64,000 nucleotides of DNA from Candidatus Bathyarchaeia archaeon. GTDB lineage: Archaea; Thermoproteota; Bathyarchaeia; Bathyarchaeales; Bathycorpusculaceae. A model generated the notes under the pieces. The model was given only the letters and a program-made list of their open reading frames with translations. It searched no databases and was not told the DNA's origin. Shown one piece after another: positions 1-64,000 of the stretch (position 1 is the stretch's first letter; each line of letters begins with the position of its first letter). The stretch spans positions 32,001-96,000 of the forward strand of contig JBEKBM010000001.1 in assembly GCA_050015395.1 (NCBI GenBank). The letters are read 5' to 3'. A program made the position numbers and the translations under genes.

Positions 1-1
1 G

Positions 2-547
2 CAAGTTCGCAGAAGAGCTGAAGCTGACGCTAAAACATACGGGTACTATCTAACGCCTCAGCCTGAACTTCTACAGGGCTTCCTTGAAGGATTAAAAACA
101 AACGAAGACCGCTACGGTTACCCTTTATGCCCCTGCAGGCTTACCTCAGGCATATTCGAATATGACCGAGACATTATTTGTCCCTGTGACTATCGAGATC
201 CAGACGTCGCCCAGTACGGCTCATGCTATTGCAGACTCTATGTTAACAAACAAGTTTACGAAAGCAAAAACTTACCTGAGGTTCCCGAGCGAAGACCACT
301 CGAGAAACAAGCAAGAGCCTATGGAACGCAAGCAGCCGCCTCTAAACAAGCACCCGCGCAAGGAGGGCAAGAAAAACCGCCAGCCAAAGCGGAAAAAGCG
401 CAATCGGGAGTTAAAAAGAAGTTATGGTATTGCAAACAATGCGGATACGTAGTGTTTAGGGAAGACCCCCCATACATTTGCCCAATATGCAAGGCTAAAA
501 GAGAAATGTTTGCTGAAATTGAGAGCACTGTTGAATTTAATGGTTAA
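2..547 (+). CDS. Ferredoxin:disulfide reductase (FTR catalytic-subunit domain + C-terminal rubredoxin-like domain), 5'-truncated by window edge
   Basis: Manual translation of frame +2 (not in ORF track): CPCR...IICPC...GSCYC FTR motifs, Ala/Lys/Gln linker, then WYCKQCG...CPIC; stop TAA 545-547. Confidence 0.88.
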   Translation, partial: QVRRRAEADAKTYGYYLTPQPELLQGFLEGLKTNEDRYGYPLCPCRLTSGIFEYDRDIICPCDYRDPDVAQYGSCYCRLYVNKQVYESKNLPEVPERRPLEKQARAYGTQAAASKQAPAQGGQEKPPAKAEKAQSGVKKKLWYCKQCGYVVFREDPPYICPICKAKREMFAEIESTVEFNG

Positions 548-549
548 AT

Positions 550-762
550 TTATTGTTGGATTTCAACCTCGATTTTTTTCCAGTCCTCTTTTATTCCTCG
601 AAGGGAAGTTACGGCGCCTGTTATGGTTCCGCTTAAGATTTTCTCAACAAATTCGTTTAGTAGTATTTCTTTTCCATCAACTTTTAGTTTCAAGCTCAAA
701 CTTGGGTCACCTAGAATATTGGTTAGTGTGATACGAGGGGTAAAAAGTTTTGTGCAGACCAC
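550..762 (-). CDS. Small hypothetical protein (LKVDGKEILLNEFVEKIL, resembles MobB C-terminal extension); true start probably internal TTG (MSLKLKV)
   Basis: ORF track; resemblance from memory only. Confidence 0.5.
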   Translation of the reverse strand: MVCTKLFTPRITLTNILGDPSLSLKLKVDGKEILLNEFVEKILSGTITGAVTSLRGIKEDWKKIEVEIQQ

Positions 763-797
763 AGAGGCTTAGAAGTTGAAAAAATCATGGAGCCTGT

Positions 798-1370
798 TTA
801 CATTCTTGGTGTGCCGGGTTTTACTGTTACTCTGAGCTTAGTTAAGTTCTCTTTTATCTCTGCCTTAACACCCATGGCCGCAAAGTATTCTTCAAGGAAT
901 ATTCTGATGAAATCTTTTGAAGTCTCCGAGACTAAAACCAATGTGTAGTCGTTCGGAGCGTTTTTTGTTAAACGGTAAAAGTTGCAGATCTCAAGCCTGA
1001 CCAGCATTTCTTCTGCTGAACGCACCTTTGTTTTCAGCTGTTCCCAATGGGCTCGAGCTACTTCTTTATGCTCACTCCAAAACTTTTCCTGCTCAGGAGA
1101 TGAAGCGATTAACCGCAAGAACATAAGCCAGTGGTCAACATCTAAGATGATGTGTTCTCCGCTAAGAAGCATATCCATGTAGGCGAGAATTTTTTTCTTG
1201 GTTGCCGGGTCTTCGAGAGCCTTGTTTTCGTTGTAGAATTTTAGGGCACGGCGCATGACTTCGCTTTGTGATACTTGTGCTTCGGTGCTTATTTTTTCTA
1301 GTAAGTCAGCTGTTGTTTTGTCAAATGCAACGGTTATTCTTGTTGGGTTAACCATAACTGCCCACTTCAC
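798..1370 (-). CDS. CopG/RHH-family transcriptional regulator with C-terminal domain
   Basis: N-terminal RITVAFD...SQSEVMRRAL ribbon-helix-helix pattern. Confidence 0.75.
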   Translation of the reverse strand: MKWAVMVNPTRITVAFDKTTADLLEKISTEAQVSQSEVMRRALKFYNENKALEDPATKKKILAYMDMLLSGEHIILDVDHWLMFLRLIASSPEQEKFWSEHKEVARAHWEQLKTKVRSAEEMLVRLEICNFYRLTKNAPNDYTLVLVSETSKDFIRIFLEEYFAAMGVKAEIKENLTKLRVTVKPGTPRM

Positions 1371-1565
1371 TAAATTAACATATTTTCAGATTATTGGAAA
1401 TTATATAAACATTACGCAATAACAATCAGATAAATGTTTGCAAATTTGAAGCCTACAACTATATTATTAAACAAATGTTAAAACGATTATCCATCGAAGC
1501 AAACTTTTATTTCCCCACCAGTCCACTACATTAACGGTCATGCATACTTCTAAGGAGAACGCTAA

Positions 1566-2225
1566 ATGAAAAGACCAGAAATATACCTTGAACCCAAACA
1601 GAGAGTAGCAAAAATAATCGAACTGCTTGAAAAACAGTACCCTAACGCAAAAACAGCCCTAAACTACTCCAACCCATTGGAAATACTCGTAGCAACCATG
1701 CTCTCGGCTCAAACAACTGACGAAAGAGTAAACATAGTAACCCAAAAACTGTTCAAAAAATACCGCACACCTGAAGACTATGCTAATGTTGACATAAAAG
1801 AGTTAGAACAAGATATTCGTTCAACAGGCTTCTACCATAACAAAGCCAGAAACCTAAAAAAGTGCTGCCGACTCCTAATCGAAAAATACAATTCCCAAGC
1901 ACCTAAGACAATGGAGGAAATGCTGGAACTGCCTGGAGTGGCAAGAAAAACCGCTAACATAGTGTTATACAATGCTTACGGCATAATCTCCGGCATAGCA
2001 GTGGACACCCATGTCCGCAGAGTTTCACAGCGGCTTGGGCTTACAGAGCACGATGAACCTGCTAAAATAGAACAGGACCTAATGCAAATTACTCCAAAAG
2101 ACAAGTGGATGAAACTTACTGACCTGCTGATTTTCCACGGCAGACAAGTATGCATTGCAAGAAAACCCAAATGCGAAATATGCGTTCTCAACAAGATTTG
2201 CCCATGTGCTTTTACTTTTGGCTAA
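1566..2225 (+). CDS. nth: Endonuclease III
   Basis: LSAQTTD, HhH LPGVARKTAN, VDTHV, C-terminal CxxxxxxCxxCxxxxxC Fe-S motif. Confidence 0.96.
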   Translation: MKRPEIYLEPKQRVAKIIELLEKQYPNAKTALNYSNPLEILVATMLSAQTTDERVNIVTQKLFKKYRTPEDYANVDIKELEQDIRSTGFYHNKARNLKKCCRLLIEKYNSQAPKTMEEMLELPGVARKTANIVLYNAYGIISGIAVDTHVRRVSQRLGLTEHDEPAKIEQDLMQITPKDKWMKLTDLLIFHGRQVCIARKPKCEICVLNKICPCAFTFG

Positions 2226-2273
2226 AAAGCGTCATCCATTTATACCCGCTTATCTTTTTTCTAGAATTAAGGA

Positions 2274-2762
2274 TTGATCTTTATGGTAAGCAAAATTAAT
2301 GTCGGAGACAAGGCACCCGATTTCACTTTGCCAGATGTTGACTTGAAACCCAGAAGCTTAAAGGAGTTTTTGGGGCAAAAAATCGTTTTAGCCTTTTTCG
2401 TTAGCGCTTTCACTTCAACATGCACAAAGGAAATGTGTGAGTTCCGTGATTCCATGGCTCGACTTATCGATTTGAATGCTCAAGTTATCGGATTAAGCGT
2501 AAACGACCCCTTCTCAAACAAAGGTTTCACAGAAAAAAACAGGCTGCCCTTTCCAATACTAAGTGACTACAAGCGTGAAGTTATCAGAACCTATGGATTG
2601 GAGTTACCAAATTTTGCTGGGCTCAACGGTTACACGGTCGCTAACCGCTCAATTTTCGTCATCGACTCGAAAGGTATAGTACGGTATGTTTGGGTTTCAG
2701 ACAATCCAGCAGTTGAACCAAACTATCAGGAAATACAGAACGTTCTTGAACAAATCAAATAG
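2274..2762 (+). CDS. Peroxiredoxin (AhpC/TSA family)
   Basis: [28 protein letters not shown]. Confidence 0.9.
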
Positions 2763-2813
2763 ACCCAGGGCTTCTTCTTCATTAGCGCCGTATAGAAGAA
2801 CCGATATAGCCTG

Positions 2814-3239
2814 CTAAGCTAAGCGGTGATGCTCAACCATTAAGCACTTATCCATAACCACGATCAAACCAGCACGCCTAGCTGCCTCAGCAGCCTTTTC
2901 ATTGACTATTCCAAGCTGCATCCAAACCACAAAAGGCTTACCATAAATCTGTTTTAGCTTGATGGCTTGCTCTACTATCGGCGGCACATCTTTCGCTGGC
3001 CGGAAAATGTCAACTATTTCTATGGTTTTCTGGATTTCGGGCGGAATATCAAGCAGGCTCTTGTAGCTTTTTTCGCCAAGAACCTCGTCCGCGAATGGGT
3101 TTACTGGTATGATAAGGTAGCCATGTTGTTTTAGGTAAGCGCTAACTCTATGGCTGTCTTTCTCCGGCTCTTTGGATAACCCGACAACCGCAATAACTTT
3201 GTATTTTTTTAAGATTTCTTTAATTTGATTTTGACCCAA
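2814..3239 (-). CDS. CoA-binding protein (YccU-like)
   Basis: IAVVGLS, PVNP, VDIFR, WMQLGI, VVMDKC motifs. Confidence 0.92.
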   Translation of the reverse strand: MGQNQIKEILKKYKVIAVVGLSKEPEKDSHRVSAYLKQHGYLIIPVNPFADEVLGEKSYKSLLDIPPEIQKTIEIVDIFRPAKDVPPIVEQAIKLKQIYGKPFVVWMQLGIVNEKAAEAARRAGLIVVMDKCLMVEHHRLA

Positions 3240-3273
3240 CCGAAACCTCCCATCGTCGTCTAAAAAAATGCGT

Positions 3274-4212
3274 TTATGGCGCTTCGCTTAGTTTTAACTC
3301 AAAAAAGTGTTCCCTACCATTGCGCAATGCAAGGATTCTAACTACGTCACCGATCTTTCTCCTCTGAATCTCGTTGACCAAGTCCTCGATTTTATTGGTT
3401 TCTACGTTGCTTATTTCTAGAATGATATCTCCTTCAGCCATTCCAGCGGCTTCTGCTGGGCTGCCGTCAGCAATTCTGGTTACTAATACTCCGCGGTTCA
3501 CTGGTAAACCATAGTAGCGCGCGATTTCCCGTGTTAAAGTTAATCCTACTATGCCGAGCCATGGTCTTTTGGCTCCTCCTTCAGTGACAATTTCATTGGT
3601 GCAGCTTTTCGCCGAGTTTATGGGAATTGCAAAGCCTATGCCTTGCGCAAACGGTATAATGGCAGCGTTTATTGCTATAACTTTGCCTGTCACGTCTACA
3701 AGTGGGCCGCCACTGTTTCCTGGATTAATAGAGGCATCGGTTTGAACAAGGTTCTCTATCAAGCCTCTGTCAGAGTCTATTGTCCTATTAATAGCGCTGA
3801 TTACTCCGGATGTTACGCTTGGTCCACCTGCTAAGCCGAAGGGGTTACCAATAGCATAGACCCTTTGTCCCACCCGTATCTTATCTGAGTCGCCAAGTTG
3901 GGCTGCTTGAAGATTTCTTTTATTGCCATTAATTTTAACCACGGCTATGTCGTGAATGGCGCATGACCCAACAATTGTGCCTTCAAGTACTTCGTTGTTG
4001 CCTAGAGTGACGTTGATTTTTTGTGCGCCACCGACCACGTGGTTATTTGTTAAAATTAACCCTTTTGGATCGATTATGGTGCCTGAACCTATGCCGCTAA
4101 CTGGCACCGCTTGGTAGAAGATGTTGTGGACAAGTTTTATGGCGCTTATGTTAACTACGCTTTTGGTCACTTTTTCAATAGTATCTAAAACAGCGTTCTC
4201 ATCGTAAGACAT
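3274..4212 (-). CDS. htrA: HtrA/DegP-type serine protease with PDZ domain (no signal peptide)
   Basis: LTNNHVV, DIAVVKI, QTDASINPGNSGGPL, PDZ (WLGI...GSPAEAAGM..GDII). Confidence 0.92.
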   Translation of the reverse strand: MSYDENAVLDTIEKVTKSVVNISAIKLVHNIFYQAVPVSGIGSGTIIDPKGLILTNNHVVGGAQKINVTLGNNEVLEGTIVGSCAIHDIAVVKINGNKRNLQAAQLGDSDKIRVGQRVYAIGNPFGLAGGPSVTSGVISAINRTIDSDRGLIENLVQTDASINPGNSGGPLVDVTGKVIAINAAIIPFAQGIGFAIPINSAKSCTNEIVTEGGAKRPWLGIVGLTLTREIARYYGLPVNRGVLVTRIADGSPAEAAGMAEGDIILEISNVETNKIEDLVNEIQRRKIGDVVRILALRNGREHFFELKLSEAP

Positions 4213-4271
4213 TGATTTTCCTCAAAAAAACAGTAAAACTTCGTTTTTAATAAATCTTAATTGCTCTTAAT

Positions 4272-4658
4272 TTAGCGGCAGAAGAGACAGTTTTCCGCCC
4301 AGTGTGGAGGCATTTCTTTTTGGCAATATGGGCACATTAAGCCTTTTTCTCTGATGGCTGTGCATGTTTGGCAGAATAGATTGAGTATTTCTGCTTTGTT
4401 GTTTGGCTCTTTTATGAGGAAAGTTACCATTTGATCTATAAGTGCTAAAACTTCAGTCGAGTTTTCTATCGGGAGTAGGTTTCCTCTTTCTCTCCCAACA
4501 TATCTGCTTACTGCAGACTGTGATAGTCCAAGGAGTTCTGCGGTTTGTTTTTCGTTCAATCCATGTTTTTCAACGATTGACCTTGCCATGATAGCTTTTA
4601 CTGCAGGCAAAACGGTTTTTACCCCCACTTCGCACGGTAGTATCAAGTTTAACACCAA
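4272..4658 (-). CDS. HTH transcriptional regulator (COG2522-like) with Cys-rich C-terminus
   Basis: LPCEVGVKTVLPAVKA...TAELLGLSQSAVSRY; FCQTC, CPYC, CLFC. Confidence 0.8.
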   Translation of the reverse strand: MVLNLILPCEVGVKTVLPAVKAIMARSIVEKHGLNEKQTAELLGLSQSAVSRYVGRERGNLLPIENSTEVLALIDQMVTFLIKEPNNKAEILNLFCQTCTAIREKGLMCPYCQKEMPPHWAENCLFCR

Positions 4659-4699
4659 TTAATCTTATTTCTGGGGAAAAGTTATTTAAATATGCCGCC

Positions 4700-4727
4700 T
4701 GTCATAGTTTATGACACGTGTCATGAC
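4700..4727. promoter_or_regulatory. Nested palindromic operator (TGTCATA-gtt-TATGACA; ATGACACGTGTCAT; GTCATGAC) between divergent regulators
   Basis: Perfect 14-bp palindrome 4711-4724 and overlapping dyads next to TTTAAATA (4685-4692). Confidence 0.65.
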
Positions 4728-4815
4728 GGGCTACCAATCGCAAAAAAAGCAGTTTTACACCCAATCTCTCACTCCTTCCCCGTCAAGACACACGCCAAGA
4801 CAGGAGAAAAAACAA

Positions 4816-5763
4816 ATGGGCAATGTCTTATCGCCAACCAGAAAAAGTGAAAATAACCGCGACCTAGTTGGAATGCTTAAGTCACTTGACGCAGAATGCA
4901 GAAACTGCGCTCCAATAACACCCTTAGAATGCATAAACCGATGCCAAGTATACAAACTAAAAAACGAGCTGAGAAAACTCTGGGAAACCATGGATAACCC
5001 GAACTACATAAAAGAGCTCTTCAACGTTCTAAAAAACGAGACAAGACTCCATATTCTACAAACAATCGTAAACGGTAGATACTCAGTAAGCCAATTACAG
5101 CAAGAACTCAAAAAAACAGGACACAGCCACAGCCAAGACACCATAAACGAAGAATATTTGCAGCCTTTAATGGCAGTAGGTCTAGCCACCGAAGCACGAG
5201 ATGAATACTACGCAACCATGTTCGGTGGTCGCCTAACCGAGCTACTAGGATGCTTCCCAGAATTTGCCGAAACGCTTCCAGCTCACTCAGAATGCTATGA
5301 AGAAATTCTTTTACAATCTTTACTATCAGGACCAAAAACGTTTGAAGATATTCAAGCCCTTATCTCGCCAAAAATCGCTTCGCGAATACTAAAACGTTTA
5401 CGCTCCGCAGGTTTGATAGAAACCCCCATTGAAAGGGATTACATATTTTTCTTCAAATCAAAACGAGACCCAAACAGAGAAACCTTCACAATTTCCGAAC
5501 GAAAAGTTTACGGTATGATCCCTAATGAAGGAATTTCAGCTGGAAGGCTTGCCAAAGAAACAGAGCTTTCCATGAGAAGAACCTACAAGTATCTAAGAGG
5601 CTTGAAAGGCAAAAAACTAGTTTTTATAAGGAAAACTCCGAAAGCTTATGGTTTGACCTGCAAAGGTGAAATGTTAGCGTCAGTACTAAAGGAGCTTCAG
5701 CAAATAGTCGAAGACACATGGAGCTCTTCTGAACAAGTCATGCATAACAACGCTAACTCTTAG
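4816..5763 (+). CDS. Multi-winged-helix protein with N-terminal Cys cluster (CRNC-x7-CINRC)
   Basis: ORF 4711-5763; ATG at 4816 preferred because the upstream ATG lies inside the operator; several wHTH-like segments. Confidence 0.7.
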   Translation: MGNVLSPTRKSENNRDLVGMLKSLDAECRNCAPITPLECINRCQVYKLKNELRKLWETMDNPNYIKELFNVLKNETRLHILQTIVNGRYSVSQLQQELKKTGHSHSQDTINEEYLQPLMAVGLATEARDEYYATMFGGRLTELLGCFPEFAETLPAHSECYEEILLQSLLSGPKTFEDIQALISPKIASRILKRLRSAGLIETPIERDYIFFFKSKRDPNRETFTISERKVYGMIPNEGISAGRLAKETELSMRRTYKYLRGLKGKKLVFIRKTPKAYGLTCKGEMLASVLKELQQIVEDTWSSSEQVMHNNANS

Positions 5764-5793
5764 CAAACAATCCTTCATGGCTTTCTTTTTTGG

Positions 5794-6279
5794 TTATCCT
5801 CCGCCAGGAGCTCCGTGAAACGGCGCGTTTTCCCACAGCAGTTTCCACCAATCTTCCTCTGTTATGGTTTCTCCGTGAACAATTATCTCTAAAACCATCT
5901 TTAGCATAGCGTGGTGTCTACATTCATCAGCTAATATGGAGTTTAAGAGAAACACAACCTTCTTGTTTTCAACATTAGGTATCATGGCTTCAAGGCGCTT
6001 AATTAGCTTAGATTCTATCTCAATGTGTTTTTCTACGAGTGCTCTTTGCTGATCAAGATGCTCCTGCGTTAATGCTGTAGGAGTACCAGTCAGTAGGGTA
6101 ACGGCTGCCGAGTAAAGTTCAGCGTGCTTCACAGAATCCAGCGAGACACCCTTCAGGACGCCTTTAACAGCCGGGTTCTTCATGCCAACTAGCGCTTTTT
6201 CAAGGGAAGCAACTATTTCGTTTTCAATCACTATTTGATTTTTCAAAAATTCAATAAGATTATTCTTTGGTTTTTCCAT
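5794..6279 (-). CDS. Ferritin-like / rubrerythrin-family diiron protein
   Basis: E...DSVKH and E...DECRHH four-helix diiron pattern. Confidence 0.8.
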   Translation of the reverse strand: MEKPKNNLIEFLKNQIVIENEIVASLEKALVGMKNPAVKGVLKGVSLDSVKHAELYSAAVTLLTGTPTALTQEHLDQQRALVEKHIEIESKLIKRLEAMIPNVENKKVVFLLNSILADECRHHAMLKMVLEIIVHGETITEEDWWKLLWENAPFHGAPGGG

Positions 6280-6300
6280 TCTTTTCTCCCTCTACTTATG

Positions 6301-6744
6301 TTAAGTCCTGTTCATCAAGTTTTCGGAAATTCTTTTTCCTAAATCCTTACAGGCGCTAAGCATTTTTTCGTCAGGAATATACTTCACTAGTAAAGGCGGT
6401 TCAACAACTTGCATCTCAAACTTATTTTTCATAATTTCCAAAATAAGTCTAGGTGCTTCACCGCTCCAACCATATGAACCGAATGTGGCGCCGACTTTAC
6501 CCTTCAAACTTATGCCCTTCACCGCAACTTCCTCGAAAAGCTTTTTGAAATCAATAGGCATCTCATGATGATAAGTAGGTGCCCCAACAACTAAAGCATC
6601 AAAGCTACTTAGTTCTTCAGGTTCAATGTGAAAATTTAATTCTACCCTAATCTTATCGTTGATTTGTGCTCCCTCAGCTACTGCTCTCGCCATTTTTTCA
6701 GTATTTCCTGTCCTGCTATAATATAAAACAAGAATTTCCTTCAT
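6301..6744 (-). CDS. Flavodoxin-domain protein
   Basis: YYSRTGNTEKMA, GAPTY, FGSYGWSGEA. Confidence 0.92.
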   Translation of the reverse strand: MKEILVLYYSRTGNTEKMARAVAEGAQINDKIRVELNFHIEPEELSSFDALVVGAPTYHHEMPIDFKKLFEEVAVKGISLKGKVGATFGSYGWSGEAPRLILEIMKNKFEMQVVEPPLLVKYIPDEKMLSACKDLGKRISENLMNRT

Positions 6745-6828
6745 AAAACCAAATAAAAAATAACCTTATTTCAATATTTGCCTTTCGGTCATTAAAACAA
6801 GAAAATAAAACTATAAGAAAAAAGAGCT

Positions 6829-7038
6829 TTATTCACGCCTTTTTCCTCTGCTCTCTCCGCCTTTCCTTCCTATTTCCCTGTAGAATTCGGAACCGCGCTC
6901 CTCAGCTACTTTTTCTCCACCTTTCCTACCGATCTCTCTGTAAAATTGCGGACCCCTTTCTCGAGCCACTTTTTCGCCGCCTTTTCTTCCAGCTTCTTCA
7001 CGTGTCATCTTCCTTTTTTCTTCGCTTTTAACTACCAA
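6829..7038 (-). CDS. KGG-repeat / Em-GsiB-like general stress hydrophilin
   Basis: EAGRKGG / FYREIGRKGG repeats; GGAGGTGA SD upstream of TTG. Confidence 0.9.
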   Translation of the reverse strand: MVVKSEEKRKMTREEAGRKGGEKVARERGPQFYREIGRKGGEKVAEERGSEFYREIGRKGGESRGKRRE

Positions 7039-7110
7039 AATTATTCACCTCCCTTTATTTCCTCGAAAAAGGCTGTCTTGTTATCTACTCAAGGACAGCC
7101 TTTAAGCGTG

Positions 7111-7134
7111 TGTGGTTATCAAAAAACAATCACA
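7111..7134. promoter_or_regulatory. Conserved dyad TGTGGTTAT-N6-ACAATCACA just upstream of TATA of KGG gene
   Basis: Same motif at 8409-8432 and 9222-9245. Confidence 0.65.
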
Positions 7135-7236
7135 AACCTACCCGGGCGAGCGTAGGTAACCACAGTAATCTCTATTTTTCAAAATAGGAAACTAACGCCA
7201 AGAAATTAAATTAAAGAAAACGGAATGTTTAGTTAG

Positions 7237-7521
7237 TTATTCTATTTTTCCTATTTCTTTTGTTATATCTATTGGCGATTTATAGGTTTTATCCGGCAAC
7301 TTGTTTAATAAATCCATTACATCGTCTGGGGCATCCTTATCTTGTGCTTTGTCGACCAAGTTCTTTTTTTCTGCTGGGTAATGCATGCCAGCAAGATATT
7401 TTTCCACTATAGCTGGGCTAACGTGACCAGATTTTCCGCTTCTATTTGTATATTGTCGTCGTGCCCCTCTACCTTGACCTATGCCTACGCGCCTACTTGT
7501 TTGAGCTTCTTCTCTACTCGT
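7237..7521 (-). CDS. DUF2795-family protein, apparently with ACG start (or start-codon-lost pseudogene)
   Basis: Manual translation: (T)SREEAQ...VSPAIVEKYLAGMHYPAEKKNLVDKAQDKDAPDDVMDLLNKLPDKTYKSPIDITKEIGKIE*; GGAGGTGA SD 6 nt before ACG. Confidence 0.75.
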   Translation of the reverse strand, partial: TSREEAQTSRRVGIGQGRGARRQYTNRSGKSGHVSPAIVEKYLAGMHYPAEKKNLVDKAQDKDAPDDVMDLLNKLPDKTYKSPIDITKEIGKIE

Positions 7522-7583
7522 TGTCCTTCACCTCCATACTCTTAAACGAGTTAACTGGAAAAAATAAAAAACATGCTTACCGT

Positions 7584-7781
7584 TTATTCTTCTTCGTGCT
7601 CTTTTCCTTCCTCAATAAGTTTTCGAACTTTTTGTCCACCTTTGCTACCTATCTCACTGTAAAATTCAGATCCATGAGTCTCCAACGTCTTCAGTCCACC
7701 CATCCGACCAGCCTCCTCAACAGTCATCTTTCCCTTCTTTTTCGCTTCACTCAAACACATCACCTCCAAAATATAAGCCAA
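7584..7781 (-). CDS. KGG/Em-GsiB-like stress protein (probable start TTG, MSEAKKKGK)
   Basis: MTVEEAGRMGG...EFYSEIGSKGG. Confidence 0.88.
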   Translation of the reverse strand: MAYILEVMCLSEAKKKGKMTVEEAGRMGGLKTLETHGSEFYSEIGSKGGQKVRKLIEEGKEHEEE

Positions 7782-7819
7782 CTAAAAATTTAGAAAAATT
7801 CTTCAAAATTAACCTGTAG

Positions 7820-7994
7820 TTACTCCATCTCTTGCCCTATTCCTTCCTAATTAAGCTCGCGACAACCCTATACCTGCTGTACTGCCATACATATTCATAG
7901 AAACCTCGCCTATGTGCCCCTCAGATCTTTCGCCGCTTTTCTGCTTGCCTTTCCTTCCAGCTTCTTCAACACTCACTGGGTTTCTTTCCGTCAA
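7820..7994 (-). pseudogene. Degenerate, frameshifted KGG-family copy
   Basis: MTERNPVSVEEAGRKG then shifted-frame RGFYEY...RVVASLIRKE matching the C-terminus of paralogs. Confidence 0.6.
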
Positions 7995-8063
7995 TGCATT
8001 TCACGTTCCTAAGGAAAACAAGATACGTTTGGAATGCAAAATGCTTAAAATTCAGTAAAATTT

Positions 8064-8330
8064 CTATTCCTCTTCATATTCTTTTCCGGCTTGAATAAGC
8101 CTGCGAACTTTTTGCCCGCCTCTATGGCCTGCTTCTTCAAGGCTTGTTTTCCCTCTTGCTTCCATTGTACCTTCGTGCTGCTTTGCTCGCTTAGAACCAC
8201 CTTTGCTACCTATCTCACTGTAAAATTCAGGTCCATGAGTCTCAGACGTCTTTTCTCCGCCCATCCGACCAGCCTCCTCAACAGTCATCTTTCCCTTCTT
8301 TTTCGCTTCACTCAAACACATCACCTCCAA
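8064..8330 (-). CDS. KGG/Em-GsiB-like stress protein
   Basis: EEAGRMGG, EFYSEIGSKGG, EEAGHRGG. Confidence 0.88.
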   Translation of the reverse strand: MEVMCLSEAKKKGKMTVEEAGRMGGEKTSETHGPEFYSEIGSKGGSKRAKQHEGTMEARGKTSLEEAGHRGGQKVRRLIQAGKEYEEE

Positions 8331-8408
8331 AACATAACAACTGCTTTTTTTCTCAACTTCTTAATCGCTTTCTCAATTTTCTAGCCTGAAACAAAACTTT
8401 TAAACATA

Positions 8409-8432
8409 TGTGGCTGTCTTAGCACAGTAACA
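8409..8432. promoter_or_regulatory. Conserved dyad TGTGGCTGT-N6-ACAGTAACA upstream of TATA
   Basis: Second copy of the KGG-promoter motif. Confidence 0.65.
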
Positions 8433-8556
8433 ACGGAAAGGAGCTTTTTTTATGTCAAAAATAGAATTTAGACTATAAATTAGGTCCAAAACTAGAAACG
8501 ATAGAAAGTCTTGGATCAGTTATTCAGATTAAAACTAAGGATAAGCGCAGTTTTTT

Positions 8557-8751
8557 CTATTCTTCTTCGTGCTCTTTTCCTGCTTGAATAAGCTTACGGA
8601 CTCTTTGCCCACCTTTCGGTCCGCCTATCTTTCCACCCTTGCGACCTATTTCACTATAGAATTCTTCTCCATGGGTTTCAGATGTTTTTAGTCCGCCTTT
8701 CCTTCCAGCTTCTTCAACCGTCATTTTACCTTTTTTCTCCTCTCTCGACAA
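8557..8751 (-). CDS. KGG/Em-GsiB-like stress protein
   Basis: MSREEKKGKMTVEEAGRKGG...FYSEIGRKGG; GGAGGTGA SD. Confidence 0.9.
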   Translation of the reverse strand: MSREEKKGKMTVEEAGRKGGLKTSETHGEEFYSEIGRKGGKIGGPKGGQRVRKLIQAGKEHEEE

Positions 8752-8836
8752 TACCCTTCACCTCCATTAAAAACAAACAAAGTGTTTGATATCTAAAGAA
8801 CTGGAAATTAACAAGTAGTTACAAAAATAAGCTTTT

Positions 8837-9151
8837 TTATTCTTCATGTTCTTTGCCCACTTGAATTAGTTTTCGGACTCTTTGCCCACCTCTATGGCCT
8901 GCTTCTTCGAGGCTTGTTTTTCCCATAGCTTCACTTGTTCCTTCATGCTGCTTGGCCCTCTCAGAACCACCTTTGCTGCCTATCTCACTGTAAAATTCTG
9001 GGCCACGTTCCTGAGAAACTTTCTCGCCGCCTTTACGACCGATTTCTTCATAAAATTCTCGCCCATGGGTTTGAGCGGTTTTTTCTCCACCTTTCCTTCC
9101 TGCCTCAGCAACAGTCATCTTGCCTTTTCTGTGCTCTTCACGCATACTCAA
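8837..9151 (-). CDS. KGG/Em-GsiB-like stress protein (longest paralog)
   Basis: Four KGG/RGG repeats; GGAGGTGA SD. Confidence 0.9.
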   Translation of the reverse strand: MSMREEHRKGKMTVAEAGRKGGEKTAQTHGREFYEEIGRKGGEKVSQERGPEFYSEIGSKGGSERAKQHEGTSEAMGKTSLEEAGHRGGQRVRKLIQVGKEHEE

Positions 9152-9221
9152 AAAAATTCACCTCCTATTAAACAACGGAAAACTTATCAATATTAGAGCC
9201 GAATAACCGCTCATAAACTTA

Positions 9222-9245
9222 TGTGGTTGTGGCATAACAGTAACA
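9222..9245. promoter_or_regulatory. Conserved dyad TGTGGTTGT-N6-ACAGTAACA upstream of TATA
   Basis: Third copy of the KGG-promoter motif. Confidence 0.65.
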
Positions 9246-9293
9246 TGCCAACTAAGCAAAATGGAAGATTATTTCATATGGACAAATTACACA

Positions 9294-9470
9294 AAAAAAC
9301 AGCTTTTTTTATGTTGAAAAGCACCGTTCTGCATGCAAAGTGCGCGGTCTTCGTTCTATGCACATCTATGTTGAATCATATTTGAAGCCTATTAGGATCA
9401 TCTAGTAGACCGGGTAGGTAGGCTGAGCACACACAAATTACCCTAAGACAAAAAACGAGAGCTAAATACA
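9294..9470 (+). repeat. Dispersed non-coding repeat A, copy 1
   Basis: About 180 bp aligns to the reverse complement of 21137-21315; core TATGTTGAAAAGCACCGTTCTGCATGCAAAGTGCGCGGTCTTCG identical. Confidence 0.9.
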
Positions 9471-9531
9471 GATTCATAAGTTAATTTAAATATCTCGGAC
9501 AGGTCAACTTTATAATCATTGGGTAACCTGA

Positions 9532-11013
9532 ATGAAAGTGCTTCTCATCAATCCGCCGCAAGTATTTTATCCAGGTTCTGAACAACCAGCAGGCAATCTG
9601 CCTCTTGGTTTAATGTACATCGCTGCGATGCTTGACAAAGCAGGTTACAAAACTGAAATTTTAGATGCTTTTATGAGTGATAGCTCATTCCTGAAAAACG
9701 GCGAAACCATAAACGTTGGCATGCCATTTGAGCGGATAAAGCAGGAAATTTACAGTCGGAAGCCAGACATTGTTGGTATAGCAGGACCATTCACTTGCCA
9801 AATAGAAAACTCAGTTAAAATAAGTAACTTAGCCAAGCAAGTTGACTCAGGCATTTTAACAGTTGTAGGCGGTCCACACGTAACCACGGTGCCAAAAGAG
9901 TTTCTTGAAGAGGCAAAAAACGTTGACATTGCGGTGACAGGCGAAGGCGAATACACAATGCCTGAATTAGCTCAGTATTTTGAAGGCAAAAAACAGTTAA
10001 GCGAAATTCTCGGCGTCGCCTACCGTAAAGATGGAGAAATCATAATAAATTCACCGAGGCCTTTCATTAAAAACTTGGATGAGCTTCCCTACCCAGCCTA
10101 CGACCTAGTGAATATGGAGCAGTACCTAAGCCCCAAAAGGATAGGTTACCGCAGCTTCAGAAACAGGGCAATATCAATGATTACCAGCAGGGGTTGCCCC
10201 TTTAACTGCTGTTTCTGCTCGGTCCATTTGCACATGGGCAAGCAGTTTAGGGCACACTCCGCAAATTACGTGCTCAACCATATCCAGTTTGTTGTGGAAA
10301 AATTTAATGTTAAGAACATTTTTTTTGAAGATGATAACCTAACTTTTGATCTTGCAAGGTTCGAAGCTGTCTGCGACGGCTTAATTGAGAAAAAAATCAA
10401 GATCGGTTGGGAAACGCCAAACGGAGTCCGAGCAGACTGCTTAAACTTGAATCTGCTGGAAAAAATGAAAAAGTCAGGTTGCCAAAGCGTCTTTTTCGGC
10501 GTTGAGTCAGGCGACCAGCAAATCTTAAACAATGTAATCTGCAAAAGCCTAGACTTGAACCGCGTAGTTGAAGTTGCGAAAATCTGCAAAGACATCGGTC
10601 TGAAAACAGGCGCATTCTACATTATTGGCTTTCCAGGCGAAAAGAAAGAGAACATGCAGAAAACCGTTGATTTTGCCCTAAAGCTCAAACGCGATTTTGA
10701 TGTCGGCATGCACCTTTTCTTTGCGACGCCATCTTATGGGACAAGGCTATATGATGAATGTAAGGCTAAAGGGTATATTCAGGGAGATTTGACTTGGAAC
10801 TCCTTTGCTGAGGCTCGTCAGCCAAAAGGCATGCCGTTGATTTCAACTGAGGATTTTACCTCTCAAGAAGTGAAAGAGATAGCGGCTAAGGCGCTTGAGG
10901 AGTATAAGAAATTATCTTTACTGAATCACATTAAAAATCCACGGAAAGCGTTGAAGACAGCATTTGATCAGCCGCAACTCATTTTGAAATATATTAGAAA
11001 CCTGTTTGGCTAA
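9532..11013 (+). CDS. B12-binding domain radical SAM protein
   Basis: PLGLMYIAA, VVGGPHVT, GEGE, TSRGCPFNCCFC, FGVESG. Confidence 0.92.
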   Translation: MKVLLINPPQVFYPGSEQPAGNLPLGLMYIAAMLDKAGYKTEILDAFMSDSSFLKNGETINVGMPFERIKQEIYSRKPDIVGIAGPFTCQIENSVKISNLAKQVDSGILTVVGGPHVTTVPKEFLEEAKNVDIAVTGEGEYTMPELAQYFEGKKQLSEILGVAYRKDGEIIINSPRPFIKNLDELPYPAYDLVNMEQYLSPKRIGYRSFRNRAISMITSRGCPFNCCFCSVHLHMGKQFRAHSANYVLNHIQFVVEKFNVKNIFFEDDNLTFDLARFEAVCDGLIEKKIKIGWETPNGVRADCLNLNLLEKMKKSGCQSVFFGVESGDQQILNNVICKSLDLNRVVEVAKICKDIGLKTGAFYIIGFPGEKKENMQKTVDFALKLKRDFDVGMHLFFATPSYGTRLYDECKAKGYIQGDLTWNSFAEARQPKGMPLISTEDFTSQEVKEIAAKALEEYKKLSLLNHIKNPRKALKTAFDQPQLILKYIRNLFG

Positions 11014-11112
11014 AATAGCGTTAACAACAAAAATGGAACCATGCTGTATATATTAACGTGCATATTGAGGCAAAATGCCAAAGCTTATATTGATACATGA
11101 GACACAATATAC

Positions 11113-11388
11113 TTGGTGATTTGCAGGATGAAGAGGCATGAAGCAGTCGCTTTTTTAAAAGAAATTACCAATACTTGCGAAAACATGTCGCCTGATTCTG
11201 TTATCTTATTTCATTCAAAAATGGATGAGCAAAACTCAACAGGATATCAAGTGCATATTAAAACAGTCCTTGATAGTGAAACTAAACAGCAGATACGAAA
11301 TATTGCTGAAAAACACAGCTTAGCATTAAAAGAAGAAAAAGGAAAACTGGTTATCTACAAACCTAAAGTAGTCACTAAAACAACTTAA
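11113..11388 (+). CDS. Small hypothetical protein
   Basis: ORF track; plausible TATA upstream; probable start ATG (MKRHEAV). Confidence 0.6.
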   Translation: MVICRMKRHEAVAFLKEITNTCENMSPDSVILFHSKMDEQNSTGYQVHIKTVLDSETKQQIRNIAEKHSLALKEEKGKLVIYKPKVVTKTT

Positions 11389-11510
11389 TATGCTATCTTG
11401 AAGCTGGTACCACACTTGTCACAAGTGTAAACTGCTACACAAAACAAGTCGTTTTCCAGCTTCCTATCTGGCTTGGTGAGGTTTTTTCCACAGTTTTGAC
11501 AGGTAACCAT
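11385..11510 (-). CDS. 41-aa zinc-ribbon microprotein (CQNCG...CDKCG)
   Basis: Manual translation MVTCQNCGKNLTKPDRKLENDLFCVAVYTCDKCGTSFKIAY*. Confidence 0.65.
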   Translation of the reverse strand: MVTCQNCGKNLTKPDRKLENDLFCVAVYTCDKCGTSFKIAY

Positions 11511-11623
11511 GCAGGCACACTTGCGAGAGTTTCATTTTACATTAGCAAAAGCACTATAAGAAAACTTGTTGTCTCACCCACACTACCACAACCACATCAC
11601 CGCTATATTGTAAAGCAAAGAAG

Positions 11624-11720
11624 CGGGCCCGCTGGGATTTGAACCCAGGATTTTCGGCTAACCCCCGCTTTGAGAAGCGTCCGGAGGCCGACGCCTTAAT
11701 CCGTACTAGACTACGGGCCC
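11624..11720 (-). tRNA. tRNA-Arg(CCG) with ~21-nt intron at canonical 37/38 position
   Basis: GGGCCCG acceptor stem, TCGGC-CT-CCG-G[intron]A-GCCGA anticodon arm, GGTTCAAATCC T-arm; no encoded CCA. Confidence 0.9.
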
Positions 11721-11766
11721 ACAGTTTACAAACCAAACATGCCCAATTAATTTAAAGCTAACCTTG

Positions 11767-12267
11767 TTATTCTTGGATTAACTCTTCGTCTATCCACCAA
11801 GCCTTCTTCTTCCCAGACCTTTCGCCCGCATAATACTCGATTACTGGTTTTCCAACTTGTTTTTTGGAGGTTTTCTGGATTTTTCTAAGCCTGTTAAGTA
11901 TGAGCCACCTGTTGGTTTTAACGTAAGCAGCCAACTCAGGCGTAGTTGCGCTCTTGTAATGAAGCAGGTACTCCATTATTTTATGATCCACCTCATCGAT
12001 GCAAAAAGAGTGCGGGTTAATCTTTCCATGCTGAAACGTGAGCAGTTCCAAATCGGCTAGGTATTTTCTGATTTGCCCGAACTCCTGCTCTATTTTGCCC
12101 ATTCTCTCTTCTAGGGCTAAAAGTTTGTCTGCTTTAGGCGTTTTCTGAAGTTTCTCACTTATGGCTTCCCTGATAAAGTTGCTTCTGTCACCTTCAGGAA
12201 TACGCAGCGCCATTTCGAGGTAGACTTCTTCAGGTATTTTGACTGAAACTATTCTAACTTCGCTCAA
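11767..12267 (-). CDS. RHH (CopG-like) + coiled coil + wHTH DNA-binding protein
   Basis: IVSVKIPEEVY...RSNFIREAI; TTPELAAYVKTNRWLILNRL. Confidence 0.7.
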   Translation of the reverse strand: MSEVRIVSVKIPEEVYLEMALRIPEGDRSNFIREAISEKLQKTPKADKLLALEERMGKIEQEFGQIRKYLADLELLTFQHGKINPHSFCIDEVDHKIMEYLLHYKSATTPELAAYVKTNRWLILNRLRKIQKTSKKQVGKPVIEYYAGERSGKKKAWWIDEELIQE

Positions 12268-12374
12268 TAGAGGCTCTCCTCAGCCACGTAATATTCGCCT
12301 TTGTGTATTTCATTTTTTCTATAACCTAACGCTCGAATTTGTGAAAAACTTATGCGCACAGCTATTTTGTTCAG

Positions 12375-12713
12375 GGTTGGATGCGTGGAAGCCATTGGGG
12401 TCCACTTATGCCGGTTGGATTAAAAGCGTCTAAATGTACTGCTTTTGATGGTACACCTTGGATTGTTGCTTTAGGGTTCCAGCTTGCGAACGGTAAAATC
12501 TCAAGTGACCATGAATGCAAACCGCTTATCGCTGACTTATTTGATGATCCTGCCTCTATTGCTAGACATGAAGCAATAAACAACGGTACCATGTTAAGAC
12601 GGATGGGTGAGTTTTGAACCAGCACGGTTAAGCGCTGAAGACATGGAGTATACGGCAATACAGCACGTTCTGCAGAAAATGACAAACGATTTATGCCATT
12701 AAATCAAAGCTAA
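12375..12713 (+). pseudogene. fbp: C-terminal remnant of class V fructose-1,6-bisphosphate aldolase/phosphatase
   Basis: GWMRGSHWGPLMPV...FDG...ALGFQLANGK...DLFDDP...RRMGEF, then frameshift to EPARLSAEDMEYT; N-terminal part absent. Confidence 0.85.
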
Positions 12714-12715
12714 AT

Positions 12716-13285
12716 TTACTCAGTGTAAACTGGTTGGTCTGCCAATTTAGCTAATGCTATATATCGTTGCTTAACGATTTCATGCAATTGCCTGCGCAGG
12801 TCCTCTCCAACCACATTTCTTTGTTTTAATAATGCAACCTTTTTTGCTAATTCTACGTCTCCGAGTCCGTTGAACCAGGCTTCAAAGTCTCCACGTTTTG
12901 TATGGAATTCTATTGATGCAATGTCTGCTTTTTCAACTTTATTGGCAAAATCACGAAGGTTGTGAGCGTGCAAGTTTAGTGGTTTTCCAATGTCAGCGTA
13001 GAAGTTGAATGCTATATCATGTGGCGAATAAGCCAATATGGCAGTGGCTTTTTCTTTGTTGGTTTCCGGTAAACCGAGGGCTTCTTTTCCTTTCTCAGTT
13101 ATAACGTATTGTCCTTTTTCAGGTGAGCTTACATATCCCATGCGAGCTAGCCCTAAAAGATGCATCATTACAGGAGGAAACTCTTTTTTGGTTTCTTTCG
13201 CGATTTCCATGGCTCTCATGGGTTTTTCATATAGCAACATGGTTTCAAGTATCTCTTGTTTAACGGGTGATAAACTCATTTGCAA
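12716..13285 (-). CDS. Winged-helix protein fused to DUF5752-like domain
   Basis: N-terminal wHTH (YVITEKGKEAL); C-terminal AFNFY...SIEFH...GDFEAW. Confidence 0.75.
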   Translation of the reverse strand: MQMSLSPVKQEILETMLLYEKPMRAMEIAKETKKEFPPVMMHLLGLARMGYVSSPEKGQYVITEKGKEALGLPETNKEKATAILAYSPHDIAFNFYADIGKPLNLHAHNLRDFANKVEKADIASIEFHTKRGDFEAWFNGLGDVELAKKVALLKQRNVVGEDLRRQLHEIVKQRYIALAKLADQPVYTE

Positions 13286-13428
13286 GCACCTTGCCTGCTA
13301 GTGCTATGCAGAACCGTCTAATCAAACTTTTCCTTAACTCTTTTGAGCTTTCTTCGATTTCAAGTTTGCTTCGGCAGATAAGCAAAGCTTTAGTATAGTG
13401 ATTGTCAATGCTAATGGTACATTGGTGA

Positions 13429-14688
13429 ATGGTTAGGATGAAACTTGCTGTTTTCGTTTACGAGTACCCGCCTAAAATAGTTGGTGGATTAGGCACCTAT
13501 GCAGCGGAGATAACACGAAAGTTCGTTTTGGACGATCACGATGTAACGGTTTTTACTATGAATGATGATGCAGGTTCTTTGCCGACTAGAGAAATTTGGC
13601 GTGGAATAGAGATTCATCGTCCATTGCACATTGACATTTCAGACTCGCTTCCAGACGTGATTGCTGAAGACATTAAAAAATGGGGCAGAGGATTACATTT
13701 TTTCGGCAAACTAATGGTTTATAATTATTTGTCAGCGGCTAAACTCATCAACGAGTTAATAAAGAAAGAAGGCATGAAATACGACATTGTTGTTGCGCAT
13801 GATTGGCTTTCCGCTATGGGCGGGATTACAGTTAAAAGAGAAACTGGTTTGCCTTTAGCTTTCCATGTTCACTCAACTGAGAAAGGTCGAACCTTAGGAA
13901 ATGGCTCAGGCGTAGTTAGCAACATAGAATTGCGCGCGGGCAAAATGGCTGATATGGTTGTAACAGTATCGTACGCCATGAAAGATGAGCTTATACAGCT
14001 TGGTTTTCCAAGAGAAAAGATTCAAGTAAGCTACAACGGTGTTGACCCACAAAAATATAATCCTGAAAACGTTTCTTCCGAGAACATCAAGCGAATCCGA
14101 AGCAAATATGGCATAAAAGATAATGAACTAATGATTCTTTTCCTTGGCAGGCTCGTAGGCGTCAAAGGCGTTGATAAACTCATAATGGCGATACCGCATA
14201 TTCTAACCAAGATTCCTAATGCAAGACTGGTAATTGTAGGTGTAGGCGACCTTCAAGAATACTTAACAAACCTCACTAGAACCATGCGGCTTGACGAGTA
14301 TATTAAATTCTGTTTCGACTTTATCCCAGAGGAAGAACGAATACTACATTATGCTGCATGCGACATAGCAGTTTTCCCCAGCCACTACGAACCATTTGGT
14401 ATTGTAGCTCTTGAAGCGATGAGCATGGAGAAGCCAGTTGTCGTTGGCGCCGCTGGCGTCAGCGGAATGCGTGAAATCGTAATTTGCTGCGGTGAAGAAC
14501 AATGCGGTTACCACGTAGATCCAAATAACCCGTCTGATATTGCATGGGGAGTAATCAGCGCTTTAGAAAGCCCTGAAAGGCGCAAGGTGCTTGGCAAAAA
14601 TGGCAGGAAACGTGTTCTAGCCGAGTTCACTTGGAGCAAAATTGCCGAGAAAACCTTGGAACTTTACGAAACAATAGTGAAAAGCTGA
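13429..14688 (+). CDS. GT4 glycosyltransferase (glycogen synthase-like)
   Basis: EYPPKIVGGLG, AHDW, HSTE, EPFGIVALEAM. Confidence 0.9.
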   Translation: MVRMKLAVFVYEYPPKIVGGLGTYAAEITRKFVLDDHDVTVFTMNDDAGSLPTREIWRGIEIHRPLHIDISDSLPDVIAEDIKKWGRGLHFFGKLMVYNYLSAAKLINELIKKEGMKYDIVVAHDWLSAMGGITVKRETGLPLAFHVHSTEKGRTLGNGSGVVSNIELRAGKMADMVVTVSYAMKDELIQLGFPREKIQVSYNGVDPQKYNPENVSSENIKRIRSKYGIKDNELMILFLGRLVGVKGVDKLIMAIPHILTKIPNARLVIVGVGDLQEYLTNLTRTMRLDEYIKFCFDFIPEEERILHYAACDIAVFPSHYEPFGIVALEAMSMEKPVVVGAAGVSGMREIVICCGEEQCGYHVDPNNPSDIAWGVISALESPERRKVLGKNGRKRVLAEFTWSKIAEKTLELYETIVKS

Positions 14689-14697
14689 TAACAGCGC

Positions 14698-15321
14698 TTG
14701 GTAACAATGACTGCTGACTTTGACTTAAAGTGCAGAGTCGCAAGAGAAGCTGCCACTTTACTTTATTTTGGCGCTGAAAAAGAATACAAACAAGCTAAAG
14801 AAAAAGCTGCAAAAACTTTGGGCGCGCACTTTTTGCCTTCTAACCTTGAAGTTGCTCTTGAACTGGACAAAATAGCTGAAGAAAACGAAGGCGCAAAAAG
14901 AAAAGAGCGCCTGATTCAAATGCGAAAGGAAGCCCTAAAGATAATGAAGCTTCTTGATGCTTATTGTCCTGTTTTAATTGGGAGCGTTTGGCGGGGAACG
15001 ATAAGGCAGGGAAGCGACATTGACATTGCCGTTTATACGGACGTGCCAGAAGAAATCGTAAAAATCCTCAAAGCTGAGAGGATTAAAATTTCAAAAACGG
15101 CTTGGACAACTGTAAACAAGCGTGGAATAACTTTGGCGTCATTTCATATATACGCTGAGACTTCAGCTGAACATGGACTTGAGATTGTTGCTCGAAGCTC
15201 TGAGGAAGCAGGGAAAAAGAGAAAGTGCGAGGTTTTCGGTGATGAAATGAAGGGTTTAAAGGTTCAGGAACTCGAAAAAGTTCTTAAAACTAACCCAACC
15301 CAACGATTCCTTCCATTATAA
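14698..15321 (+). CDS. Nucleotidyltransferase-domain protein
   Basis: LIGSVWRG...SDIDI Pol-beta motif. Confidence 0.8.
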   Translation: MVTMTADFDLKCRVAREAATLLYFGAEKEYKQAKEKAAKTLGAHFLPSNLEVALELDKIAEENEGAKRKERLIQMRKEALKIMKLLDAYCPVLIGSVWRGTIRQGSDIDIAVYTDVPEEIVKILKAERIKISKTAWTTVNKRGITLASFHIYAETSAEHGLEIVARSSEEAGKKRKCEVFGDEMKGLKVQELEKVLKTNPTQRFLPL

Positions 15322-15400
15322 TTCTCGCTGAATCTTGTTTTCCATCAAAAAAGCACATAAAGAACATATTTGATATTTATTTTTGAATAACTGATGAAAA

Positions 15401-15796
15401 ATGGCAACGGATAAAAAATCGCTCAAGAAAATGTTTCCACACCTCTACAAGGAACTTGAAACAGGAGACGCCAAGGTACCAATTAACGCCGTACGAAAAA
15501 ACCCACAAGAAGCCGAGGACGCTGTCGAGTGTGAAGAGTGCGAGGAAGAGGAGTTTGCCTCCTGCACTGAGACGCCTGATAAGCTGCGTCATTTTAATCC
15601 TTCCGCCGTAGATTTTATCCGCCGATGTGACACAGAAGCGCAAGCGGAAGAAATAATTGCTTACCTGCAGAAGAAAGGTGAAATAACCAAAGAGTATGCT
15701 GAAGAACTGCGGTGTCAGCTTAAACGTGAAGGCGTAAGAAGCTTTGGTCCCAAAAAAGAAGAGAACTATTACTTTAGAGAAGGCGGAATTTACTAA
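15401..15796 (+). CDS. DUF2095-family protein
   Basis: FPHLYKEL, P.AVDFIRRC.TE..A.EII.YL...GEI, GVRSFG. Confidence 0.8.
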   Translation: MATDKKSLKKMFPHLYKELETGDAKVPINAVRKNPQEAEDAVECEECEEEEFASCTETPDKLRHFNPSAVDFIRRCDTEAQAEEIIAYLQKKGEITKEYAEELRCQLKREGVRSFGPKKEENYYFREGGIY

Positions 15797-16004
15797 ACGT
15801 TTAAGCTTGGAAACCAAAAGATCGTGGGCAATTCAAGCAATTGATGCTAAAGCTATGCAACATTAATTGCTTTAAGACAATAATGCTATAACTTTTTTCA
15901 AGCGCTAGATTTGCTGCTTGTTTATTGGTTTGCTTGTATTTTTGTCGGAAAATTAATTAAGTTAGAGTCTGTACAAGTGACTCACAAAAAATAGGTGATA
16001 GTTA

Positions 16005-17024
16005 ATGGCTATAAAAGTAGGAATTAACGGATTCGGAAGAATCGGAAGGCTTCTTTACCGCGCAGCACTCGAACGCAACGCAAAAATTGATTTCGTAGCA
16101 ATCAACGATCTCGCAGACGCCAAAACAAATGCTCATCTTCTCAAATATGACTCAATCCACGGGCGCTTCCCCGGCACAGTCGAAGTCAACGGCAACGACA
16201 TGGTCGTCAACGGAAAAACCCTCAAATGTCTCAGCGTAAAAGACCCAGCAGCACTGCCATGGAAAGACCTTGGAGTTTACTTAGCAGTAGAATCCACTGG
16301 CTTGTTTACCAACCGTGAAGGTGCAAGTAAACATTTTCAAGCAGGAGCAAAGAAGGTTCTCATCAGCGCGCCAGCAGAAGACCCAGATGCAACCTTTGTG
16401 TTAGGCGTAAATGATAAGTCGTATGACCCCGAAAAACACAATATCTTAAGCAACGCTTCATGCACAACAAACTGTCTAGCACCAATCAGCAAGGTATTAG
16501 TCGACAACTTTGGCTTAGAAAAAGGCTTAATGACAACATGCCACAGCTACACAAACGACCAAAAAGTCCAAGACCTTGTCCACAAAGACCCACGCAGAGC
16601 AAGAGCAGCAGCAATCAACATCATCCCAACAAGCACTGGTGCAGCAAAAGCAATCGGCTTAGTTTTGCCAAGTTGCGCTGGAAAAATGAATGGCTATTCC
16701 CTGCGTGTGCCTACAGCAGACGTATCCATTGTTGACTTAACCGCTATATTAGGCAAAGAAGTCACCAAAGACGAAATTAACGCAGCCATGAAGAAAGCCG
16801 CAGCAGGCCCACTTAAAGGCATCTTACAGTACACTGAAGACCCAATCGTTTCAACCGACGTACTACACAGCACTTACTCAGCAGTCCTAGATGCACAATT
16901 AACCATGGTTTTAGGCGAAAAGAGCAACTTCGTTAAAGTCTTCGCATGGTACGATAACGAATGGGGCTTTAGCAACCGCATGGTTGAATTCATCGAAATG
17001 ATCGGCGAAAAAGCAGGCTTTTAA
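16005..17024 (+). CDS. gap: Type I (bacterial-type) glyceraldehyde-3-phosphate dehydrogenase
   Basis: [31 protein letters not shown]. Confidence 0.97.
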
Positions 17025-17099
17025 GCAAGCAAACAAGCTTAAATCCTTCCTATCTTTTTCTTTTCTAACTGAAAAATAATAAAAAATAACCTAAAAGAA

Positions 17100-18341
17100 G
17101 TGAAAAGCATGGCTAAATACAAAACCCTAGATGATTTTGACGTAAAGAACAAAGTAGTCCTAGTCAGAGTTGACTTTAACTCAGAAATCGACCCTCAAAC
17201 CAAGAAAGTCACAAGCGACGTGCGCATAAGACCATACGCTGAAACAACACTTAAAGAGCTCGCTGAAAAAGGCGCCAAAACCGTTGTCCTAGCACATCAA
17301 GGACGCAAAGGAGACCCAGACTACACACCACTAAAACAACACGCGGAAATACTGCAGAAAATCCTTAAATGTCCAGTAAAATACGTCGACGACGTCTTCG
17401 GCGAAAAAGCAAAAAACGCCATCAAAAACCTGCAAGCCGGAGAAATCCTAGTTCTTGAAAACGTACGCTCCTGGGATGGAGAAACCAAAAACGGCACACC
17501 AGAACAACAAAGCAAAACTGAACTCGTCCAAAACCTCGCACCACTCGCGGATTTGTTCGTTAACGATGCTTTTGCCGCTGCACACCGTGCGCACGTTTCA
17601 ATGGTTGGCTTCACTGCAGTGTTGCCAAGTGCTGCCGGGCGCATTATGGAGCGAGAACTGAAAAGTTTAAGCAAAGCATTGGAAAAGCCTGAGAAGCCGT
17701 CGGTTTACGTTATGGGTGGAGCAAAAGCCGATGACAGCCTTGAAATCAGCAAGTACGTTCTCGGCAACGGCATAGCAGATTACGTACTTGTAGGCGGCGT
17801 AACCTCTCAATTGTTCCTTGCGGCAAAAGGCGTTGATTTGGGCAAGAAGACAATGGATTTTCTCGCAAAAAAAGAGTTAACAGGCTTAATTCCAGGAATT
17901 AAAGCGTTAATGGAGCAGTACGGCGATAAGGTTGTCGTACCAGTTGATGTTGCTTTAGACGTGAATGGTAAACGCAAAGAAATCCCCGTAAGCAAACTGC
18001 CAACTGAGTACTCAATCTTTGACATAGGCGCAAAAACCGTCGAGAACTATTCAAAAATCATCTCGAACGCTAAATCCATCGTTGTCAGCGGACCAATGGG
18101 AGTTTACGAAAACAAAGAATTCAACTATGGCACCAAAAAAGTCTTCGAAGCCATCGCAAACAGCAAAGCCTTCAGCCTAGCAGGCGGCGGAAACACCATC
18201 GCGGCCATACAAGAATACGGCTTAAGCAAAAAAATCGGCTACATAAGCACAGCAGGCGGAGCACTAATCGAATTCTTAATGGGCAAAAAACTGCCAGGCG
18301 TTGCAGCTCTAGAAACAGCTACTAAGACTAAGAAAATCTAA
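17100..18341 (+). CDS. pgk: Phosphoglycerate kinase
   Basis: VRVDFN, AHQGR, LENVR, NDAFAAAHR, GGAK, STAGGA. Confidence 0.97.
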   Translation: MKSMAKYKTLDDFDVKNKVVLVRVDFNSEIDPQTKKVTSDVRIRPYAETTLKELAEKGAKTVVLAHQGRKGDPDYTPLKQHAEILQKILKCPVKYVDDVFGEKAKNAIKNLQAGEILVLENVRSWDGETKNGTPEQQSKTELVQNLAPLADLFVNDAFAAAHRAHVSMVGFTAVLPSAAGRIMERELKSLSKALEKPEKPSVYVMGGAKADDSLEISKYVLGNGIADYVLVGGVTSQLFLAAKGVDLGKKTMDFLAKKELTGLIPGIKALMEQYGDKVVVPVDVALDVNGKRKEIPVSKLPTEYSIFDIGAKTVENYSKIISNAKSIVVSGPMGVYENKEFNYGTKKVFEAIANSKAFSLAGGGNTIAAIQEYGLSKKIGYISTAGGALIEFLMGKKLPGVAALETATKTKKI

Positions 18342-18368
18342 CTTTATTTTTCTTTATTTTTTATTGCT

Positions 18369-19112
18369 TTATTTGCTTATTGAAATAATTTCGGTAAGAT
18401 TTTCGCTGATTGACTGGAGATCTTTTGCAATGAAGTCTGGTTTTTGCTGACTATCAAACAGGTCTTTTAAAGTGTTAAATTGTGAGGGGACAAATACTGT
18501 TTTTAGGCCTGCTTGTTTAGCGCCTTTAATGTCTTCGATTGGGCTGTCGCCAATGTAAACTGCTTGGTTCGCTTGGATTTGCAACCTTTTTAGGGCGTCT
18601 TGGAATATGTGGCTGCTTGGTTTCCGCCAGCCGTTTTCTTCTGAAACCACAACTACGTTAAAGAACGTGTTTATTCCTGTTTTTCTTAGGCTTGAGTAGA
18701 TGACTGGTGCATGGGTGAAGTTTGAGATTAAAGCTACTTTACATTGTTCTGCGGCTTGTTTGATTAGTTTTTTTGCGCCTGCCCGTAGCTCAAGCGTGTC
18801 TATGTAGTCTTTGAAGAAAACGTTCAAAGCAGCTTTAATTCGGTAATCACCCGCCGTCACCTTAAAACCGAGGTTGCAGAGTGCTTCTGCCACCCAAACA
18901 GCGTTCGTCACTTCTCTTAGCTGTTCATAGCGTATCTTGCGGTATTTCTCGTGCGCCAAAATGTAAGCTTCCAAAAACCTGTCTTTGGCAACATCAAAGC
19001 CTTCATTTACCAGTGCTGTGTACAGTTTTTCTCTTGAGGCTTCCATCATGTAGTTTTTGCAGTTGACCAGTGTGCCAACGTAATCAAACATTATTGCTTT
19101 AACGCATGCCAT
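18369..19112 (-). CDS. HAD-superfamily hydrolase
   Basis: FDYVGTL, ISN, KP, IGDSPIEDIKGA. Confidence 0.9.
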   Translation of the reverse strand: MACVKAIMFDYVGTLVNCKNYMMEASREKLYTALVNEGFDVAKDRFLEAYILAHEKYRKIRYEQLREVTNAVWVAEALCNLGFKVTAGDYRIKAALNVFFKDYIDTLELRAGAKKLIKQAAEQCKVALISNFTHAPVIYSSLRKTGINTFFNVVVVSEENGWRKPSSHIFQDALKRLQIQANQAVYIGDSPIEDIKGAKQAGLKTVFVPSQFNTLKDLFDSQQKPDFIAKDLQSISENLTEIISISK

Positions 19113-19114
19113 TT

Positions 19115-19861
19115 TTAGGGTTCTCTCTTTTTCGCTAAGATGTTGTTGTCGGCTACTTGTTGGATTTTTTTGCCAACAGCGGTGTTAAGCAACTTCTCTA
19201 CGTTACCGATAGCGGCTTCAACCTGTAGGTCAAAGGGAATTTCTCCCAGAAACTTTAACCCTAACTTTCCTGTTTCCTCTGCGATGCCTTTTGCCTTTTC
19301 CATTTTCATGTTTTCGATGACGCCGATAATTGGCATTTTTAACTCGCATAGAAGAATTACTTGTTTTTTTACGGTTTCAAAAGCCAAAAGTGAAGGCGTT
19401 GTAACGATTAGAAATTCTATTCGTTTAATCAGCCTTACCAAATCAAGAACTGCGTCGCCGATGCCTGGCGGCATGTCAATTACTAGAAAATCAAGCGTCC
19501 CCCACTGCGTAACTGATAAAAGCTCAATCAAAGCGTTTGAAACGTCCGCTCCGCGCAGTGGCGCTGGGTTGTCGCCGACAAAGTAAACAAGCGACATGTA
19601 TTCTAAGCCGTGAACTATTGGCGGAATTAAGCCTTTTTCCTCTTTCGGCTGAGTGTTTTGGGCGCCGAGGATTATGTGGGTTGATGGGCTGGTGAAGTCT
19701 AAGTCGAATAAACCGACTTTGCAACCATTATGCGCAAGGGTTAATGCGAGCGTGGTTGCAACCATGCTTTTTCCAACCCCGCCTTTGCCGCTTGAAACGG
19801 CGATAATTCTGCTTATTCGCTTTAAACGCTCGTTAATTATGCTTGTTCTGGGGTCAACCAC
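19115..19861 (-). CDS. Mrp/NBP35 Fe-S cluster carrier ATPase
   Basis: SGKGGVGKS, DMPPG, GVIENM. Confidence 0.92.
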   Translation of the reverse strand: MVDPRTSIINERLKRISRIIAVSSGKGGVGKSMVATTLALTLAHNGCKVGLFDLDFTSPSTHIILGAQNTQPKEEKGLIPPIVHGLEYMSLVYFVGDNPAPLRGADVSNALIELLSVTQWGTLDFLVIDMPPGIGDAVLDLVRLIKRIEFLIVTTPSLLAFETVKKQVILLCELKMPIIGVIENMKMEKAKGIAEETGKLGLKFLGEIPFDLQVEAAIGNVEKLLNTAVGKKIQQVADNNILAKKREP

Positions 19862-19863
19862 GA

Positions 19864-20262
19864 TTATCTGGCTCCTTTTATGTTCTCAAGCCAAACCCCA
19901 CGCCCACTGACGATTTCAAAGTCAGGACTGCCACATTTAGGGCACTTAATATAAGTGTGCGCTACCTCAGGAACAAAATGGATAGCTTCAGCAGTGTTTT
20001 TATCAATTTTTTTAATATTAAACTGCCAAGAGGTTCCACAAACCCTGCACTTAAGCGTTGACTTAGCTTTCAAAATGTGAAATTTAGCGTTCTTAAAAAT
20101 TTCTGTTTTCATTTGCGAGAGGGCAAAGCGCAGAATATCAGGCTCAACTTGCTGAAGCTCCCCCACCTTGATGGTGACTTCCGTAATTTCCTTCAACTTT
20201 TCCTTCTCAGCAATCTCCTTCGCCGACGCGAGGATTGCTTCAGCTAAAGCCCATTCATGCAT
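19864..20262 (-). CDS. hypA: Hydrogenase nickel incorporation protein HypA
   Basis: MHEW, VGELQ, CRVC...CPKC. Confidence 0.95.
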   Translation of the reverse strand: MHEWALAEAILASAKEIAEKEKLKEITEVTIKVGELQQVEPDILRFALSQMKTEIFKNAKFHILKAKSTLKCRVCGTSWQFNIKKIDKNTAEAIHFVPEVAHTYIKCPKCGSPDFEIVSGRGVWLENIKGAR

Positions 20263-20387
20263 AAACTAACCTAACTTTATGCAACTTTAAAAGAATATGG
20301 TAATAAATCTCGGTTTTAAAGAGAAAATCGCGTGTTCTATTTATATTTGCTACCGTAAGCTTTTCAAAATTAAGACACCGAACACAG

Positions 20388-20482
20388 GCAAAAATGTATC
20401 TACAAAACGTATTGACGTTTACCCTCCCGGTAGGTACCTGTGCGCACACACATTAAAGCTAACCCACTTGCGAATCTACTGA
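20388..20482 (-). repeat. Dispersed non-coding repeat B, copy 1
   Basis: Reverse complement TCAGTAGATTCGCAAGTGGGTTAG...CCTACC...ATACGTTTTG..GATACATTTT matches 29764-29849. Confidence 0.7.
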
Positions 20483-20545
20483 GGTAACGGCTAGCTTTAA
20501 ATCAGCTTTATTGCTTATTTTTAGCTATCCTTTGCGTAGAAACTG

Positions 20546-21109
20546 GTGATTTATATGGAAAAACAAATCAAAATTCTCGCCTTCGCTGGAAGCCTAAGAA
20601 AAGGCTCATACAACAAAGCCTTAGTCCGTGCGGCTGTGGAGCTTGCACCTGAAAATGTAGCAATGGAAGTTTTCGATTTAGAAGGGATTCCACCCTACAA
20701 TCAAGACCTTGAAAATACCCTACCAGAAAAGGTAACTGAGTTCAAAGAAAAAATCAGAACTGCAGACGCGCTTTTGATTGCCACTCCAGAATATAACTAT
20801 TCAATTCCAGGAGTTTTAAAGAACGCGATTGATTGGGCTTCGAGGCCTAAACAAGGAAATCCGTTTGAAGGCAAACCCGTCGCAATCATGAGCGCATCAA
20901 TCGGAAAGCTTGGCGGAGCCAGAGCACAATACCACCTACGCCAATCTTTTGTTTTTCTTAACATGCACCCAGTTAACCAGCCTGAAGTCATGCTGGCCTC
21001 TGCCGCTGAAAACGTGGATGCCAATGGAAGGTTAACTAACGAACAAACACGAACGCTCATCAGGCAACTCCTTGAAGCGCTGGTAACATGGACTAATAGA
21101 CTAAAATGA
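20546..21109 (+). CDS. NAD(P)H-dependent FMN reductase (ChrR/SsuE family)
   Basis: GSLRKGSYN, TPEYNYSIPGVLKNAIDW, GGARAQYHLRQ. Confidence 0.93.
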   Translation: MIYMEKQIKILAFAGSLRKGSYNKALVRAAVELAPENVAMEVFDLEGIPPYNQDLENTLPEKVTEFKEKIRTADALLIATPEYNYSIPGVLKNAIDWASRPKQGNPFEGKPVAIMSASIGKLGGARAQYHLRQSFVFLNMHPVNQPEVMLASAAENVDANGRLTNEQTRTLIRQLLEALVTWTNRLK

Positions 21110-21138
21110 AGCCATAGTAAAATTTGATTAACGGTATG

Positions 21139-21359
21139 TATTTAGCTCTTGGCTTTTGTCTTTAGGGTATTTGTGTGTGCGCAACAGCCTACCCCCGGTC
21201 TACTAGATGCACCTAATATGCCCCAAATATGATTCAACATAGTTCAACATAGAGCGAAGACCGCGCACTTTGCATGCAGAACGGTGCTTTTCAACATAGA
21301 AAAGTCTGTTTTTTAATGTAGAAAAAAAGCACTAAAAAAGAAAAAACAAGAGCTAAATA
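21139..21359. mobile_element. MITE-like element: repeat A copy 2 bounded by 13-bp perfect inverted repeats
   Basis: TATTTAGCTCTTG (21139-21151) / CAAGAGCTAAATA (21347-21359); no TSD seen. Confidence 0.55.
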
Positions 21360-21448
21360 AACGCTATATGCGAATTTAATGTTTTTAGCGCTGATTTTGC
21401 GAAGCCTTAAAATGGTTAGAGACCACGTTAGGGATTAGGCGCTAAGCT

Positions 21449-22741
21449 TTGAAAGTCATAGCTGACCTGCACATTCATGGCCGTTACAGTCGGGCAACAA
21501 GCGAGCAAATGAGCATTCCCGAAATCGCTCGCTACTCAAAAATTAAAGGGTTAAACCTTGTAGGAACAGGCGACTTTACGCATCCGCAGTGGCTCAAAGA
21601 AATCAATGAAACCCTAACGCCCGAAGCGGATACAGGCCTCTTCAAGTTAACCAAGAATGTGGATTCTCCGGTTCGTTTTATGCTTACAACCGAAGTGTGC
21701 ACTATCTTCGATTATAAGGGCGAATCCAAGAAAGTACACCACGTCATTCTAACTCCGAGCAAGGAGACAGCTGTCCAAATTAATGAGGCGCTTAAACACT
21801 TTGGCGATTTAGCCTCAGACGGCAGACCGATCCTAAACATGACCGCTCCACAGCTCGTTGAACAAGTAATGGCTGTCTCAAGCGAAAACATGATTTTCCC
21901 AGCACACGCTTGGACACCATGGTTTAGCATTTTCGGCGCCTTCAGCGGCTTCGACACCATCGAAGATTGCTATCAGGATATGACAAAACATATTCACGCC
22001 TTGGAAACGGGTTTAAGCAGCGACCCACCTATGAACTGGCGCCTCAGCAACCTGGACAAGTTCGCTTTGGTTTCGAATAGCGACTGCCACAGTTTTTGGC
22101 CATGGCGCATCGGCAGGGAAGCCAACGTTTTTGAGCTAGAAAAATTCAGCTACCAGCAAGTTACAGGTGCCATAATAAGCAATGACCCTGCACAGTTCAA
22201 GTTTACCATTGAGGTTGACCCTGCTTACGGGAAATATCATTGGACTGGCCACCGAAACTGCAAAGTGTCCTTATCCCCGCAAGAAGCCATGAAATTCAAC
22301 AATGTTTGCCCAGTTTGCCGCAGAAGACTAACCAAAGGCGTAGAGCAACGCGTTGAAGAACTTGCAGACAGACCCATAAACTTCAAACGTGAAGGTGCAC
22401 CGGGGTTTTTGCGGTTGCTTCCACTCTCCGAAATAATCGCGGCAGTGCTGGGCACTGATTCGCCTTCGACACAGGCGGTTTGGAAAAACTATAATTTGCT
22501 TGTTGAGAAATTTGGGGATGAGTACTCTGTGCTGATTGACACGCCAATGGAAGCTCTGGTTAAAGTGGTGGATGCGCCGATTGCCGAAGCCGTCGTTAAA
22601 GTTAGAAATGGCACAGCTAAGGTTACACCAGGATACGATGGAGTTTACGGGCAGCTTGTTTTAGGCGTTGATGCTCCAGCAGTTAAACCTAAGATCGCAC
22701 ATGGAACCGTTAAGCAGTTAAATATTGCCGATTTCTGGTAA
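21449..22741 (+). CDS. Endonuclease Q family (PHP domain + Zn finger)
   Basis: DLHIHGRYSRATS, GTGDFTHP, PAHAWTPW, SNSDCHS, GKYHWTGH, CPVC. Confidence 0.92.
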   Translation: MKVIADLHIHGRYSRATSEQMSIPEIARYSKIKGLNLVGTGDFTHPQWLKEINETLTPEADTGLFKLTKNVDSPVRFMLTTEVCTIFDYKGESKKVHHVILTPSKETAVQINEALKHFGDLASDGRPILNMTAPQLVEQVMAVSSENMIFPAHAWTPWFSIFGAFSGFDTIEDCYQDMTKHIHALETGLSSDPPMNWRLSNLDKFALVSNSDCHSFWPWRIGREANVFELEKFSYQQVTGAIISNDPAQFKFTIEVDPAYGKYHWTGHRNCKVSLSPQEAMKFNNVCPVCRRRLTKGVEQRVEELADRPINFKREGAPGFLRLLPLSEIIAAVLGTDSPSTQAVWKNYNLLVEKFGDEYSVLIDTPMEALVKVVDAPIAEAVVKVRNGTAKVTPGYDGVYGQLVLGVDAPAVKPKIAHGTVKQLNIADFW

Positions 22742-22848
22742 TGGAAAATTCCAAGTAAGCGTTATCCAGCCATTACGAAAACGAAATGATTTAATTCCCT
22801 CAAATAATTCTAGTTAAAACGTTTAGCTATACAAAGGATAGATTACTC

Positions 22849-24234
22849 TTGAAAGACCTTCTAACCAAAATCAACAACACAGCCACCCAAAAATATGGAG
22901 CCCAGTACGCTGAAGCCCGAGCACAAAAACTGTTCAAAACAATGCTCACCCTCAAAGAGGAGCGCGTTGAAGCAGCGAAACAGGGCATTGAAAATGGCGT
23001 TGCCTTGCGTGTGCTTGTGAATGGCGCGTGGGGCTTCGCTTCTGTCGGCTCATTTGACGGCGAAATTTTGGAGAGCGCTGTTTCTGATGCTTGTAGGATG
23101 GCTAAAATGGCTAGTTCACGGTTGAAAACGCCGATTAAGCTTGCCGAAGCTAAAGTGGTTAATGACCGCGTCGAGGCAAAACCGAAAAAGAACCCGGCAG
23201 ATATTTTGATGGAGGATAAAATTAAAACTGCTTTGGCTGTAAACAAGGCAAGTTTGGGCTTTGATAAGCGAGTGAAAAGTTGCACTATAGATTACTTTGA
23301 TTTGACAGGAACTAGCTATTTTGTGAACAGCGATGGCACAAGCATAGAGCAGGATAAAATGTATGTTTGGGCAAGAATAACTGCTTCAGCCTTAAACGAG
23401 GGTGTTTTCACTTTTAGTCGTGAAGAAATAGGCTCTACAGCAGGCTACGAAGTATTCGACGAGCAAGCTCCCGACGAGTTGGGCGGAAAAGTTGCGAAAC
23501 GCGCGATTGAACAGTTAAGTGCTAAATCGCTTAAAGGCGGAACATTCCCAGTTGTTTTAGGTCCAAACGTTGTGGGCGTTTTTGTTCATGAAGCGTTTGG
23601 GCATTTAGCTGAAGCTGACTTGGCTCTTTCGGGCGGTGTTTTAGCAAGTAACATGGACAAAAAAATCGGTTCAGACTTGGTAACGTTTTATGATGATGGC
23701 ACAATCGAGGGAGCTTTTGGCGCTTTCAAGTATGACGATGAAGGAGTTCCAACCCAGAAAACGCTTCTCATAAAAGACGGAGTAGTCGCTGGTTTGATGC
23801 ATAACCGGGAAACAGCGCAAAAATTCAATGCTGAACCGACGGGTAATGCGAGGGCTGAAGATTTCCGTGTGGAACCAATCATCCGTATGCGTTGCACTTA
23901 CATGGCGCCAAGAGACCGTTCTTTTGAAGAATTAATCGAAAAAGTAAAGCAAGGATACTACTTTAAGAGTTTTAGGGGTGGGCAAGCTAACCTTGACGGC
24001 ACCTTCCAAGTTGGCATCCAAGAAGGCTACGAAATAGTCAACGGAGAAATAGGTGCACCAGTACGCGATGCGTCAATAAGCGGCAATACGCTTGAAACCT
24101 TGCATAAGATTGATGCTGTGGGAAAAGATTTCATGTTAGACCCGGGAAGGTGCGGGAAAGGCCAAACAGCCTTCATTTGCGATGGTGGACCGCACATTAG
24201 AGTTAAAGAGGTGGTTGTTGGTGGCAGTGCTTAA
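22849..24234 (+). CDS. tldD: TldD-family metalloprotease
   Basis: [21 protein letters not shown]. Confidence 0.92.
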
Positions 24235-25585
24235 AAAAGATACAATGGTAAGTTTAGCGGAAAACGCGGTAAATGAAGCCTTGAAAAGTGGAGCCTCTGA
24301 AGCTGAAGCGTACGTTTACGAGGGGCAAGCAACAAACATCGGCATTGAACTGGGACAAATCAGCAAAACCAACAGGATAATTGACCGAGGCGTAGGCATC
24401 CGCGTGGCCACAAACAAAGCAGTAGGTTTTGCTTACACAAACATCATTGATGACCAAAAAGCAGTTGAAAGCGTGATTCTTAGGGCTTTAAATGCTGCAA
24501 AAGCAAGCAAACCTGACGCAGACTGGAAGGGACTTCCGCAAAAGAAACCTTACGCTTCATTGGAAAAAACTTTTGATGATAAAGTTGTTGAGCTTGGGTC
24601 AGAGGAGCTAGTTAATCTAGCTTCAACCATGTTGGACTCTGCTGGGCAAGTTGATAAACGCGTTTTCCCGATTGAGGGTGGAATAGGCAGCGCTTACATC
24701 TCTAACGCCATCGCTAACTCGAACGGAATCTCAGGTTTTGATAAGGGAACGGTAATTGAATGCAGTTTAGCGACGTTGGCTAAGGAAGGCAGTGCAGTCA
24801 CGCCGGTTTGTTTTGAATTTAACGCTTCAAGAAACTATGATATTGATCCAGTTTGGGTTGGAAAAGAAGCAGCGAAACTGGCGGTTTCAGCGTTAAAAAC
24901 TAAGTCAGTTGAAACCAAATCCACTAAGCTTATAATGACGCAGTTTGCATTGCAGGACCTCTTCGCTTACACGCTAGTTAACGCGGTTAGAGCCGATAGT
25001 GTCCAGAGAAATCAATCTCCGTTTAAAGGAAAAATCGGAGAAAAAGTCGCTTCGGAAAACCTTACAATTTACGACGACGGCTTATTCCCCGGCGGTCTCC
25101 GCACGATGGCTTTTGACGGCGAAGGAGTGCCTCATCAGAAGACAGCGGTCATAGAAAAAGGCGTTTTGCAAAATTTCCTGTATGATAACTATTCGGCAAA
25201 AAAAGATGGAAAAGAGAGCAGTGGGAACGCTGCCAGAGCAGGTTACCTGTCAACACCCAGTATCGACACCACAAACTTCCACGTTATGCCAGGAAACAAA
25301 ACATCCGACGAAATGCTAAGCGAAGTGGATGACGGCTTAATAATCTATTACCTACAAGGCGCTCACAGCAGCAATCCTGTCAGCGGCGAATTCTCAGTCG
25401 TTGCAACCCCAGCTTGGAAAATAAGGAAAGGCGAAATAGTCCACTGCAGCCGAGGCGTAATGTTGGCAGGCAACATTTTTGAGGTGCTGAAAAACGTGAG
25501 TTTGGTCGGTAGTAATGAGCGGCAGATGGGCCAGTTGATTTCTCCGTGGATTCAAGTTGAAAATGTGCGAGTGATTGGAAAATAG
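24228..25585 (+). CDS. pmbA: PmbA/TldE-family protein (start uncertain: GTG 24228 or ATG 24245)
   Basis: [13 protein letters not shown]; lacks HExxxH; coupled to tldD. Confidence 0.88.
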
Positions 25586-25647
25586 CGTTGATGTCAAGTT
25601 TTTTGATTGCATAGTGAAAGAGAGGTACAGCCTTGCTTATAGGGCAA

Positions 25648-26853
25648 TTAAGCCCAAAAACTCTTTGAATACTCACCTAAAACGCCCTCGTATATAAGCT
25701 TGGTTTGCTGAGCGATTTTTTCCCAATTGTATTTTTCTAGGACTCTCTTGTAGGCGTTTTCTCTGATGCGTGTTCGGTAATTGTCATCAAGCAAAACCTT
25801 TGTTATTCCCCACGCTAAGGAATCAGGGTTATTTGGGTAAACTTTAACCCCTGTCACGTCATGCTCGATGATTTCGGATAAACCGCCAGTGTCAGATGCA
25901 ACCACTGGGCTTTTCGCTGCCATAGCTTCCAATGCGACGATTCCGAACGGTTCAAAAAGCGACGGCACAACGGACACGTCAGCGCATTTCTGAAGTTTAA
26001 GCAAAGTTTGTTCATCGAGAAAGCCTTCAAAAAGCACTTTATGCTCAAGTCCCATGCTGCGGACAATGTTTAACAGTTGCTCTTTCATGTAGCCGCTACC
26101 TACAATTATGAATTTAGCGTCAACTTTCTCCAAAATTTTGGGAGCAGCGTTAACTAATACGTGGATGCCTTTTTCATAAACTAAGCGTCCTACAAAGAGC
26201 ACTATTTTTTCTTCAGGCAAAGCAAACTTGCTTCGGAAATCCTTTAAATCGCCGTCAATATCGTTATAACAAAGCGTGTTTACGCCATTAGGAACCATAA
26301 CTAACTTATTGCTTGGAAGCCCGAAAGCCCATTTAACGTGTGAAATCATGTATTCACTGCAACAGATTACTCTCCAGGCTTCGTATGTGATCCATGCTTC
26401 AGTTTCATGAATCATTTTTTCAGTGCTAGTATGTAATCCATCTCTTCTACCTATTTCAGTTGAATGCATGGTTACTAAAAGGGGCTTTCGGAAAACATGT
26501 TTAAGTCCTATTCCGGCGTTTGCCACAAGCCAGTCATGAGCGTGAAAAACATCTATTTTGTCTCCGATTTTTCTTGTTAATGCAGCTGTTTCCTTTTGCA
26601 TGTTCAAGTTCATTAGGTAAACCCATGTGGCGAAATCCGGCGCTGGATTCTTGTAAGAGTCAATGCGGTAAACTTCTACGTCATCAATTACTTCATGTGA
26701 GGGTGCATCTGGAAAATCGCAGGTTACCACATAAACCTTTACACCTTGCTTTGCTAAACTTTTTGATAAAAAGTAAACGTGCGGTGAAATTCCTCCGATT
26801 ACTCTAGGCGGGAACTCCCAGCTGAGCATCATAACAGCTAAATCGTCTTTCAT
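25648..26853 (-). CDS. GT4 glycosyltransferase (glycogen synthase-like)
   Basis: WEFPP..IGG, HAHDW, HSTE, EPFGIVALEAM. Confidence 0.9.
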   Translation of the reverse strand: MKDDLAVMMLSWEFPPRVIGGISPHVYFLSKSLAKQGVKVYVVTCDFPDAPSHEVIDDVEVYRIDSYKNPAPDFATWVYLMNLNMQKETAALTRKIGDKIDVFHAHDWLVANAGIGLKHVFRKPLLVTMHSTEIGRRDGLHTSTEKMIHETEAWITYEAWRVICCSEYMISHVKWAFGLPSNKLVMVPNGVNTLCYNDIDGDLKDFRSKFALPEEKIVLFVGRLVYEKGIHVLVNAAPKILEKVDAKFIIVGSGYMKEQLLNIVRSMGLEHKVLFEGFLDEQTLLKLQKCADVSVVPSLFEPFGIVALEAMAAKSPVVASDTGGLSEIIEHDVTGVKVYPNNPDSLAWGITKVLLDDNYRTRIRENAYKRVLEKYNWEKIAQQTKLIYEGVLGEYSKSFWA

Positions 26854-27476
26854 TTACCCTTTAAGCCTCCAGCCACGTTATTGTATAGTTTGAGGATTTC
26901 TTTTATCCAAGAATTTGAGGTTGTGGAGATAACTACTATTTTTTCTTTGGGCACCTTGTAAATTCTAATGACCTCGTCACGCATCCACTCTGATTTAACG
27001 CTGATTTTTTCTGCCTCATAAAAACCCAGCCACTCGATACTTTTAATCGCCATGTTATACGGCGTATTCACAGCTTGAGACCGATGATCCTCCAAACTTT
27101 CAACAGAATAAACAAAAGGTATGCCAAGCCCATTTTTTAAAGTGACTGCTGCTGGAATAAAATGCCAGTCATAAACATCTAAGAGGTTTATTTGCTTGTT
27201 AGCTTGATAGTAAATGTTGGCTGCTGCTCTTTCAACTTCTTGGTTTAGCGTTAAAACCCACGTTAAAACTCCAATATGGGTTCGAACAGGGTTTGATACC
27301 CGAACGGTTTGTACTCCTGTCGGTTCTTGGGCTGAACCAGTTATAGAATCGTCATAAGTTACAACGTTGACTTCCACGTTATTAGCGGCGAGTTGAGTGG
27401 ATAAGGCTTTTACGTATTCTGAGAATTTGCCTACCACTCTTGGTGGATACTCCCATGAAAAAATAATGATTCGCAT
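26850..27476 (-). CDS. Stand-alone GT4 N-terminal domain protein
   Basis: SWEYPPRVVG, DW motif; no C-terminal nucleotide-sugar domain. Confidence 0.75.
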   Translation of the reverse strand: MRIIIFSWEYPPRVVGKFSEYVKALSTQLAANNVEVNVVTYDDSITGSAQEPTGVQTVRVSNPVRTHIGVLTWVLTLNQEVERAAANIYYQANKQINLLDVYDWHFIPAAVTLKNGLGIPFVYSVESLEDHRSQAVNTPYNMAIKSIEWLGFYEAEKISVKSEWMRDEVIRIYKVPKEKIVVISTTSNSWIKEILKLYNNVAGGLKGK

Positions 27477-27483
27477 GGTTCCA

Positions 27484-27747
27484 CTACGTGAAAAGCGAGC
27501 AGACCTTAATTATTCCTCTTCCAGTAAGATAGTACCATTTTTTTCCTTCATTATCAACGAAGCTTTCAGCGAAGCCTTCTGACTTGTACCTATCCAAAAT
27601 GCTCTCAATCTCGGTTGGGTCTTTCTGCATAAGACTAGCTACGTCGTCGCCTCTTCTTGCCAAATCAGCGGCTGTAGCGCATAAGTTATGCAGTGTTTGC
27701 AAAACTTTGTCTGGAAATGGAAGTTCTTCTCTCATTTTTAATAGCAC
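27484..27747 (-). CDS. Small winged-helix protein
   Basis: WYYLTGRG wing motif; coupled in operon. Confidence 0.6.
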   Translation of the reverse strand: MLLKMREELPFPDKVLQTLHNLCATAADLARRGDDVASLMQKDPTEIESILDRYKSEGFAESFVDNEGKKWYYLTGRGIIKVCSLFT

Positions 27748-27800
27748 CCTACCGTCAATAAATAAGACGGCATTTCTTATAAACGCATGCGACGATGGTT

Positions 27801-29348
27801 TTAGAAAAGCTGGGTTGCATCCTGCATTTGCTTAATTAGGGCAGTATAGCGTTTTTTTGCAAAATTAACTATTGTTTCTCTTAATTTTTCCCCGTTTTCT
27901 TTTGAATTCCTTATTTCTTTGAGTTTGGATGCTAATTTTTGGTCTCTAAGCGAGTTTTGTGCCCAGCTTTCAAAGTCTCCATTGCAAACGTGGAACTCTA
28001 TGGCTTTGGCGTTAACTTCTTTGAGTGCTTTAATGAATCCTTTCAAGCTCCAAGCCATGGTTCCCGTGTAATATTCCCTTCCAACGCCCGTGTAGAACAG
28101 GAAAGGTTCATTCGCCGTTAAAATCGCCATCCTAAGCCTAGCTTCAAAATCGTTTAGCAACGTTTGCGCTGCCACGAAAGCATCCATGGGCGATTCGAAT
28201 GGGCTGAAGTAAGAGTGTACTTCTCCTGGTCCACCGCCTGCAGTGAACATGTAGTATAAGTGGTCGCTTATTTGGAAGTCACGCCACAGTTTGAGAAATT
28301 CGCTGTCGTCTGCCTCTTTTATGAATGGCTCCAATCGCCGCAATGTAGTATAGTATGCCCATTGCATAACGTTGCCAAGCCACCCAGTTTGGTCCCTTTG
28401 GATATCTGCCCAGGAAACGGTGCCTCCTGCTTCCGGCACATCAATTTCGCCTGCTGACCTATGTCTATCTACCACTTCGGAAGGCGTAGCCATCTGCAAA
28501 TGCTCAAACTTCAATATCTCTTCGGGAAGGTGCTGAAGGAAGCTGTGGATGCCTGTTTCTGGCCAATGGTGTTCGCCGAAGGTTTCGTAATCAGGGAAAA
28601 CATTGATGCATTCACCTGGTGTGCCTGCTAACCAACCTGCATATTTATCCGCTGTTAGAGGCCATTCGGGCCACCACCTTGCTGAAAACCGAAAGCCGAT
28701 GTCGTCTGTTAGTTTATAGTTGCGGAGTAATACGCGAATTTTTTTAGCGCCTTTCGGAGTGTAAATGTAGTTTGGGGATTTTTCGCCAAGGATTTTCTCG
28801 ACGCCTTCAGTGTAGATGCCCTTGTAGCCTATGGATTCAACCGTTTTAGCTATGGTGTTGTTGTAGAGAAGTTCGGTGTTCTCAAAAATGTTCGGTGTAT
28901 AGCCTAGTAAGTCTTTTACGGTTTGCCTGTGCATTTTTGCCTGCTCAATGAACTCTTCTTTGTCAGGATAAAGGCTGGAAATTGAGTGATAGTAGGTTTG
29001 GTTTAAAAATTCCACGCGCCCAGTGGCGGCAAGTTGCTTGAAAGTTTCTAGGAGGTCTTGGTCAAACATTTCACATTGCTCAAGGAACACTCCTGAAATA
29101 CTGAATGAGACTTTAACCTGCTTGCGCTCATGCTTGTGCTTATCTATTGAGTCGAGCAGTATCTGGTTTGAAGGAAAATAGCATTTGCGCGCAGCACGCT
29201 TGAAAATTTCCCTGTCAACCTCATTATCAAAATAGTAATTGAACAGTTCTTCTTTCTTCAAGCGCCTGAAAACTTTGCCTTCCCAAAACAAGCTTCGCCT
29301 TAGCCTGTGCGGCTGATGAACCTCGAAAGTGAAAACAACATCCGTCAT
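27801..29348 (-). CDS. GH57 alpha-amylase-family glycoside hydrolase with C-terminal DUF5752-like domain
   Basis: FEVHQP, TYYHS, ENTEL, DYETFGEH, SWAD, SDHLYYM; start at MTDVVF. Confidence 0.92.
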   Translation of the reverse strand: MTDVVFTFEVHQPHRLRRSLFWEGKVFRRLKKEELFNYYFDNEVDREIFKRAARKCYFPSNQILLDSIDKHKHERKQVKVSFSISGVFLEQCEMFDQDLLETFKQLAATGRVEFLNQTYYHSISSLYPDKEEFIEQAKMHRQTVKDLLGYTPNIFENTELLYNNTIAKTVESIGYKGIYTEGVEKILGEKSPNYIYTPKGAKKIRVLLRNYKLTDDIGFRFSARWWPEWPLTADKYAGWLAGTPGECINVFPDYETFGEHHWPETGIHSFLQHLPEEILKFEHLQMATPSEVVDRHRSAGEIDVPEAGGTVSWADIQRDQTGWLGNVMQWAYYTTLRRLEPFIKEADDSEFLKLWRDFQISDHLYYMFTAGGGPGEVHSYFSPFESPMDAFVAAQTLLNDFEARLRMAILTANEPFLFYTGVGREYYTGTMAWSLKGFIKALKEVNAKAIEFHVCNGDFESWAQNSLRDQKLASKLKEIRNSKENGEKLRETIVNFAKKRYTALIKQMQDATQLF

Positions 29349-29443
29349 AACTCTTACCCTTAAGCACATAATATCATAAGGTACATTTATTTTTAATCTG
29401 CCATTTCTTTGACGGCGAAACGGTTGCATGCCCGGCGCCAGCA

Positions 29444-29754
29444 ATGAGACTATTACTTGACGAGATAGGAAACAACAACTGCAATTTACCCTATACAATT
29501 GCGATGGCCAAAACCAGCGAACCTAACTCTGCAACAAGCCAATTCTTCATAAATCTAGTAGACAACGGTAACAACATTGTAGATAGCTCTGGCAGGAAAT
29601 TTGATTCTGCCTACAAAGTTTTCGGAACCGTTATCTCAGGACAAAGCGTTGTTGAAGCAATAGCTAATGCTCAGTGACCACAAATCCTTATACAGGCGAA
29701 GATAGTCAGCCAGTGAACTTAGTCACCGTAATTAAAGCATCAATTATATCATAA
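29444..29754 (+). pseudogene. Cyclophilin-type PPIase C-terminal remnant, frameshifted
   Basis: YTIAMAKT..PNSATSQFFINL.DN...Y.VFG.VISG..VV; frameshift near 29675 continues VTTNPYTGEDSQPVNLVTVIKASII*. Confidence 0.8.
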
Positions 29755-29763
29755 TCCAGATAA

Positions 29764-29849
29764 TCAGTGAATCCGTAAGTGGGTTAGGTTTGTGTGCTCT
29801 ACTGCCTACCAGGTAGGTGTAGTTATATACGTTTTGACGGTACATTTTG
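29764..29849 (+). repeat. Dispersed non-coding repeat B, copy 2
   Basis: Matches reverse complement of 20388-20482; TTTTGACGGTACA duplicated at its end. Confidence 0.7.
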
Positions 29850-30060
29850 ACGGTACAGTTGGGCTGGCGGTAAAGTTTGAGTGGTTTCTTGGCGTGGATT
29901 GCTCAGGCTTCTGCAGGTAAAACGCTCTTAGGCGTCGTTGAAGGCTTTCAAGCAGCCTTAAGCTGGCTTGCAACTATGCTTAGCAAGTAAAAGCGTTATA
30001 CCCAAGCAGGTGCCAGACACTTTCGGAACTAATGGATAAAAGAAAAAAATTAAAGAATGG

Positions 30061-30264
30061 CTATTTTTTCTTCTCTTCTTTCTCTTTCGGCTTCGAACCG
30101 ATTTCAACGCATAAAATATTTACCTGATAGTTTTTGTCGCCAACCTGCATTTTTCCTTGAGCATGATAGCCTCTGCTTCCAGTCTTGAAATTCTTCTCAC
30201 CGCTCAAGATGAAAGTCTGTTTTGCACCTTTAAGTTGAATTGTTGCCATATCTACGTCGCTCAT
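30061..30264 (-). CDS. Small hypothetical protein (KNFKTGSRGYHAQGK)
   Basis: ORF track; GGTGA SD. Confidence 0.65.
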   Translation of the reverse strand: MSDVDMATIQLKGAKQTFILSGEKNFKTGSRGYHAQGKMQVGDKNYQVNILCVEIGSKPKEKEEKKK

Positions 30265-30320
30265 TTCAAAGTCACCAATGAAAATTAGACAGTGCTTTGT
30301 GCCTTTTCACCTTTTCGCTT

Positions 30321-30797
30321 TCACTCTCTTCTTGAGCGGTGAAAATCTATAGCTAACATGAAAATAAAGGGCAAAGAAAGATAGAAAAACGCAAAAAACG
30401 CGTTACCAAACAGTTGAGAATATGCGTGCGGGAGGTTCGGGTCTGATAAGTTTAGACCAAAGTTTTTCACTACCCCTAAGAGGACGGAACTTATCGCGGT
30501 TAATCCTAAACTGACTAAGAATTGTATGAAAATCCTTTTGTCTCTTCCAACAATGAAGTTTGTGATGACAGAGGATAAAACAAACATCCAAGCAAAGGAA
30601 AAAAGAAAGATGCCCACGGCAATGTTAGAATTTAACCATGAAGCGATAAGCGGAGCAGAAACTTGGAAAAAAGAGATTATTGTGGTTAGGGCTGTTTTAG
30701 TAAAAATTTGGTAACTTACTATTAAAACCCAAGCTACAGCCAAGCAGACGGAAGTTACCACAATTCCCCTCGCCAAACAAGCCACCGAACCATTCAA
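30321..30797 (-). CDS. Four-TM membrane protein
   Basis: Hydrophobic segments. Confidence 0.6.
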   Translation of the reverse strand: MNGSVACLARGIVVTSVCLAVAWVLIVSYQIFTKTALTTIISFFQVSAPLIASWLNSNIAVGIFLFSFAWMFVLSSVITNFIVGRDKRIFIQFLVSLGLTAISSVLLGVVKNFGLNLSDPNLPHAYSQLFGNAFFAFFYLSLPFIFMLAIDFHRSRRE

Positions 30798-31045
30798 TCA
30801 CATAGCCGTTTTATAACATTTACCATTCAAATTAACCATTCAACCCAAGCTCTCTCCAGTTAACCCTCTTTATGCTACTTAAACTACCAAACAAAAAGCA
30901 GACCATATCTACACTATTGATGTAATTTTCAAGCAATAGTGCGCCTACCCTACCCTCTTTTTAATCCTAATTTTCATACCTAAAAAGCGTCTACTCCACC
31001 TCCCGCATATCTTTTAAAAACACTAAAACATATTCAAAGCAAAAA

Positions 31046-31090
31046 TTGGTGCGGTCGCCAAGATTCAAGCAGGAGTTACCACTAGCCAAT
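31046..31090 (-). repeat. Degenerate duplicate of tRNA-Gly 3' end (att-like)
   Basis: TTGGTGCGGTCGCC identical to 31824-31837, followed by decayed T-arm/anticodon-arm similarity. Confidence 0.75.
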
Positions 31091-31172
31091 TTTCGCTGGT
31101 CTGCTTTATCACAAAAGACATCTTGATAGTTACTGGAAATGCTTTTTAGTATGACTGCATCTAAGTACGACT

Positions 31173-31403
31173 ATGAATAAGTCGTCTCACATTCGAGTCA
31201 AACGGAAAGGGCAGGTTACTATTCCACTGGAGTTCAGGTCAAAGCTTGGCATAGAGGAGGGAGCCCTTCTGGAAATTAAAGAAGAAGAAGGCACAATTGT
31301 ACTCAAACCTACCCCTCGATTGAAGGCAGGCAAAGTTGTGGGTGAAGAAGAGTATAAAAAAATTATCCGTGAACTTGATGAAGGCCGGAGAAACTGGCGT
31401 TGA
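31173..31403 (+). CDS. vapB: AbrB/MazE-family antitoxin (VapB)
   Basis: RVKRKGQVTIP..FRSKLGIEEG...IVLKP; overlaps toxin start. Confidence 0.88.
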   Translation: MNKSSHIRVKRKGQVTIPLEFRSKLGIEEGALLEIKEEEGTIVLKPTPRLKAGKVVGEEEYKKIIRELDEGRRNWR

Positions 31404-31801
31404 CAAGCGTAGCTGATACACGTCTTCTGCTTACCCTAGAGTTTCCGCCAAACGAGGATCTTGCGGCAAAGGCAGAGGATTTTGTTGAAAAAGAAACCGC
31501 AAGGCAGCTACTTGCGCCCTCCATTGTTATAACTGAATTCATTAAATATGCCGGAGCAAGAATTGGTGAAGATGCAGCTAGGACAAGGATAAGGCTACTC
31601 AAAGAGAAGGGATTAAGAATAATACCCATAGATGAAAAAGACGCACTAACTGCAGGAAGCCTGCTTCTTGCACACCGAAACGTGCCCATTGCCGACGCCT
31701 TAATCGCTTCCTTTGTAAAAAACGGAGCAGCAGAATACGTGATTACAGATGACTTGCACTTTAAGACATTAGGTGTTAAAACTAAATGGATATACGAGTA
31801 A
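31400..31801 (+). CDS. vapC: PIN-domain toxin (VapC)
   Basis: ADT, TEF, IADALIA, ITDDLHF acidic tetrad. Confidence 0.88.
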   Translation: MTSVADTRLLLTLEFPPNEDLAAKAEDFVEKETARQLLAPSIVITEFIKYAGARIGEDAARTRIRLLKEKGLRIIPIDEKDALTAGSLLLAHRNVPIADALIASFVKNGAAEYVITDDLHFKTLGVKTKWIYE

Positions 31802-31824
31802 GCGGCAAACTGCACAAGAGGAGT

Positions 31825-31903
31825 TGGTGCGGTCGCCGGGATTTGAACCCGGGATCATTAGCTTGGAAGGCTAATGTCCTAAACCAGACTAGACGACGAC
31901 CGC
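31825..31903 (-). tRNA. tRNA-Gly(TCC)
   Basis: GCGGTCG acceptor, TTAGC-CT-TCC-AA-GCTAA, GGTTCAAATCC, encoded CCA. Confidence 0.95.
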
Positions 31904-32092
31904 GCAAGATAAGTCCATATCCTTCAGCGTAATTTAAATTTATCTGGGTTAAGGATAATTTGGTTAAAGCACACGAGTTGTTTTCAACGCCTGCTATTTT
32001 GAGAAGGCTAAGAAAATGGTGAATCTATCGTTAAAATCATGATTGTAAGATGGAATGGTATATCTTAGTCCATGTTTGGATAAACTATTGGA

Positions 32093-32386
32093 TTGAATCA
32101 GAAGATGGGTTTGGGAAAGGAAGCGCGTAAGGTTCCTAACAGCCGTATTAAAATATTAACTAAAGACGCGAAGCAAATGGTGAATGGACCGTATTATTGC
32201 CCAAAATGCCGGAAGGAATTGTTGCAGATTTTGGCGAATGTAAACAAGAAAGAAGTTTACGCCGTTTGCAAATGTGGTCTTGAATGGCAATTGACGTATG
32301 CTCCTGTTTTTCAACCTATAGATTACTATAATAAGTTTAGGGATTTGTGGAAAAAGCAAAGCTACGGCGTAATCAAGCAAAAATAG
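32093..32386 (+). CDS. Elf1-like zinc-ribbon protein (divergent)
   Basis: Basic N-terminus, YYCPKC...C.CGL...PIDYYNKF.D. Confidence 0.6.
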   Translation: MNQKMGLGKEARKVPNSRIKILTKDAKQMVNGPYYCPKCRKELLQILANVNKKEVYAVCKCGLEWQLTYAPVFQPIDYYNKFRDLWKKQSYGVIKQK

Positions 32387-32519
32387 GCTTTTGTCACTAC
32401 TTACACCATTATTTTTGAGTTCCTGTTCTGCCCAACTAGCCCTACCTGAGCAAAAACTTTACCAAAACAAATTAGCTATAAGGCGGAACCATCCGTAAAT
32501 AGAAAAAGGAGTCAAAACG

Positions 32520-32972
32520 GTGACTGAAGAAAAACTTGAATTCACTCGCCCGCTTCTTGTTTTAGGAAATCTGGGGCTTCTTGCATGGGTTTTTCTAGCG
32601 TTTTTCGGCATACTGTTTTACAATCAGATTTACGGTTGGTTATACCTGCTTTTAGAAGCCGTTGTAATCTACCTTATTCTGCGTAGGCTCGGTTGCAGCA
32701 GCTGTTACAAATGCAAAACTTGCACAAGCGGCTTTGGAAGACTCGCAGGCGCATTCTTTGGAAAAGGATACGTCAAGAAAGAAAGCGTTGGAAACAGGCT
32801 GGGGCTAATAGCTTTTATTTATTTTCTTCTTTTTCCGCTTCCAGCAACAATTCTATTTTTCTCGCTTTCGGAGGCTTTTTCATTTCTAAAATTGTTAGTG
32901 CTGGTTTGCCTTTTGGCAATAGCTGCCTACAGCTTAACTACTTGGTCCAACCGTTCAACAGTTAACCATTAA
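32520..32972 (+). CDS. Membrane protein with CxxCxxCxxC motif
   Basis: Four TM segments; CSSCYKCKTC. Confidence 0.7.
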   Translation: MTEEKLEFTRPLLVLGNLGLLAWVFLAFFGILFYNQIYGWLYLLLEAVVIYLILRRLGCSSCYKCKTCTSGFGRLAGAFFGKGYVKKESVGNRLGLIAFIYFLLFPLPATILFFSLSEAFSFLKLLVLVCLLAIAAYSLTTWSNRSTVNH

Positions 32973-33037
32973 ATTATGATTTGGGAGAAGTTTTAAACGG
33001 TTGATTGATTCATGTTACCGTCGCTGAAGATGTTTGA

Positions 33038-34090
33038 ATGAGCAGGCCGCTGCTTAGCCGTAAACCAGTCAGACTATTAATTATCTTTACGTTAGCGTTT
33101 ATTGTTTCTTTACCAATAATTCGTCCTTTGGGAGCTGTTGCTGCTCAAAGCCCCGATCAAAGCCAGTATTACAACACAGAGTTTGCATGGGATTACGGCG
33201 GGAACCATTGGGATTGGAACCTGAGTATTCCAGTGACGCTTTATGATGCCTATATAGCAGTTCCCGATTCAGTCCGAATACAGTATGGACTTGCAGACTT
33301 TGGTTTTTTCACTACAACTCAGGATAATTACATGCAAACCTTAGCTGATAAACTCAATGAAACTGCAACGCAGCTTGGATACGGCTCATGTGATGAAGTA
33401 AATTTTGTTTTAGCTTTCGTACAGAGCATACCTTACAAGATGGACAATGCTAGCATAGGGTATCAAGATTATCCAAGGTTCCCCGTTGAAACTTTAGTGG
33501 ATGATGTTGGAGACTGCAAATCCCATTCCATACTTTTTGCGACATTAATGCTCATTATGGGTTACGGTACAGTTTTCATTAACCCTCCAGACCATTTAGC
33601 GGTTGGCGTACTGGGAAATAACCTTCAAGGCACCTGTTGTACCTGCAATAACCAAACTTACTATTACTGCGAAACCACAGGGGTCGGGTTTACAATTGGC
33701 GAGCTTCCCCAGCAATTCACAGGTCAAACCGTTAATGTCTACCCGATAGATGAGAGCGAACAATATGTTCCAAATTTACAGGCAACTTCATCAACTGAAC
33801 CCAATCCAACTATCCAACCAGTTCTACCAATTTCAGTTAATTTAATCTCTGGCGAACCTATTTTATTCATACTAATTATCCTTGCAATAGTAATTTCGAT
33901 AACTATTACCGTTAAAACAGCAAGCAAATCCAAGCAAAGATCACCCCTTAACCAAACAGTTTCTCCAGAACCAAGCAGCCCCAAGGTGGCAGATGCCAAT
34001 TTAGAGATCAACAAATTCTGCATCTATTGTGGCTCAAGCAACAAATCGTTCGCTTTATACTGCGAGAAATGCGGTAAAAAAATAGCTTAA
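33038..34090 (+). CDS. Membrane-anchored transglutaminase-like protein with C-terminal zinc ribbon
   Basis: Signal peptide, FVQSIPY, PVETL...GDC, HLAVG, ETT; TM; FCIYCG...CEKCG. Confidence 0.8.
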   Translation: MSRPLLSRKPVRLLIIFTLAFIVSLPIIRPLGAVAAQSPDQSQYYNTEFAWDYGGNHWDWNLSIPVTLYDAYIAVPDSVRIQYGLADFGFFTTTQDNYMQTLADKLNETATQLGYGSCDEVNFVLAFVQSIPYKMDNASIGYQDYPRFPVETLVDDVGDCKSHSILFATLMLIMGYGTVFINPPDHLAVGVLGNNLQGTCCTCNNQTYYYCETTGVGFTIGELPQQFTGQTVNVYPIDESEQYVPNLQATSSTEPNPTIQPVLPISVNLISGEPILFILIILAIVISITITVKTASKSKQRSPLNQTVSPEPSSPKVADANLEINKFCIYCGSSNKSFALYCEKCGKKIA

Positions 34091-34100
34091 GCCGCAAATT

Positions 34101-34673
34101 CTACTTTTTAAGTGCGTTCCCAGCTGGTTCACGGCTCAACAGTGAATTGAGGGTTCCCTCTGCAAACCTGTCTATCCCAGCCTTCACATAAACGGCAATC
34201 ACAATTTCTAAAAGGATAATAACTGAAAGGAAGACGGCAAGAGCCTTTGTTAGATTCACAAAAGCTTGCCCTACTTGGAAATCCACGCTGCCATTAACGG
34301 TTGCCAGCCAACTCCAGAAACTAGGCTTCTGCGTAACCATAAATGCGTTTAAATCAAACGTTATCCACAGACATAAACCAACCAACACAGCAGCTAAGGC
34401 GCAGCCGACTATTGTGAGGTTTTTCCAGTCTGAACTCAAGCGGGAAGAGCAGGTTACTTGTGTTCCAGAATCAACTGGTGCAAAATTGATGTCTATTGTT
34501 TTCTTGGCTGTTCTTGGCGACATCCCCCATAGCGAGCCCTGCTTAACCGAAATTTGCTTTGGCGGCTCTTCCGAGATTATCTTGCAGCCTTTCTCTAAGA
34601 GAACAGCTTTCAAATCTGCATACGCTTTATCGATTCCTAAACTGACAGTTCGTTTAAGCAACCATGGCACCAC
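34101..34673 (-). CDS. Hypothetical membrane protein
   Basis: ORF track; two TM segments. Confidence 0.65.
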   Translation of the reverse strand: MVPWLLKRTVSLGIDKAYADLKAVLLEKGCKIISEEPPKQISVKQGSLWGMSPRTAKKTIDINFAPVDSGTQVTCSSRLSSDWKNLTIVGCALAAVLVGLCLWITFDLNAFMVTQKPSFWSWLATVNGSVDFQVGQAFVNLTKALAVFLSVIILLEIVIAVYVKAGIDRFAEGTLNSLLSREPAGNALKK

Positions 34674-34719
34674 TTAGACTTGAACATTTAGTTGCTACTT
34701 TGGACCTAAAAAGCTTCTT

Positions 34720-35340
34720 CTAATGCCGCGCCCTAGCCTTAAAACCTCTAATCTGCCTACGTGCCATGGCTCGCTGCCTTTCAAGATTCTTAATCCTAGC
34801 ATAAAGCTTCGAAACCTTGGTCTTAGACGGCACCTTAGACCTTGGCGCATGAACGGGCACAGGCGTGAATGACTTAGTAATTTCAAGTTTGCGCCGTCCA
34901 GACTTCTTGAATGGAACATTACGCACTTTCTTGAAGGTAACATAGCCTTCTTTGAGGTTTACTTCCTGCACTTCCCAGCCTGCATTCAACCAAGCCTTAG
35001 CGTGAGCGCTCGATGATGAGTTACTCCACCAAGCTTCATCTCTGAAAGCGCTTATTGGAAGGTTACTGCCAATTAAACCGTCTATTCTCGCAAAGGAAAG
35101 CTTTACCAACCCAGTGAAAGCAGCTCTAAACTTCAAATGACTCTCAAGCCCATCATACTTAGACGCTGACCGTGGCGAAACCACTCGCCTAGCACAATGC
35201 AAACACAACATTGCATTTGGATCGCCAGTGGCAACATCAGGCACCATACAGTCCCGGCAAAACAGTTTCTTGCAACGTTGACACTTACGCATGTAAGCTA
35301 CTCGGAGAACTCTTCCGCAGATCCCGCATTCATCTTTCAA
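34720..35340 (-). CDS. Zn-finger protein fused to a WWSN/AW..AGW (DUF7662-like) domain
   Basis: CGIC,CQRC,CRDC,CLHC; SKY..L...LSFARID..IG..LP.SA...WWSN...AWLNAGW. Confidence 0.7.
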   Translation of the reverse strand: MKDECGICGRVLRVAYMRKCQRCKKLFCRDCMVPDVATGDPNAMLCLHCARRVVSPRSASKYDGLESHLKFRAAFTGLVKLSFARIDGLIGSNLPISAFRDEAWWSNSSSSAHAKAWLNAGWEVQEVNLKEGYVTFKKVRNVPFKKSGRRKLEITKSFTPVPVHAPRSKVPSKTKVSKLYARIKNLERQRAMARRQIRGFKARARH

Positions 35341-35407
35341 CGATTCGTCAACCTTTTACTAAGCGATCTTAAAAGTCACTTTAAACATATTCCGCATTTT
35401 AGACATA

Positions 35408-36946
35408 TTAATTTTCACTTATTGCAAAACCGTTTTCACCCGAATTATTGCCTTTATGTGTTAACTGTCGTAGTGTACCCGTGATTTCTTCCCATATTAA
35501 TCTAATCAGCTCTCTCGCTTGCGCATCAATAGTCAGCAATAAGCCCACGTAAAGTGCAAAGCCCGCAACGGCTTTAGCTATTGTAAGAATCAATGTTGAT
35601 GTCGTGGGAAGTAGGAAAAGTACAACTCCCATAAAGATGGAAGCGAGAACGTATTTGGCTATGCTTTTCCAAGCAACAGGTAACCGAATTGAACGACGCC
35701 AAAACCAGTATAGTCCAATAAAGGTTGAAAGCTGAACGCCAGTAAGTATTGCTATAACGTCAACTGCCGCTTGCGGTGTTCCAGCCACCGGCAGATGCGT
35801 CAGAACGTAATACACCAAGGGTAAAGCAATTGCTGCCTGAATGTATCCAACACTGAAAACCATGAAGATTTTGCTTCCGACAAGTTTGCGAAGTGAAATT
35901 TTTCCTTCGGCGTCGAACCCTTCTCTGCCCATAATGAGTGAAGAGTAAAACGAAGTTATCACACCCACTAATGTATAAATAGTTAATGCAATGAGAACTG
36001 ACCAAGCAACACTGTAAGATACCTTTAAGACGGCTAAGAACGAGGTAGACATAACCATCGTTATGGTGGATAATGGAATCGCCAACATTAACACTGTTCT
36101 TAACGATATTCCCACTTGTTCGTCTGGGCAAGTTTTAGCCAGCAGTTTAGGATACATCGCGAATGCCAAAGAAGAAGAATAGCCCACTATTGTCGTAAAA
36201 CTTAAAGATGCTTGGTAGTAGGCTCTATCGGTTGATCCACCATAGAGGAAAAGCAAGATAAGGGCGAACGCGAGTAATTGCGCGCCAATAGCGTTATAGG
36301 CAAGTGCTGTTGAACCCTTAAGCCATTCTTTTAGGTAGCTCCAGTTTATTTTTTGCTTAAATTCGTCGGCTAAAAGTCGCACGTAATATAATATTTGAAC
36401 TAAGGCGGCAAGAACTAGGCTTAATATTGCGCCGAGGAATATCTGCCTTAAACCAAGGATCAAAACTAAAGCAACAATCACTTTCACTATTTCCTGAATC
36501 AAAAAACCATACCCAAGTGCCTGGGGCTTCATAGAAGTCAAAGCGCTTTCAAAAATTGCGATCATATAAGTGTTCAAAATATACAAGCCTGTAATCAAGT
36601 AAATTAGCAAGTAGACTTCGGTTCCAATTGCTCTTGAAATCAGAACAATTGCAGGAAGATAAATAACGACTGAAATGAGAGCTATTAACAATTGCGCTAA
36701 AGCGCCAGTTTTAACAGTTCCCTCCTTACCTCTTGCCATAAACCGAGTTGCCCAGAAAGGTAACAGGCCACTGAAAAGCAAAAAGTACCCAGTGTAATCA
36801 AAAATGTTTGTCCAAATACCAAATTGGCTTGTGGTCATGTTTCTGGTAAGCAAAAGCGTATACACAAGCCCAGTAATTATGCCTATTACTTGAGACGTAA
36901 AAATAATAAATCCGCTGTACTGAAGCCTTATTTGATTTTTACTCAA
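35408..36946 (-). CDS. Flippase/MOP-superfamily membrane protein
   Basis: About 14 TM segments; LTRNM...FGIW. Confidence 0.75.
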   Translation of the reverse strand: MSKNQIRLQYSGFIIFTSQVIGIITGLVYTLLLTRNMTTSQFGIWTNIFDYTGYFLLFSGLLPFWATRFMARGKEGTVKTGALAQLLIALISVVIYLPAIVLISRAIGTEVYLLIYLITGLYILNTYMIAIFESALTSMKPQALGYGFLIQEIVKVIVALVLILGLRQIFLGAILSLVLAALVQILYYVRLLADEFKQKINWSYLKEWLKGSTALAYNAIGAQLLAFALILLFLYGGSTDRAYYQASLSFTTIVGYSSSLAFAMYPKLLAKTCPDEQVGISLRTVLMLAIPLSTITMVMSTSFLAVLKVSYSVAWSVLIALTIYTLVGVITSFYSSLIMGREGFDAEGKISLRKLVGSKIFMVFSVGYIQAAIALPLVYYVLTHLPVAGTPQAAVDVIAILTGVQLSTFIGLYWFWRRSIRLPVAWKSIAKYVLASIFMGVVLFLLPTTSTLILTIAKAVAGFALYVGLLLTIDAQARELIRLIWEEITGTLRQLTHKGNNSGENGFAISEN

Positions 36947-37075
36947 GTGAGCTTTCCTGCTTTTATCGATTTAAGGTATAGTGCATTATTAAACTTCTAG
37001 ATATACGATTTCCCAAATCAACCTACAAAAAGCAAGATTTTACAAAAAAGAACTGAAAAAAGACGGATGGTTAAT

Positions 37076-38554
37076 TTACCCTTTTACTACTGCGAGTGGA
37101 ACAAGCCTTGCAACTTTAGTGGCAATTCCAATCTTGTCGCTGACGTCGGCAACCACATCCACATTCTTATACGCTGCGTCGGCTTCCTCAGCCAAAACAG
37201 AAATGCTTGCCGCACGAACAACAATGCCCCGCTTCTCCAAAGCCGCTTTTACGTCTCCACCCCAATACTGCCGTTTTGCCGCTGACCGGCTCATCATTCT
37301 GCCCGCGCCATGCGCGGTTGAACCAAAAGTTAAATCCATAGCTTTCTTCGAACCCACCAGAACCCATGAGCTTGTGCCCATGCTGCCTGGAATAAGCACT
37401 GGTTGCCCTTCACTACGGAAATCAGCTGGAACATCAGGGTGCCCTGCTGGAAAAGCGCGTGTTGCTCCTTTACGGTGAACCCAAACTTTCTTTTCTCCAC
37501 CATCAATCTTGTGAGTTTCTATCTTGGCAATGTTGTGCGCTACATCGTAAACGAGTTTTAAACCAAATTTTTCAGGCGGCTCATGGAAAACTTGCTGAAA
37601 ACTTTGCCTGACCCAATGCATGATTGCATGTCTATTAGAAAAAGCATAGTTAACAGCGCAAGCCATAGCTTGGAAGTAATCACCTGCTTCATTGCTGCTT
37701 CCAGGTGCACATGCTAATTCGCGGTCAGGTAACGTTATCCTATACTTTTGCACTGCATGCTCCATAACTCTCAGATAATCGGAGCAGACTTGGTGACCAT
37801 AGCCTCTTGAACCGCAATGAATCATGACTGTAACTTGGCCTTCTTGCGTAATTCCAAAAGCCTTAGCTGTCTTAGGATTATAGATTTTATCTACCTTTTG
37901 TATTTCTAAGAAGTGGTTTCCCGAACCCAAGGTGCCAATCTGAGTTAATCCTCTGCTCTTAGCCGTCGATGACACCTTATCTGGGTCTGCATTAGCCATG
38001 CAACCGCTTTCTTCACAGTGCTCAGCATCCTCAGGCCAACCAAACCCGCGTTTAATAAGCCACGGCACACCCTCAACTACCAAACGGTCTAAGTCAGCAG
38101 CGGAAACGGTTAAGTCTTTTCGTCGGCTTCCAAGCCCAGAAGGAACATTACGGAAAATGGTTTCAGCTAATGGTGCAAGTTTGGGTCGGATCTCTTTTTC
38201 TGTAAGCGTTGTTGCTAAGAGGCGGACACCACAGTTAATATCATAGCCTACGCCGCCAGGGCTGATAACGCCATTATCGTAGTCGGTTGCGGCAACGCCG
38301 CCTATGGGAAAACCGTAACCTTCATGCCCATCGGGCAATGTTACTGCATACTTGTAAATTCCGGGCAACTGCGTTACATTTGTGCATTGCCAAAGAGTCC
38401 GATCAGTCTTCATCTTTCCTAAAAGAGCTTCGTTTGCAAAAATCATACCTGGCACCCTCATGCCCGGTTTATATGTTGGGATACGCCAAGTGTACTCGTT
38501 TATTTTCTCGAGGGGAACTTCTTCTGGCGCTTTTCTGCTTTCACTTTCGCCCAA
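37076..38554 (-). CDS. rtcB: RNA ligase RtcB
   Basis: LPDGHEGYGFPIGG, GYDINCG, GSGNHF, HRKGA, HGAGR. Confidence 0.97.
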   Translation of the reverse strand: MGESESRKAPEEVPLEKINEYTWRIPTYKPGMRVPGMIFANEALLGKMKTDRTLWQCTNVTQLPGIYKYAVTLPDGHEGYGFPIGGVAATDYDNGVISPGGVGYDINCGVRLLATTLTEKEIRPKLAPLAETIFRNVPSGLGSRRKDLTVSAADLDRLVVEGVPWLIKRGFGWPEDAEHCEESGCMANADPDKVSSTAKSRGLTQIGTLGSGNHFLEIQKVDKIYNPKTAKAFGITQEGQVTVMIHCGSRGYGHQVCSDYLRVMEHAVQKYRITLPDRELACAPGSSNEAGDYFQAMACAVNYAFSNRHAIMHWVRQSFQQVFHEPPEKFGLKLVYDVAHNIAKIETHKIDGGEKKVWVHRKGATRAFPAGHPDVPADFRSEGQPVLIPGSMGTSSWVLVGSKKAMDLTFGSTAHGAGRMMSRSAAKRQYWGGDVKAALEKRGIVVRAASISVLAEEADAAYKNVDVVADVSDKIGIATKVARLVPLAVVKG

Positions 38555-38598
38555 AACTTTTCACCTTAAAAACAAAGTGGAATGATACTATAAAACGT

Positions 38599-39519
38599 TT
38601 ATGAACCCTCATTAGCCTGAATTTGCTTGGCATAGTCGATAAAGCCTTGAACGCTGTTTCCAAGAGCGGTCTTAGAGTAAATTCGATGCGATTTTAAGTA
38701 ATCCGCCAGTTGATGCATAACCTTGTCCTCAGCAATTATTCTATCACGCACCTCCTCTAAACTTTGGTTTTTCCTGACGCCTTCTTCCGCGATTTTTGCC
38801 CATAATTGAAGCTGCACCTTGTAATCTTTCAGGCGTTGAACTCCATTTGAGACTTTTCCGAAATGGCTATAATACAAAACTGTCGGTTTAAGACTGATTA
38901 ATTTATCTAATGAAGCTAATGCCGCGCCGAAATGGAAGGGAGGCGGCGTAGTGGGCATTACCACGTCGAACTCTGGGAAATACGTGCCAGCAGCATCCCC
39001 TGGGAAAACTCCGCCGTTTAACGATTCGTGGAAGCTAAGGCTGTGTGAGGCGTGGCCAAGCGTTTCAATAACCGTCAGTTTTGCGCCATCATCCAAGTCA
39101 AAGGAGCCCTCAGTGACAGGAATTATTCGTTCTTTCGGAACAGGTTCAGGCTTACCGAAAATTTCGCTTACATACCCAAGAACCGCTTGAGCAGATGACC
39201 AAAGCCATTCAGGATTAATCAGATGCGGCATTCCCCTCGGGTGGACGATGACTTTTGCGTTAGGCAGAAACTTTAGCAATGTGCCGGCGCCGCCACCGTG
39301 ATCTAAATGAACATGCGTAATTGCAACGTATTCAACATCTTCAAATCTGATGTTGAGTTCTTTTAAGCCAGAAACAAGATTGGGTACTGAAGAAGTTGGA
39401 CCAGACTCCACAAGGATAGTTTTAGTGCATTTTATTATGTAGCTGCAAATGAGGTTTTTGAATCCTCCAGTTTCTAACTCGATTAGAAACAGGTTTTTCC
39501 CGATTTCTTTTGTGTGCAA
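38599..39519 (-). CDS. MBL-fold metallo-hydrolase
   Basis: THVHLDHGGG, GHASH, GDAAG, SHFG. Confidence 0.92.
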   Translation of the reverse strand: MHTKEIGKNLFLIELETGGFKNLICSYIIKCTKTILVESGPTSSVPNLVSGLKELNIRFEDVEYVAITHVHLDHGGGAGTLLKFLPNAKVIVHPRGMPHLINPEWLWSSAQAVLGYVSEIFGKPEPVPKERIIPVTEGSFDLDDGAKLTVIETLGHASHSLSFHESLNGGVFPGDAAGTYFPEFDVVMPTTPPPFHFGAALASLDKLISLKPTVLYYSHFGKVSNGVQRLKDYKVQLQLWAKIAEEGVRKNQSLEEVRDRIIAEDKVMHQLADYLKSHRIYSKTALGNSVQGFIDYAKQIQANEGS

Positions 39520-39651
39520 AGCTTCACCTTTGGTTAGGTTTGATAAGTGCTGTTATGCCATAAACGTTTCCTTGAAACGTAAGATGGGACGCGTAAAACT
39601 TAATTATCCATTACTATTCTATGGGAGAGGCTAAAAGGTGACAGAAGTAAA

Positions 39652-40305
39652 TTGAAAGCAATTATCTTCGGAGCGCCAGGCGCTGGAAAAGGCACTTATG
39701 CTTCAAGGCTACAAGCAAAACTTGGCGTTGAAGTCATAGCGACCGGCGATATTTTCCGTGAATTAATGAAGGAAGATTCCGAGTTAGGCAGGAAAGTTAG
39801 GGGTTATGTGGAAAAGGGGCTTCTTGTTCCAGACGAAGTTGTTGTAGAAGTACTAAAGCAACGCTTAAGCAAAATTCCGAAAGGAAAAGGCTTTATTTTG
39901 GATGGCTACCCAAGAACGCTTGAACAAGCCAAAATCTTAGATTCTATTACTAAAATTGACGTCATACTACTGCTGAATGTTCCTGACTGGATTATTATTG
40001 AACGCCTATCTTCACGCCGAATATGCCGTAACTGCGGAACCGTTTACAATATTCGATTCTTAAAACCAAAAGTTGAAGGCATCTGTGACAAATGCACAGG
40101 ACCCTTATACCAACGGTCAGATGACAACCCTGAAGTTATAAAGAAACGACTGCAGGTCTATCAGGAACAGACAAGGCCGCTCTTAGAATACTTTAAGGAG
40201 AAAAAAGTGCCATTCGCCACTTCAAGCACTACAAGCCTTGACCAACCGCCAGAACCAATAGTTGACAAGATAGTGGCAGAAATAAAGAAACTAAAGCTAG
40301 CCTAA
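39652..40305 (+). CDS. adk: Adenylate kinase (bacterial-type, Zn LID)
   Basis: GAPGAGKGT, LDGYPR, CRNC...CDKC, QRSDD. Confidence 0.95.
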   Translation: MKAIIFGAPGAGKGTYASRLQAKLGVEVIATGDIFRELMKEDSELGRKVRGYVEKGLLVPDEVVVEVLKQRLSKIPKGKGFILDGYPRTLEQAKILDSITKIDVILLLNVPDWIIIERLSSRRICRNCGTVYNIRFLKPKVEGICDKCTGPLYQRSDDNPEVIKKRLQVYQEQTRPLLEYFKEKKVPFATSSTTSLDQPPEPIVDKIVAEIKKLKLA

Positions 40306-40751
40306 ATATCCAAAATGAACTCTAACACCACTCGATCTCTTTCTCTTATTATTACCATTCTATGGTAAGTTACCGCTTTAACAGCGACCCTCTGCGGATG
40401 CTTTTGAGGGTCAAATTTTTCGCCCCAAATTTTCGCTTTGAATTTGAAGTTTTCATCTGTTTCTTCCCAGTTTGTTATCTGGAATTTTGAGTAAAGCATA
40501 TTTTCCGTTTCAAGTTTTACAAGCAACGCTTCAAGCCAATTATAAAGCAGCGCGTATTGGTCTTCAGCTTCAACCTCTAATGTTTCTTCTTGCATCTGGG
40601 TGATTTTATCCGTGTCTGTCATAACTTCAAACATTGCAAGCGCGGCGTTTTCGTAGGCTTCCTCCATTGTTCTGCCATGCGCCCGAATGTAAACGTCAGC
40701 AGTATGTTCTAAAAACTCGAATTTTCCAGCAAATTTCTCCGCCGTGCTCAT
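40302..40751 (-). CDS. Archease
   Basis: EHTAD, VKAVTYH, C-terminal LDI. Confidence 0.95.
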   Translation of the reverse strand: MSTAEKFAGKFEFLEHTADVYIRAHGRTMEEAYENAALAMFEVMTDTDKITQMQEETLEVEAEDQYALLYNWLEALLVKLETENMLYSKFQITNWEETDENFKFKAKIWGEKFDPQKHPQRVAVKAVTYHRMVIIRERDRVVLEFILDI

Positions 40752-40829
40752 AAGTTAAGCCACAATAGGATAAGAAGAATGTTTGTTTAAAAATGCTTTC
40801 GCTCATGCAGCATACCGCAAGGAGAAAGT

Positions 40830-41873
40830 TTAGAAGTATTTTGAAATTCTTTGTATTGCAGCAACAGTAAGTTTGGCCGAGTTCTCTATGTCTTTTAAGC
40901 ATAGCATGCCTACTGGGCTGTGAATGTACCGTGTTGGTATGGATATGTTGCCGCTTGGAATGCCCTGCCTGGTTATGGAAATCCGTGCAGCATCAGTTGA
41001 GCCGAGTAACCCTGTTTCAAGCTGGAAGGGAATTTTCTCTTCTTCCGCCGTGTCCAAAAGCCACCGCAAAACCTTCGGGTGAGTAATCAAGCCAGAATCG
41101 GAAATTGTGAGCGCTGGACCTCCACCCATCTTGACGGTTGTGTCAAATTCTCTTACGCCAGGAACGTCGCCCGCTATTGTTACGTCGAGTGCTATTGCTA
41201 AATCGGGGTCAACACCGAAAGCCGCTGTTGCTGCACCTCGTAAGCCTACTTCTTCCTGAACAGTGCCCACGGCACAAACTGTGCAATCAGTTTTTTCCAT
41301 TAATCTAAGAGCTTCAACCATTGTGACACAGCCAGCTCGGTTATCAAAAGCTTTGCCAATAACAACATCCCTGCCTAACGGAACATATTTTATGTCAAAG
41401 CCTACTGAATCGCCAACTGCAACGCCTAATGCCATAACGTCTTCCTTGCTTTCGGCTCCAATATCGATGAAAAGCTCATCGAAAGCTGTGACTTTTTTTC
41501 GCTCCTCTTCTTTCTGGATGTGAGGTGGTTTTGAACCGATTATTCCAGGGAAGGTACCTTTTCTTGAGAAAACTGTGACTTTTTGCGCGGGTAAGATGCG
41601 GTCGTCTATTCCGCCCATTTTAGTGAACTGCAAAAAGCCGTCTTTAGTGATAATTTTTACCATTAAGCCGACTTCATCCATATGAGCGGCAAGCATGATT
41701 TTAGGAGCATTCGATTTTCCTTTTTTGATGGCTATTACGTTTTCAAGTTTATCAACAACTATTTCGTCTGCGTAGGGCTTCATGAGTTGAATCATTAATT
41801 CTCTGACTTCGTTTTCTCTGCCTGTTACTCCGCAGGCGTTTGAGAGTTGTTCTAGAGTTTCGTTTAGCGTCAT
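40830..41873 (-). CDS. M42 (TET) aminopeptidase
   Basis: AHMDEVG, KAFDNRAG, QEEVGLRGA, RYIHS. Confidence 0.95.
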   Translation of the reverse strand: MTLNETLEQLSNACGVTGRENEVRELMIQLMKPYADEIVVDKLENVIAIKKGKSNAPKIMLAAHMDEVGLMVKIITKDGFLQFTKMGGIDDRILPAQKVTVFSRKGTFPGIIGSKPPHIQKEEERKKVTAFDELFIDIGAESKEDVMALGVAVGDSVGFDIKYVPLGRDVVIGKAFDNRAGCVTMVEALRLMEKTDCTVCAVGTVQEEVGLRGAATAAFGVDPDLAIALDVTIAGDVPGVREFDTTVKMGGGPALTISDSGLITHPKVLRWLLDTAEEEKIPFQLETGLLGSTDAARISITRQGIPSGNISIPTRYIHSPVGMLCLKDIENSAKLTVAAIQRISKYF

Positions 41874-41982
41874 TACCTTGCCTTCTTTAAGGTTGTTAAC
41901 TAAGACTAAGTTATTAAATAATTGTGGTCATTTAAACTGTTTTAGGCTTTGCAATGTACAATTTAGCTCGATGGATAAAAAA

Positions 41983-42117
41983 TTAAAAAAAGATTTGTTT
42001 ATTTACTGTCGGCGATGCTTCTTGTTGTTTCTTAACTTCCATGTAATCGGTCAGCAACAGTATGCCTTGTATTATTAAGAAAATGCCCCCTGCGATGGCC
42101 AGAACCTCTTCAAACAC
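41983..42117 (-). CDS. 44-aa single-TM microprotein
   Basis: Manual translation MFEEVLAIAGGIFLIIQGILLLTDYMEVKKQQEASPTVNKQIFF*. Confidence 0.4.
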   Translation of the reverse strand: MFEEVLAIAGGIFLIIQGILLLTDYMEVKKQQEASPTVNKQIFF

Positions 42118-42327
42118 TATCACTATCACACCGAAGATAACACAACGCAAATAGCTGCTAAAACTTGTTTGGAAACGGTTATACCTATTTTTTTCAAGCT
42201 TTTTTCAACAACATCCGTCAAATATTATTTCTCATATTAGAATTCTCTTAAAAATCACACTTTTAAAATCATTTGAAACGGTAATCTTAAAAATCCAACC
42301 GCATTATTAGCTATAGAGTGAACAAAA

Positions 42328-43206
42328 TTGGAACAGCAACAATTCAAAAAAATCGGAATTTTTAAGTGCGGCAACATTGGGACATCACCAAATCTTGAAC
42401 TTCTCCTCGATGAATTGGCTGACCGAAAAGACATCAAAGTTCGAACAGTCACTACAGGATCAAAAATGAACCTCGAAGACGTTGAAGAAGCATTCCCCAA
42501 AATCTTAGAATTCAACCCAGATATTTTGGTCATGATATCGCCTAATACGGCCTTGCCGGGACCGGCGAAGGCTAGAGAGCAGATTTCAAAAAGCGGTCGG
42601 CCGGGCATTGTGATCTCCGATTTTCCAGCAAAACGGGCAAAAGCAGAAATGGAAAGTCAAGGATTAGGCTACATAATCATCACCGGTGACCCTCTAATCG
42701 GAGCCAGAAAAGAATTCTTGGATCCCATTGAGATGGCGATATTCAACTCAAACGTCAACAAAATACTTGCGATCACTGGCGTTTACAGGATAGTTCAACA
42801 AGAAATTGATAAAGTGATTTATTCGCTTGAAACTGGCCAGACTCCAACTCTACCCAGATTGGTAATAGACATGAATGCCATACGAGACAATTCAACTTTC
42901 AACAATCCGTATGCAAAAGCGAAAGCAATGGCTGCCTATGGCATGGCGGAGAAAATTGCAGAGGTAGACACTCAAGCATGCTTCATGGAGAAAGAGAGTG
43001 AAAAGTACATTCCCCTAGTCGCCTGTGCGCATGAGATAGCTCAAGCATCTGCGAGATTAGCTGAAGAAGCTCGTGAAATTGAGAAATACAATGACACTTT
43101 GCTTAGGAAACCTCACGCGAAAGACGGCAGGCAGAAGGTCAAGACCAGACTGATGCTCGCGCCGACTTTTCCCGAAGAATTCTATGAAAAAAGCGGTTTA
43201 CAGTAG
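42328..43206 (+). CDS. mtd: F420-dependent methylene-H4MPT dehydrogenase
   Basis: KCGNIGTS...LLLDELADRKDI, GSKM, ISPN...PGP, IGARKEFLDPIEMAIFN, NPYAKAKA, RKPH. Confidence 0.93.
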   Translation: MEQQQFKKIGIFKCGNIGTSPNLELLLDELADRKDIKVRTVTTGSKMNLEDVEEAFPKILEFNPDILVMISPNTALPGPAKAREQISKSGRPGIVISDFPAKRAKAEMESQGLGYIIITGDPLIGARKEFLDPIEMAIFNSNVNKILAITGVYRIVQQEIDKVIYSLETGQTPTLPRLVIDMNAIRDNSTFNNPYAKAKAMAAYGMAEKIAEVDTQACFMEKESEKYIPLVACAHEIAQASARLAEEAREIEKYNDTLLRKPHAKDGRQKVKTRLMLAPTFPEEFYEKSGLQ

Positions 43207-43210
43207 TCAA

Positions 43211-43240
43211 ACTGTATATACTGTATATACCCATATATAA
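43211..43240. promoter_or_regulatory. Tandem 9-bp repeats ACTGTATAT-ACTGTATAT-ACCCATATA upstream of the MtdB-like gene
   Basis: Direct repeat visible; related ACTGTATGTA upstream of the PhoU gene (46106-46115, minus strand). Confidence 0.45.
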
Positions 43241-43309
43241 CGTATTTCGACTAAGTATATATTTTTCACTGCTATTCATGTATGACCAATAATAAAGAGG
43301 CAAAAAAAT

Positions 43310-45037
43310 ATGAAAGTACTTGAAGTAAAACCGTTGGAAAACAAGAACTTAACTGTAATGATACAGGAAAAAGAATACAATGAGCCTTTTCAGCTTTTCG
43401 AAAAATCATCATCCGCAAAACTAAATGTTCTCCAAGCGCTCCTAAAACCATCAATCGGCTTCTACAAATTTGTCGAGAATGTGGTTGCCAAAGTAAATAT
43501 AGACTTCGTCACGGAAGAGCTAGGCAATCGATCTCAAAAAGAATTCTTCGAAGATAACATCTTAGCCGACGTGTTCCAAAAAAGCAGCATTCCTTTCTTC
43601 CCCGTTGACATTGACAGCGACGCCAAAACCTATCTTGAATCTGCTTTTGACAAAAAAACAGCATTGAGAGACAACATAATCAAGAACATAGAAAACCTAA
43701 ACAAACAAAAAAGCAGCGATTCCACAGAGAGAGACTACCTCGTTGCATACGGACAGAGTTTACAATCCGAAATAGAGGAACAAGAACACGAAGTCAATTT
43801 CTCAATAAGAGAAAGCTGGATCGTCATGGATATCATGGAGCACGCAAGAGAAATCAAGAACAAAGACGAGATAACATGCCTGCACATTTGCAGCCCCGAA
43901 CACGTGACAGGAATTAAGCAACTGCTAGAATCGGTCAACGCCAACGTCGAAATCGCGAAACTCTCCAAAAAGATAATCTCAACTCAGGTTGAAACTCCCT
44001 CTTCACAGGAAATAGAAAACTGGCTCCAATCAATGCAGATCCAGGTTAAGCCCGTTATCGGAAAAGCAGTTGAAAACGCACCTTACCTGCTGTTCTACCT
44101 CGACACCGACGTTAAAGCAAGCCCATTTGACATCTGCATGGCCTACGATGCCGGATACAACGCTGTCATTCCTTACGAGAACATCATTCCAGAAGACGCC
44201 AAAACGATAGTGCTAGATGCTTTACTCTCCAGAGGACCAAAGGCCGTTAAGCACACGGTCTTTCTGATCGGAGGGAAAAACGCTGAAAGAGCCGAACAAG
44301 TCTTTGAAGCTGCGAAAGATTCGATGTTTCCCCCATTCAAAACAAGTATAATCGTGGACCCTGCTGGTGCATATACAACTGCCGCTGCAATGGTTGCAAA
44401 AGCTGAAAATGCACTCGAGGCAAGCAAGCTCGGCGAATTGAAAACCAAAACTGTCGCTATCCTCGGCACAGGTGCTGTAGGACAAATAGCTGCGGTTCTC
44501 TTGGCTAAAATAGGATGCAATGTAATGATTGCCAGCCTTAATCCGAAACGCGTTGACGGAAAAGAACACGCTGAGGGCATAGCTAAACTTCTAGCCAAGG
44601 ATCACGGCGTTCAAGTCGAAGGCATCTTCGCTCCAACCCCAGCTTCGAAAATTGAAATCATAAAGAAAGCCGATGTAGTGATGTGCGCAGGAGTAAGAGG
44701 CGTTCGCATCATAGACAAAGAAATGCTGAATGAAGTCAAAACCATGAAGGTCCTAATTGACATAAACGCAGTACCACCATTCGGAGTCGAAGGAATAGAA
44801 TTAAAAGATGACATGCGAGAAATGCTGCCTGGAATCTTCACAATCGGAGCACTCACAGTTGGAGATCTAAAACACAAACTTGAAAAAGAGATTCTACGCG
44901 ACGCACGATCCAACGGAAAAGAAGTATACAACTACAACGGTGATCTGCCACTTGCACGAAAACTGTTGCAGAAAGAGCTATTCCCCACCAAGTTGACGCT
45001 GACTTTGAGCTATCCCCCTTCAAAAAATCCTAAGTAG
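43310..45037 (+). CDS. NAD(P)-dependent methylene-H4MPT dehydrogenase (MtdA/B/C family) with ~250-aa extra N-terminal domain
   Basis: SPFDICMAYDAGY, SRGPK, FLIGG, MFPPF...DPAGAYTTAAA, GTGAVG, DINAVPPFG, GALTVG. Confidence 0.88.
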   Translation: MKVLEVKPLENKNLTVMIQEKEYNEPFQLFEKSSSAKLNVLQALLKPSIGFYKFVENVVAKVNIDFVTEELGNRSQKEFFEDNILADVFQKSSIPFFPVDIDSDAKTYLESAFDKKTALRDNIIKNIENLNKQKSSDSTERDYLVAYGQSLQSEIEEQEHEVNFSIRESWIVMDIMEHAREIKNKDEITCLHICSPEHVTGIKQLLESVNANVEIAKLSKKIISTQVETPSSQEIENWLQSMQIQVKPVIGKAVENAPYLLFYLDTDVKASPFDICMAYDAGYNAVIPYENIIPEDAKTIVLDALLSRGPKAVKHTVFLIGGKNAERAEQVFEAAKDSMFPPFKTSIIVDPAGAYTTAAAMVAKAENALEASKLGELKTKTVAILGTGAVGQIAAVLLAKIGCNVMIASLNPKRVDGKEHAEGIAKLLAKDHGVQVEGIFAPTPASKIEIIKKADVVMCAGVRGVRIIDKEMLNEVKTMKVLIDINAVPPFGVEGIELKDDMREMLPGIFTIGALTVGDLKHKLEKEILRDARSNGKEVYNYNGDLPLARKLLQKELFPTKLTLTLSYPPSKNPK

Positions 45038-46058
45038 ATACACTAAACGCGCGATTTATCGCGATCTTAGCTATGTTTGCGGCACAGTCCGCAATTCTTT
45101 TTATGTCATCTCTGACGGAGCAGATTGCACAAACCAATTGCTCATTTTTTTGTTTTTCTGCGAAGGCTTTAGCGGCTATTTCCTGATCCAACGTCGCTAT
45201 TTCTTCTCGTTGCCTAAGTATCTCAACTGATTTCGAGACATCCTTCGAAAAGAAAGTGTCCACCGCCTTTACGTATAAATTCACAGCTTCATTTCCTGCA
45301 ATGAACATTAGCTCCAATACGTTCTCCGGAATTTTCAGTTGACTCCCGTCTAGCATTATTACGTGCCGCGCTACGTCCGCTGAATTGTCTGCCACGTCCC
45401 GAATCATGTAAACCAGAGTCTGATAATCCATACATTCCAACGGGTCGATACGAAACTCATTCGCCAAAACGGAGTCTTGTGCAGCATTGCGGAGCACTCG
45501 GATAAGGAAATAGGCGAAATGGTACACATCATCGTCAAGAGAGAAAACAGCTTTTGCCAATGCTATGTCTTTGTTTTTCAGCGATTTAATCGCATCCTCC
45601 CCCATTGACTGAGAGATCAGATGCATCCTCTGTACAGTTTGCTTTAGATCCGCCTTAGTTTCGTCCATTAAGGTTTGAACGAAAACACCCCTAGAGCTAG
45701 CCTCCATAATTCTCATGTATAACATTCCCGCGGTCTTGCGGATTGCCTTTATCTGCGGGACGGAAAAAACTTTTTCTGAGATAAGGGTGATTCCGCTGTA
45801 TCCGTTTAAGTAGCACCCCACTATCTTCATCGTAATCAGCAGCTCGTCTTCATTCGGGTCAATGCGAAGCGTTGTCTCTTTTGTCTCTGTCTTTTTCTTC
45901 GCGCCAGGATAAATAACCAAAGAGCGGTCGCGTTGAATGGCAAATGAGACAACATCGCCTTTCTTCAATTCGTTTAGCTGCATCCAATTTTTGGGAAGAG
46001 AAATTACCAAAGAAGATCTGCCAAGCGACATAACCCTTCGTTCCATACTGTCCCTCAA
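45030..46058 (-). CDS. AbrB-PhoU regulator (phosphate uptake regulator family)
   Basis: RRVMSLGRSSLVISLPKNW; LDDDV; DIKRIAD...NIA. Confidence 0.88.
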   Translation of the reverse strand: MRDSMERRVMSLGRSSLVISLPKNWMQLNELKKGDVVSFAIQRDRSLVIYPGAKKKTETKETTLRIDPNEDELLITMKIVGCYLNGYSGITLISEKVFSVPQIKAIRKTAGMLYMRIMEASSRGVFVQTLMDETKADLKQTVQRMHLISQSMGEDAIKSLKNKDIALAKAVFSLDDDVYHFAYFLIRVLRNAAQDSVLANEFRIDPLECMDYQTLVYMIRDVADNSADVARHVIMLDGSQLKIPENVLELMFIAGNEAVNLYVKAVDTFFSKDVSKSVEILRQREEIATLDQEIAAKAFAEKQKNEQLVCAICSVRDDIKRIADCAANIAKIAINRAFSVST

Positions 46059-46284
46059 CCTACATATGTACGCGCCTTAATTTATATAAACTAAGCACAT
46101 TTGAATACATACAGTATTAACCCTGGCTAACCGAGACCGTGTGAAAACTCGGGTCGATTTCAGAAAATTGCTTGTTTTATATGCAAAAAGCTGGGCCTAG
46201 ACGTGTTCTATACATATAAAGCGAAATTCTTGAAAAAATTTGACTTTTCACACAATCTCAACAAGCTGGCGCGCGTTTCAAGAG

Positions 46285-47448
46285 CTACTTGAAAACGCTT
46301 TCAATCCTGTCACAAGCTTCCTCTATCTTTTCCTTCGGTTGAGTCAGGGTAAATCGAACATGATTTTCTCCGCATTCACCAAAACCAACCCCTGGCGTAA
46401 CCACCACCCCAACATTCAGCAGTCTGGTCGTGAACTCCATCGAATCGGAGTTGCAGTTTAGCCAAAGGTAGAAGGTGGCTTTTGGTTTGTCGCATTTGAA
46501 GCCTAATGAGCACAATCTTTCAATGAGCACGTCCCGCCTCTCTCGGTAAACTTGGTTGTTTTTTTTCAAGAAATCCGGCGGTTCATTGTTCTTGTAGCTT
46601 TGAAGGGCCTTGACCGCTACTTTTTGAATGTAAACTGGCGGTCCGGAATCGATTTGTGACTTGACCTTGGTTAATCCAGTGACGAGTTGCTTGTTTCCAA
46701 CGGCGAAGGCAATGCGGTCGCCTGTCATGTTGAAAGTTTTTGATAGCGAGTGAAACTCGATGGCGACGTCCATGGCACCATCAACCTCCAGAATGCTGGG
46801 TGCGCGGTAGCCGTCGTAGGTGACTTCTGAATAGGCGTTGTCATAGCAAAGGATGATGTTGTTGTCTTTAGCGAAGTCGACTGCTTCTTTGAGGAATCCT
46901 TTGTCAACGGTGGCTGCCGTTGGGTTGTTGGGGTAATTGAGAAACATCATCTTCGCATTCTTGGCGTCTACCGCTTCAAAATCTGGCGTGAAGCCGTTTT
47001 CCTCAAGCAACGGTAACGGCACCGCTGTGCCATCGCAGAGGATTGTGCCACCGTTAGCGTACACTGGGTAAGCAGGGTCAGGAACTAACACTCGGTCGCC
47101 TGGGTTTATGAATGCTCGAGCAATGTTTGCTATGCCTTCCTTGGAGCCTAAAAGCGCAACCACTTGGTCTTGCTGCAGGTCAACGTTGAATCGTTTCTTG
47201 TACCAGCCTGAAACTGCGTCTCGGAAGTCGGGTTCACCCTGGCTGAAAGAGTAATTGTGATTCTTCGGGTTCGCGACTTCTTCCTTGAGCGCTTCAATGA
47301 CAAATCTTGGGGGCGGAAGGTCTGGATCACCTATGCTCAGTGAAATTAAATCTATGCCTTGCGATTTTTTTTCCTTAATAATTTTCTCAATTTCAGCAAA
47401 CAGATAAGGTGGTAACCGTTTTATTCTCTCGGCATTTTCAAACGTCAT
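46285..47448 (-). CDS. dapL: LL-diaminopimelate aminotransferase
   Basis: LPPYLFA, NYPNNPT, DNAY, SLSKTFNMTG.R; last gene of dap operon. Confidence 0.85.
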   Translation of the reverse strand: MTFENAERIKRLPPYLFAEIEKIIKEKKSQGIDLISLSIGDPDLPPPRFVIEALKEEVANPKNHNYSFSQGEPDFRDAVSGWYKKRFNVDLQQDQVVALLGSKEGIANIARAFINPGDRVLVPDPAYPVYANGGTILCDGTAVPLPLLEENGFTPDFEAVDAKNAKMMFLNYPNNPTAATVDKGFLKEAVDFAKDNNIILCYDNAYSEVTYDGYRAPSILEVDGAMDVAIEFHSLSKTFNMTGDRIAFAVGNKQLVTGLTKVKSQIDSGPPVYIQKVAVKALQSYKNNEPPDFLKKNNQVYRERRDVLIERLCSLGFKCDKPKATFYLWLNCNSDSMEFTTRLLNVGVVVTPGVGFGECGENHVRFTLTQPKEKIEEACDRIESVFK

Positions 47449-47450
47449 GT

Positions 47451-48293
47451 TTATACCTCTTTGAATAGCGTTCCCTCAAAAACTTTTTCAGCTGCACCGC
47501 TCAAAAACAAGCTTTTAGCCACTTCAACCTGCAAATCACCACCCAGCACGTGAACAGTAACTTTGTTTCCAACTTTTCCAAGCTTGTTTGCAGCAGCCAC
47601 AGCAGCGCAGCTTCCTGTACCGCACGCTAAGGTTTCTCCGCAGCCCCTTTCCCAAACACGGACTTTCAACTCGCAGGGGTTTAGGACTTGAACGAAGCCG
47701 ACGTTGGTTCTTTTCGGAAAAGCCTTATGATTCTCCACTTTTGGACCGATTTGCTCTACTGGAAAATCGTCTGCTTTGTCAACGAATATTATGCAGTGCG
47801 GATTGCCCATTGAAAGGCATGTTACCTTGAAGACTTTGCCGTCAACCTCTAAGTTCTCGTTGATGCATGTGCCTTGTCCGACCATGGGAAGGGAGCTTCT
47901 TTCCCAGTTTGGCGAGCCCATGTCCACCTTGACAGCGCTAACTTCTTTGCCCTTGAAGGTTAACCAGACAAGCTTTAAGCCTGAAAGTGTTTCAACTGCG
48001 AACTCTTGCTTGGGAACGATTTTGTTTTCGTAGCAGTACTTGGCAAAGCACCGTATGCCATTGCCGCACATTTCTGCTTCGCTACCGTCAGCGTTGAAAA
48101 TCCGCATCTTAACATCAGCCGCTTTAGAGTTAGAAACCAGTAAGAGCCCGTCTGCTCCAACAGAAAGGCGCCGCTCACAAAGCCTCTTAGCTAATTCTGC
48201 AGCTTGCTTACCGCTAATTTTCTCTTCTCTGTTGTCGATCACTATGTAGTCGTTGCCTAAACCATGCATCTTCCAGAAACGCATCAAGGACAC
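47451..48293 (-). CDS. dapF: Diaminopimelate epimerase
   Basis: KMHGLGNDY, EMCGNG, GNPH, ERG.GETLACGTG. Confidence 0.97.
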   Translation of the reverse strand: MSLMRFWKMHGLGNDYIVIDNREEKISGKQAAELAKRLCERRLSVGADGLLLVSNSKAADVKMRIFNADGSEAEMCGNGIRCFAKYCYENKIVPKQEFAVETLSGLKLVWLTFKGKEVSAVKVDMGSPNWERSSLPMVGQGTCINENLEVDGKVFKVTCLSMGNPHCIIFVDKADDFPVEQIGPKVENHKAFPKRTNVGFVQVLNPCELKVRVWERGCGETLACGTGSCAAVAAANKLGKVGNKVTVHVLGGDLQVEVAKSLFLSGAAEKVFEGTLFKEV

Positions 48294-49609
48294 TCTGCCA
48301 TCCGCTGATTAGCGGTTAAATTGTCAAGCTGTTCTCGTTCCCTAATCACGACGGGCTTGCCTTGCCTAATCATGACTTCTGCAGCTCGCGGCCTTGAGTT
48401 GTACTGTGAGCTCATGCTGAAACCGTATGCTCCAGCGTTCAAAACCGCCAGCAAGTCACCCTCCTCGACCACAGGTAGCTCTCGGTCTTTGGCTAAGGCG
48501 TCGCCTGACTCGCAGATTGGACCTACCACATCATAGGTTTCCTTATCAGCCGCTGCAAGCTTATTGGCGACTAGTATTGGATGGTAGGAACCATACATCG
48601 TTGGTCGTACCAGCGTGTTGAAGCCTGCATCCACGCCGACGAATTTTTTTGTAGGCGTAATCTTGACAGTGTTAACGGCTGTTAAGAGGATACTTGCGTC
48701 ACAGACCAAGTATCTGCCTGGTTCAACGCACAAAAAGGGTTTACCGAGACCATATTCAGCAACCTTACCCTTGAACGGCGCCACCACTTTCGAGACGAAG
48801 GCTACTAAATCGAACTCTTGGTCCTCTGGCTTGTAAGGAACCCCAAAACCGCCGCCGATATCGATGAATTCAAACTCGATGCCTATTTCATCATGAACCC
48901 GCTTAGCTATGCTCAACAGTTTATCCACCGCCAAAACGTAAGGTTCTACGTCAAGAATACCCGAGCCAATGTGCATGTGAATACCAAATCGTTCGACCCT
49001 TGCCTTCTTAGCAGTCGCATAAGCCTTTAGAGCATCTTCTTCCGTTAAACCGAACTTTGAGTCTGGACCAGCAGTTATGCAATGGCTATGATGGCCTGCG
49101 CCGATTTCTGGGTTAACACGAACCGACAATGTCGGCGGCACAGCAATCTTTAGCAGCCTATCTAGCTCTGATTGAGAATCCACGTTTACTGTAATGTTGG
49201 CGTCTGCTAGAACTTTTAACTCGTCATTTCGGACGCTGGTTCCGGTGAACATTATGCGATCTTGTGTGTACCCGCTGATTAAGCCCATGAACACTTCGCC
49301 GGGGCTGACAGTGTCCAAGTATGCACCTTCTGACTGCAGAATCTTTAGAACCGTGAGGTTAGAGTTTGCTTTGGCAGCGTAATAGACGCGGACGTACTTG
49401 TAATTGCGGATTAAAGCGTCATGAAGCCGATTGTAATTATCTCTAATACGTTTCTCGCTTACGACGTACAAGGGAGTATCGTATTTTTCAGCCAACTCCT
49501 TAACCGAGAAGCCATCAAAGAACAAGCTGCCTTTTCGGTCCTCTAAGGGTTCACGAAGCTTTCTCTTTACCATGTTGTTTACACCAGTTGAATGCGTTAT
49601 TTTGAGCAA
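48284..49609 (-). CDS. lysA: Diaminopimelate decarboxylase (start probably ATG of MVKRK)
   Basis: YAAKAN, HIGS, GGG, EPGR, GPICESGD, GAYG. Confidence 0.96.
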   Translation of the reverse strand: MLKITHSTGVNNMVKRKLREPLEDRKGSLFFDGFSVKELAEKYDTPLYVVSEKRIRDNYNRLHDALIRNYKYVRVYYAAKANSNLTVLKILQSEGAYLDTVSPGEVFMGLISGYTQDRIMFTGTSVRNDELKVLADANITVNVDSQSELDRLLKIAVPPTLSVRVNPEIGAGHHSHCITAGPDSKFGLTEEDALKAYATAKKARVERFGIHMHIGSGILDVEPYVLAVDKLLSIAKRVHDEIGIEFEFIDIGGGFGVPYKPEDQEFDLVAFVSKVVAPFKGKVAEYGLGKPFLCVEPGRYLVCDASILLTAVNTVKITPTKKFVGVDAGFNTLVRPTMYGSYHPILVANKLAAADKETYDVVGPICESGDALAKDRELPVVEEGDLLAVLNAGAYGFSMSSQYNSRPRAAEVMIRQGKPVVIREREQLDNLTANQRMAECP

Positions 49610-49612
49610 TAG

Positions 49613-50671
49613 TTAAGCTAAGCCTTTAGCTACAAAGAGCTCAGCACTCAGAATGCCTGCGCCTGCACCACCACGAACCGTATTGTGCCCAAGACACATG
49701 TACTTGAAAGTCATAATTGGGTCCTTGCGGATTCTGCCAACTACAACGCTCATGCCGCAGCCTGTATCTCGGTCAAAACGTGGCTGAGGCCTGTTTTTCT
49801 CATGCCGAACCACGATTGGGTTCGCTGGGGCAGAGGGCAATTTGAGCTTTTGCGGTTCACCGCTAAAATTGGCAAAGGCAGCTTCTATTTCTTCTATCGA
49901 GGGGTCCTCTGCGAGCTTGATGAAGACTGATTCTAAATGCCCATCCTTTACATGGACTCTGTTGCAGCTTGCGCTAAGCTTGAAATCAGCGTTCTGGACA
50001 ACTTTGCCGTTGAAGGTGCCAAGTATCTTTAGGGCTTCCGCTTCCATTTTCTCTTCTTCGCCTGAGATAAAAGGAACAACGTTGTCGATTATGTCTAATG
50101 ATGCAACACCTGGGTATCCTGCTCCGCTAAGCGCCTGCATGGTGGAGACAATAATTTGCTTTAAGCCAAATTGCATCAAAGGCTTTAGCGTAATTGCAAG
50201 TTGGATGGTACTGCAGTTAGGATCCGTCGTTATGAAGCCTTTCCAACCTCGTGACTTCTGCTGAATCTTAATTAAATCAACATGATCAGGGTTAATCTCT
50301 GGAATGATTAAAGGAACATCTTTTTCCATGCGGTGCGCGCTTGCCTTACTGAAAACCGGATAAAGCGCCGCAAACTCAGACTCAACTGAACCCGCCAAGT
50401 CTCCTGGAAGAGACGAAAACACCAAATCCACGTCGCCTGACTTCTCCACTGACTCAACATCAGCGTTTGCTACGGGCATTTCAGCAATCTCTTTAGGCAA
50501 GTTTGACTCCATAACCCAATTGCAAGCATCCCCGTATTTTTTGCCTGCTGACCGCTCTGAAGCAGCAAGCACCTCAATTTGGAACCATGGGTGCCCCTGT
50601 AATAGTTGAATGAACCGTTGTCCAACGGCTCCGGTTGCGCCTAATATGGCTACTTTACGCTTAGACGACAT
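49613..50671 (-). CDS. asd: Aspartate-semialdehyde dehydrogenase
   Basis: GATGAVGQ, PNCST, QALSGAG, HNTVRG. Confidence 0.96.
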   Translation of the reverse strand: MSSKRKVAILGATGAVGQRFIQLLQGHPWFQIEVLAASERSAGKKYGDACNWVMESNLPKEIAEMPVANADVESVEKSGDVDLVFSSLPGDLAGSVESEFAALYPVFSKASAHRMEKDVPLIIPEINPDHVDLIKIQQKSRGWKGFITTDPNCSTIQLAITLKPLMQFGLKQIIVSTMQALSGAGYPGVASLDIIDNVVPFISGEEEKMEAEALKILGTFNGKVVQNADFKLSASCNRVHVKDGHLESVFIKLAEDPSIEEIEAAFANFSGEPQKLKLPSAPANPIVVRHEKNRPQPRFDRDTGCGMSVVVGRIRKDPIMTFKYMCLGHNTVRGGAGAGILSAELFVAKGLA

Positions 50672-51836
50672 TTTCTATTGCTTCCTTTGCTCTTTTGATT
50701 TGGCTTTCCTCGATAAAAACGTTAATGGTTGCCTTACTCGTTGTAACCTCAATGATATTAATTCCAGCTTGACTTAAAGCAGTGGAGATCTTTGCTATGC
50801 CACCAGGTGAATCAATGAAGATAGGATTGCTAATTTGGACCATGGCAACGTTTTCCCTATGAGTTATCGCCTTGGAGCCTTTTATGCCATGAAGTTTGTT
50901 TAGGACTTGAGTGACGTCGCCGTCTGCGGTGAAGATTGTTACTGATTTTCTTCCAGAGCTGACACCGTAAACTGGTTTTTTGCTAAGCACTGAGAAAATG
51001 TTTCTGATATTTTCTGCGTTAACGTTGCAAACTACGCTTATGGCAATCAAACCTTCTTGTGTTAAGATTTCAGCCGAATTCTGGTTGAAAGATCCTGTGA
51101 TTTCTGTGCCGCCACAAGCAAGGTTGCCTGAGGCAAAGTCTACTATTCTGAGGGCTTGATTTGGTAGTTTATATTTGAGGGCTTCAGCCTTGACGATTTT
51201 TGCCCCGCCTTGTGCCAAATCAAACATTTCGTGAATTTCCAACTTATTGAGTAGTCTTGCGTCTGAAACTACTTTTGGGTCTGCTGAGAGTACTCCGCTT
51301 GTCTCCTTCACCAGAATGATTTCGTCTGCGGATATACAGTTGGCTAGTAATAGCGCTGTTGTATCGCTTCCGCCTCTTCCCAGAGTAGTGACTCTACCCT
51401 GCGAGTCCTTTCCAAGGAAACCACACACAACAGGGATAACAGTACCTAGTAGGGGTTTGACGAATTGCTCGGTTAAAGATGCGGTTTTTTCCAAAATGGG
51501 TTTAGCGTGGAGAAAGTTTGAGTCGGTTATGATGGGCCAGTTCTCGTATGCTGGGTCGAATAGTTTAGCGTTTAAGCCTTGGGCTCTTAGTGCTGCGCAA
51601 AAGATTCGGGCACTTGTTCGTTCACCTATAGATATTATCTCTGCCCACTCAGCGTCGGGAACGCCTATTTGAGAAACCGTTTGGATTAGGCTATCAGTCA
51701 TTTTGCTCATAGCTGAAACTACAACAACAATTTCTTTGAAAGGCGCTTCTGCTATAAGCCGCGCTGCTTGTTGGATTTTCTCACCTGACGATAGGTCAGC
51801 GCCTCCGAACTTGATAACAACCCTGATAGCCAACAT
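50661..51836 (-). CDS. lysC: Aspartate kinase
   Basis: KFGG, VVSAM, TLGRGGSDTTA, ACT domains. Confidence 0.94.
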   Translation of the reverse strand: MLAIRVVIKFGGADLSSGEKIQQAARLIAEAPFKEIVVVVSAMSKMTDSLIQTVSQIGVPDAEWAEIISIGERTSARIFCAALRAQGLNAKLFDPAYENWPIITDSNFLHAKPILEKTASLTEQFVKPLLGTVIPVVCGFLGKDSQGRVTTLGRGGSDTTALLLANCISADEIILVKETSGVLSADPKVVSDARLLNKLEIHEMFDLAQGGAKIVKAEALKYKLPNQALRIVDFASGNLACGGTEITGSFNQNSAEILTQEGLIAISVVCNVNAENIRNIFSVLSKKPVYGVSSGRKSVTIFTADGDVTQVLNKLHGIKGSKAITHRENVAMVQISNPIFIDSPGGIAKISTALSQAGINIIEVTTSKATINVFIEESQIKRAKEAIENVV

Positions 51837-51845
51837 GCTTCACTG

Positions 51846-52667
51846 CTAAGATAAGCCTAGAACGTCGGCCATGCTGAAGACTTTAGGCTGATTCTGCTTG
51901 TTTAACCATTCTGCTGCGTAAACTGCGCCTTGAGCAAAAACGTTACGGGAGAACGCTGTGTGCTCTATGCGTAGCATCTCGTATGGTCCTGCTACGATTA
52001 AGTCATGGATTCCTGGGACGCCTCCTGCTCTTAAAGCTGTGATTTCAAGTTCGCCAGGCTGCCTTGGGCTTATGCCTTCTCTTCCAGAAACGACTTTTGT
52101 GTAACCGCGAGTGTTAGCGATGATTTCGCCTAGTTTCTTTGCTGTTCCGCTTGGCGCGTCCTTCTTGCCTGTATGATGGATTTCGTTTATACTGAAATCG
52201 TATCCTGGCGGAAAAGCCTTCAAAGCTTCAGCTAGCTTGAACAGTATATTGACGCCTACTGAATAGTTTGGCGAGAACACGGCTGGAACTTTGCCTGACA
52301 TGGCGTTTACTACTTGGCGGTTTTGCTCTGGAGTGAAACCTGTGGTGCCAAGGATTATGCGTTTTCCAAGGTTAGCAACGATGGGTATGTTAACGACTTC
52401 AGCGGCGGGCATTGTGAAACTAACGTAAGTGTCTGCGTCGTATACAGCTTCATTTAGTCTGTCGGAACTAAGAATTTGGGTGTCCGAATTGGTGATGCCA
52501 AGTTCTCGCAAGGTTTTGCCTGTGCATGGATTATTTGGAGCCTCGATTGCACCAACTATTTGATGACCTTTTGAGGTAGCTTCATTGATAATAGCGTTGC
52601 CCATTCTGCCTGCGGCGCCTGCTACACATATTTTAAGCATAGAAGAGTCCCTCCAGGTACCTCTCAT
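51846..52667 (-). CDS. dapB: 4-hydroxy-tetrahydrodipicolinate reductase
   Basis: GAAGRMG, GTTG, EIHH..KKDAPSGTA. Confidence 0.96.
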   Translation of the reverse strand: MRGTWRDSSMLKICVAGAAGRMGNAIINEATSKGHQIVGAIEAPNNPCTGKTLRELGITNSDTQILSSDRLNEAVYDADTYVSFTMPAAEVVNIPIVANLGKRIILGTTGFTPEQNRQVVNAMSGKVPAVFSPNYSVGVNILFKLAEALKAFPPGYDFSINEIHHTGKKDAPSGTAKKLGEIIANTRGYTKVVSGREGISPRQPGELEITALRAGGVPGIHDLIVAGPYEMLRIEHTAFSRNVFAQGAVYAAEWLNKQNQPKVFSMADVLGLS

Positions 52668-53700
52668 TGTATAATCGCTCTTTCAAGTCTACGTTGAAGT
52701 AGTCTGCTATGGGCTGAAGGATTCCAGGATTATTCTCGTACACTTTTCTGGCGTTTGTGAGAACTACTTCTAAGCCGTTGCGGGTCATTTTACCCAGAGG
52801 TTGCCTGCATGGACCAGACGGCATGCCTAACATGTTCATTAACGTCTTGTAGGCTAAGGGGTTTCGGGCTTTGCATGCTACTGTGCCGTATGGTGTTTGC
52901 TCTTGTGTTTTCACGGTGACTATGCTAAAGAGTGGTTGGAGTGCTTGAGCGATTCTGGTGGCTTCTTCCTGATTACCGTCAAGAATGTAGTGTGTCATGT
53001 CAGCTACTGCGCGAGGTGTAACGTTTGATGTAACTGAGATTACGCCGCTTGCATTAATATCGGGTGAAGTCATCATTGCTAATGTTTTGTCGTCGTCTCC
53101 TGAGAGGATGTCGAAGTCTTCGCCGCAAAGTTTGCGCGTTAACTCCATGTTTTTCAAATCGCCGGTGGCTTCCTTTACGCAGCGGACGTTTGGGTATTGC
53201 TGGTGAAGTATTGCTAGGTCTTGTGGGTAAAGTTGGGTTCCTGTCCTGCCGGGAATAATGTATGGAATTACTTGGACTTCAGGGAACTGCCGTGCGATTG
53301 GTTCAACGTATTCCCTGCGTATTTCCAGTGAACTCGGCCCGTTATAGTATGGGTCTACGAGCAGAACGCATTTCACGCCTAAGTGCTGGGCGTGTTCCGT
53401 GCCTTCGATTGCTTCCTGCGTTGAGTTGCTTCCTGTTCCAGCTATAGTTAAGACTTTTGCACCTGCACATTCGTGGGTTTTTTCGATTACCTTGTTGTGT
53501 TCATTCCAGTCTAAGGTGGGACTTTCGCCGGTTGTGCCGACGGCGAGTATACCTTTTACACCTTCTTTTATTTGGAAATCTACCAGTTGACGTAAGCCTT
53601 CGTAATCGACTTGGCGATTACGAGTCATGGGGGTTATTAGCGCAGTGTAACAGCCACTTAATCTTACCATTTTTAATTCCTCGTTATAGGTAATGAACAA
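52633..53700 (-). CDS. dapA: 4-hydroxy-tetrahydrodipicolinate synthase
   Basis: ALITP, GTTGES, PYYN, KEATG, SGDD. Confidence 0.95.
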   Translation of the reverse strand: MFITYNEELKMVRLSGCYTALITPMTRNRQVDYEGLRQLVDFQIKEGVKGILAVGTTGESPTLDWNEHNKVIEKTHECAGAKVLTIAGTGSNSTQEAIEGTEHAQHLGVKCVLLVDPYYNGPSSLEIRREYVEPIARQFPEVQVIPYIIPGRTGTQLYPQDLAILHQQYPNVRCVKEATGDLKNMELTRKLCGEDFDILSGDDDKTLAMMTSPDINASGVISVTSNVTPRAVADMTHYILDGNQEEATRIAQALQPLFSIVTVKTQEQTPYGTVACKARNPLAYKTLMNMLGMPSGPCRQPLGKMTRNGLEVVLTNARKVYENNPGILQPIADYFNVDLKERLYNERYLEGLFYA

Positions 53701-53831
53701 ATCATTAGCAGTATATTTAAGCGTTACGTTTTCCTTATTTTTTCTACTAAAAACGGAATATGTTCGTTATGATAATCCTAATTTGACACTTATTTCAACG
53801 TAATCGCAACCGTAAAATGGCTAAAAAATGC

Positions 53832-54149
53832 TTAACTCTCAAACGGCGTAATATAATAAGCGGTAAAAACGCCATCATAGCCATCGTAAAGCCTTCGCAG
53901 ATAAACAAGAGCATCATCAATAACCACAGCAGAAGGAATAACCAGTCTGTAATTATCCGACCGCACAACTTCCCTAAGCCTTCCCGTTTCCCTCTTAATA
54001 ATCCTCATCCGCAGAACCTTCCGCCCTGATAGATAAACAGCAACCTCGCCGCGGTGTGGATTCCCCTTTCTGACATCAATAGTTTTTTTGCTTGAGGTTA
54101 ACCATTCGAATGCTTCTTTCTTTGTACGAAAAAGGGGCAAGTTGGGCAC
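53832..54149 (-). CDS. ASCH/PUA-like domain protein
   Basis: FEWLTSSKKTIDVR resembles the ASCH GxKxxExR motif. Confidence 0.6.
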   Translation of the reverse strand: MPNLPLFRTKKEAFEWLTSSKKTIDVRKGNPHRGEVAVYLSGRKVLRMRIIKRETGRLREVVRSDNYRLVIPSAVVIDDALVYLRRLYDGYDGVFTAYYITPFES

Positions 54150-54257
54150 CTAAATTTTAGATTAAAACGACCAAAAGATAAGCTTTCAGTAAAAAAGCGA
54201 ATAACAAAATTAATAAAATATGAAAAAATGGGTTGGAATTGAAAAGGACTTGTGGTT

Positions 54258-54455
54258 TTAACCTTTGCCTTTCTCTTCTTTACCGAAGTACTTGGTCCAC
54301 TTTAGTTTACGTGCGTCTCGTTTGAATTGCAGTGAGCTTTTCTTGCATTTGCCAGAATCATACCATAAAATTGATCCGTCGTTTTTAACGAACATCATGC
54401 CTGTACCAGCTGGGAAATCAGCACCGCAAAACGAACATTTTCTTGATTTTGGCAT
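54258..54455 (-). CDS. rpl24e: 50S ribosomal protein L24e
   Basis: CSFCG..PAGTGMMFVKNDG...KWT. Confidence 0.95.
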   Translation of the reverse strand: MPKSRKCSFCGADFPAGTGMMFVKNDGSILWYDSGKCKKSSLQFKRDARKLKWTKYFGKEEKGKG

Positions 54456-54475
54456 GACAATTTCTCCTTAATAGT

Positions 54476-54694
54476 TTATCTTGTAATTTTCTTTGCTTCT
54501 CTTTCTGTTTCCCGCAGCATAAGAATATCTTGAACGCGAACTGGTCCTTTAACGTTGCGTGTTATGATTCTGCCTTTATCTTTTCCTTCCATGATGCGGA
54601 CTCGAACCTGTGTGATTTCGCCAGTGACACCTGTACGGCCTATGACTTGGATAACTTCTGATGGAATAAGCTCTTCCGCTGCTTCTTTACTCAT
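54476..54694 (-). CDS. rps28e: 30S ribosomal protein S28e
   Basis: [23 protein letters not shown]. Confidence 0.97.
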
Positions 54695-55074
54695 TACTGA
54701 GATCCTCGTTTAACCTGGTCAATCCGAGTAACGATTTCTTTGATTAATCCTGCGGCTTCTCCTTCCTTGAGAATGCATGCTGCTGCGCATGGAACGTCTA
54801 TGCCTATTGCGTTGCCTAGTTTTTCTTTATTTGGAACGAACACGTAGGGGATTTTTCTTTCTTCGCAGAGAAGCGGTAAATGCGCCACCACTTCTGGCGG
54901 ATCAACATCTTCAGCTATTACGACAAGTTTTGCTTGAGATCGCTCAACAGCTTTTGTTGCCTCGTTTGTTCCTTTCCTAACTACTCCTGATTTAGAAGCA
55001 ATCGTTAGGGCTTCATAGGCTGCATCTACGATTTCTTTCGGTACTTCATATTTTACATAGAATGGTTTGGACAT
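54694..55074 (-). CDS. rpl7ae: 50S ribosomal protein L7Ae
   Basis: [21 protein letters not shown]. Confidence 0.97.
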
Positions 55075-55209
55075 ATTAGCCTCACCCTTTTAAGGCACAG
55101 TCTTATCCACACTTCTTATTTAAGAAGCTTTCGACTCTAAAATGTCAGTCTAATCTTTCAGCTTATAAAGCCTTTAGAAAGCTTTAAATAAACTACTACG
55201 GTCTCCTAC

Positions 55210-55488
55210 ATGTTTTTCGAGAGGGGAATGGCGCGTTTGCAAAAATTGGGCAGAGTGCGGGCGTTAACTCCGTCAAAAAACATGATTGTAAAGACTGAAA
55301 AAGCTCCTAAAATTGGCTCAGAAGTTGTTGATGAAAACTTAAAGGTTATCGGTAAAGTTTTTGATATTATAGGTCCAGTGTCTGCTCCCTATGCAGTGGT
55401 TAAACCAACTGTCAGGGAACCCGCTAAACTAGTGAATAAACCGGTGTACTTGCTTCTCTCGAAAACGAAACGGAGCAAAAATGAATGA
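55210..55488 (+). CDS. gar1: H/ACA RNP Gar1/Naf1 protein
   Basis: [19 protein letters not shown]; upstream of tfb. Confidence 0.9.
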
Positions 55489-56450
55489 TTAGAGATAGCA
55501 AGTTACATGAAGAGACAGACCAATCTGCAAAAACAGAACCGGCCAAAATACAATCATGCCCTGAATGCGGCAGCACCCGACTTATGCGCGATTATGAATG
55601 CGCCGAAATAGTATGCATGGACTGCGGTTTCGTAGTAGCAGCCAAAATAGCTGACCGAGGACCAGAATGGAGAGCCTTCGACGACGAGCAAAGGTCAAAA
55701 AGAACCAGAGTTGGAGCACCTTTAACATACACAATCCACGATAAAGGTTTATCAACAACCATCGATTGGCACGACCGAGACATTTATGGTAAAAGTCTCT
55801 CGCCCGGGCAGAAAGCGCAGGTTTATCGTCTCAGGAAATGGCAAAGGCGCATCAGAGTTTCAGACGCCACAGAACGCAACTTGGCATTTGCCCTTTCTGA
55901 AATAACAAAGATTTCTAATAACTTGAACCTTCCAAAAAACATTCTGGAGACAGCCTCAGTAATTTACCGAAAAGCAGTAAAAGAGCGCCTAATCCGAGGC
56001 AGGTCAATTCAGGGTGTTACTTCAGCAGCGATTTACTTAGCATGCAGACAATGTGCCTTACCTCGAACTTTAGATGAAATCGCTCAGTCTTCAAGTGTAA
56101 ACAAGAAAGAAGTTGGCAGAAGCTACCGTTTCTTAATCAGAGAACTAAACTATTCAATTCCACCACTTAGGCCAAGCCAGTACATAACAAAGTTTTCTAA
56201 TCAACTGACGATGCAGGGAAAAGTTGAAGAAATCGCCCACAAAATCTTAGCCGGAGCAAAAGAACTTAAACTCACGTCAGGCAGAGGACCAACCGGAATT
56301 GCGGCGGCAGCAAGTTACGTCGCGTCTGTTTTGACGGGTGAGCGGAAGACTCAGAGGGAAATCGCCGAGATTGCGCAGGTAACTGAGGTTACTATTCGGA
56401 ACAGGTACAAGGAACTCGTTGAACGGTTAATGTTCGAAATAAGCATCTAA
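55485..56450 (+). CDS. tfb: Transcription initiation factor IIB
   Basis: CPECG Zn ribbon, GPEWRAF, cyclin repeats, [13 protein letters not shown]. Confidence 0.98.
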
Positions 56451-56484
56451 TAGCCGCCTTTTCCTATTTTTCATTTCAAGCAAA

Positions 56485-56772
56485 GTGTTTAGACAGATGA
56501 CTAAGTCCAACAAAAAATCTTCAGAAGCGCCAAAAATAAAAGAGCTAATTGGAAAACTTAAGGAAATACAGTTAGGGCTTAAACAAAATTTAGCCGATCT
56601 ACAGCAGAAACTAGAAACGCTTGATTCAGAGCCTGAATTGTTGATTAGCTTAGAGAACGCCAAGAAAGATGCAGAATCAAGAGCCAGCGACCTTGAAGCG
56701 GAAGTAAAGCGACTCCGAGAAGAGCTTAAAGCCATTAAAGATTTGTTAGGCTTGAACATGGAGAAGAAATAA
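56485..56772 (+). CDS. Small coiled-coil protein
   Basis: Heptad pattern. Confidence 0.6.
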   Translation: MFRQMTKSNKKSSEAPKIKELIGKLKEIQLGLKQNLADLQQKLETLDSEPELLISLENAKKDAESRASDLEAEVKRLREELKAIKDLLGLNMEKK

Positions 56773-56847
56773 CCCTGTTAATTCTCACATTAATTCTCAC
56801 ACAGATACAGTTATTTTTTTAAGCATCATAGTAGCTTAACTAAACAT

Positions 56848-57462
56848 ATGCCCTATAAATTTACTTTCGATCTGTCAAAGGTCCCGCGTTTCTTCTTCAC
56901 TGAAATTGCGACGGTGAGTTACCAGAAGGGCATGCATAGAACATTAATTAAAAAATTACAAGAAATTATTTTAAGGTTTAGAATACAAGAAGCCACTGGA
57001 CTAAACCTTTCTGATTCCTTAGTTTTGCTTCAGGATCTAATTGATTTACAAGCAGTAAACATGATAGAGCGAGGCAAATTCTTGCAGACCAAGAAAAGAG
57101 CCCTTTTTCTTTCTCACTGCACAAGGAAGTACTTAGATAGCCGCTGTAAAGCAGTTTTTGACTCAAATATCCCGTCTTACTCGTGCTCCCACTGTTCAGA
57201 AGACTGCTTAGTTAATCAGTCTGACCGCTTAGCTCGAAAAAAGGGATATGACGTTTACGTGGTGCCAGGCGGTTCCTGCATTCCCAAGATTCTGAAGAAT
57301 ACACATTACGAAGGCGTGGTGGGAATTGCGTGTGGAGAAGAAATTAAAGTGTTGGGGCCACTTTTGAACAGTATGGATGTGGCTGGGCAAGCTATACCGT
57401 TGCTAAAGAATGGCTGTGCAAACACCATTTTTAATATGGAAACGCTCGTAAAAGTTCTCTAG
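56848..57462 (+). CDS. DUF116-family Cys-rich protein (paralog 1)
   Basis: LSHC.R...C...CSHC..DC, PGGS, GIAC, PLLKNGC. Confidence 0.85.
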   Translation: MPYKFTFDLSKVPRFFFTEIATVSYQKGMHRTLIKKLQEIILRFRIQEATGLNLSDSLVLLQDLIDLQAVNMIERGKFLQTKKRALFLSHCTRKYLDSRCKAVFDSNIPSYSCSHCSEDCLVNQSDRLARKKGYDVYVVPGGSCIPKILKNTHYEGVVGIACGEEIKVLGPLLNSMDVAGQAIPLLKNGCANTIFNMETLVKVL

Positions 57463-57650
57463 TTCCAGAGTTTGCTTATTGCGGGGTTCGTGGTTGCTCT
57501 TTTACTTTTTAGAAGCCTCGTTTTTTGCCACAGGTGAACACTTTTAAAACTTAAAAGATAACGCGCCGCGGCGCTAAAACAAAACTGCGTTTCCATATGC
57601 AGTTGTAAAAGATATTCTTTTTAAGTTTGGCTCTTTATTCATCTTGAGTT

Positions 57651-58265
57651 ATGCCCTATAAGTTTACTTTCGACATTTCAAAGGCGCCCCAACACTTTTT
57701 CATAGAACTCGCCATTGTCGGCAACCAAATGGGCATGCAGAAGGTTTTTGAGAAAACCTTACAGGAATTAATCAGAAAATTCAGAATTCAAGAAGTTACA
57801 GAACTTAACATCCAAGATGCCGTGGTGCTAATTCAAGACCTCCTCAAGATGCAAACTTTGAATTTGACACAAAAACAGGAATTTCTGCAGACCAAAAAAA
57901 GGGCTCTGTTCCTTCCCCACTGCTGTAGGAAATACATGGATAGTCAATGCCACGCCGTTTTTGAGCCGAGCTTGACCTCTTACGTTTGTGCTCATTGCTC
58001 ACCCGACTGTTTTGTCAACAAGGCGGAACACATTGCCAGAGAGAAAGGGTACGACGTTTACGTTTTATCTGGGGGTTCTTGTATGCCTAATATTTTGAAG
58101 CAGAAGAAGTACGAGGGTGTTGTGGGCGTTGCATGCGGTCCAGAAGTGATTATGTCTGGCGAAAAGTTGAGCAGTATGGGCATGGCTTGGCAATCTGTTC
58201 CGTTGCTAAAGAACGGCTGTGCCAATACATTTTTCAACATTGAAACGCTGATAAAAACGCTGTAA
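57651..58265 (+). CDS. DUF116-family Cys-rich protein (paralog 2)
   Basis: Same motifs and same length (204 aa) as paralog 1. Confidence 0.85.
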   Translation: MPYKFTFDISKAPQHFFIELAIVGNQMGMQKVFEKTLQELIRKFRIQEVTELNIQDAVVLIQDLLKMQTLNLTQKQEFLQTKKRALFLPHCCRKYMDSQCHAVFEPSLTSYVCAHCSPDCFVNKAEHIAREKGYDVYVLSGGSCMPNILKQKKYEGVVGVACGPEVIMSGEKLSSMGMAWQSVPLLKNGCANTFFNIETLIKTL

Positions 58266-58480
58266 AATAAGAGATTTATGAACCCAGCGTCAACGACTCG
58301 AACGGCGTATACTCGTTTCCGACTATACCTATACTCTCACCCTATAATGACTTGATTTTATTACTACCCTGTCTTTTCAATATGCATTCATAGACTATAT
58401 GACCTGAATCGAATATAATGTCCTGAGAAGTCCTTTCAGGAAGATAAAAGTAAAACAAAAATAAACTCTGTTACTTTACT

Positions 58481-58642
58481 TTACTTTACTATTTCTCGTT
58501 TCTTCCAGCGCAGGTTCTTGCCTTTGCATTTTCTGCATTTCAATGCAGTTGCAGCGTTGCGTGCGCCGCAGTCTCTGCAGATTTTCATGTACAACCTGTG
58601 CTTCTGCGCTATGGCCTTTTTAACTGGGTCTAATATTGGCAT
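58481..58642 (-). CDS. rpl40e: 50S ribosomal protein L40e
   Basis: Manual translation MPILDPVKK...KICRDCGARNAATALKCRKCKGKNLRWKKREIVK*. Confidence 0.93.
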   Translation of the reverse strand: MPILDPVKKAIAQKHRLYMKICRDCGARNAATALKCRKCKGKNLRWKKREIVK

Positions 58643-58737
58643 TTTATTGTTAACCGTCCATTTTGGCTAAGTCTTTGATGGGTAAGTATCAAATATACCT
58701 TTTGTCTTAACTTTGCAATTACAGGAAAAGCTAATCC

Positions 58738-59613
58738 TTAAGGCAAAAGCTCCTTAGCCAACAATGCTGCGACATCACTAGGCTTCTCAGCCACCATCAC
58801 TCCAGCGTTTGTGAATGCTTCAATTTTGCTTTGAGCAGTCCCCTGCTTACCCATTATTATCGCTCCCGCGTGACCCATCCGCTTGCCAGATGGCGCAAAA
58901 CGTCCAGCCACATAAGCCACAATCGGCTTAGGGTAAAGCTTTTTGGCTATGTACTCTGCTGTTAATTCTTCCATGTTACCGCCAATTTCACCAATCAAAA
59001 CCACAGCTTTCGTCTTCGGGTCTTCTTTGAACAGTTCTAAGGCTTCAATAAAATTTAAGCCCACGATTGGGTCACCGCCGACACCAACACAGGTTGATTG
59101 TCCCAAACCCTTGGCTGTGAGCCCAGCGGCTATTTCATAGGTTAAAGTTCCGCTTCTTGAAACCACGCCAATTTCGCCTGGCTTGAAGATGTTGGCTGGC
59201 ATTATTCCAAGTTTGCATTGTCCAGGCGTTATTATTCCACTTGTGTTTGGACCAATAATGGTGACTTGCGACCGATCTGCGTACGCCATTACGCTTATCG
59301 CATCTTTTATCGGCAAATGCTCAGTAACCACAACGATTGTCTTGATTTTGTTAGCGATGGCTTCTAGAACTGCATCTTGGGCGAACGGAGCTGGCACAAA
59401 AATTATTGAAGCATTAGACGAATACGCCTCAACAGTTTCTTTTACGGTATCATAAACTGGGACTCCATTGGCTATTGTTCCGCCTTTGCCTGGAACCACT
59501 CCAGCCACTATTTTAGTTCCGTAATCAAGCATTAGTTTAGTGTGGTAACTGCCTTGTTTCCCAGTGATGCCCTGAACAATCGCCTTTGTGTCAGCATTAA
59601 TTATTATGCCCAT
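58738..59613 (-). CDS. sucD: Succinate-CoA ligase alpha subunit
   Basis: QGITG, IGPN, SRSGTL, GEIGG, RMGHAGA. Confidence 0.94.
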   Translation of the reverse strand: MGIIINADTKAIVQGITGKQGSYHTKLMLDYGTKIVAGVVPGKGGTIANGVPVYDTVKETVEAYSSNASIIFVPAPFAQDAVLEAIANKIKTIVVVTEHLPIKDAISVMAYADRSQVTIIGPNTSGIITPGQCKLGIMPANIFKPGEIGVVSRSGTLTYEIAAGLTAKGLGQSTCVGVGGDPIVGLNFIEALELFKEDPKTKAVVLIGEIGGNMEELTAEYIAKKLYPKPIVAYVAGRFAPSGKRMGHAGAIIMGKQGTAQSKIEAFTNAGVMVAEKPSDVAALLAKELLP

Positions 59614-60752
59614 TACGGTTGCGCTCCCCTGGTAATTTCAACGGCTTGTTTTGCTGCTTCTTCCATGCTGTCAAAAACGCTTATGCCAGCATTAGCGAGA
59701 ATTTTTTGGCCTTCCTGCTGATTTGTGCCTACAAGTCTAACAACCAACGGTTTCTTAACTTTAGCCTCGTTTGCTGCCTCAACAATGCCGCGTGCAACAT
59801 CATCGCAGTGGGTTATTCCTCCAAGGACATTGACTAGTATAACTTTAGCGTCTGGTTCAGCAAAAACAATCTGCAAGGCTGCCGCTATGGCTTCAATGGT
59901 TGCTCCACCGCCTAAATCCAAAAAGTTTGCTGGTTTACCGCCGAAAAAATTCAGCAAATCAAGCGTAGCCATAACCAATCCAGCGCCATTGCCGACCACA
60001 CCTATGTCGCCATCAAGTTTAACGTAAGCCAGATTATTCTTTAAAGCCAAAACCTCTTGCGATGAAAGCGCTTCAACTTGCCTTTCAGCGTATTCTGGAT
60101 GCCTAAACAAGGCATTATCATCAATTACCATTCGAGCGTCTAGGGCAACGAAGTCTCCTGTTTCTGTCTCGGCTAACGGGTTAATCTCAACCAATTCAGC
60201 ATCGTTGTCAATGCAAACTTGGTATAGCTTCTGGATGATAGTTGATAATTTTACAAGTTGATTGCCACTGTAACCTAACTGTTTTGCTATTGCCACGGAG
60301 TCGAAAGAACGCACACCCGACTGCGCGTCAATGAAGGTTCGGATAATTGCCTTTGGTGTTTTACTAGCTATTTCCTCGATTTCTACTCCGCCTGTTGTAG
60401 AGGCTAAGGCAACGTAGCTTCGGTTAAAGCGATCAATCGCAATGCTCAAGTACAATTCCTTGCGGATTGGAAGTTTTTCTTCTATTAGCACCTGCTTAAC
60501 AAGCAAACCTCTTATCCGTGCCCCAAGAAGTTTAACCGCGGCTTCTTCTGCTTCTTTTTCCGATTTGGCAGCTATGATTCCGCCTGCTTTTCCTCTTCCG
60601 CCAACTAAAACTTGCGCTTTCACCATGTAAGGCGGCTTAAGTTTAGCAATTGCTTGGGCTGTTTGATTGAATTTAGCAATCAATGCGCCATTTGGAATAG
60701 AAATATTATGCTTTGAGAACTCTTGTTTTGCTTCATATTCAAATAAATTCAA
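59613..60752 (-). CDS. sucC: Succinate-CoA ligase beta subunit
   Basis: EYEAK, GGRGKAGG, EINPL, NGAGL, NFLDLGGG. Confidence 0.94.
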   Translation of the reverse strand: MNLFEYEAKQEFSKHNISIPNGALIAKFNQTAQAIAKLKPPYMVKAQVLVGGRGKAGGIIAAKSEKEAEEAAVKLLGARIRGLLVKQVLIEEKLPIRKELYLSIAIDRFNRSYVALASTTGGVEIEEIASKTPKAIIRTFIDAQSGVRSFDSVAIAKQLGYSGNQLVKLSTIIQKLYQVCIDNDAELVEINPLAETETGDFVALDARMVIDDNALFRHPEYAERQVEALSSQEVLALKNNLAYVKLDGDIGVVGNGAGLVMATLDLLNFFGGKPANFLDLGGGATIEAIAAALQIVFAEPDAKVILVNVLGGITHCDDVARGIVEAANEAKVKKPLVVRLVGTNQQEGQKILANAGISVFDSMEEAAKQAVEITRGAQP

Positions 60753-60760
60753 AACTGTCC

Positions 60761-61228
60761 CTATTTAATTTCCTCAATCGTGACATAAGAACGTGTATCT
60801 TCGATTCCCTCTATGCCATAGAGTTTCTTTAGAATTTCGTCTAGGTTATCTCGTTCAACAATTATTAATGCATCTACTTCGCCAGCTATGCGGAAGGCTC
60901 TAGAAACGGCAAGCTCACGAATTTGATCATAAACGTGTATTCGTTTAATTGGTGAAACCTTGAGCAGAATAAAGGCTGGAGTAGTGGATACGCCGAGAGC
61001 ATTCAATCCTTTATCAGTAACATCTATGAAGCCTCTGCCAGTTCGAATGTAGCCTCGGTTTTTTAGTTTGCGCAAGTGCACGTTTAACGCTTGCCTACTC
61101 ACTCCCAATTGGCTTGATAACTCGTCTTGCTTAATCCTCAGCGTATAGGTGTTTGTGGATTTCCCCTTCTCATATAGTGTTTTTAAGAGTTGAATTGAAC
61201 GTTTAGTTAATGGCTCCAAATTGGTCAC
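60761..61228 (-). CDS. Lrp/AsnC-like regulator (wHTH + RAM domain)
   Basis: QDELSSQLGVSRQALNVHLRKL; IAGEVD. Confidence 0.8.
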   Translation of the reverse strand: MTNLEPLTKRSIQLLKTLYEKGKSTNTYTLRIKQDELSSQLGVSRQALNVHLRKLKNRGYIRTGRGFIDVTDKGLNALGVSTTPAFILLKVSPIKRIHVYDQIRELAVSRAFRIAGEVDALIIVERDNLDEILKKLYGIEGIEDTRSYVTIEEIK

Positions 61229-61598
61229 TTATGTGATGTTTTTTTAAGTTAAACTTTACAATAATGAAGGTTGCTTAAGAATTTGGTGTTACCAAACCCG
61301 TCAAAAACAGACGCTAATCTACCAAAAATGCAAACGCTCTATAACACTTTAGGGCTTCTTATTTGCAAGATTCTTAATTTGGCTTCTTAAATAGGGTTAT
61401 TAATTTTTTACAAGCACCAAAGAAGAGCTTGTATATTTTGAAATAAACTGTGACACTAGATAACCAAAAAACAGCAACCAGCGGCAACCAATCTGCAAGC
61501 GCCCAGACAGAACATTAAACCTACACCACAACGTATTTATTTTTAAAAAAAGCTTTACTGAAGCCACTTAAAAAGTAAACTAGGAGTGAAGCGAAGAC

Positions 61599-61877
61599 GT
61601 GACTGATACCAACGCTGTCTTAATCGGAAAAAAACCAATAATGAACTATGTACTCGCATGCATCACTTTCTTTCATGGCGGAGCAAAAGAAGTAAGCATA
61701 AAAGCACGGGGAAGAGCCATCAGCCGAGCAATAGACGTAGCCGAAGTTGTTAGGCACAGATTCCTCCCAGACGTAAAAATCAAAAACATAGGCATCGGAA
61801 CAGACAAACTATTACCACAAGAAGAAAGCGACTCACCAATTAACGTTAGCACGATAGAAATAACGTTAACGAGATGA
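61599..61877 (+). CDS. albA: Chromatin protein Alba
   Basis: [30 protein letters not shown]. Confidence 0.96.
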
Positions 61878-61923
61878 ATCATGCAATAGCCAAACTCCTA
61901 TTTGCAGGAAAAACGAAGCACAA

Positions 61924-62433
61924 ATGAAAACGGAACTATGCAGTTTCTGCTTAAAAAGCGGCATTCTATGCCAAAAATGCTCAGCTAAGGTAAAATCTGG
62001 CGAAATCAGTCAGATAGACCTGAAAATAGCCCGTTTACTGCTCTCTTTAGAAGAGAAATATCCTTCCCTGCAAAACGTCTGTTTCTACAAAGCAATTGAA
62101 GTAGAAAAAACCTTAGCCATCATCGTTGGACACGGAGACGTGCCAAGACTTTTAGGTTACAGTGGCAAGATCATCAAAGCCTTAAGCGATGAAACTGGCA
62201 AGAATGTTCGCGTATTAGAGTATGGTGTTGATGACCGCAAATTCCTAGAAGACCTATTCATACCCTTCAGCATACTAACAATCAACACGATTTGGCTTCC
62301 AGATGGAACAACCGAAACCAGAGTTATCCTGAAGCGGAAACGTGGCGCACAGTTGCCTTTTGACCTTAAGGCTTTAAAGGAAATCGCCAGTAAAGTACGT
62401 AAAATGTCCTTACGCGTAGAAATCGCAGATTAA
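61924..62433 (+). CDS. NusA-like KH-domain protein with N-terminal Zn motif
   Basis: CSFCLKSGILCQKC; LLGYSGKIIKAL. Confidence 0.8.
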   Translation: MKTELCSFCLKSGILCQKCSAKVKSGEISQIDLKIARLLLSLEEKYPSLQNVCFYKAIEVEKTLAIIVGHGDVPRLLGYSGKIIKALSDETGKNVRVLEYGVDDRKFLEDLFIPFSILTINTIWLPDGTTETRVILKRKRGAQLPFDLKALKEIASKVRKMSLRVEIAD

Positions 62434-62449
62434 GGATTGGCGAACAAAC

Positions 62450-63769
62450 ATGAACTTGGACTTGATTGATGGATGGATTAGAACCCATTATACCTGTAAC
62501 GTGACACCACAAACAGACGGTCAAGAAGTTACTCTTTTCGGTTGGGTTCAAGAAATCCGCGACCTAGGAGGAATCCGCTTTATTATACTTCAAGACCGAG
62601 AAGGAACAATCCAAATAACCATTCCTAAAAAAAGAATAGCGCCTGAAGTTTTAGGCAAGTCAGACCTTGCACAGAAAAGATTCAGTTTAGCAGTTAGGGG
62701 AACGGTTAAAAAAACAAACATGACGCCAAGAGGCGTCGAAGTAATACCTGTGGAAATCAAAATCTTAAGCGAAGCCACACCTCAACTTCCCATCGATATT
62801 ACAGGGAAAACGCCAGCCAACATAGAAGCACGCTTAGACGCAAGACCGCTGGATCTTTGCCAAGAAAAAAACTTTGCCGTCTTCAAAATCCAGCACATCG
62901 CCCTTGAAGCAATACGAAGCTTCCTATTCCAGAAAGGTTTTTTGGAAGTTCACACTCCACGAATTATTGCTTCTGCAACTGAAGGCGGTGCAGAGCTTTT
63001 CACTGTTGATTATTTTGGTCAAAAAGCGTACCTCGCGCAAAGCCCACAACTCTACAAAGAAGAATTAACGCTAAGCTTTGAGAAAGTCTTTGAGGTTGGA
63101 CCTTTCTTTAGGGCAGAAGAATCGCACACTCGCAGGCACTTAAGCGAGTTCGTTTCCGTTGACATTGAAGAGGCTTTTGCAAACGCTCAAGACGTCATGC
63201 AACTTCTTGAACAAGTCATACATCACGCTTGCACTACAGTAAGGGAGAAGTGTACCAACGAGCTGTCTGCGCTCAAATACAAGTTTGAAATCCCAGAGAT
63301 TCCGTTCAAACGTTTAACCTACGACCAAGTTCTCGGTGACCTCAAAAAGCAAGGAGTAACGATTCCTTGGGGCGAAGACATACCCACGGAAGCCTTCAGA
63401 GAACTAGGCAAACTCTACCCATTCTTCTACTTCATAACAGACTGGCCAACACATGCAAAGGCATTCTACATTAAACCGCGGGGTGACAAGCCTGAACTTT
63501 GCGAAGGTTTCGATTTAATGTGGCGGTACATAGAACTGGTGTCGGGCGGAACGAGAATTTCCCAAAAAGACCAGCTCATCCAAAGGCTGAAAGAGAAAGG
63601 GTTGAACCCTGAATCGTTCAAGTATCACTTGCAAGCGTTCGATTATGGGATGCCGCCTCACGCCGGATGGGCTATTGGGCTTGAGCGGTTAACAATGATT
63701 TTGACTGGGAAAAAGAATATCCGAGAAGTAACGCTTTACCCGCGTGACAGGGTTAGGTTAACGCCATAA
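62450..63769 (+). CDS. aspS: Aspartyl-tRNA synthetase (archaeal type)
   Basis: GWV.EIRDLGG, ATEGGA, LAQSPQLYK, FRAE, RHLSE, GMPPH, GLERL. Confidence 0.96.
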   Translation: MNLDLIDGWIRTHYTCNVTPQTDGQEVTLFGWVQEIRDLGGIRFIILQDREGTIQITIPKKRIAPEVLGKSDLAQKRFSLAVRGTVKKTNMTPRGVEVIPVEIKILSEATPQLPIDITGKTPANIEARLDARPLDLCQEKNFAVFKIQHIALEAIRSFLFQKGFLEVHTPRIIASATEGGAELFTVDYFGQKAYLAQSPQLYKEELTLSFEKVFEVGPFFRAEESHTRRHLSEFVSVDIEEAFANAQDVMQLLEQVIHHACTTVREKCTNELSALKYKFEIPEIPFKRLTYDQVLGDLKKQGVTIPWGEDIPTEAFRELGKLYPFFYFITDWPTHAKAFYIKPRGDKPELCEGFDLMWRYIELVSGGTRISQKDQLIQRLKEKGLNPESFKYHLQAFDYGMPPHAGWAIGLERLTMILTGKKNIREVTLYPRDRVRLTP

Positions 63770-63849
63770 GCCTGTTTGCTTTTGGTTACATTTTTGTGGT
63801 TGTTTTTTGCCACAAATAGCAGGGTAGGTCTATCGGTAGGCGGCTTTGG

Positions 63850-63899
63850 TTAGGGTTTGTTTTGGGTTGCTTTTTTGGTTTAGGGCTTATTTTGGGTTT
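63850..63899 (+). repeat. 30-bp-period G/T-rich duplication (TTAGGGYTTRTTTTGGGTT x2)
   Basis: Direct reading downstream of aspS. Confidence 0.6.
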
Positions 63900-64000
63900 A
63901 GGTTGAAATGTGAAAAAGGCGAAAAGTTAGAAAATTATGAAGTCTTTTTGGGGCATAGTTGAGTTTTCGCATTTCATCTGGGGCTGTAGATGCTACTTGA

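What the first reader, a model, noticed from the sequence alone, without database searches (positions are those of the whole stretch)
42328..45037. F420-dependent Mtd paired with an NAD(P)-type Mtd: possible F420H2-NAD(P) transhydrogenase cycle through methylene-H4MPT
Seen: mtd is directly followed by a co-oriented MtdA/B/C-family dehydrogenase, with no other H4MPT genes in the window. Established: both catalyse methenyl/methylene-H4MPT interconversion but with different hydride carriers; the NAD(P) type is best known from methylotrophic bacteria and Planctomycetes; the Hmd-Mtd cycle of methanogens is a precedent for coupling two such enzymes. Inference: the pair could shuttle hydride between F420 and NAD(P), or switch cofactor in the Wood-Ljungdahl branch.
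Basis: partly seen in the sequence, partly recalled or inferred. Interest (0 to 1): 0.75.

Follow-up and report, generated by a model that had tools for sequence, protein, structure and literature searches.

The report
Mtd with domain-fused NAD(P) partner
A peat archaeon (Bathyarchaeia) keeps its usual F420-using one-carbon dehydrogenase beside a second, NAD(P)-type one that carries an extra domain of unknown kind and is never found without the first, so the two probably work as a team that links two pools of reducing power.

Summary
Window 42328-43206(+) encodes a canonical F420-type Mtd. Window 43310-45037(+) encodes an MtdA/B/C-type dehydrogenase. No other H4MPT gene lies in the window.

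An unassigned 265-aa N-terminal domain ("X") is fused to the MtdA-like part.

In 251 Bathyarchaeia genomes:
- X occurs in 30, and all 30 have Mtd.
- 41 genomes have an X-less Mpt_N protein. None of them has an Mtd match over the cut-off.
- Mtd alone is common.

On a tree of 42 sampled domains, X-fused enzymes form their own clade. The short, Mtd-replacing enzymes form the other.

In the 80 best species-level loci, mtd lies directly upstream and co-oriented in 69 of 76 scorable loci.

This genome shows no Fno, Mer, MetF, FolD, Fhs or FO synthase. It does have Fwd, Ftr, Mch, CdhC, CofC, CofD, a CofE-like gene and two FrhB-like genes.

Best reading (about 0.4): an Mtd-dependent companion enzyme. 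Together the pair pass hydride between F420 and NAD(P) through methenyl/methylene-H4MPT. No biochemistry supports this, and a plain cofactor alternative remains a serious rival. I class it as a new variant of a known kind.

The parts
42328..43206 (+). [quoted passage not shown]
   Evidence: PF01993 at 396.1 bits. NF002162 equivalog at 390 bits against a cut-off of 297. 1qv9_A at E 4.9e-82. Single copy in the genome.
43207..43309 (+). 103-nt A/T-rich spacer between mtd and the second gene, with TATATA repeats and a GAGG 9 nt before the ATG
   Evidence: Read directly from the sequence. The promoter and ribosome-binding roles are inferred, not tested.
43310..44104 (+). X domain (residues 1-265 of the 575-aa protein): an unassigned alpha/beta core with a long helical hairpin at about residues 103-181
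   Evidence: No Pfam or NCBIfam match. Only 75 representatives at E<=1e-3 among 1.84 billion proteins. Domain model pLDDT 86.5, pTM 0.82. No clear solved fold. 40-85% identical among the fused forms.
44105..45037 (+). MtdA/B/C-type NAD(P) dehydrogenase domain. Mpt_N at 44123-44365. GTGAVG dinucleotide motif at residues 386-391 (44465-44482).
   Evidence: PF09176 at 89.9 bits. Foldseek against 6tlk/1lu9 gives target TM 0.93. phmmer E 5.7e-33. Motif listing.
45030..46058 (-). Convergent AbrB(MazE-like)+PhoU-domain gene, 342 aa, overlapping the 3' end of the second gene by 8 nt. It is a conserved neighbour and not shown to be part of the function.
   Evidence: PF01895 plus PF04014. Convergent downstream in 71 of 73 scorable loci. 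Divergent neighbour of the standalone X gene in G030 and G072. Orthologues also occur in X-less genomes.

Best explanation
The locus is a conserved two-gene module of Bathyarchaeia. It consists of the canonical F420-dependent Mtd plus a distinct 'companion' lineage of the MtdA/B/C family that carries a 265-aa N-terminal domain of unknown family (X).

Both enzymes are predicted to interconvert methenyl- and methylene-H4MPT, one with F420 and the other with NAD(P), probably NADP. The X-bearing enzyme occurs only where Mtd occurs. Its X-less relatives occur only where Mtd is missing. So it is a partner of Mtd, not a replacement.

The most economical function is that the pair equilibrates F420H2 and NAD(P)H through the shared C1-H4MPT couple. 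That would be an Fno-like transhydrogenation, analogous to the Hmd-Mtd cycle of methanogens (recalled from memory, not seen in a call). At the same time it would let the C1 pathway draw on either pool.

Shown: the domain identities, the conservation, and the co-occurrence and adjacency.
Inferred: the substrates, the cofactor, the coupling, and that X mediates association or control.
For: Identity of both enzymes.

Co-occurrence, same draw of 251 Bathyarchaeia genomes (>=80% complete):
- Mtd in 156 (155 over the cut-off), Mpt_N in 69, X in 30.
- All 30 X genomes have Mtd.
- Of the 41 genomes with an X-less Mpt_N protein, none has an Mtd match over the cut-off. One, G170, has a weak match at E 5.4e-4.

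Within-genus contrasts:
- X and Mtd are present or absent together in four genera: g1 (5 of 14, counting the window's own genome), g18 (1 of 2), g19 (1 of 3) and g32 (3 of 7).
- Mtd persists without X in g28, g34 and g7. The reverse was never seen.

Tree of 42 Mpt_N-type domains, with two clades at 100/100 support:
- One holds all 22 X-fused forms. It also holds two X-less, long-branched members (0.87 and 0.78) from Mtd-less genomes.
- The other holds 16 short forms and 2 Mer fusions, all from Mtd-less genomes.

Adjacency:
- Of the 28 fused genes in the class draw, 14 lie directly downstream of mtd on the same strand, 3 are divergent neighbours, 10 lie elsewhere and 1 is undetermined.
- In the best 80 of 144 species-level loci, mtd is upstream and co-oriented in 69 of 76 with at least 1200 nt upstream.

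Link of the family to H4MPT:
- Natural fusion of a short-clade domain to true Mer (TIGR03555 at 446.9 bits, cut-off 348.7).
- Ftr lies next to mtd in L019 and L022.
- MetF, FolD and Fhs were not found in this genome.

Link of X to the dehydrogenase: fusions exist in both orders (P0152 has Mpt_N at 16-95 and X at 304-489).

Need for such a function: no Fno in this 98.9%-complete genome, and Fno over the cut-off in only 2 of the 30 X genomes. NfnAB-like genes lie directly downstream in G072.

Literature: the source of F420H2 in Bathy-6 is called unclear (PMC7886697, passages).
Against: - No activity data exist for any member.
- Fno is scarce across the whole order whether or not the pair is present: f1 4 of 42 at E<=1e-10, f11 0 of 15, f6 0 of 6. 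Its absence is therefore not specific support.
- Genomes with only the short enzyme manage without Mtd and without Fno.
- Two FrhB-like proteins, one with a ferredoxin-type domain, could handle F420 redox without NAD(P).
- FO synthase (CofG/CofH) was not found in this genome. The F420 supply itself is therefore uncertain, though CofC, CofD and a CofE-like gene are present.
- Canonical Mer is over the cut-off in only 7 of the 30 X genomes and not in this one. 'Supplying F420H2 to Mer' cannot be the general purpose.
- In 10 of 28 genomes the two genes are unlinked.
- The co-occurrence could also arise if the X-fused enzyme is merely redundant with the short clade and lost together with Mtd.
Confidence: 0.4

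Rival explanations
1. Cofactor alternative without a cycle. The X-fused enzyme is simply a second methylene-H4MPT dehydrogenase. It lets the Wood-Ljungdahl or C1 pathway run on NAD(P)(H) when F420 is scarce or the redox state demands it. X would be a regulatory or oligomerisation add-on.
For: - Related short enzymes evidently do the whole job alone in Mtd-less genomes. PMC7886697 notes that the Bathy-6 'Mtd' is of the NADH type (passages; supplement file 2 lists it as PF09176/mtdB).
- FO synthase was not found here. CofH is over the cut-off in only 18 of 251 Bathyarchaeia, so F420 may be limiting.
- The intact cofactor motifs fit this reading equally well.
Against: - A mere isoenzyme should sometimes occur alone, as the short clade does. 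The X-fused form never does (30 of 30 with Mtd).
- The only members of its clade found without Mtd have also lost X and sit on long branches.
- It does not explain why an extra conserved domain is needed only when Mtd is present.
Confidence: 0.3
2. Different job. The X-fused protein does not act on C1-H4MPT in the pathway at all. It might use another pterin or substrate, act in cofactor biosynthesis, or be a catalytically idle regulator of Mtd.
For: - X has no known family or fold.
- No NCBIfam equivalog names the protein.
- The clade has an insertion after the second Rossmann strand relative to MtdA and the short clade.
- A conserved AbrB+PhoU regulator-like gene is its most constant neighbour.
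Against: - The Mpt_N and Rossmann motifs shared with MtdA are well conserved: 30-31% identity, target TM 0.93.
- The sister clade is fused to true Mer.
- Gene neighbours include Mtd, Ftr and CofD.
- No H4F C1 enzymes were found in this genome.
Confidence: 0.12
3. Inherited synteny only. The two genes sit together because of common descent within one order, without functional coupling.
For: - Most adjacent cases come from related families (f1, f2, f7, f11).
- The 80-locus sample holds the closest relatives only.
- The unrelated AbrB+PhoU gene is conserved beside it just as strongly.
Against: - Joint presence or absence recurs within four genera.
- Co-occurrence holds even where the genes are unlinked, in 10 genomes of f6, f11, f17 and f22.
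- Orientation differs (divergent in f7) while the linkage is kept.
- The two gene trees show the same split of family f1.
Confidence: 0.08

Closest known systems
MtdA of Methylorubrum extorquens (PDB 1lu9, 6tlk), NADP-dependent methylene-H4MPT/H4F dehydrogenase
   Same: Residues 266-575 share the Mpt_N plus Rossmann architecture and the fold: target TM 0.93, 30-31% identity, phmmer E 5.7e-33. MtdA is reported to use both H4MPT and H4F (passage in PMC9012536).
   Different: The window protein is archaeal and has 575 aa rather than the 287-303 aa of the solved chains. It carries a 265-aa N-terminal domain absent from MtdA. It has an insertion after the second Rossmann strand. Its substrate and cofactor are untested.
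Short NAD(P)-type 'Mtd' (KEGG mtdB, PF09176) of Bathy-6 Bathyarchaeia, noted by Loh et al. 2021 (PMC7886697)
   Same: Same Pfam family and the same archaeal class. It was already recognised as closer to the enzyme of methylotrophs than to F420-Mtd (passages; supplement file 2).
   Different: Those are about 310-aa proteins of the other clade. They occur in genomes without F420-Mtd, so they replace Mtd. The window's enzyme is X-fused, belongs to a separate clade and always accompanies Mtd.
Hmd-Mtd cycle of hydrogenotrophic methanogens
   Same: Two dehydrogenases act on the same methenyl/methylene-H4MPT couple with different hydride partners, so together they transfer hydride between those partners.
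   Different: Here the second partner would be NAD(P), not H2. The second enzyme is unrelated to Hmd. The coupling is only inferred.
Fno, F420H2:NADP+ oxidoreductase
   Same: Same proposed net reaction. In archaea Fno mainly makes NADPH from F420H2 (review PMC8498797, passages).
   Different: The window protein is not a member. It has no TIGR01915 match, and the genome has no such match over the cut-off. Fno is a single enzyme with direct hydride transfer and needs no H4MPT.
MtdB-like-Mer fusion proteins of another Bathyarchaeia family (f30; L032, L033)
   Same: A natural fusion that ties an Mpt_N-type dehydrogenase to an F420-dependent H4MPT enzyme.
   Different: The fusion partner is Mer, at the C-terminus. 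It belongs to the short clade and occurs in genomes without Mtd.

Membership tests
F420-dependent Mtd (PF01993 / NF002162) | Full-length match above the curated cut-offs | tested here: met
   396.1 bits against 25. 390 bits against 297, equivalog.
F420-dependent Mtd (PF01993 / NF002162) | Close similarity to a solved, characterised Mtd | tested here: met
   1qv9_A at E 4.9e-82 over residues 11-277.
F420-dependent Mtd (PF01993 / NF002162) | The organism can supply F420 | tested here: inconclusive
   CofD at 360.9 bits, CofC and a CofE-like gene are present. CofH and CofG were not found.
F420-dependent Mtd (PF01993 / NF002162) | F420-dependent activity | not testable with these tools
   Needs an enzyme assay.
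MtdA/MtdB/MtdC NAD(P)-dependent methylene-H4MPT dehydrogenases | Mpt_N domain (PF09176) | tested here: met
   89.9 bits against 27, residues 272-352.
MtdA/MtdB/MtdC NAD(P)-dependent methylene-H4MPT dehydrogenases | Rossmann domain with a dinucleotide-binding glycine motif | tested here: met
   Rossmann-type Pfam matches at 370-490. GTGAVG at 386-391.
MtdA/MtdB/MtdC NAD(P)-dependent methylene-H4MPT dehydrogenases | Overall fold of MtdA | tested here: met
   6tlk_A/1lu9_A at E 1e-23, target TM 0.93, rmsd 2.1 A.
MtdA/MtdB/MtdC NAD(P)-dependent methylene-H4MPT dehydrogenases | Two-domain protein of about 290 aa, as in the solved MtdA chains (287-303 aa) | tested here: not met
   575 aa with an extra conserved 265-aa N-terminal domain.
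MtdA/MtdB/MtdC NAD(P)-dependent methylene-H4MPT dehydrogenases | Oxidation of methylene-H4MPT with NAD(P)+ | not testable with these tools
   Context only: Mer fusion in the sister clade. MetF, FolD and Fhs not found.
Fno (TIGR01915 / PF03807) | Sequence membership | tested here: not met
   PF03807 gives only 18.9 bits, under the 21.6 cut-off, on the Rossmann part. No TIGR01915 match. This bears on membership only, not on 'works like'.
Two-dehydrogenase hydride cycle through C1-H4MPT (Hmd-Mtd type) | Two enzymes for the same C1-H4MPT couple with different hydride partners in one genome | tested here: met
   By family assignment only.
Two-dehydrogenase hydride cycle through C1-H4MPT (Hmd-Mtd type) | Coupled net hydride transfer between the two carriers | not testable with these tools
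   Needs a coupled assay.
TraB/PrgY/GumN (PF01963), considered for the X domain | Profile match | tested here: inconclusive
   No Pfam match at E<=0.01. The only lead is an Atlas feature score of 0.82 to a TraB/GumN cluster.

The most novel reading that the evidence does not exclude
X is a docking domain. It holds the NAD(P)-type dehydrogenase on the Mtd oligomer and so creates a dedicated F420H2:NAD(P)+ transhydrogenase complex, in which tightly held or channelled H4MPT acts as the hydride relay. This would be a non-homologous replacement of Fno in abundant peat and sediment archaea. Standalone X homologues, including those of Asgard archaea, would then be Mtd-associated factors.
Probability: 0.2. 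Interest if true: 0.8.

Novelty: new variant of a known kind. Interest (0 to 1): 0.62.

Why it matters
Bathyarchaeia are among the most abundant archaea in sediments and peat. How they feed or drain F420 in their H4MPT-type C1 pathway is an acknowledged gap: 'the source of F420H2 ... remains unclear' (PMC7886697).

This module gives a concrete candidate that can be expressed and assayed. It consists of two soluble enzymes whose coupled reaction would link F420 to NAD(P) without Fno.

It also defines three things that my searches of the held library did not find described:
- a domain family (X) with no assignment;
- a clean genomic rule: companion clade with Mtd, replacement clade without;
- a natural MtdB-like-Mer fusion.

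If the coupling is real, metabolic reconstructions that score 'Mtd present or absent' in these archaea need three states, not two.

Tried and rejected
- Complex prediction, Mtd alignment A4 against X alignment A2. The full queue turned it away. It was accepted. The result was no verdict: score 0.32 with one control at 0.31. This is neither for nor against binding.
- Fold of X. Foldseek against the PDB gave a best E of 0.018 (FlaH/KaiC-like, TM about 0.26). VIA-align wide gave a best Z of 9.9, but only on the helical hairpin. The alpha/beta core gave CbiL-type methyltransferase domains at Z 8.3-8.5 over 122-123 residues, within the tool's stated noise range. No assignment was made.
- X against Mtd by hhalign: probability 0.2%, no relation.
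- TraB/GumN lead from the Atlas (0.82). No Pfam match, and no TraB gene in the genome to compare with. Left open.
With P0166 it found nothing in genome contigs or metagenome contigs. Not resolved.
- RNA evidence. Contigs from RNA libraries of 4 peat runs (4 studies) were laid at >=95% likeness. They cover the whole fused ORF in one piece: X1 at 43303-45043 and X2 at 43319-45030, with 42-43 differing letters. mtd is covered partly in 2 runs. No contig covers the spacer, so co-transcription could not be judged. The tool warns that such contigs prove neither transcription, nor ends, nor levels.
- Fno absence as specific support: rejected. Fno is rare in the whole order regardless of the pair.
- 'The pair supplies F420H2 to Mer': rejected as a general purpose. 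Mer is over the cut-off in 7 of 30 X genomes and not in this one.
- AbrB+PhoU as an exclusive third member: rejected. High-identity orthologues also occur in X-less genomes, including G154, G160, G195, G230, G219, G142, G122 and G151.
- Literature. Searches found no description of the fused form or of an Mtd/MtdB-type cycle in archaea. One search returned only unrelated uses of 'MTDC'. Subscription journals are not in that library.
Full report
**Where the window lies.** The window is G000:C1:32001-96000 of a 2.59-Mb, 42-contig genome rated 98.9% complete and 3.3% contaminated. Close homologues of the second protein carry source names of Candidatus Bathyarchaeota or Bathyarchaeia. The nearest species-level loci come from peat, bog and sediment MAGs of that class.

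**Observation.**
- ORF 42328-43206(+) (292 aa) is a canonical F420-type Mtd. It matches PF01993 at 396 bits and the NF002162 equivalog at 390 bits against a cut-off of 297. Against the solved M. kandleri enzyme it gives E 4.9e-82.
- ORF 43310-45037(+) (575 aa) follows after 103 nt. Residues 272-352 are Mpt_N (89.9 bits) and residues 370-490 are a Rossmann domain.
- The model (pLDDT 86.4) superposes on MtdA of M. extorquens at target TM 0.93 and 30-31% identity.
- None of the 72 other window ORFs scanned against Pfam is an H4MPT-pathway gene.

The second protein is about twice the length of the solved MtdA chains (287-303 aa).
- Residues 1-265 ('X') have no Pfam or NCBIfam match.
- X is 40-85% identical among the fused homologues.
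- Modelled alone, it gives pLDDT 86.5 and pTM 0.82 as an alpha/beta core with a long helical hairpin at about residues 103-181.
- No solved fold matches convincingly, and X is unrelated to Mtd.
- An exhaustive HMMER search of 1.84 billion representatives found only 75 relatives at E<=1e-3. Most are N-terminal fusions to Mpt_N proteins. P0152 has the reverse order, with Mpt_N at 16-95 and X at 304-489. A set of 200-260-aa standalone proteins also appears. One of these is from a Promethearchaeota MAG, and the Atlas neighbours are Promethearchaeota clusters.
- RNA-library contigs from four peat studies carry the whole fused ORF of a 97-98% identical relative in one piece. The fusion is therefore not an assembly artefact of this genome.

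**Distribution.** I searched one fixed draw of 251 Bathyarchaeia genomes (>=80% complete) with each family.

| Feature | Genomes with a match, of 251 |
|---|---|
| Mtd | 156 (155 over the cut-off) |
| Mpt_N | 69 |
| X | 30 |

- Of the 30 X genomes, 28 carry X fused to Mpt_N. G030 has only a standalone X. In G020 the gene is cut by a contig end.
- All 30 X genomes have Mtd.
- Of the 41 genomes whose Mpt_N protein lacks X, none has an Mtd match over the cut-off. G170 has a weak match at E 5.4e-4.
- Mtd without any Mpt_N protein is the commonest state.
- In four genera (g1, g18, g19, g32), X and Mtd are present in exactly the same members and absent from the rest.
- In g28, g34 and g7, Mtd persists without X. 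The reverse was never seen.

**Trees.** A maximum-likelihood tree of 42 Mpt_N-type domains has two clades, each at 100/100 support. The rows were the window protein, 21 further X-fused forms, 18 X-less forms and 2 Mer fusions. They came from 40 fetched loci, not from all 69 genomes.
- The 'companion' clade holds all 22 X-fused enzymes. It also holds two X-less members (G151 and G140) that sit on long branches and come from Mtd-less genomes.
- The 'replacement' clade holds 16 short forms and the 2 Mer fusions, all from Mtd-less genomes.

A tree of 55 Mtd sequences follows the taxonomy. It intermixes X+ and X- genomes, and it shows the same split of family f1 as the companion tree.

**Linkage.**
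- In the class draw, 14 of the 28 fused genes lie directly downstream of mtd on the same strand, 3 are divergent neighbours (f7), 10 lie elsewhere and 1 is undetermined.
- In the best 80 of 144 species-level loci (56-95% identical, so biased towards near relatives and overlapping the first sample), mtd is upstream and co-oriented in 69 of 76 loci with enough flank. An AbrB+PhoU gene is convergent downstream in 71 of 73.
- That AbrB+PhoU gene is also the divergent neighbour of the standalone X in G030 and G072. Its orthologues also occur in X-less genomes, so I list it as a conserved neighbour only.
- Other neighbours: Ftr beside mtd (L019, L022), CofD and an FbiB-C-like gene (L017), and NfnAB-like genes directly downstream (L031).

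**Genome background.**

| Status | Gene or family |
|---|---|
| Present | Fwd cluster |
| Present | Two Ftr |
| Present | Mch |
| Present | CdhC |
| Present | CofC, CofD, CofE-like |
| Present | Two FrhB-like proteins |
| Present | NfnAB-like genes |
| Not found | Fno |
| Not found | True Mer (only a TIGR03560-like F420 LLM oxidoreductase) |
| Not found | MetF |
| Not found | FolD and Fhs, here and in 4 relatives |
| Not found | CofH, CofG |

The missing H4F enzymes, together with the natural fusion of a short-clade domain to true Mer in family f30 (TIGR03555 at 446.9 bits), argue that the family acts on H4MPT-bound C1 units here.

The cofactor loop has no acidic residue at the end of the second Rossmann strand and has Ser, Lys and Arg nearby. 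I read this as compatible with NADP. That is an inference.

**Mechanism.** The one-way dependence says the X-fused enzyme is a partner of Mtd. X never occurs without Mtd, Mtd often occurs without X, and the short clade occurs only without Mtd.

The simplest joint function of two dehydrogenases on one substrate couple is hydride exchange between their cofactors. F420 has E0' of -340 mV as quoted in PMC10667645. From memory, NAD(P) lies at about -320 mV and methenyl/methylene-H4MPT at about -390 mV. On those values the cycle would run most easily from F420H2 to NAD(P)H, which is the role of Fno in archaea (PMC8498797, passages). The Hmd-Mtd cycle is the recalled precedent.

Against this reading:
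- Fno is rare in the whole order irrespective of the pair.
- Mer is over the cut-off in only 7 of the 30 X genomes.
- FrhB-like proteins offer other F420 routes.
- The F420 supply is itself unclear.
- The complex prediction gave no verdict (see Tried and rejected).

I put the hydride-shuttle reading at about 0.4, a plain cofactor alternative at 0.3, a different job at 0.12 and mere synteny at 0.08.

**Novelty.** The NAD(P)-type 'Mtd' of Bathy-6 is in print: PMC7886697, passages, and supplement file 2, which lists PF09176/mtdB and marks cofG as 'NP'. Databases already name the window's protein family by its Mpt_N domain.

My searches of the held library did not find these points:
- the X domain;
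- the split into companion and replacement clades;
- the strict X-Mtd rule;
- the MtdB-like-Mer fusion.

Subscription journals are outside that library. I rate the finding as a new variant of a known kind.

Noticed in passing
L032:3381-5300(-) and L033:3378-5390(-) (genomes G080 and G229, family f30): Natural fusion of an Mpt_N-type dehydrogenase (N-terminal) to a true F420-dependent Mer (TIGR03555 at 446.9 bits against a cut-off of 348.7), giving proteins of 639-670 aa. The genomes have no Mtd. This would be a two-step methenyl-to-methyl-H4MPT enzyme that uses two different cofactors.
   Followed up: partly
Whole genome G000 and the class survey: FO synthase is mostly missing. CofH is over the cut-off in only 18 of 251 Bathyarchaeia genomes, while F420-type Mtd is over the cut-off in 155. 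This genome has CofC, CofD and a CofE-like gene but no CofG or CofH. The supplement of PMC7886697 also marks cofG 'NP' in the passages seen. This suggests FO salvage or an unknown FO synthase.
   Followed up: partly
Whole genome G000 (C13:15400-15882 for the LLM-class gene): Neither canonical Mer nor MetF was found, although Fwd, Ftr, Mch, Mtd and CdhC are present. No known enzyme therefore covers the methylene-to-methyl-H4MPT step. A TIGR03560-like F420-dependent LLM oxidoreductase (221.7 bits against a cut-off of 231.4) is a possible stand-in.
   Followed up: partly
window 45030-46058(-): An AbrB(MazE-like)+PhoU-domain gene is convergent with the dehydrogenase gene and overlaps its end by 8 nt. 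This arrangement is kept in 71 of 73 scorable loci. The same gene is the divergent neighbour of standalone X genes in G030 and G072. Orthologues also exist in X-less genomes.
   Followed up: partly
L031:5978-8207(+) (genome G072): NfnAB/SudAB-like genes (NF004862 at 438.6 bits; gltA-type TIGR01316 at 655 bits) lie directly downstream of the X-fused dehydrogenase. A 260-aa standalone X paralogue lies directly upstream.
   Followed up: partly
G000:C27:37310-37522(+): A 98-aa ORF matches only the C-terminal part of Mch (profile positions 240-310, 85.4 bits). It lies divergently beside the full-length mch gene.
   Followed up: no
window 6745-9531: About 2.8 kb with no ORF over 115 aa, a strong C-over-G skew (GC skew -0.30 at 6001-8000) and a 60-nt repeat in 2.2 copies at 6854-6984. 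No Rfam family matches at gathering score.
   Followed up: partly
L126 and L158: Two contigs whose record titles name bacterial MAGs (Candidatus Limnocylindrales; Candidatus Sulfotelmatobacter) carry the full Bathyarchaeia-type mtd / X-fused gene / PhoU arrangement at 69-74% identity. They are probably mis-binned archaeal contigs.
   Followed up: no
window 11624-11720(-): A tRNA match spans 97 nt against a 71-position model, which suggests an intron-containing tRNA gene.
   Followed up: no
window 46285-53700(-): A run of seven ORFs on the minus strand starts just past the AbrB+PhoU gene. Their Pfam families are class I/II aminotransferase, DAP epimerase, a PLP-dependent decarboxylase, semialdehyde dehydrogenase, an amino-acid kinase with ACT domains, DapB and DHDPS. 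I read this as a diaminopimelate-pathway lysine cluster. That is my interpretation of the families.
   Followed up: no
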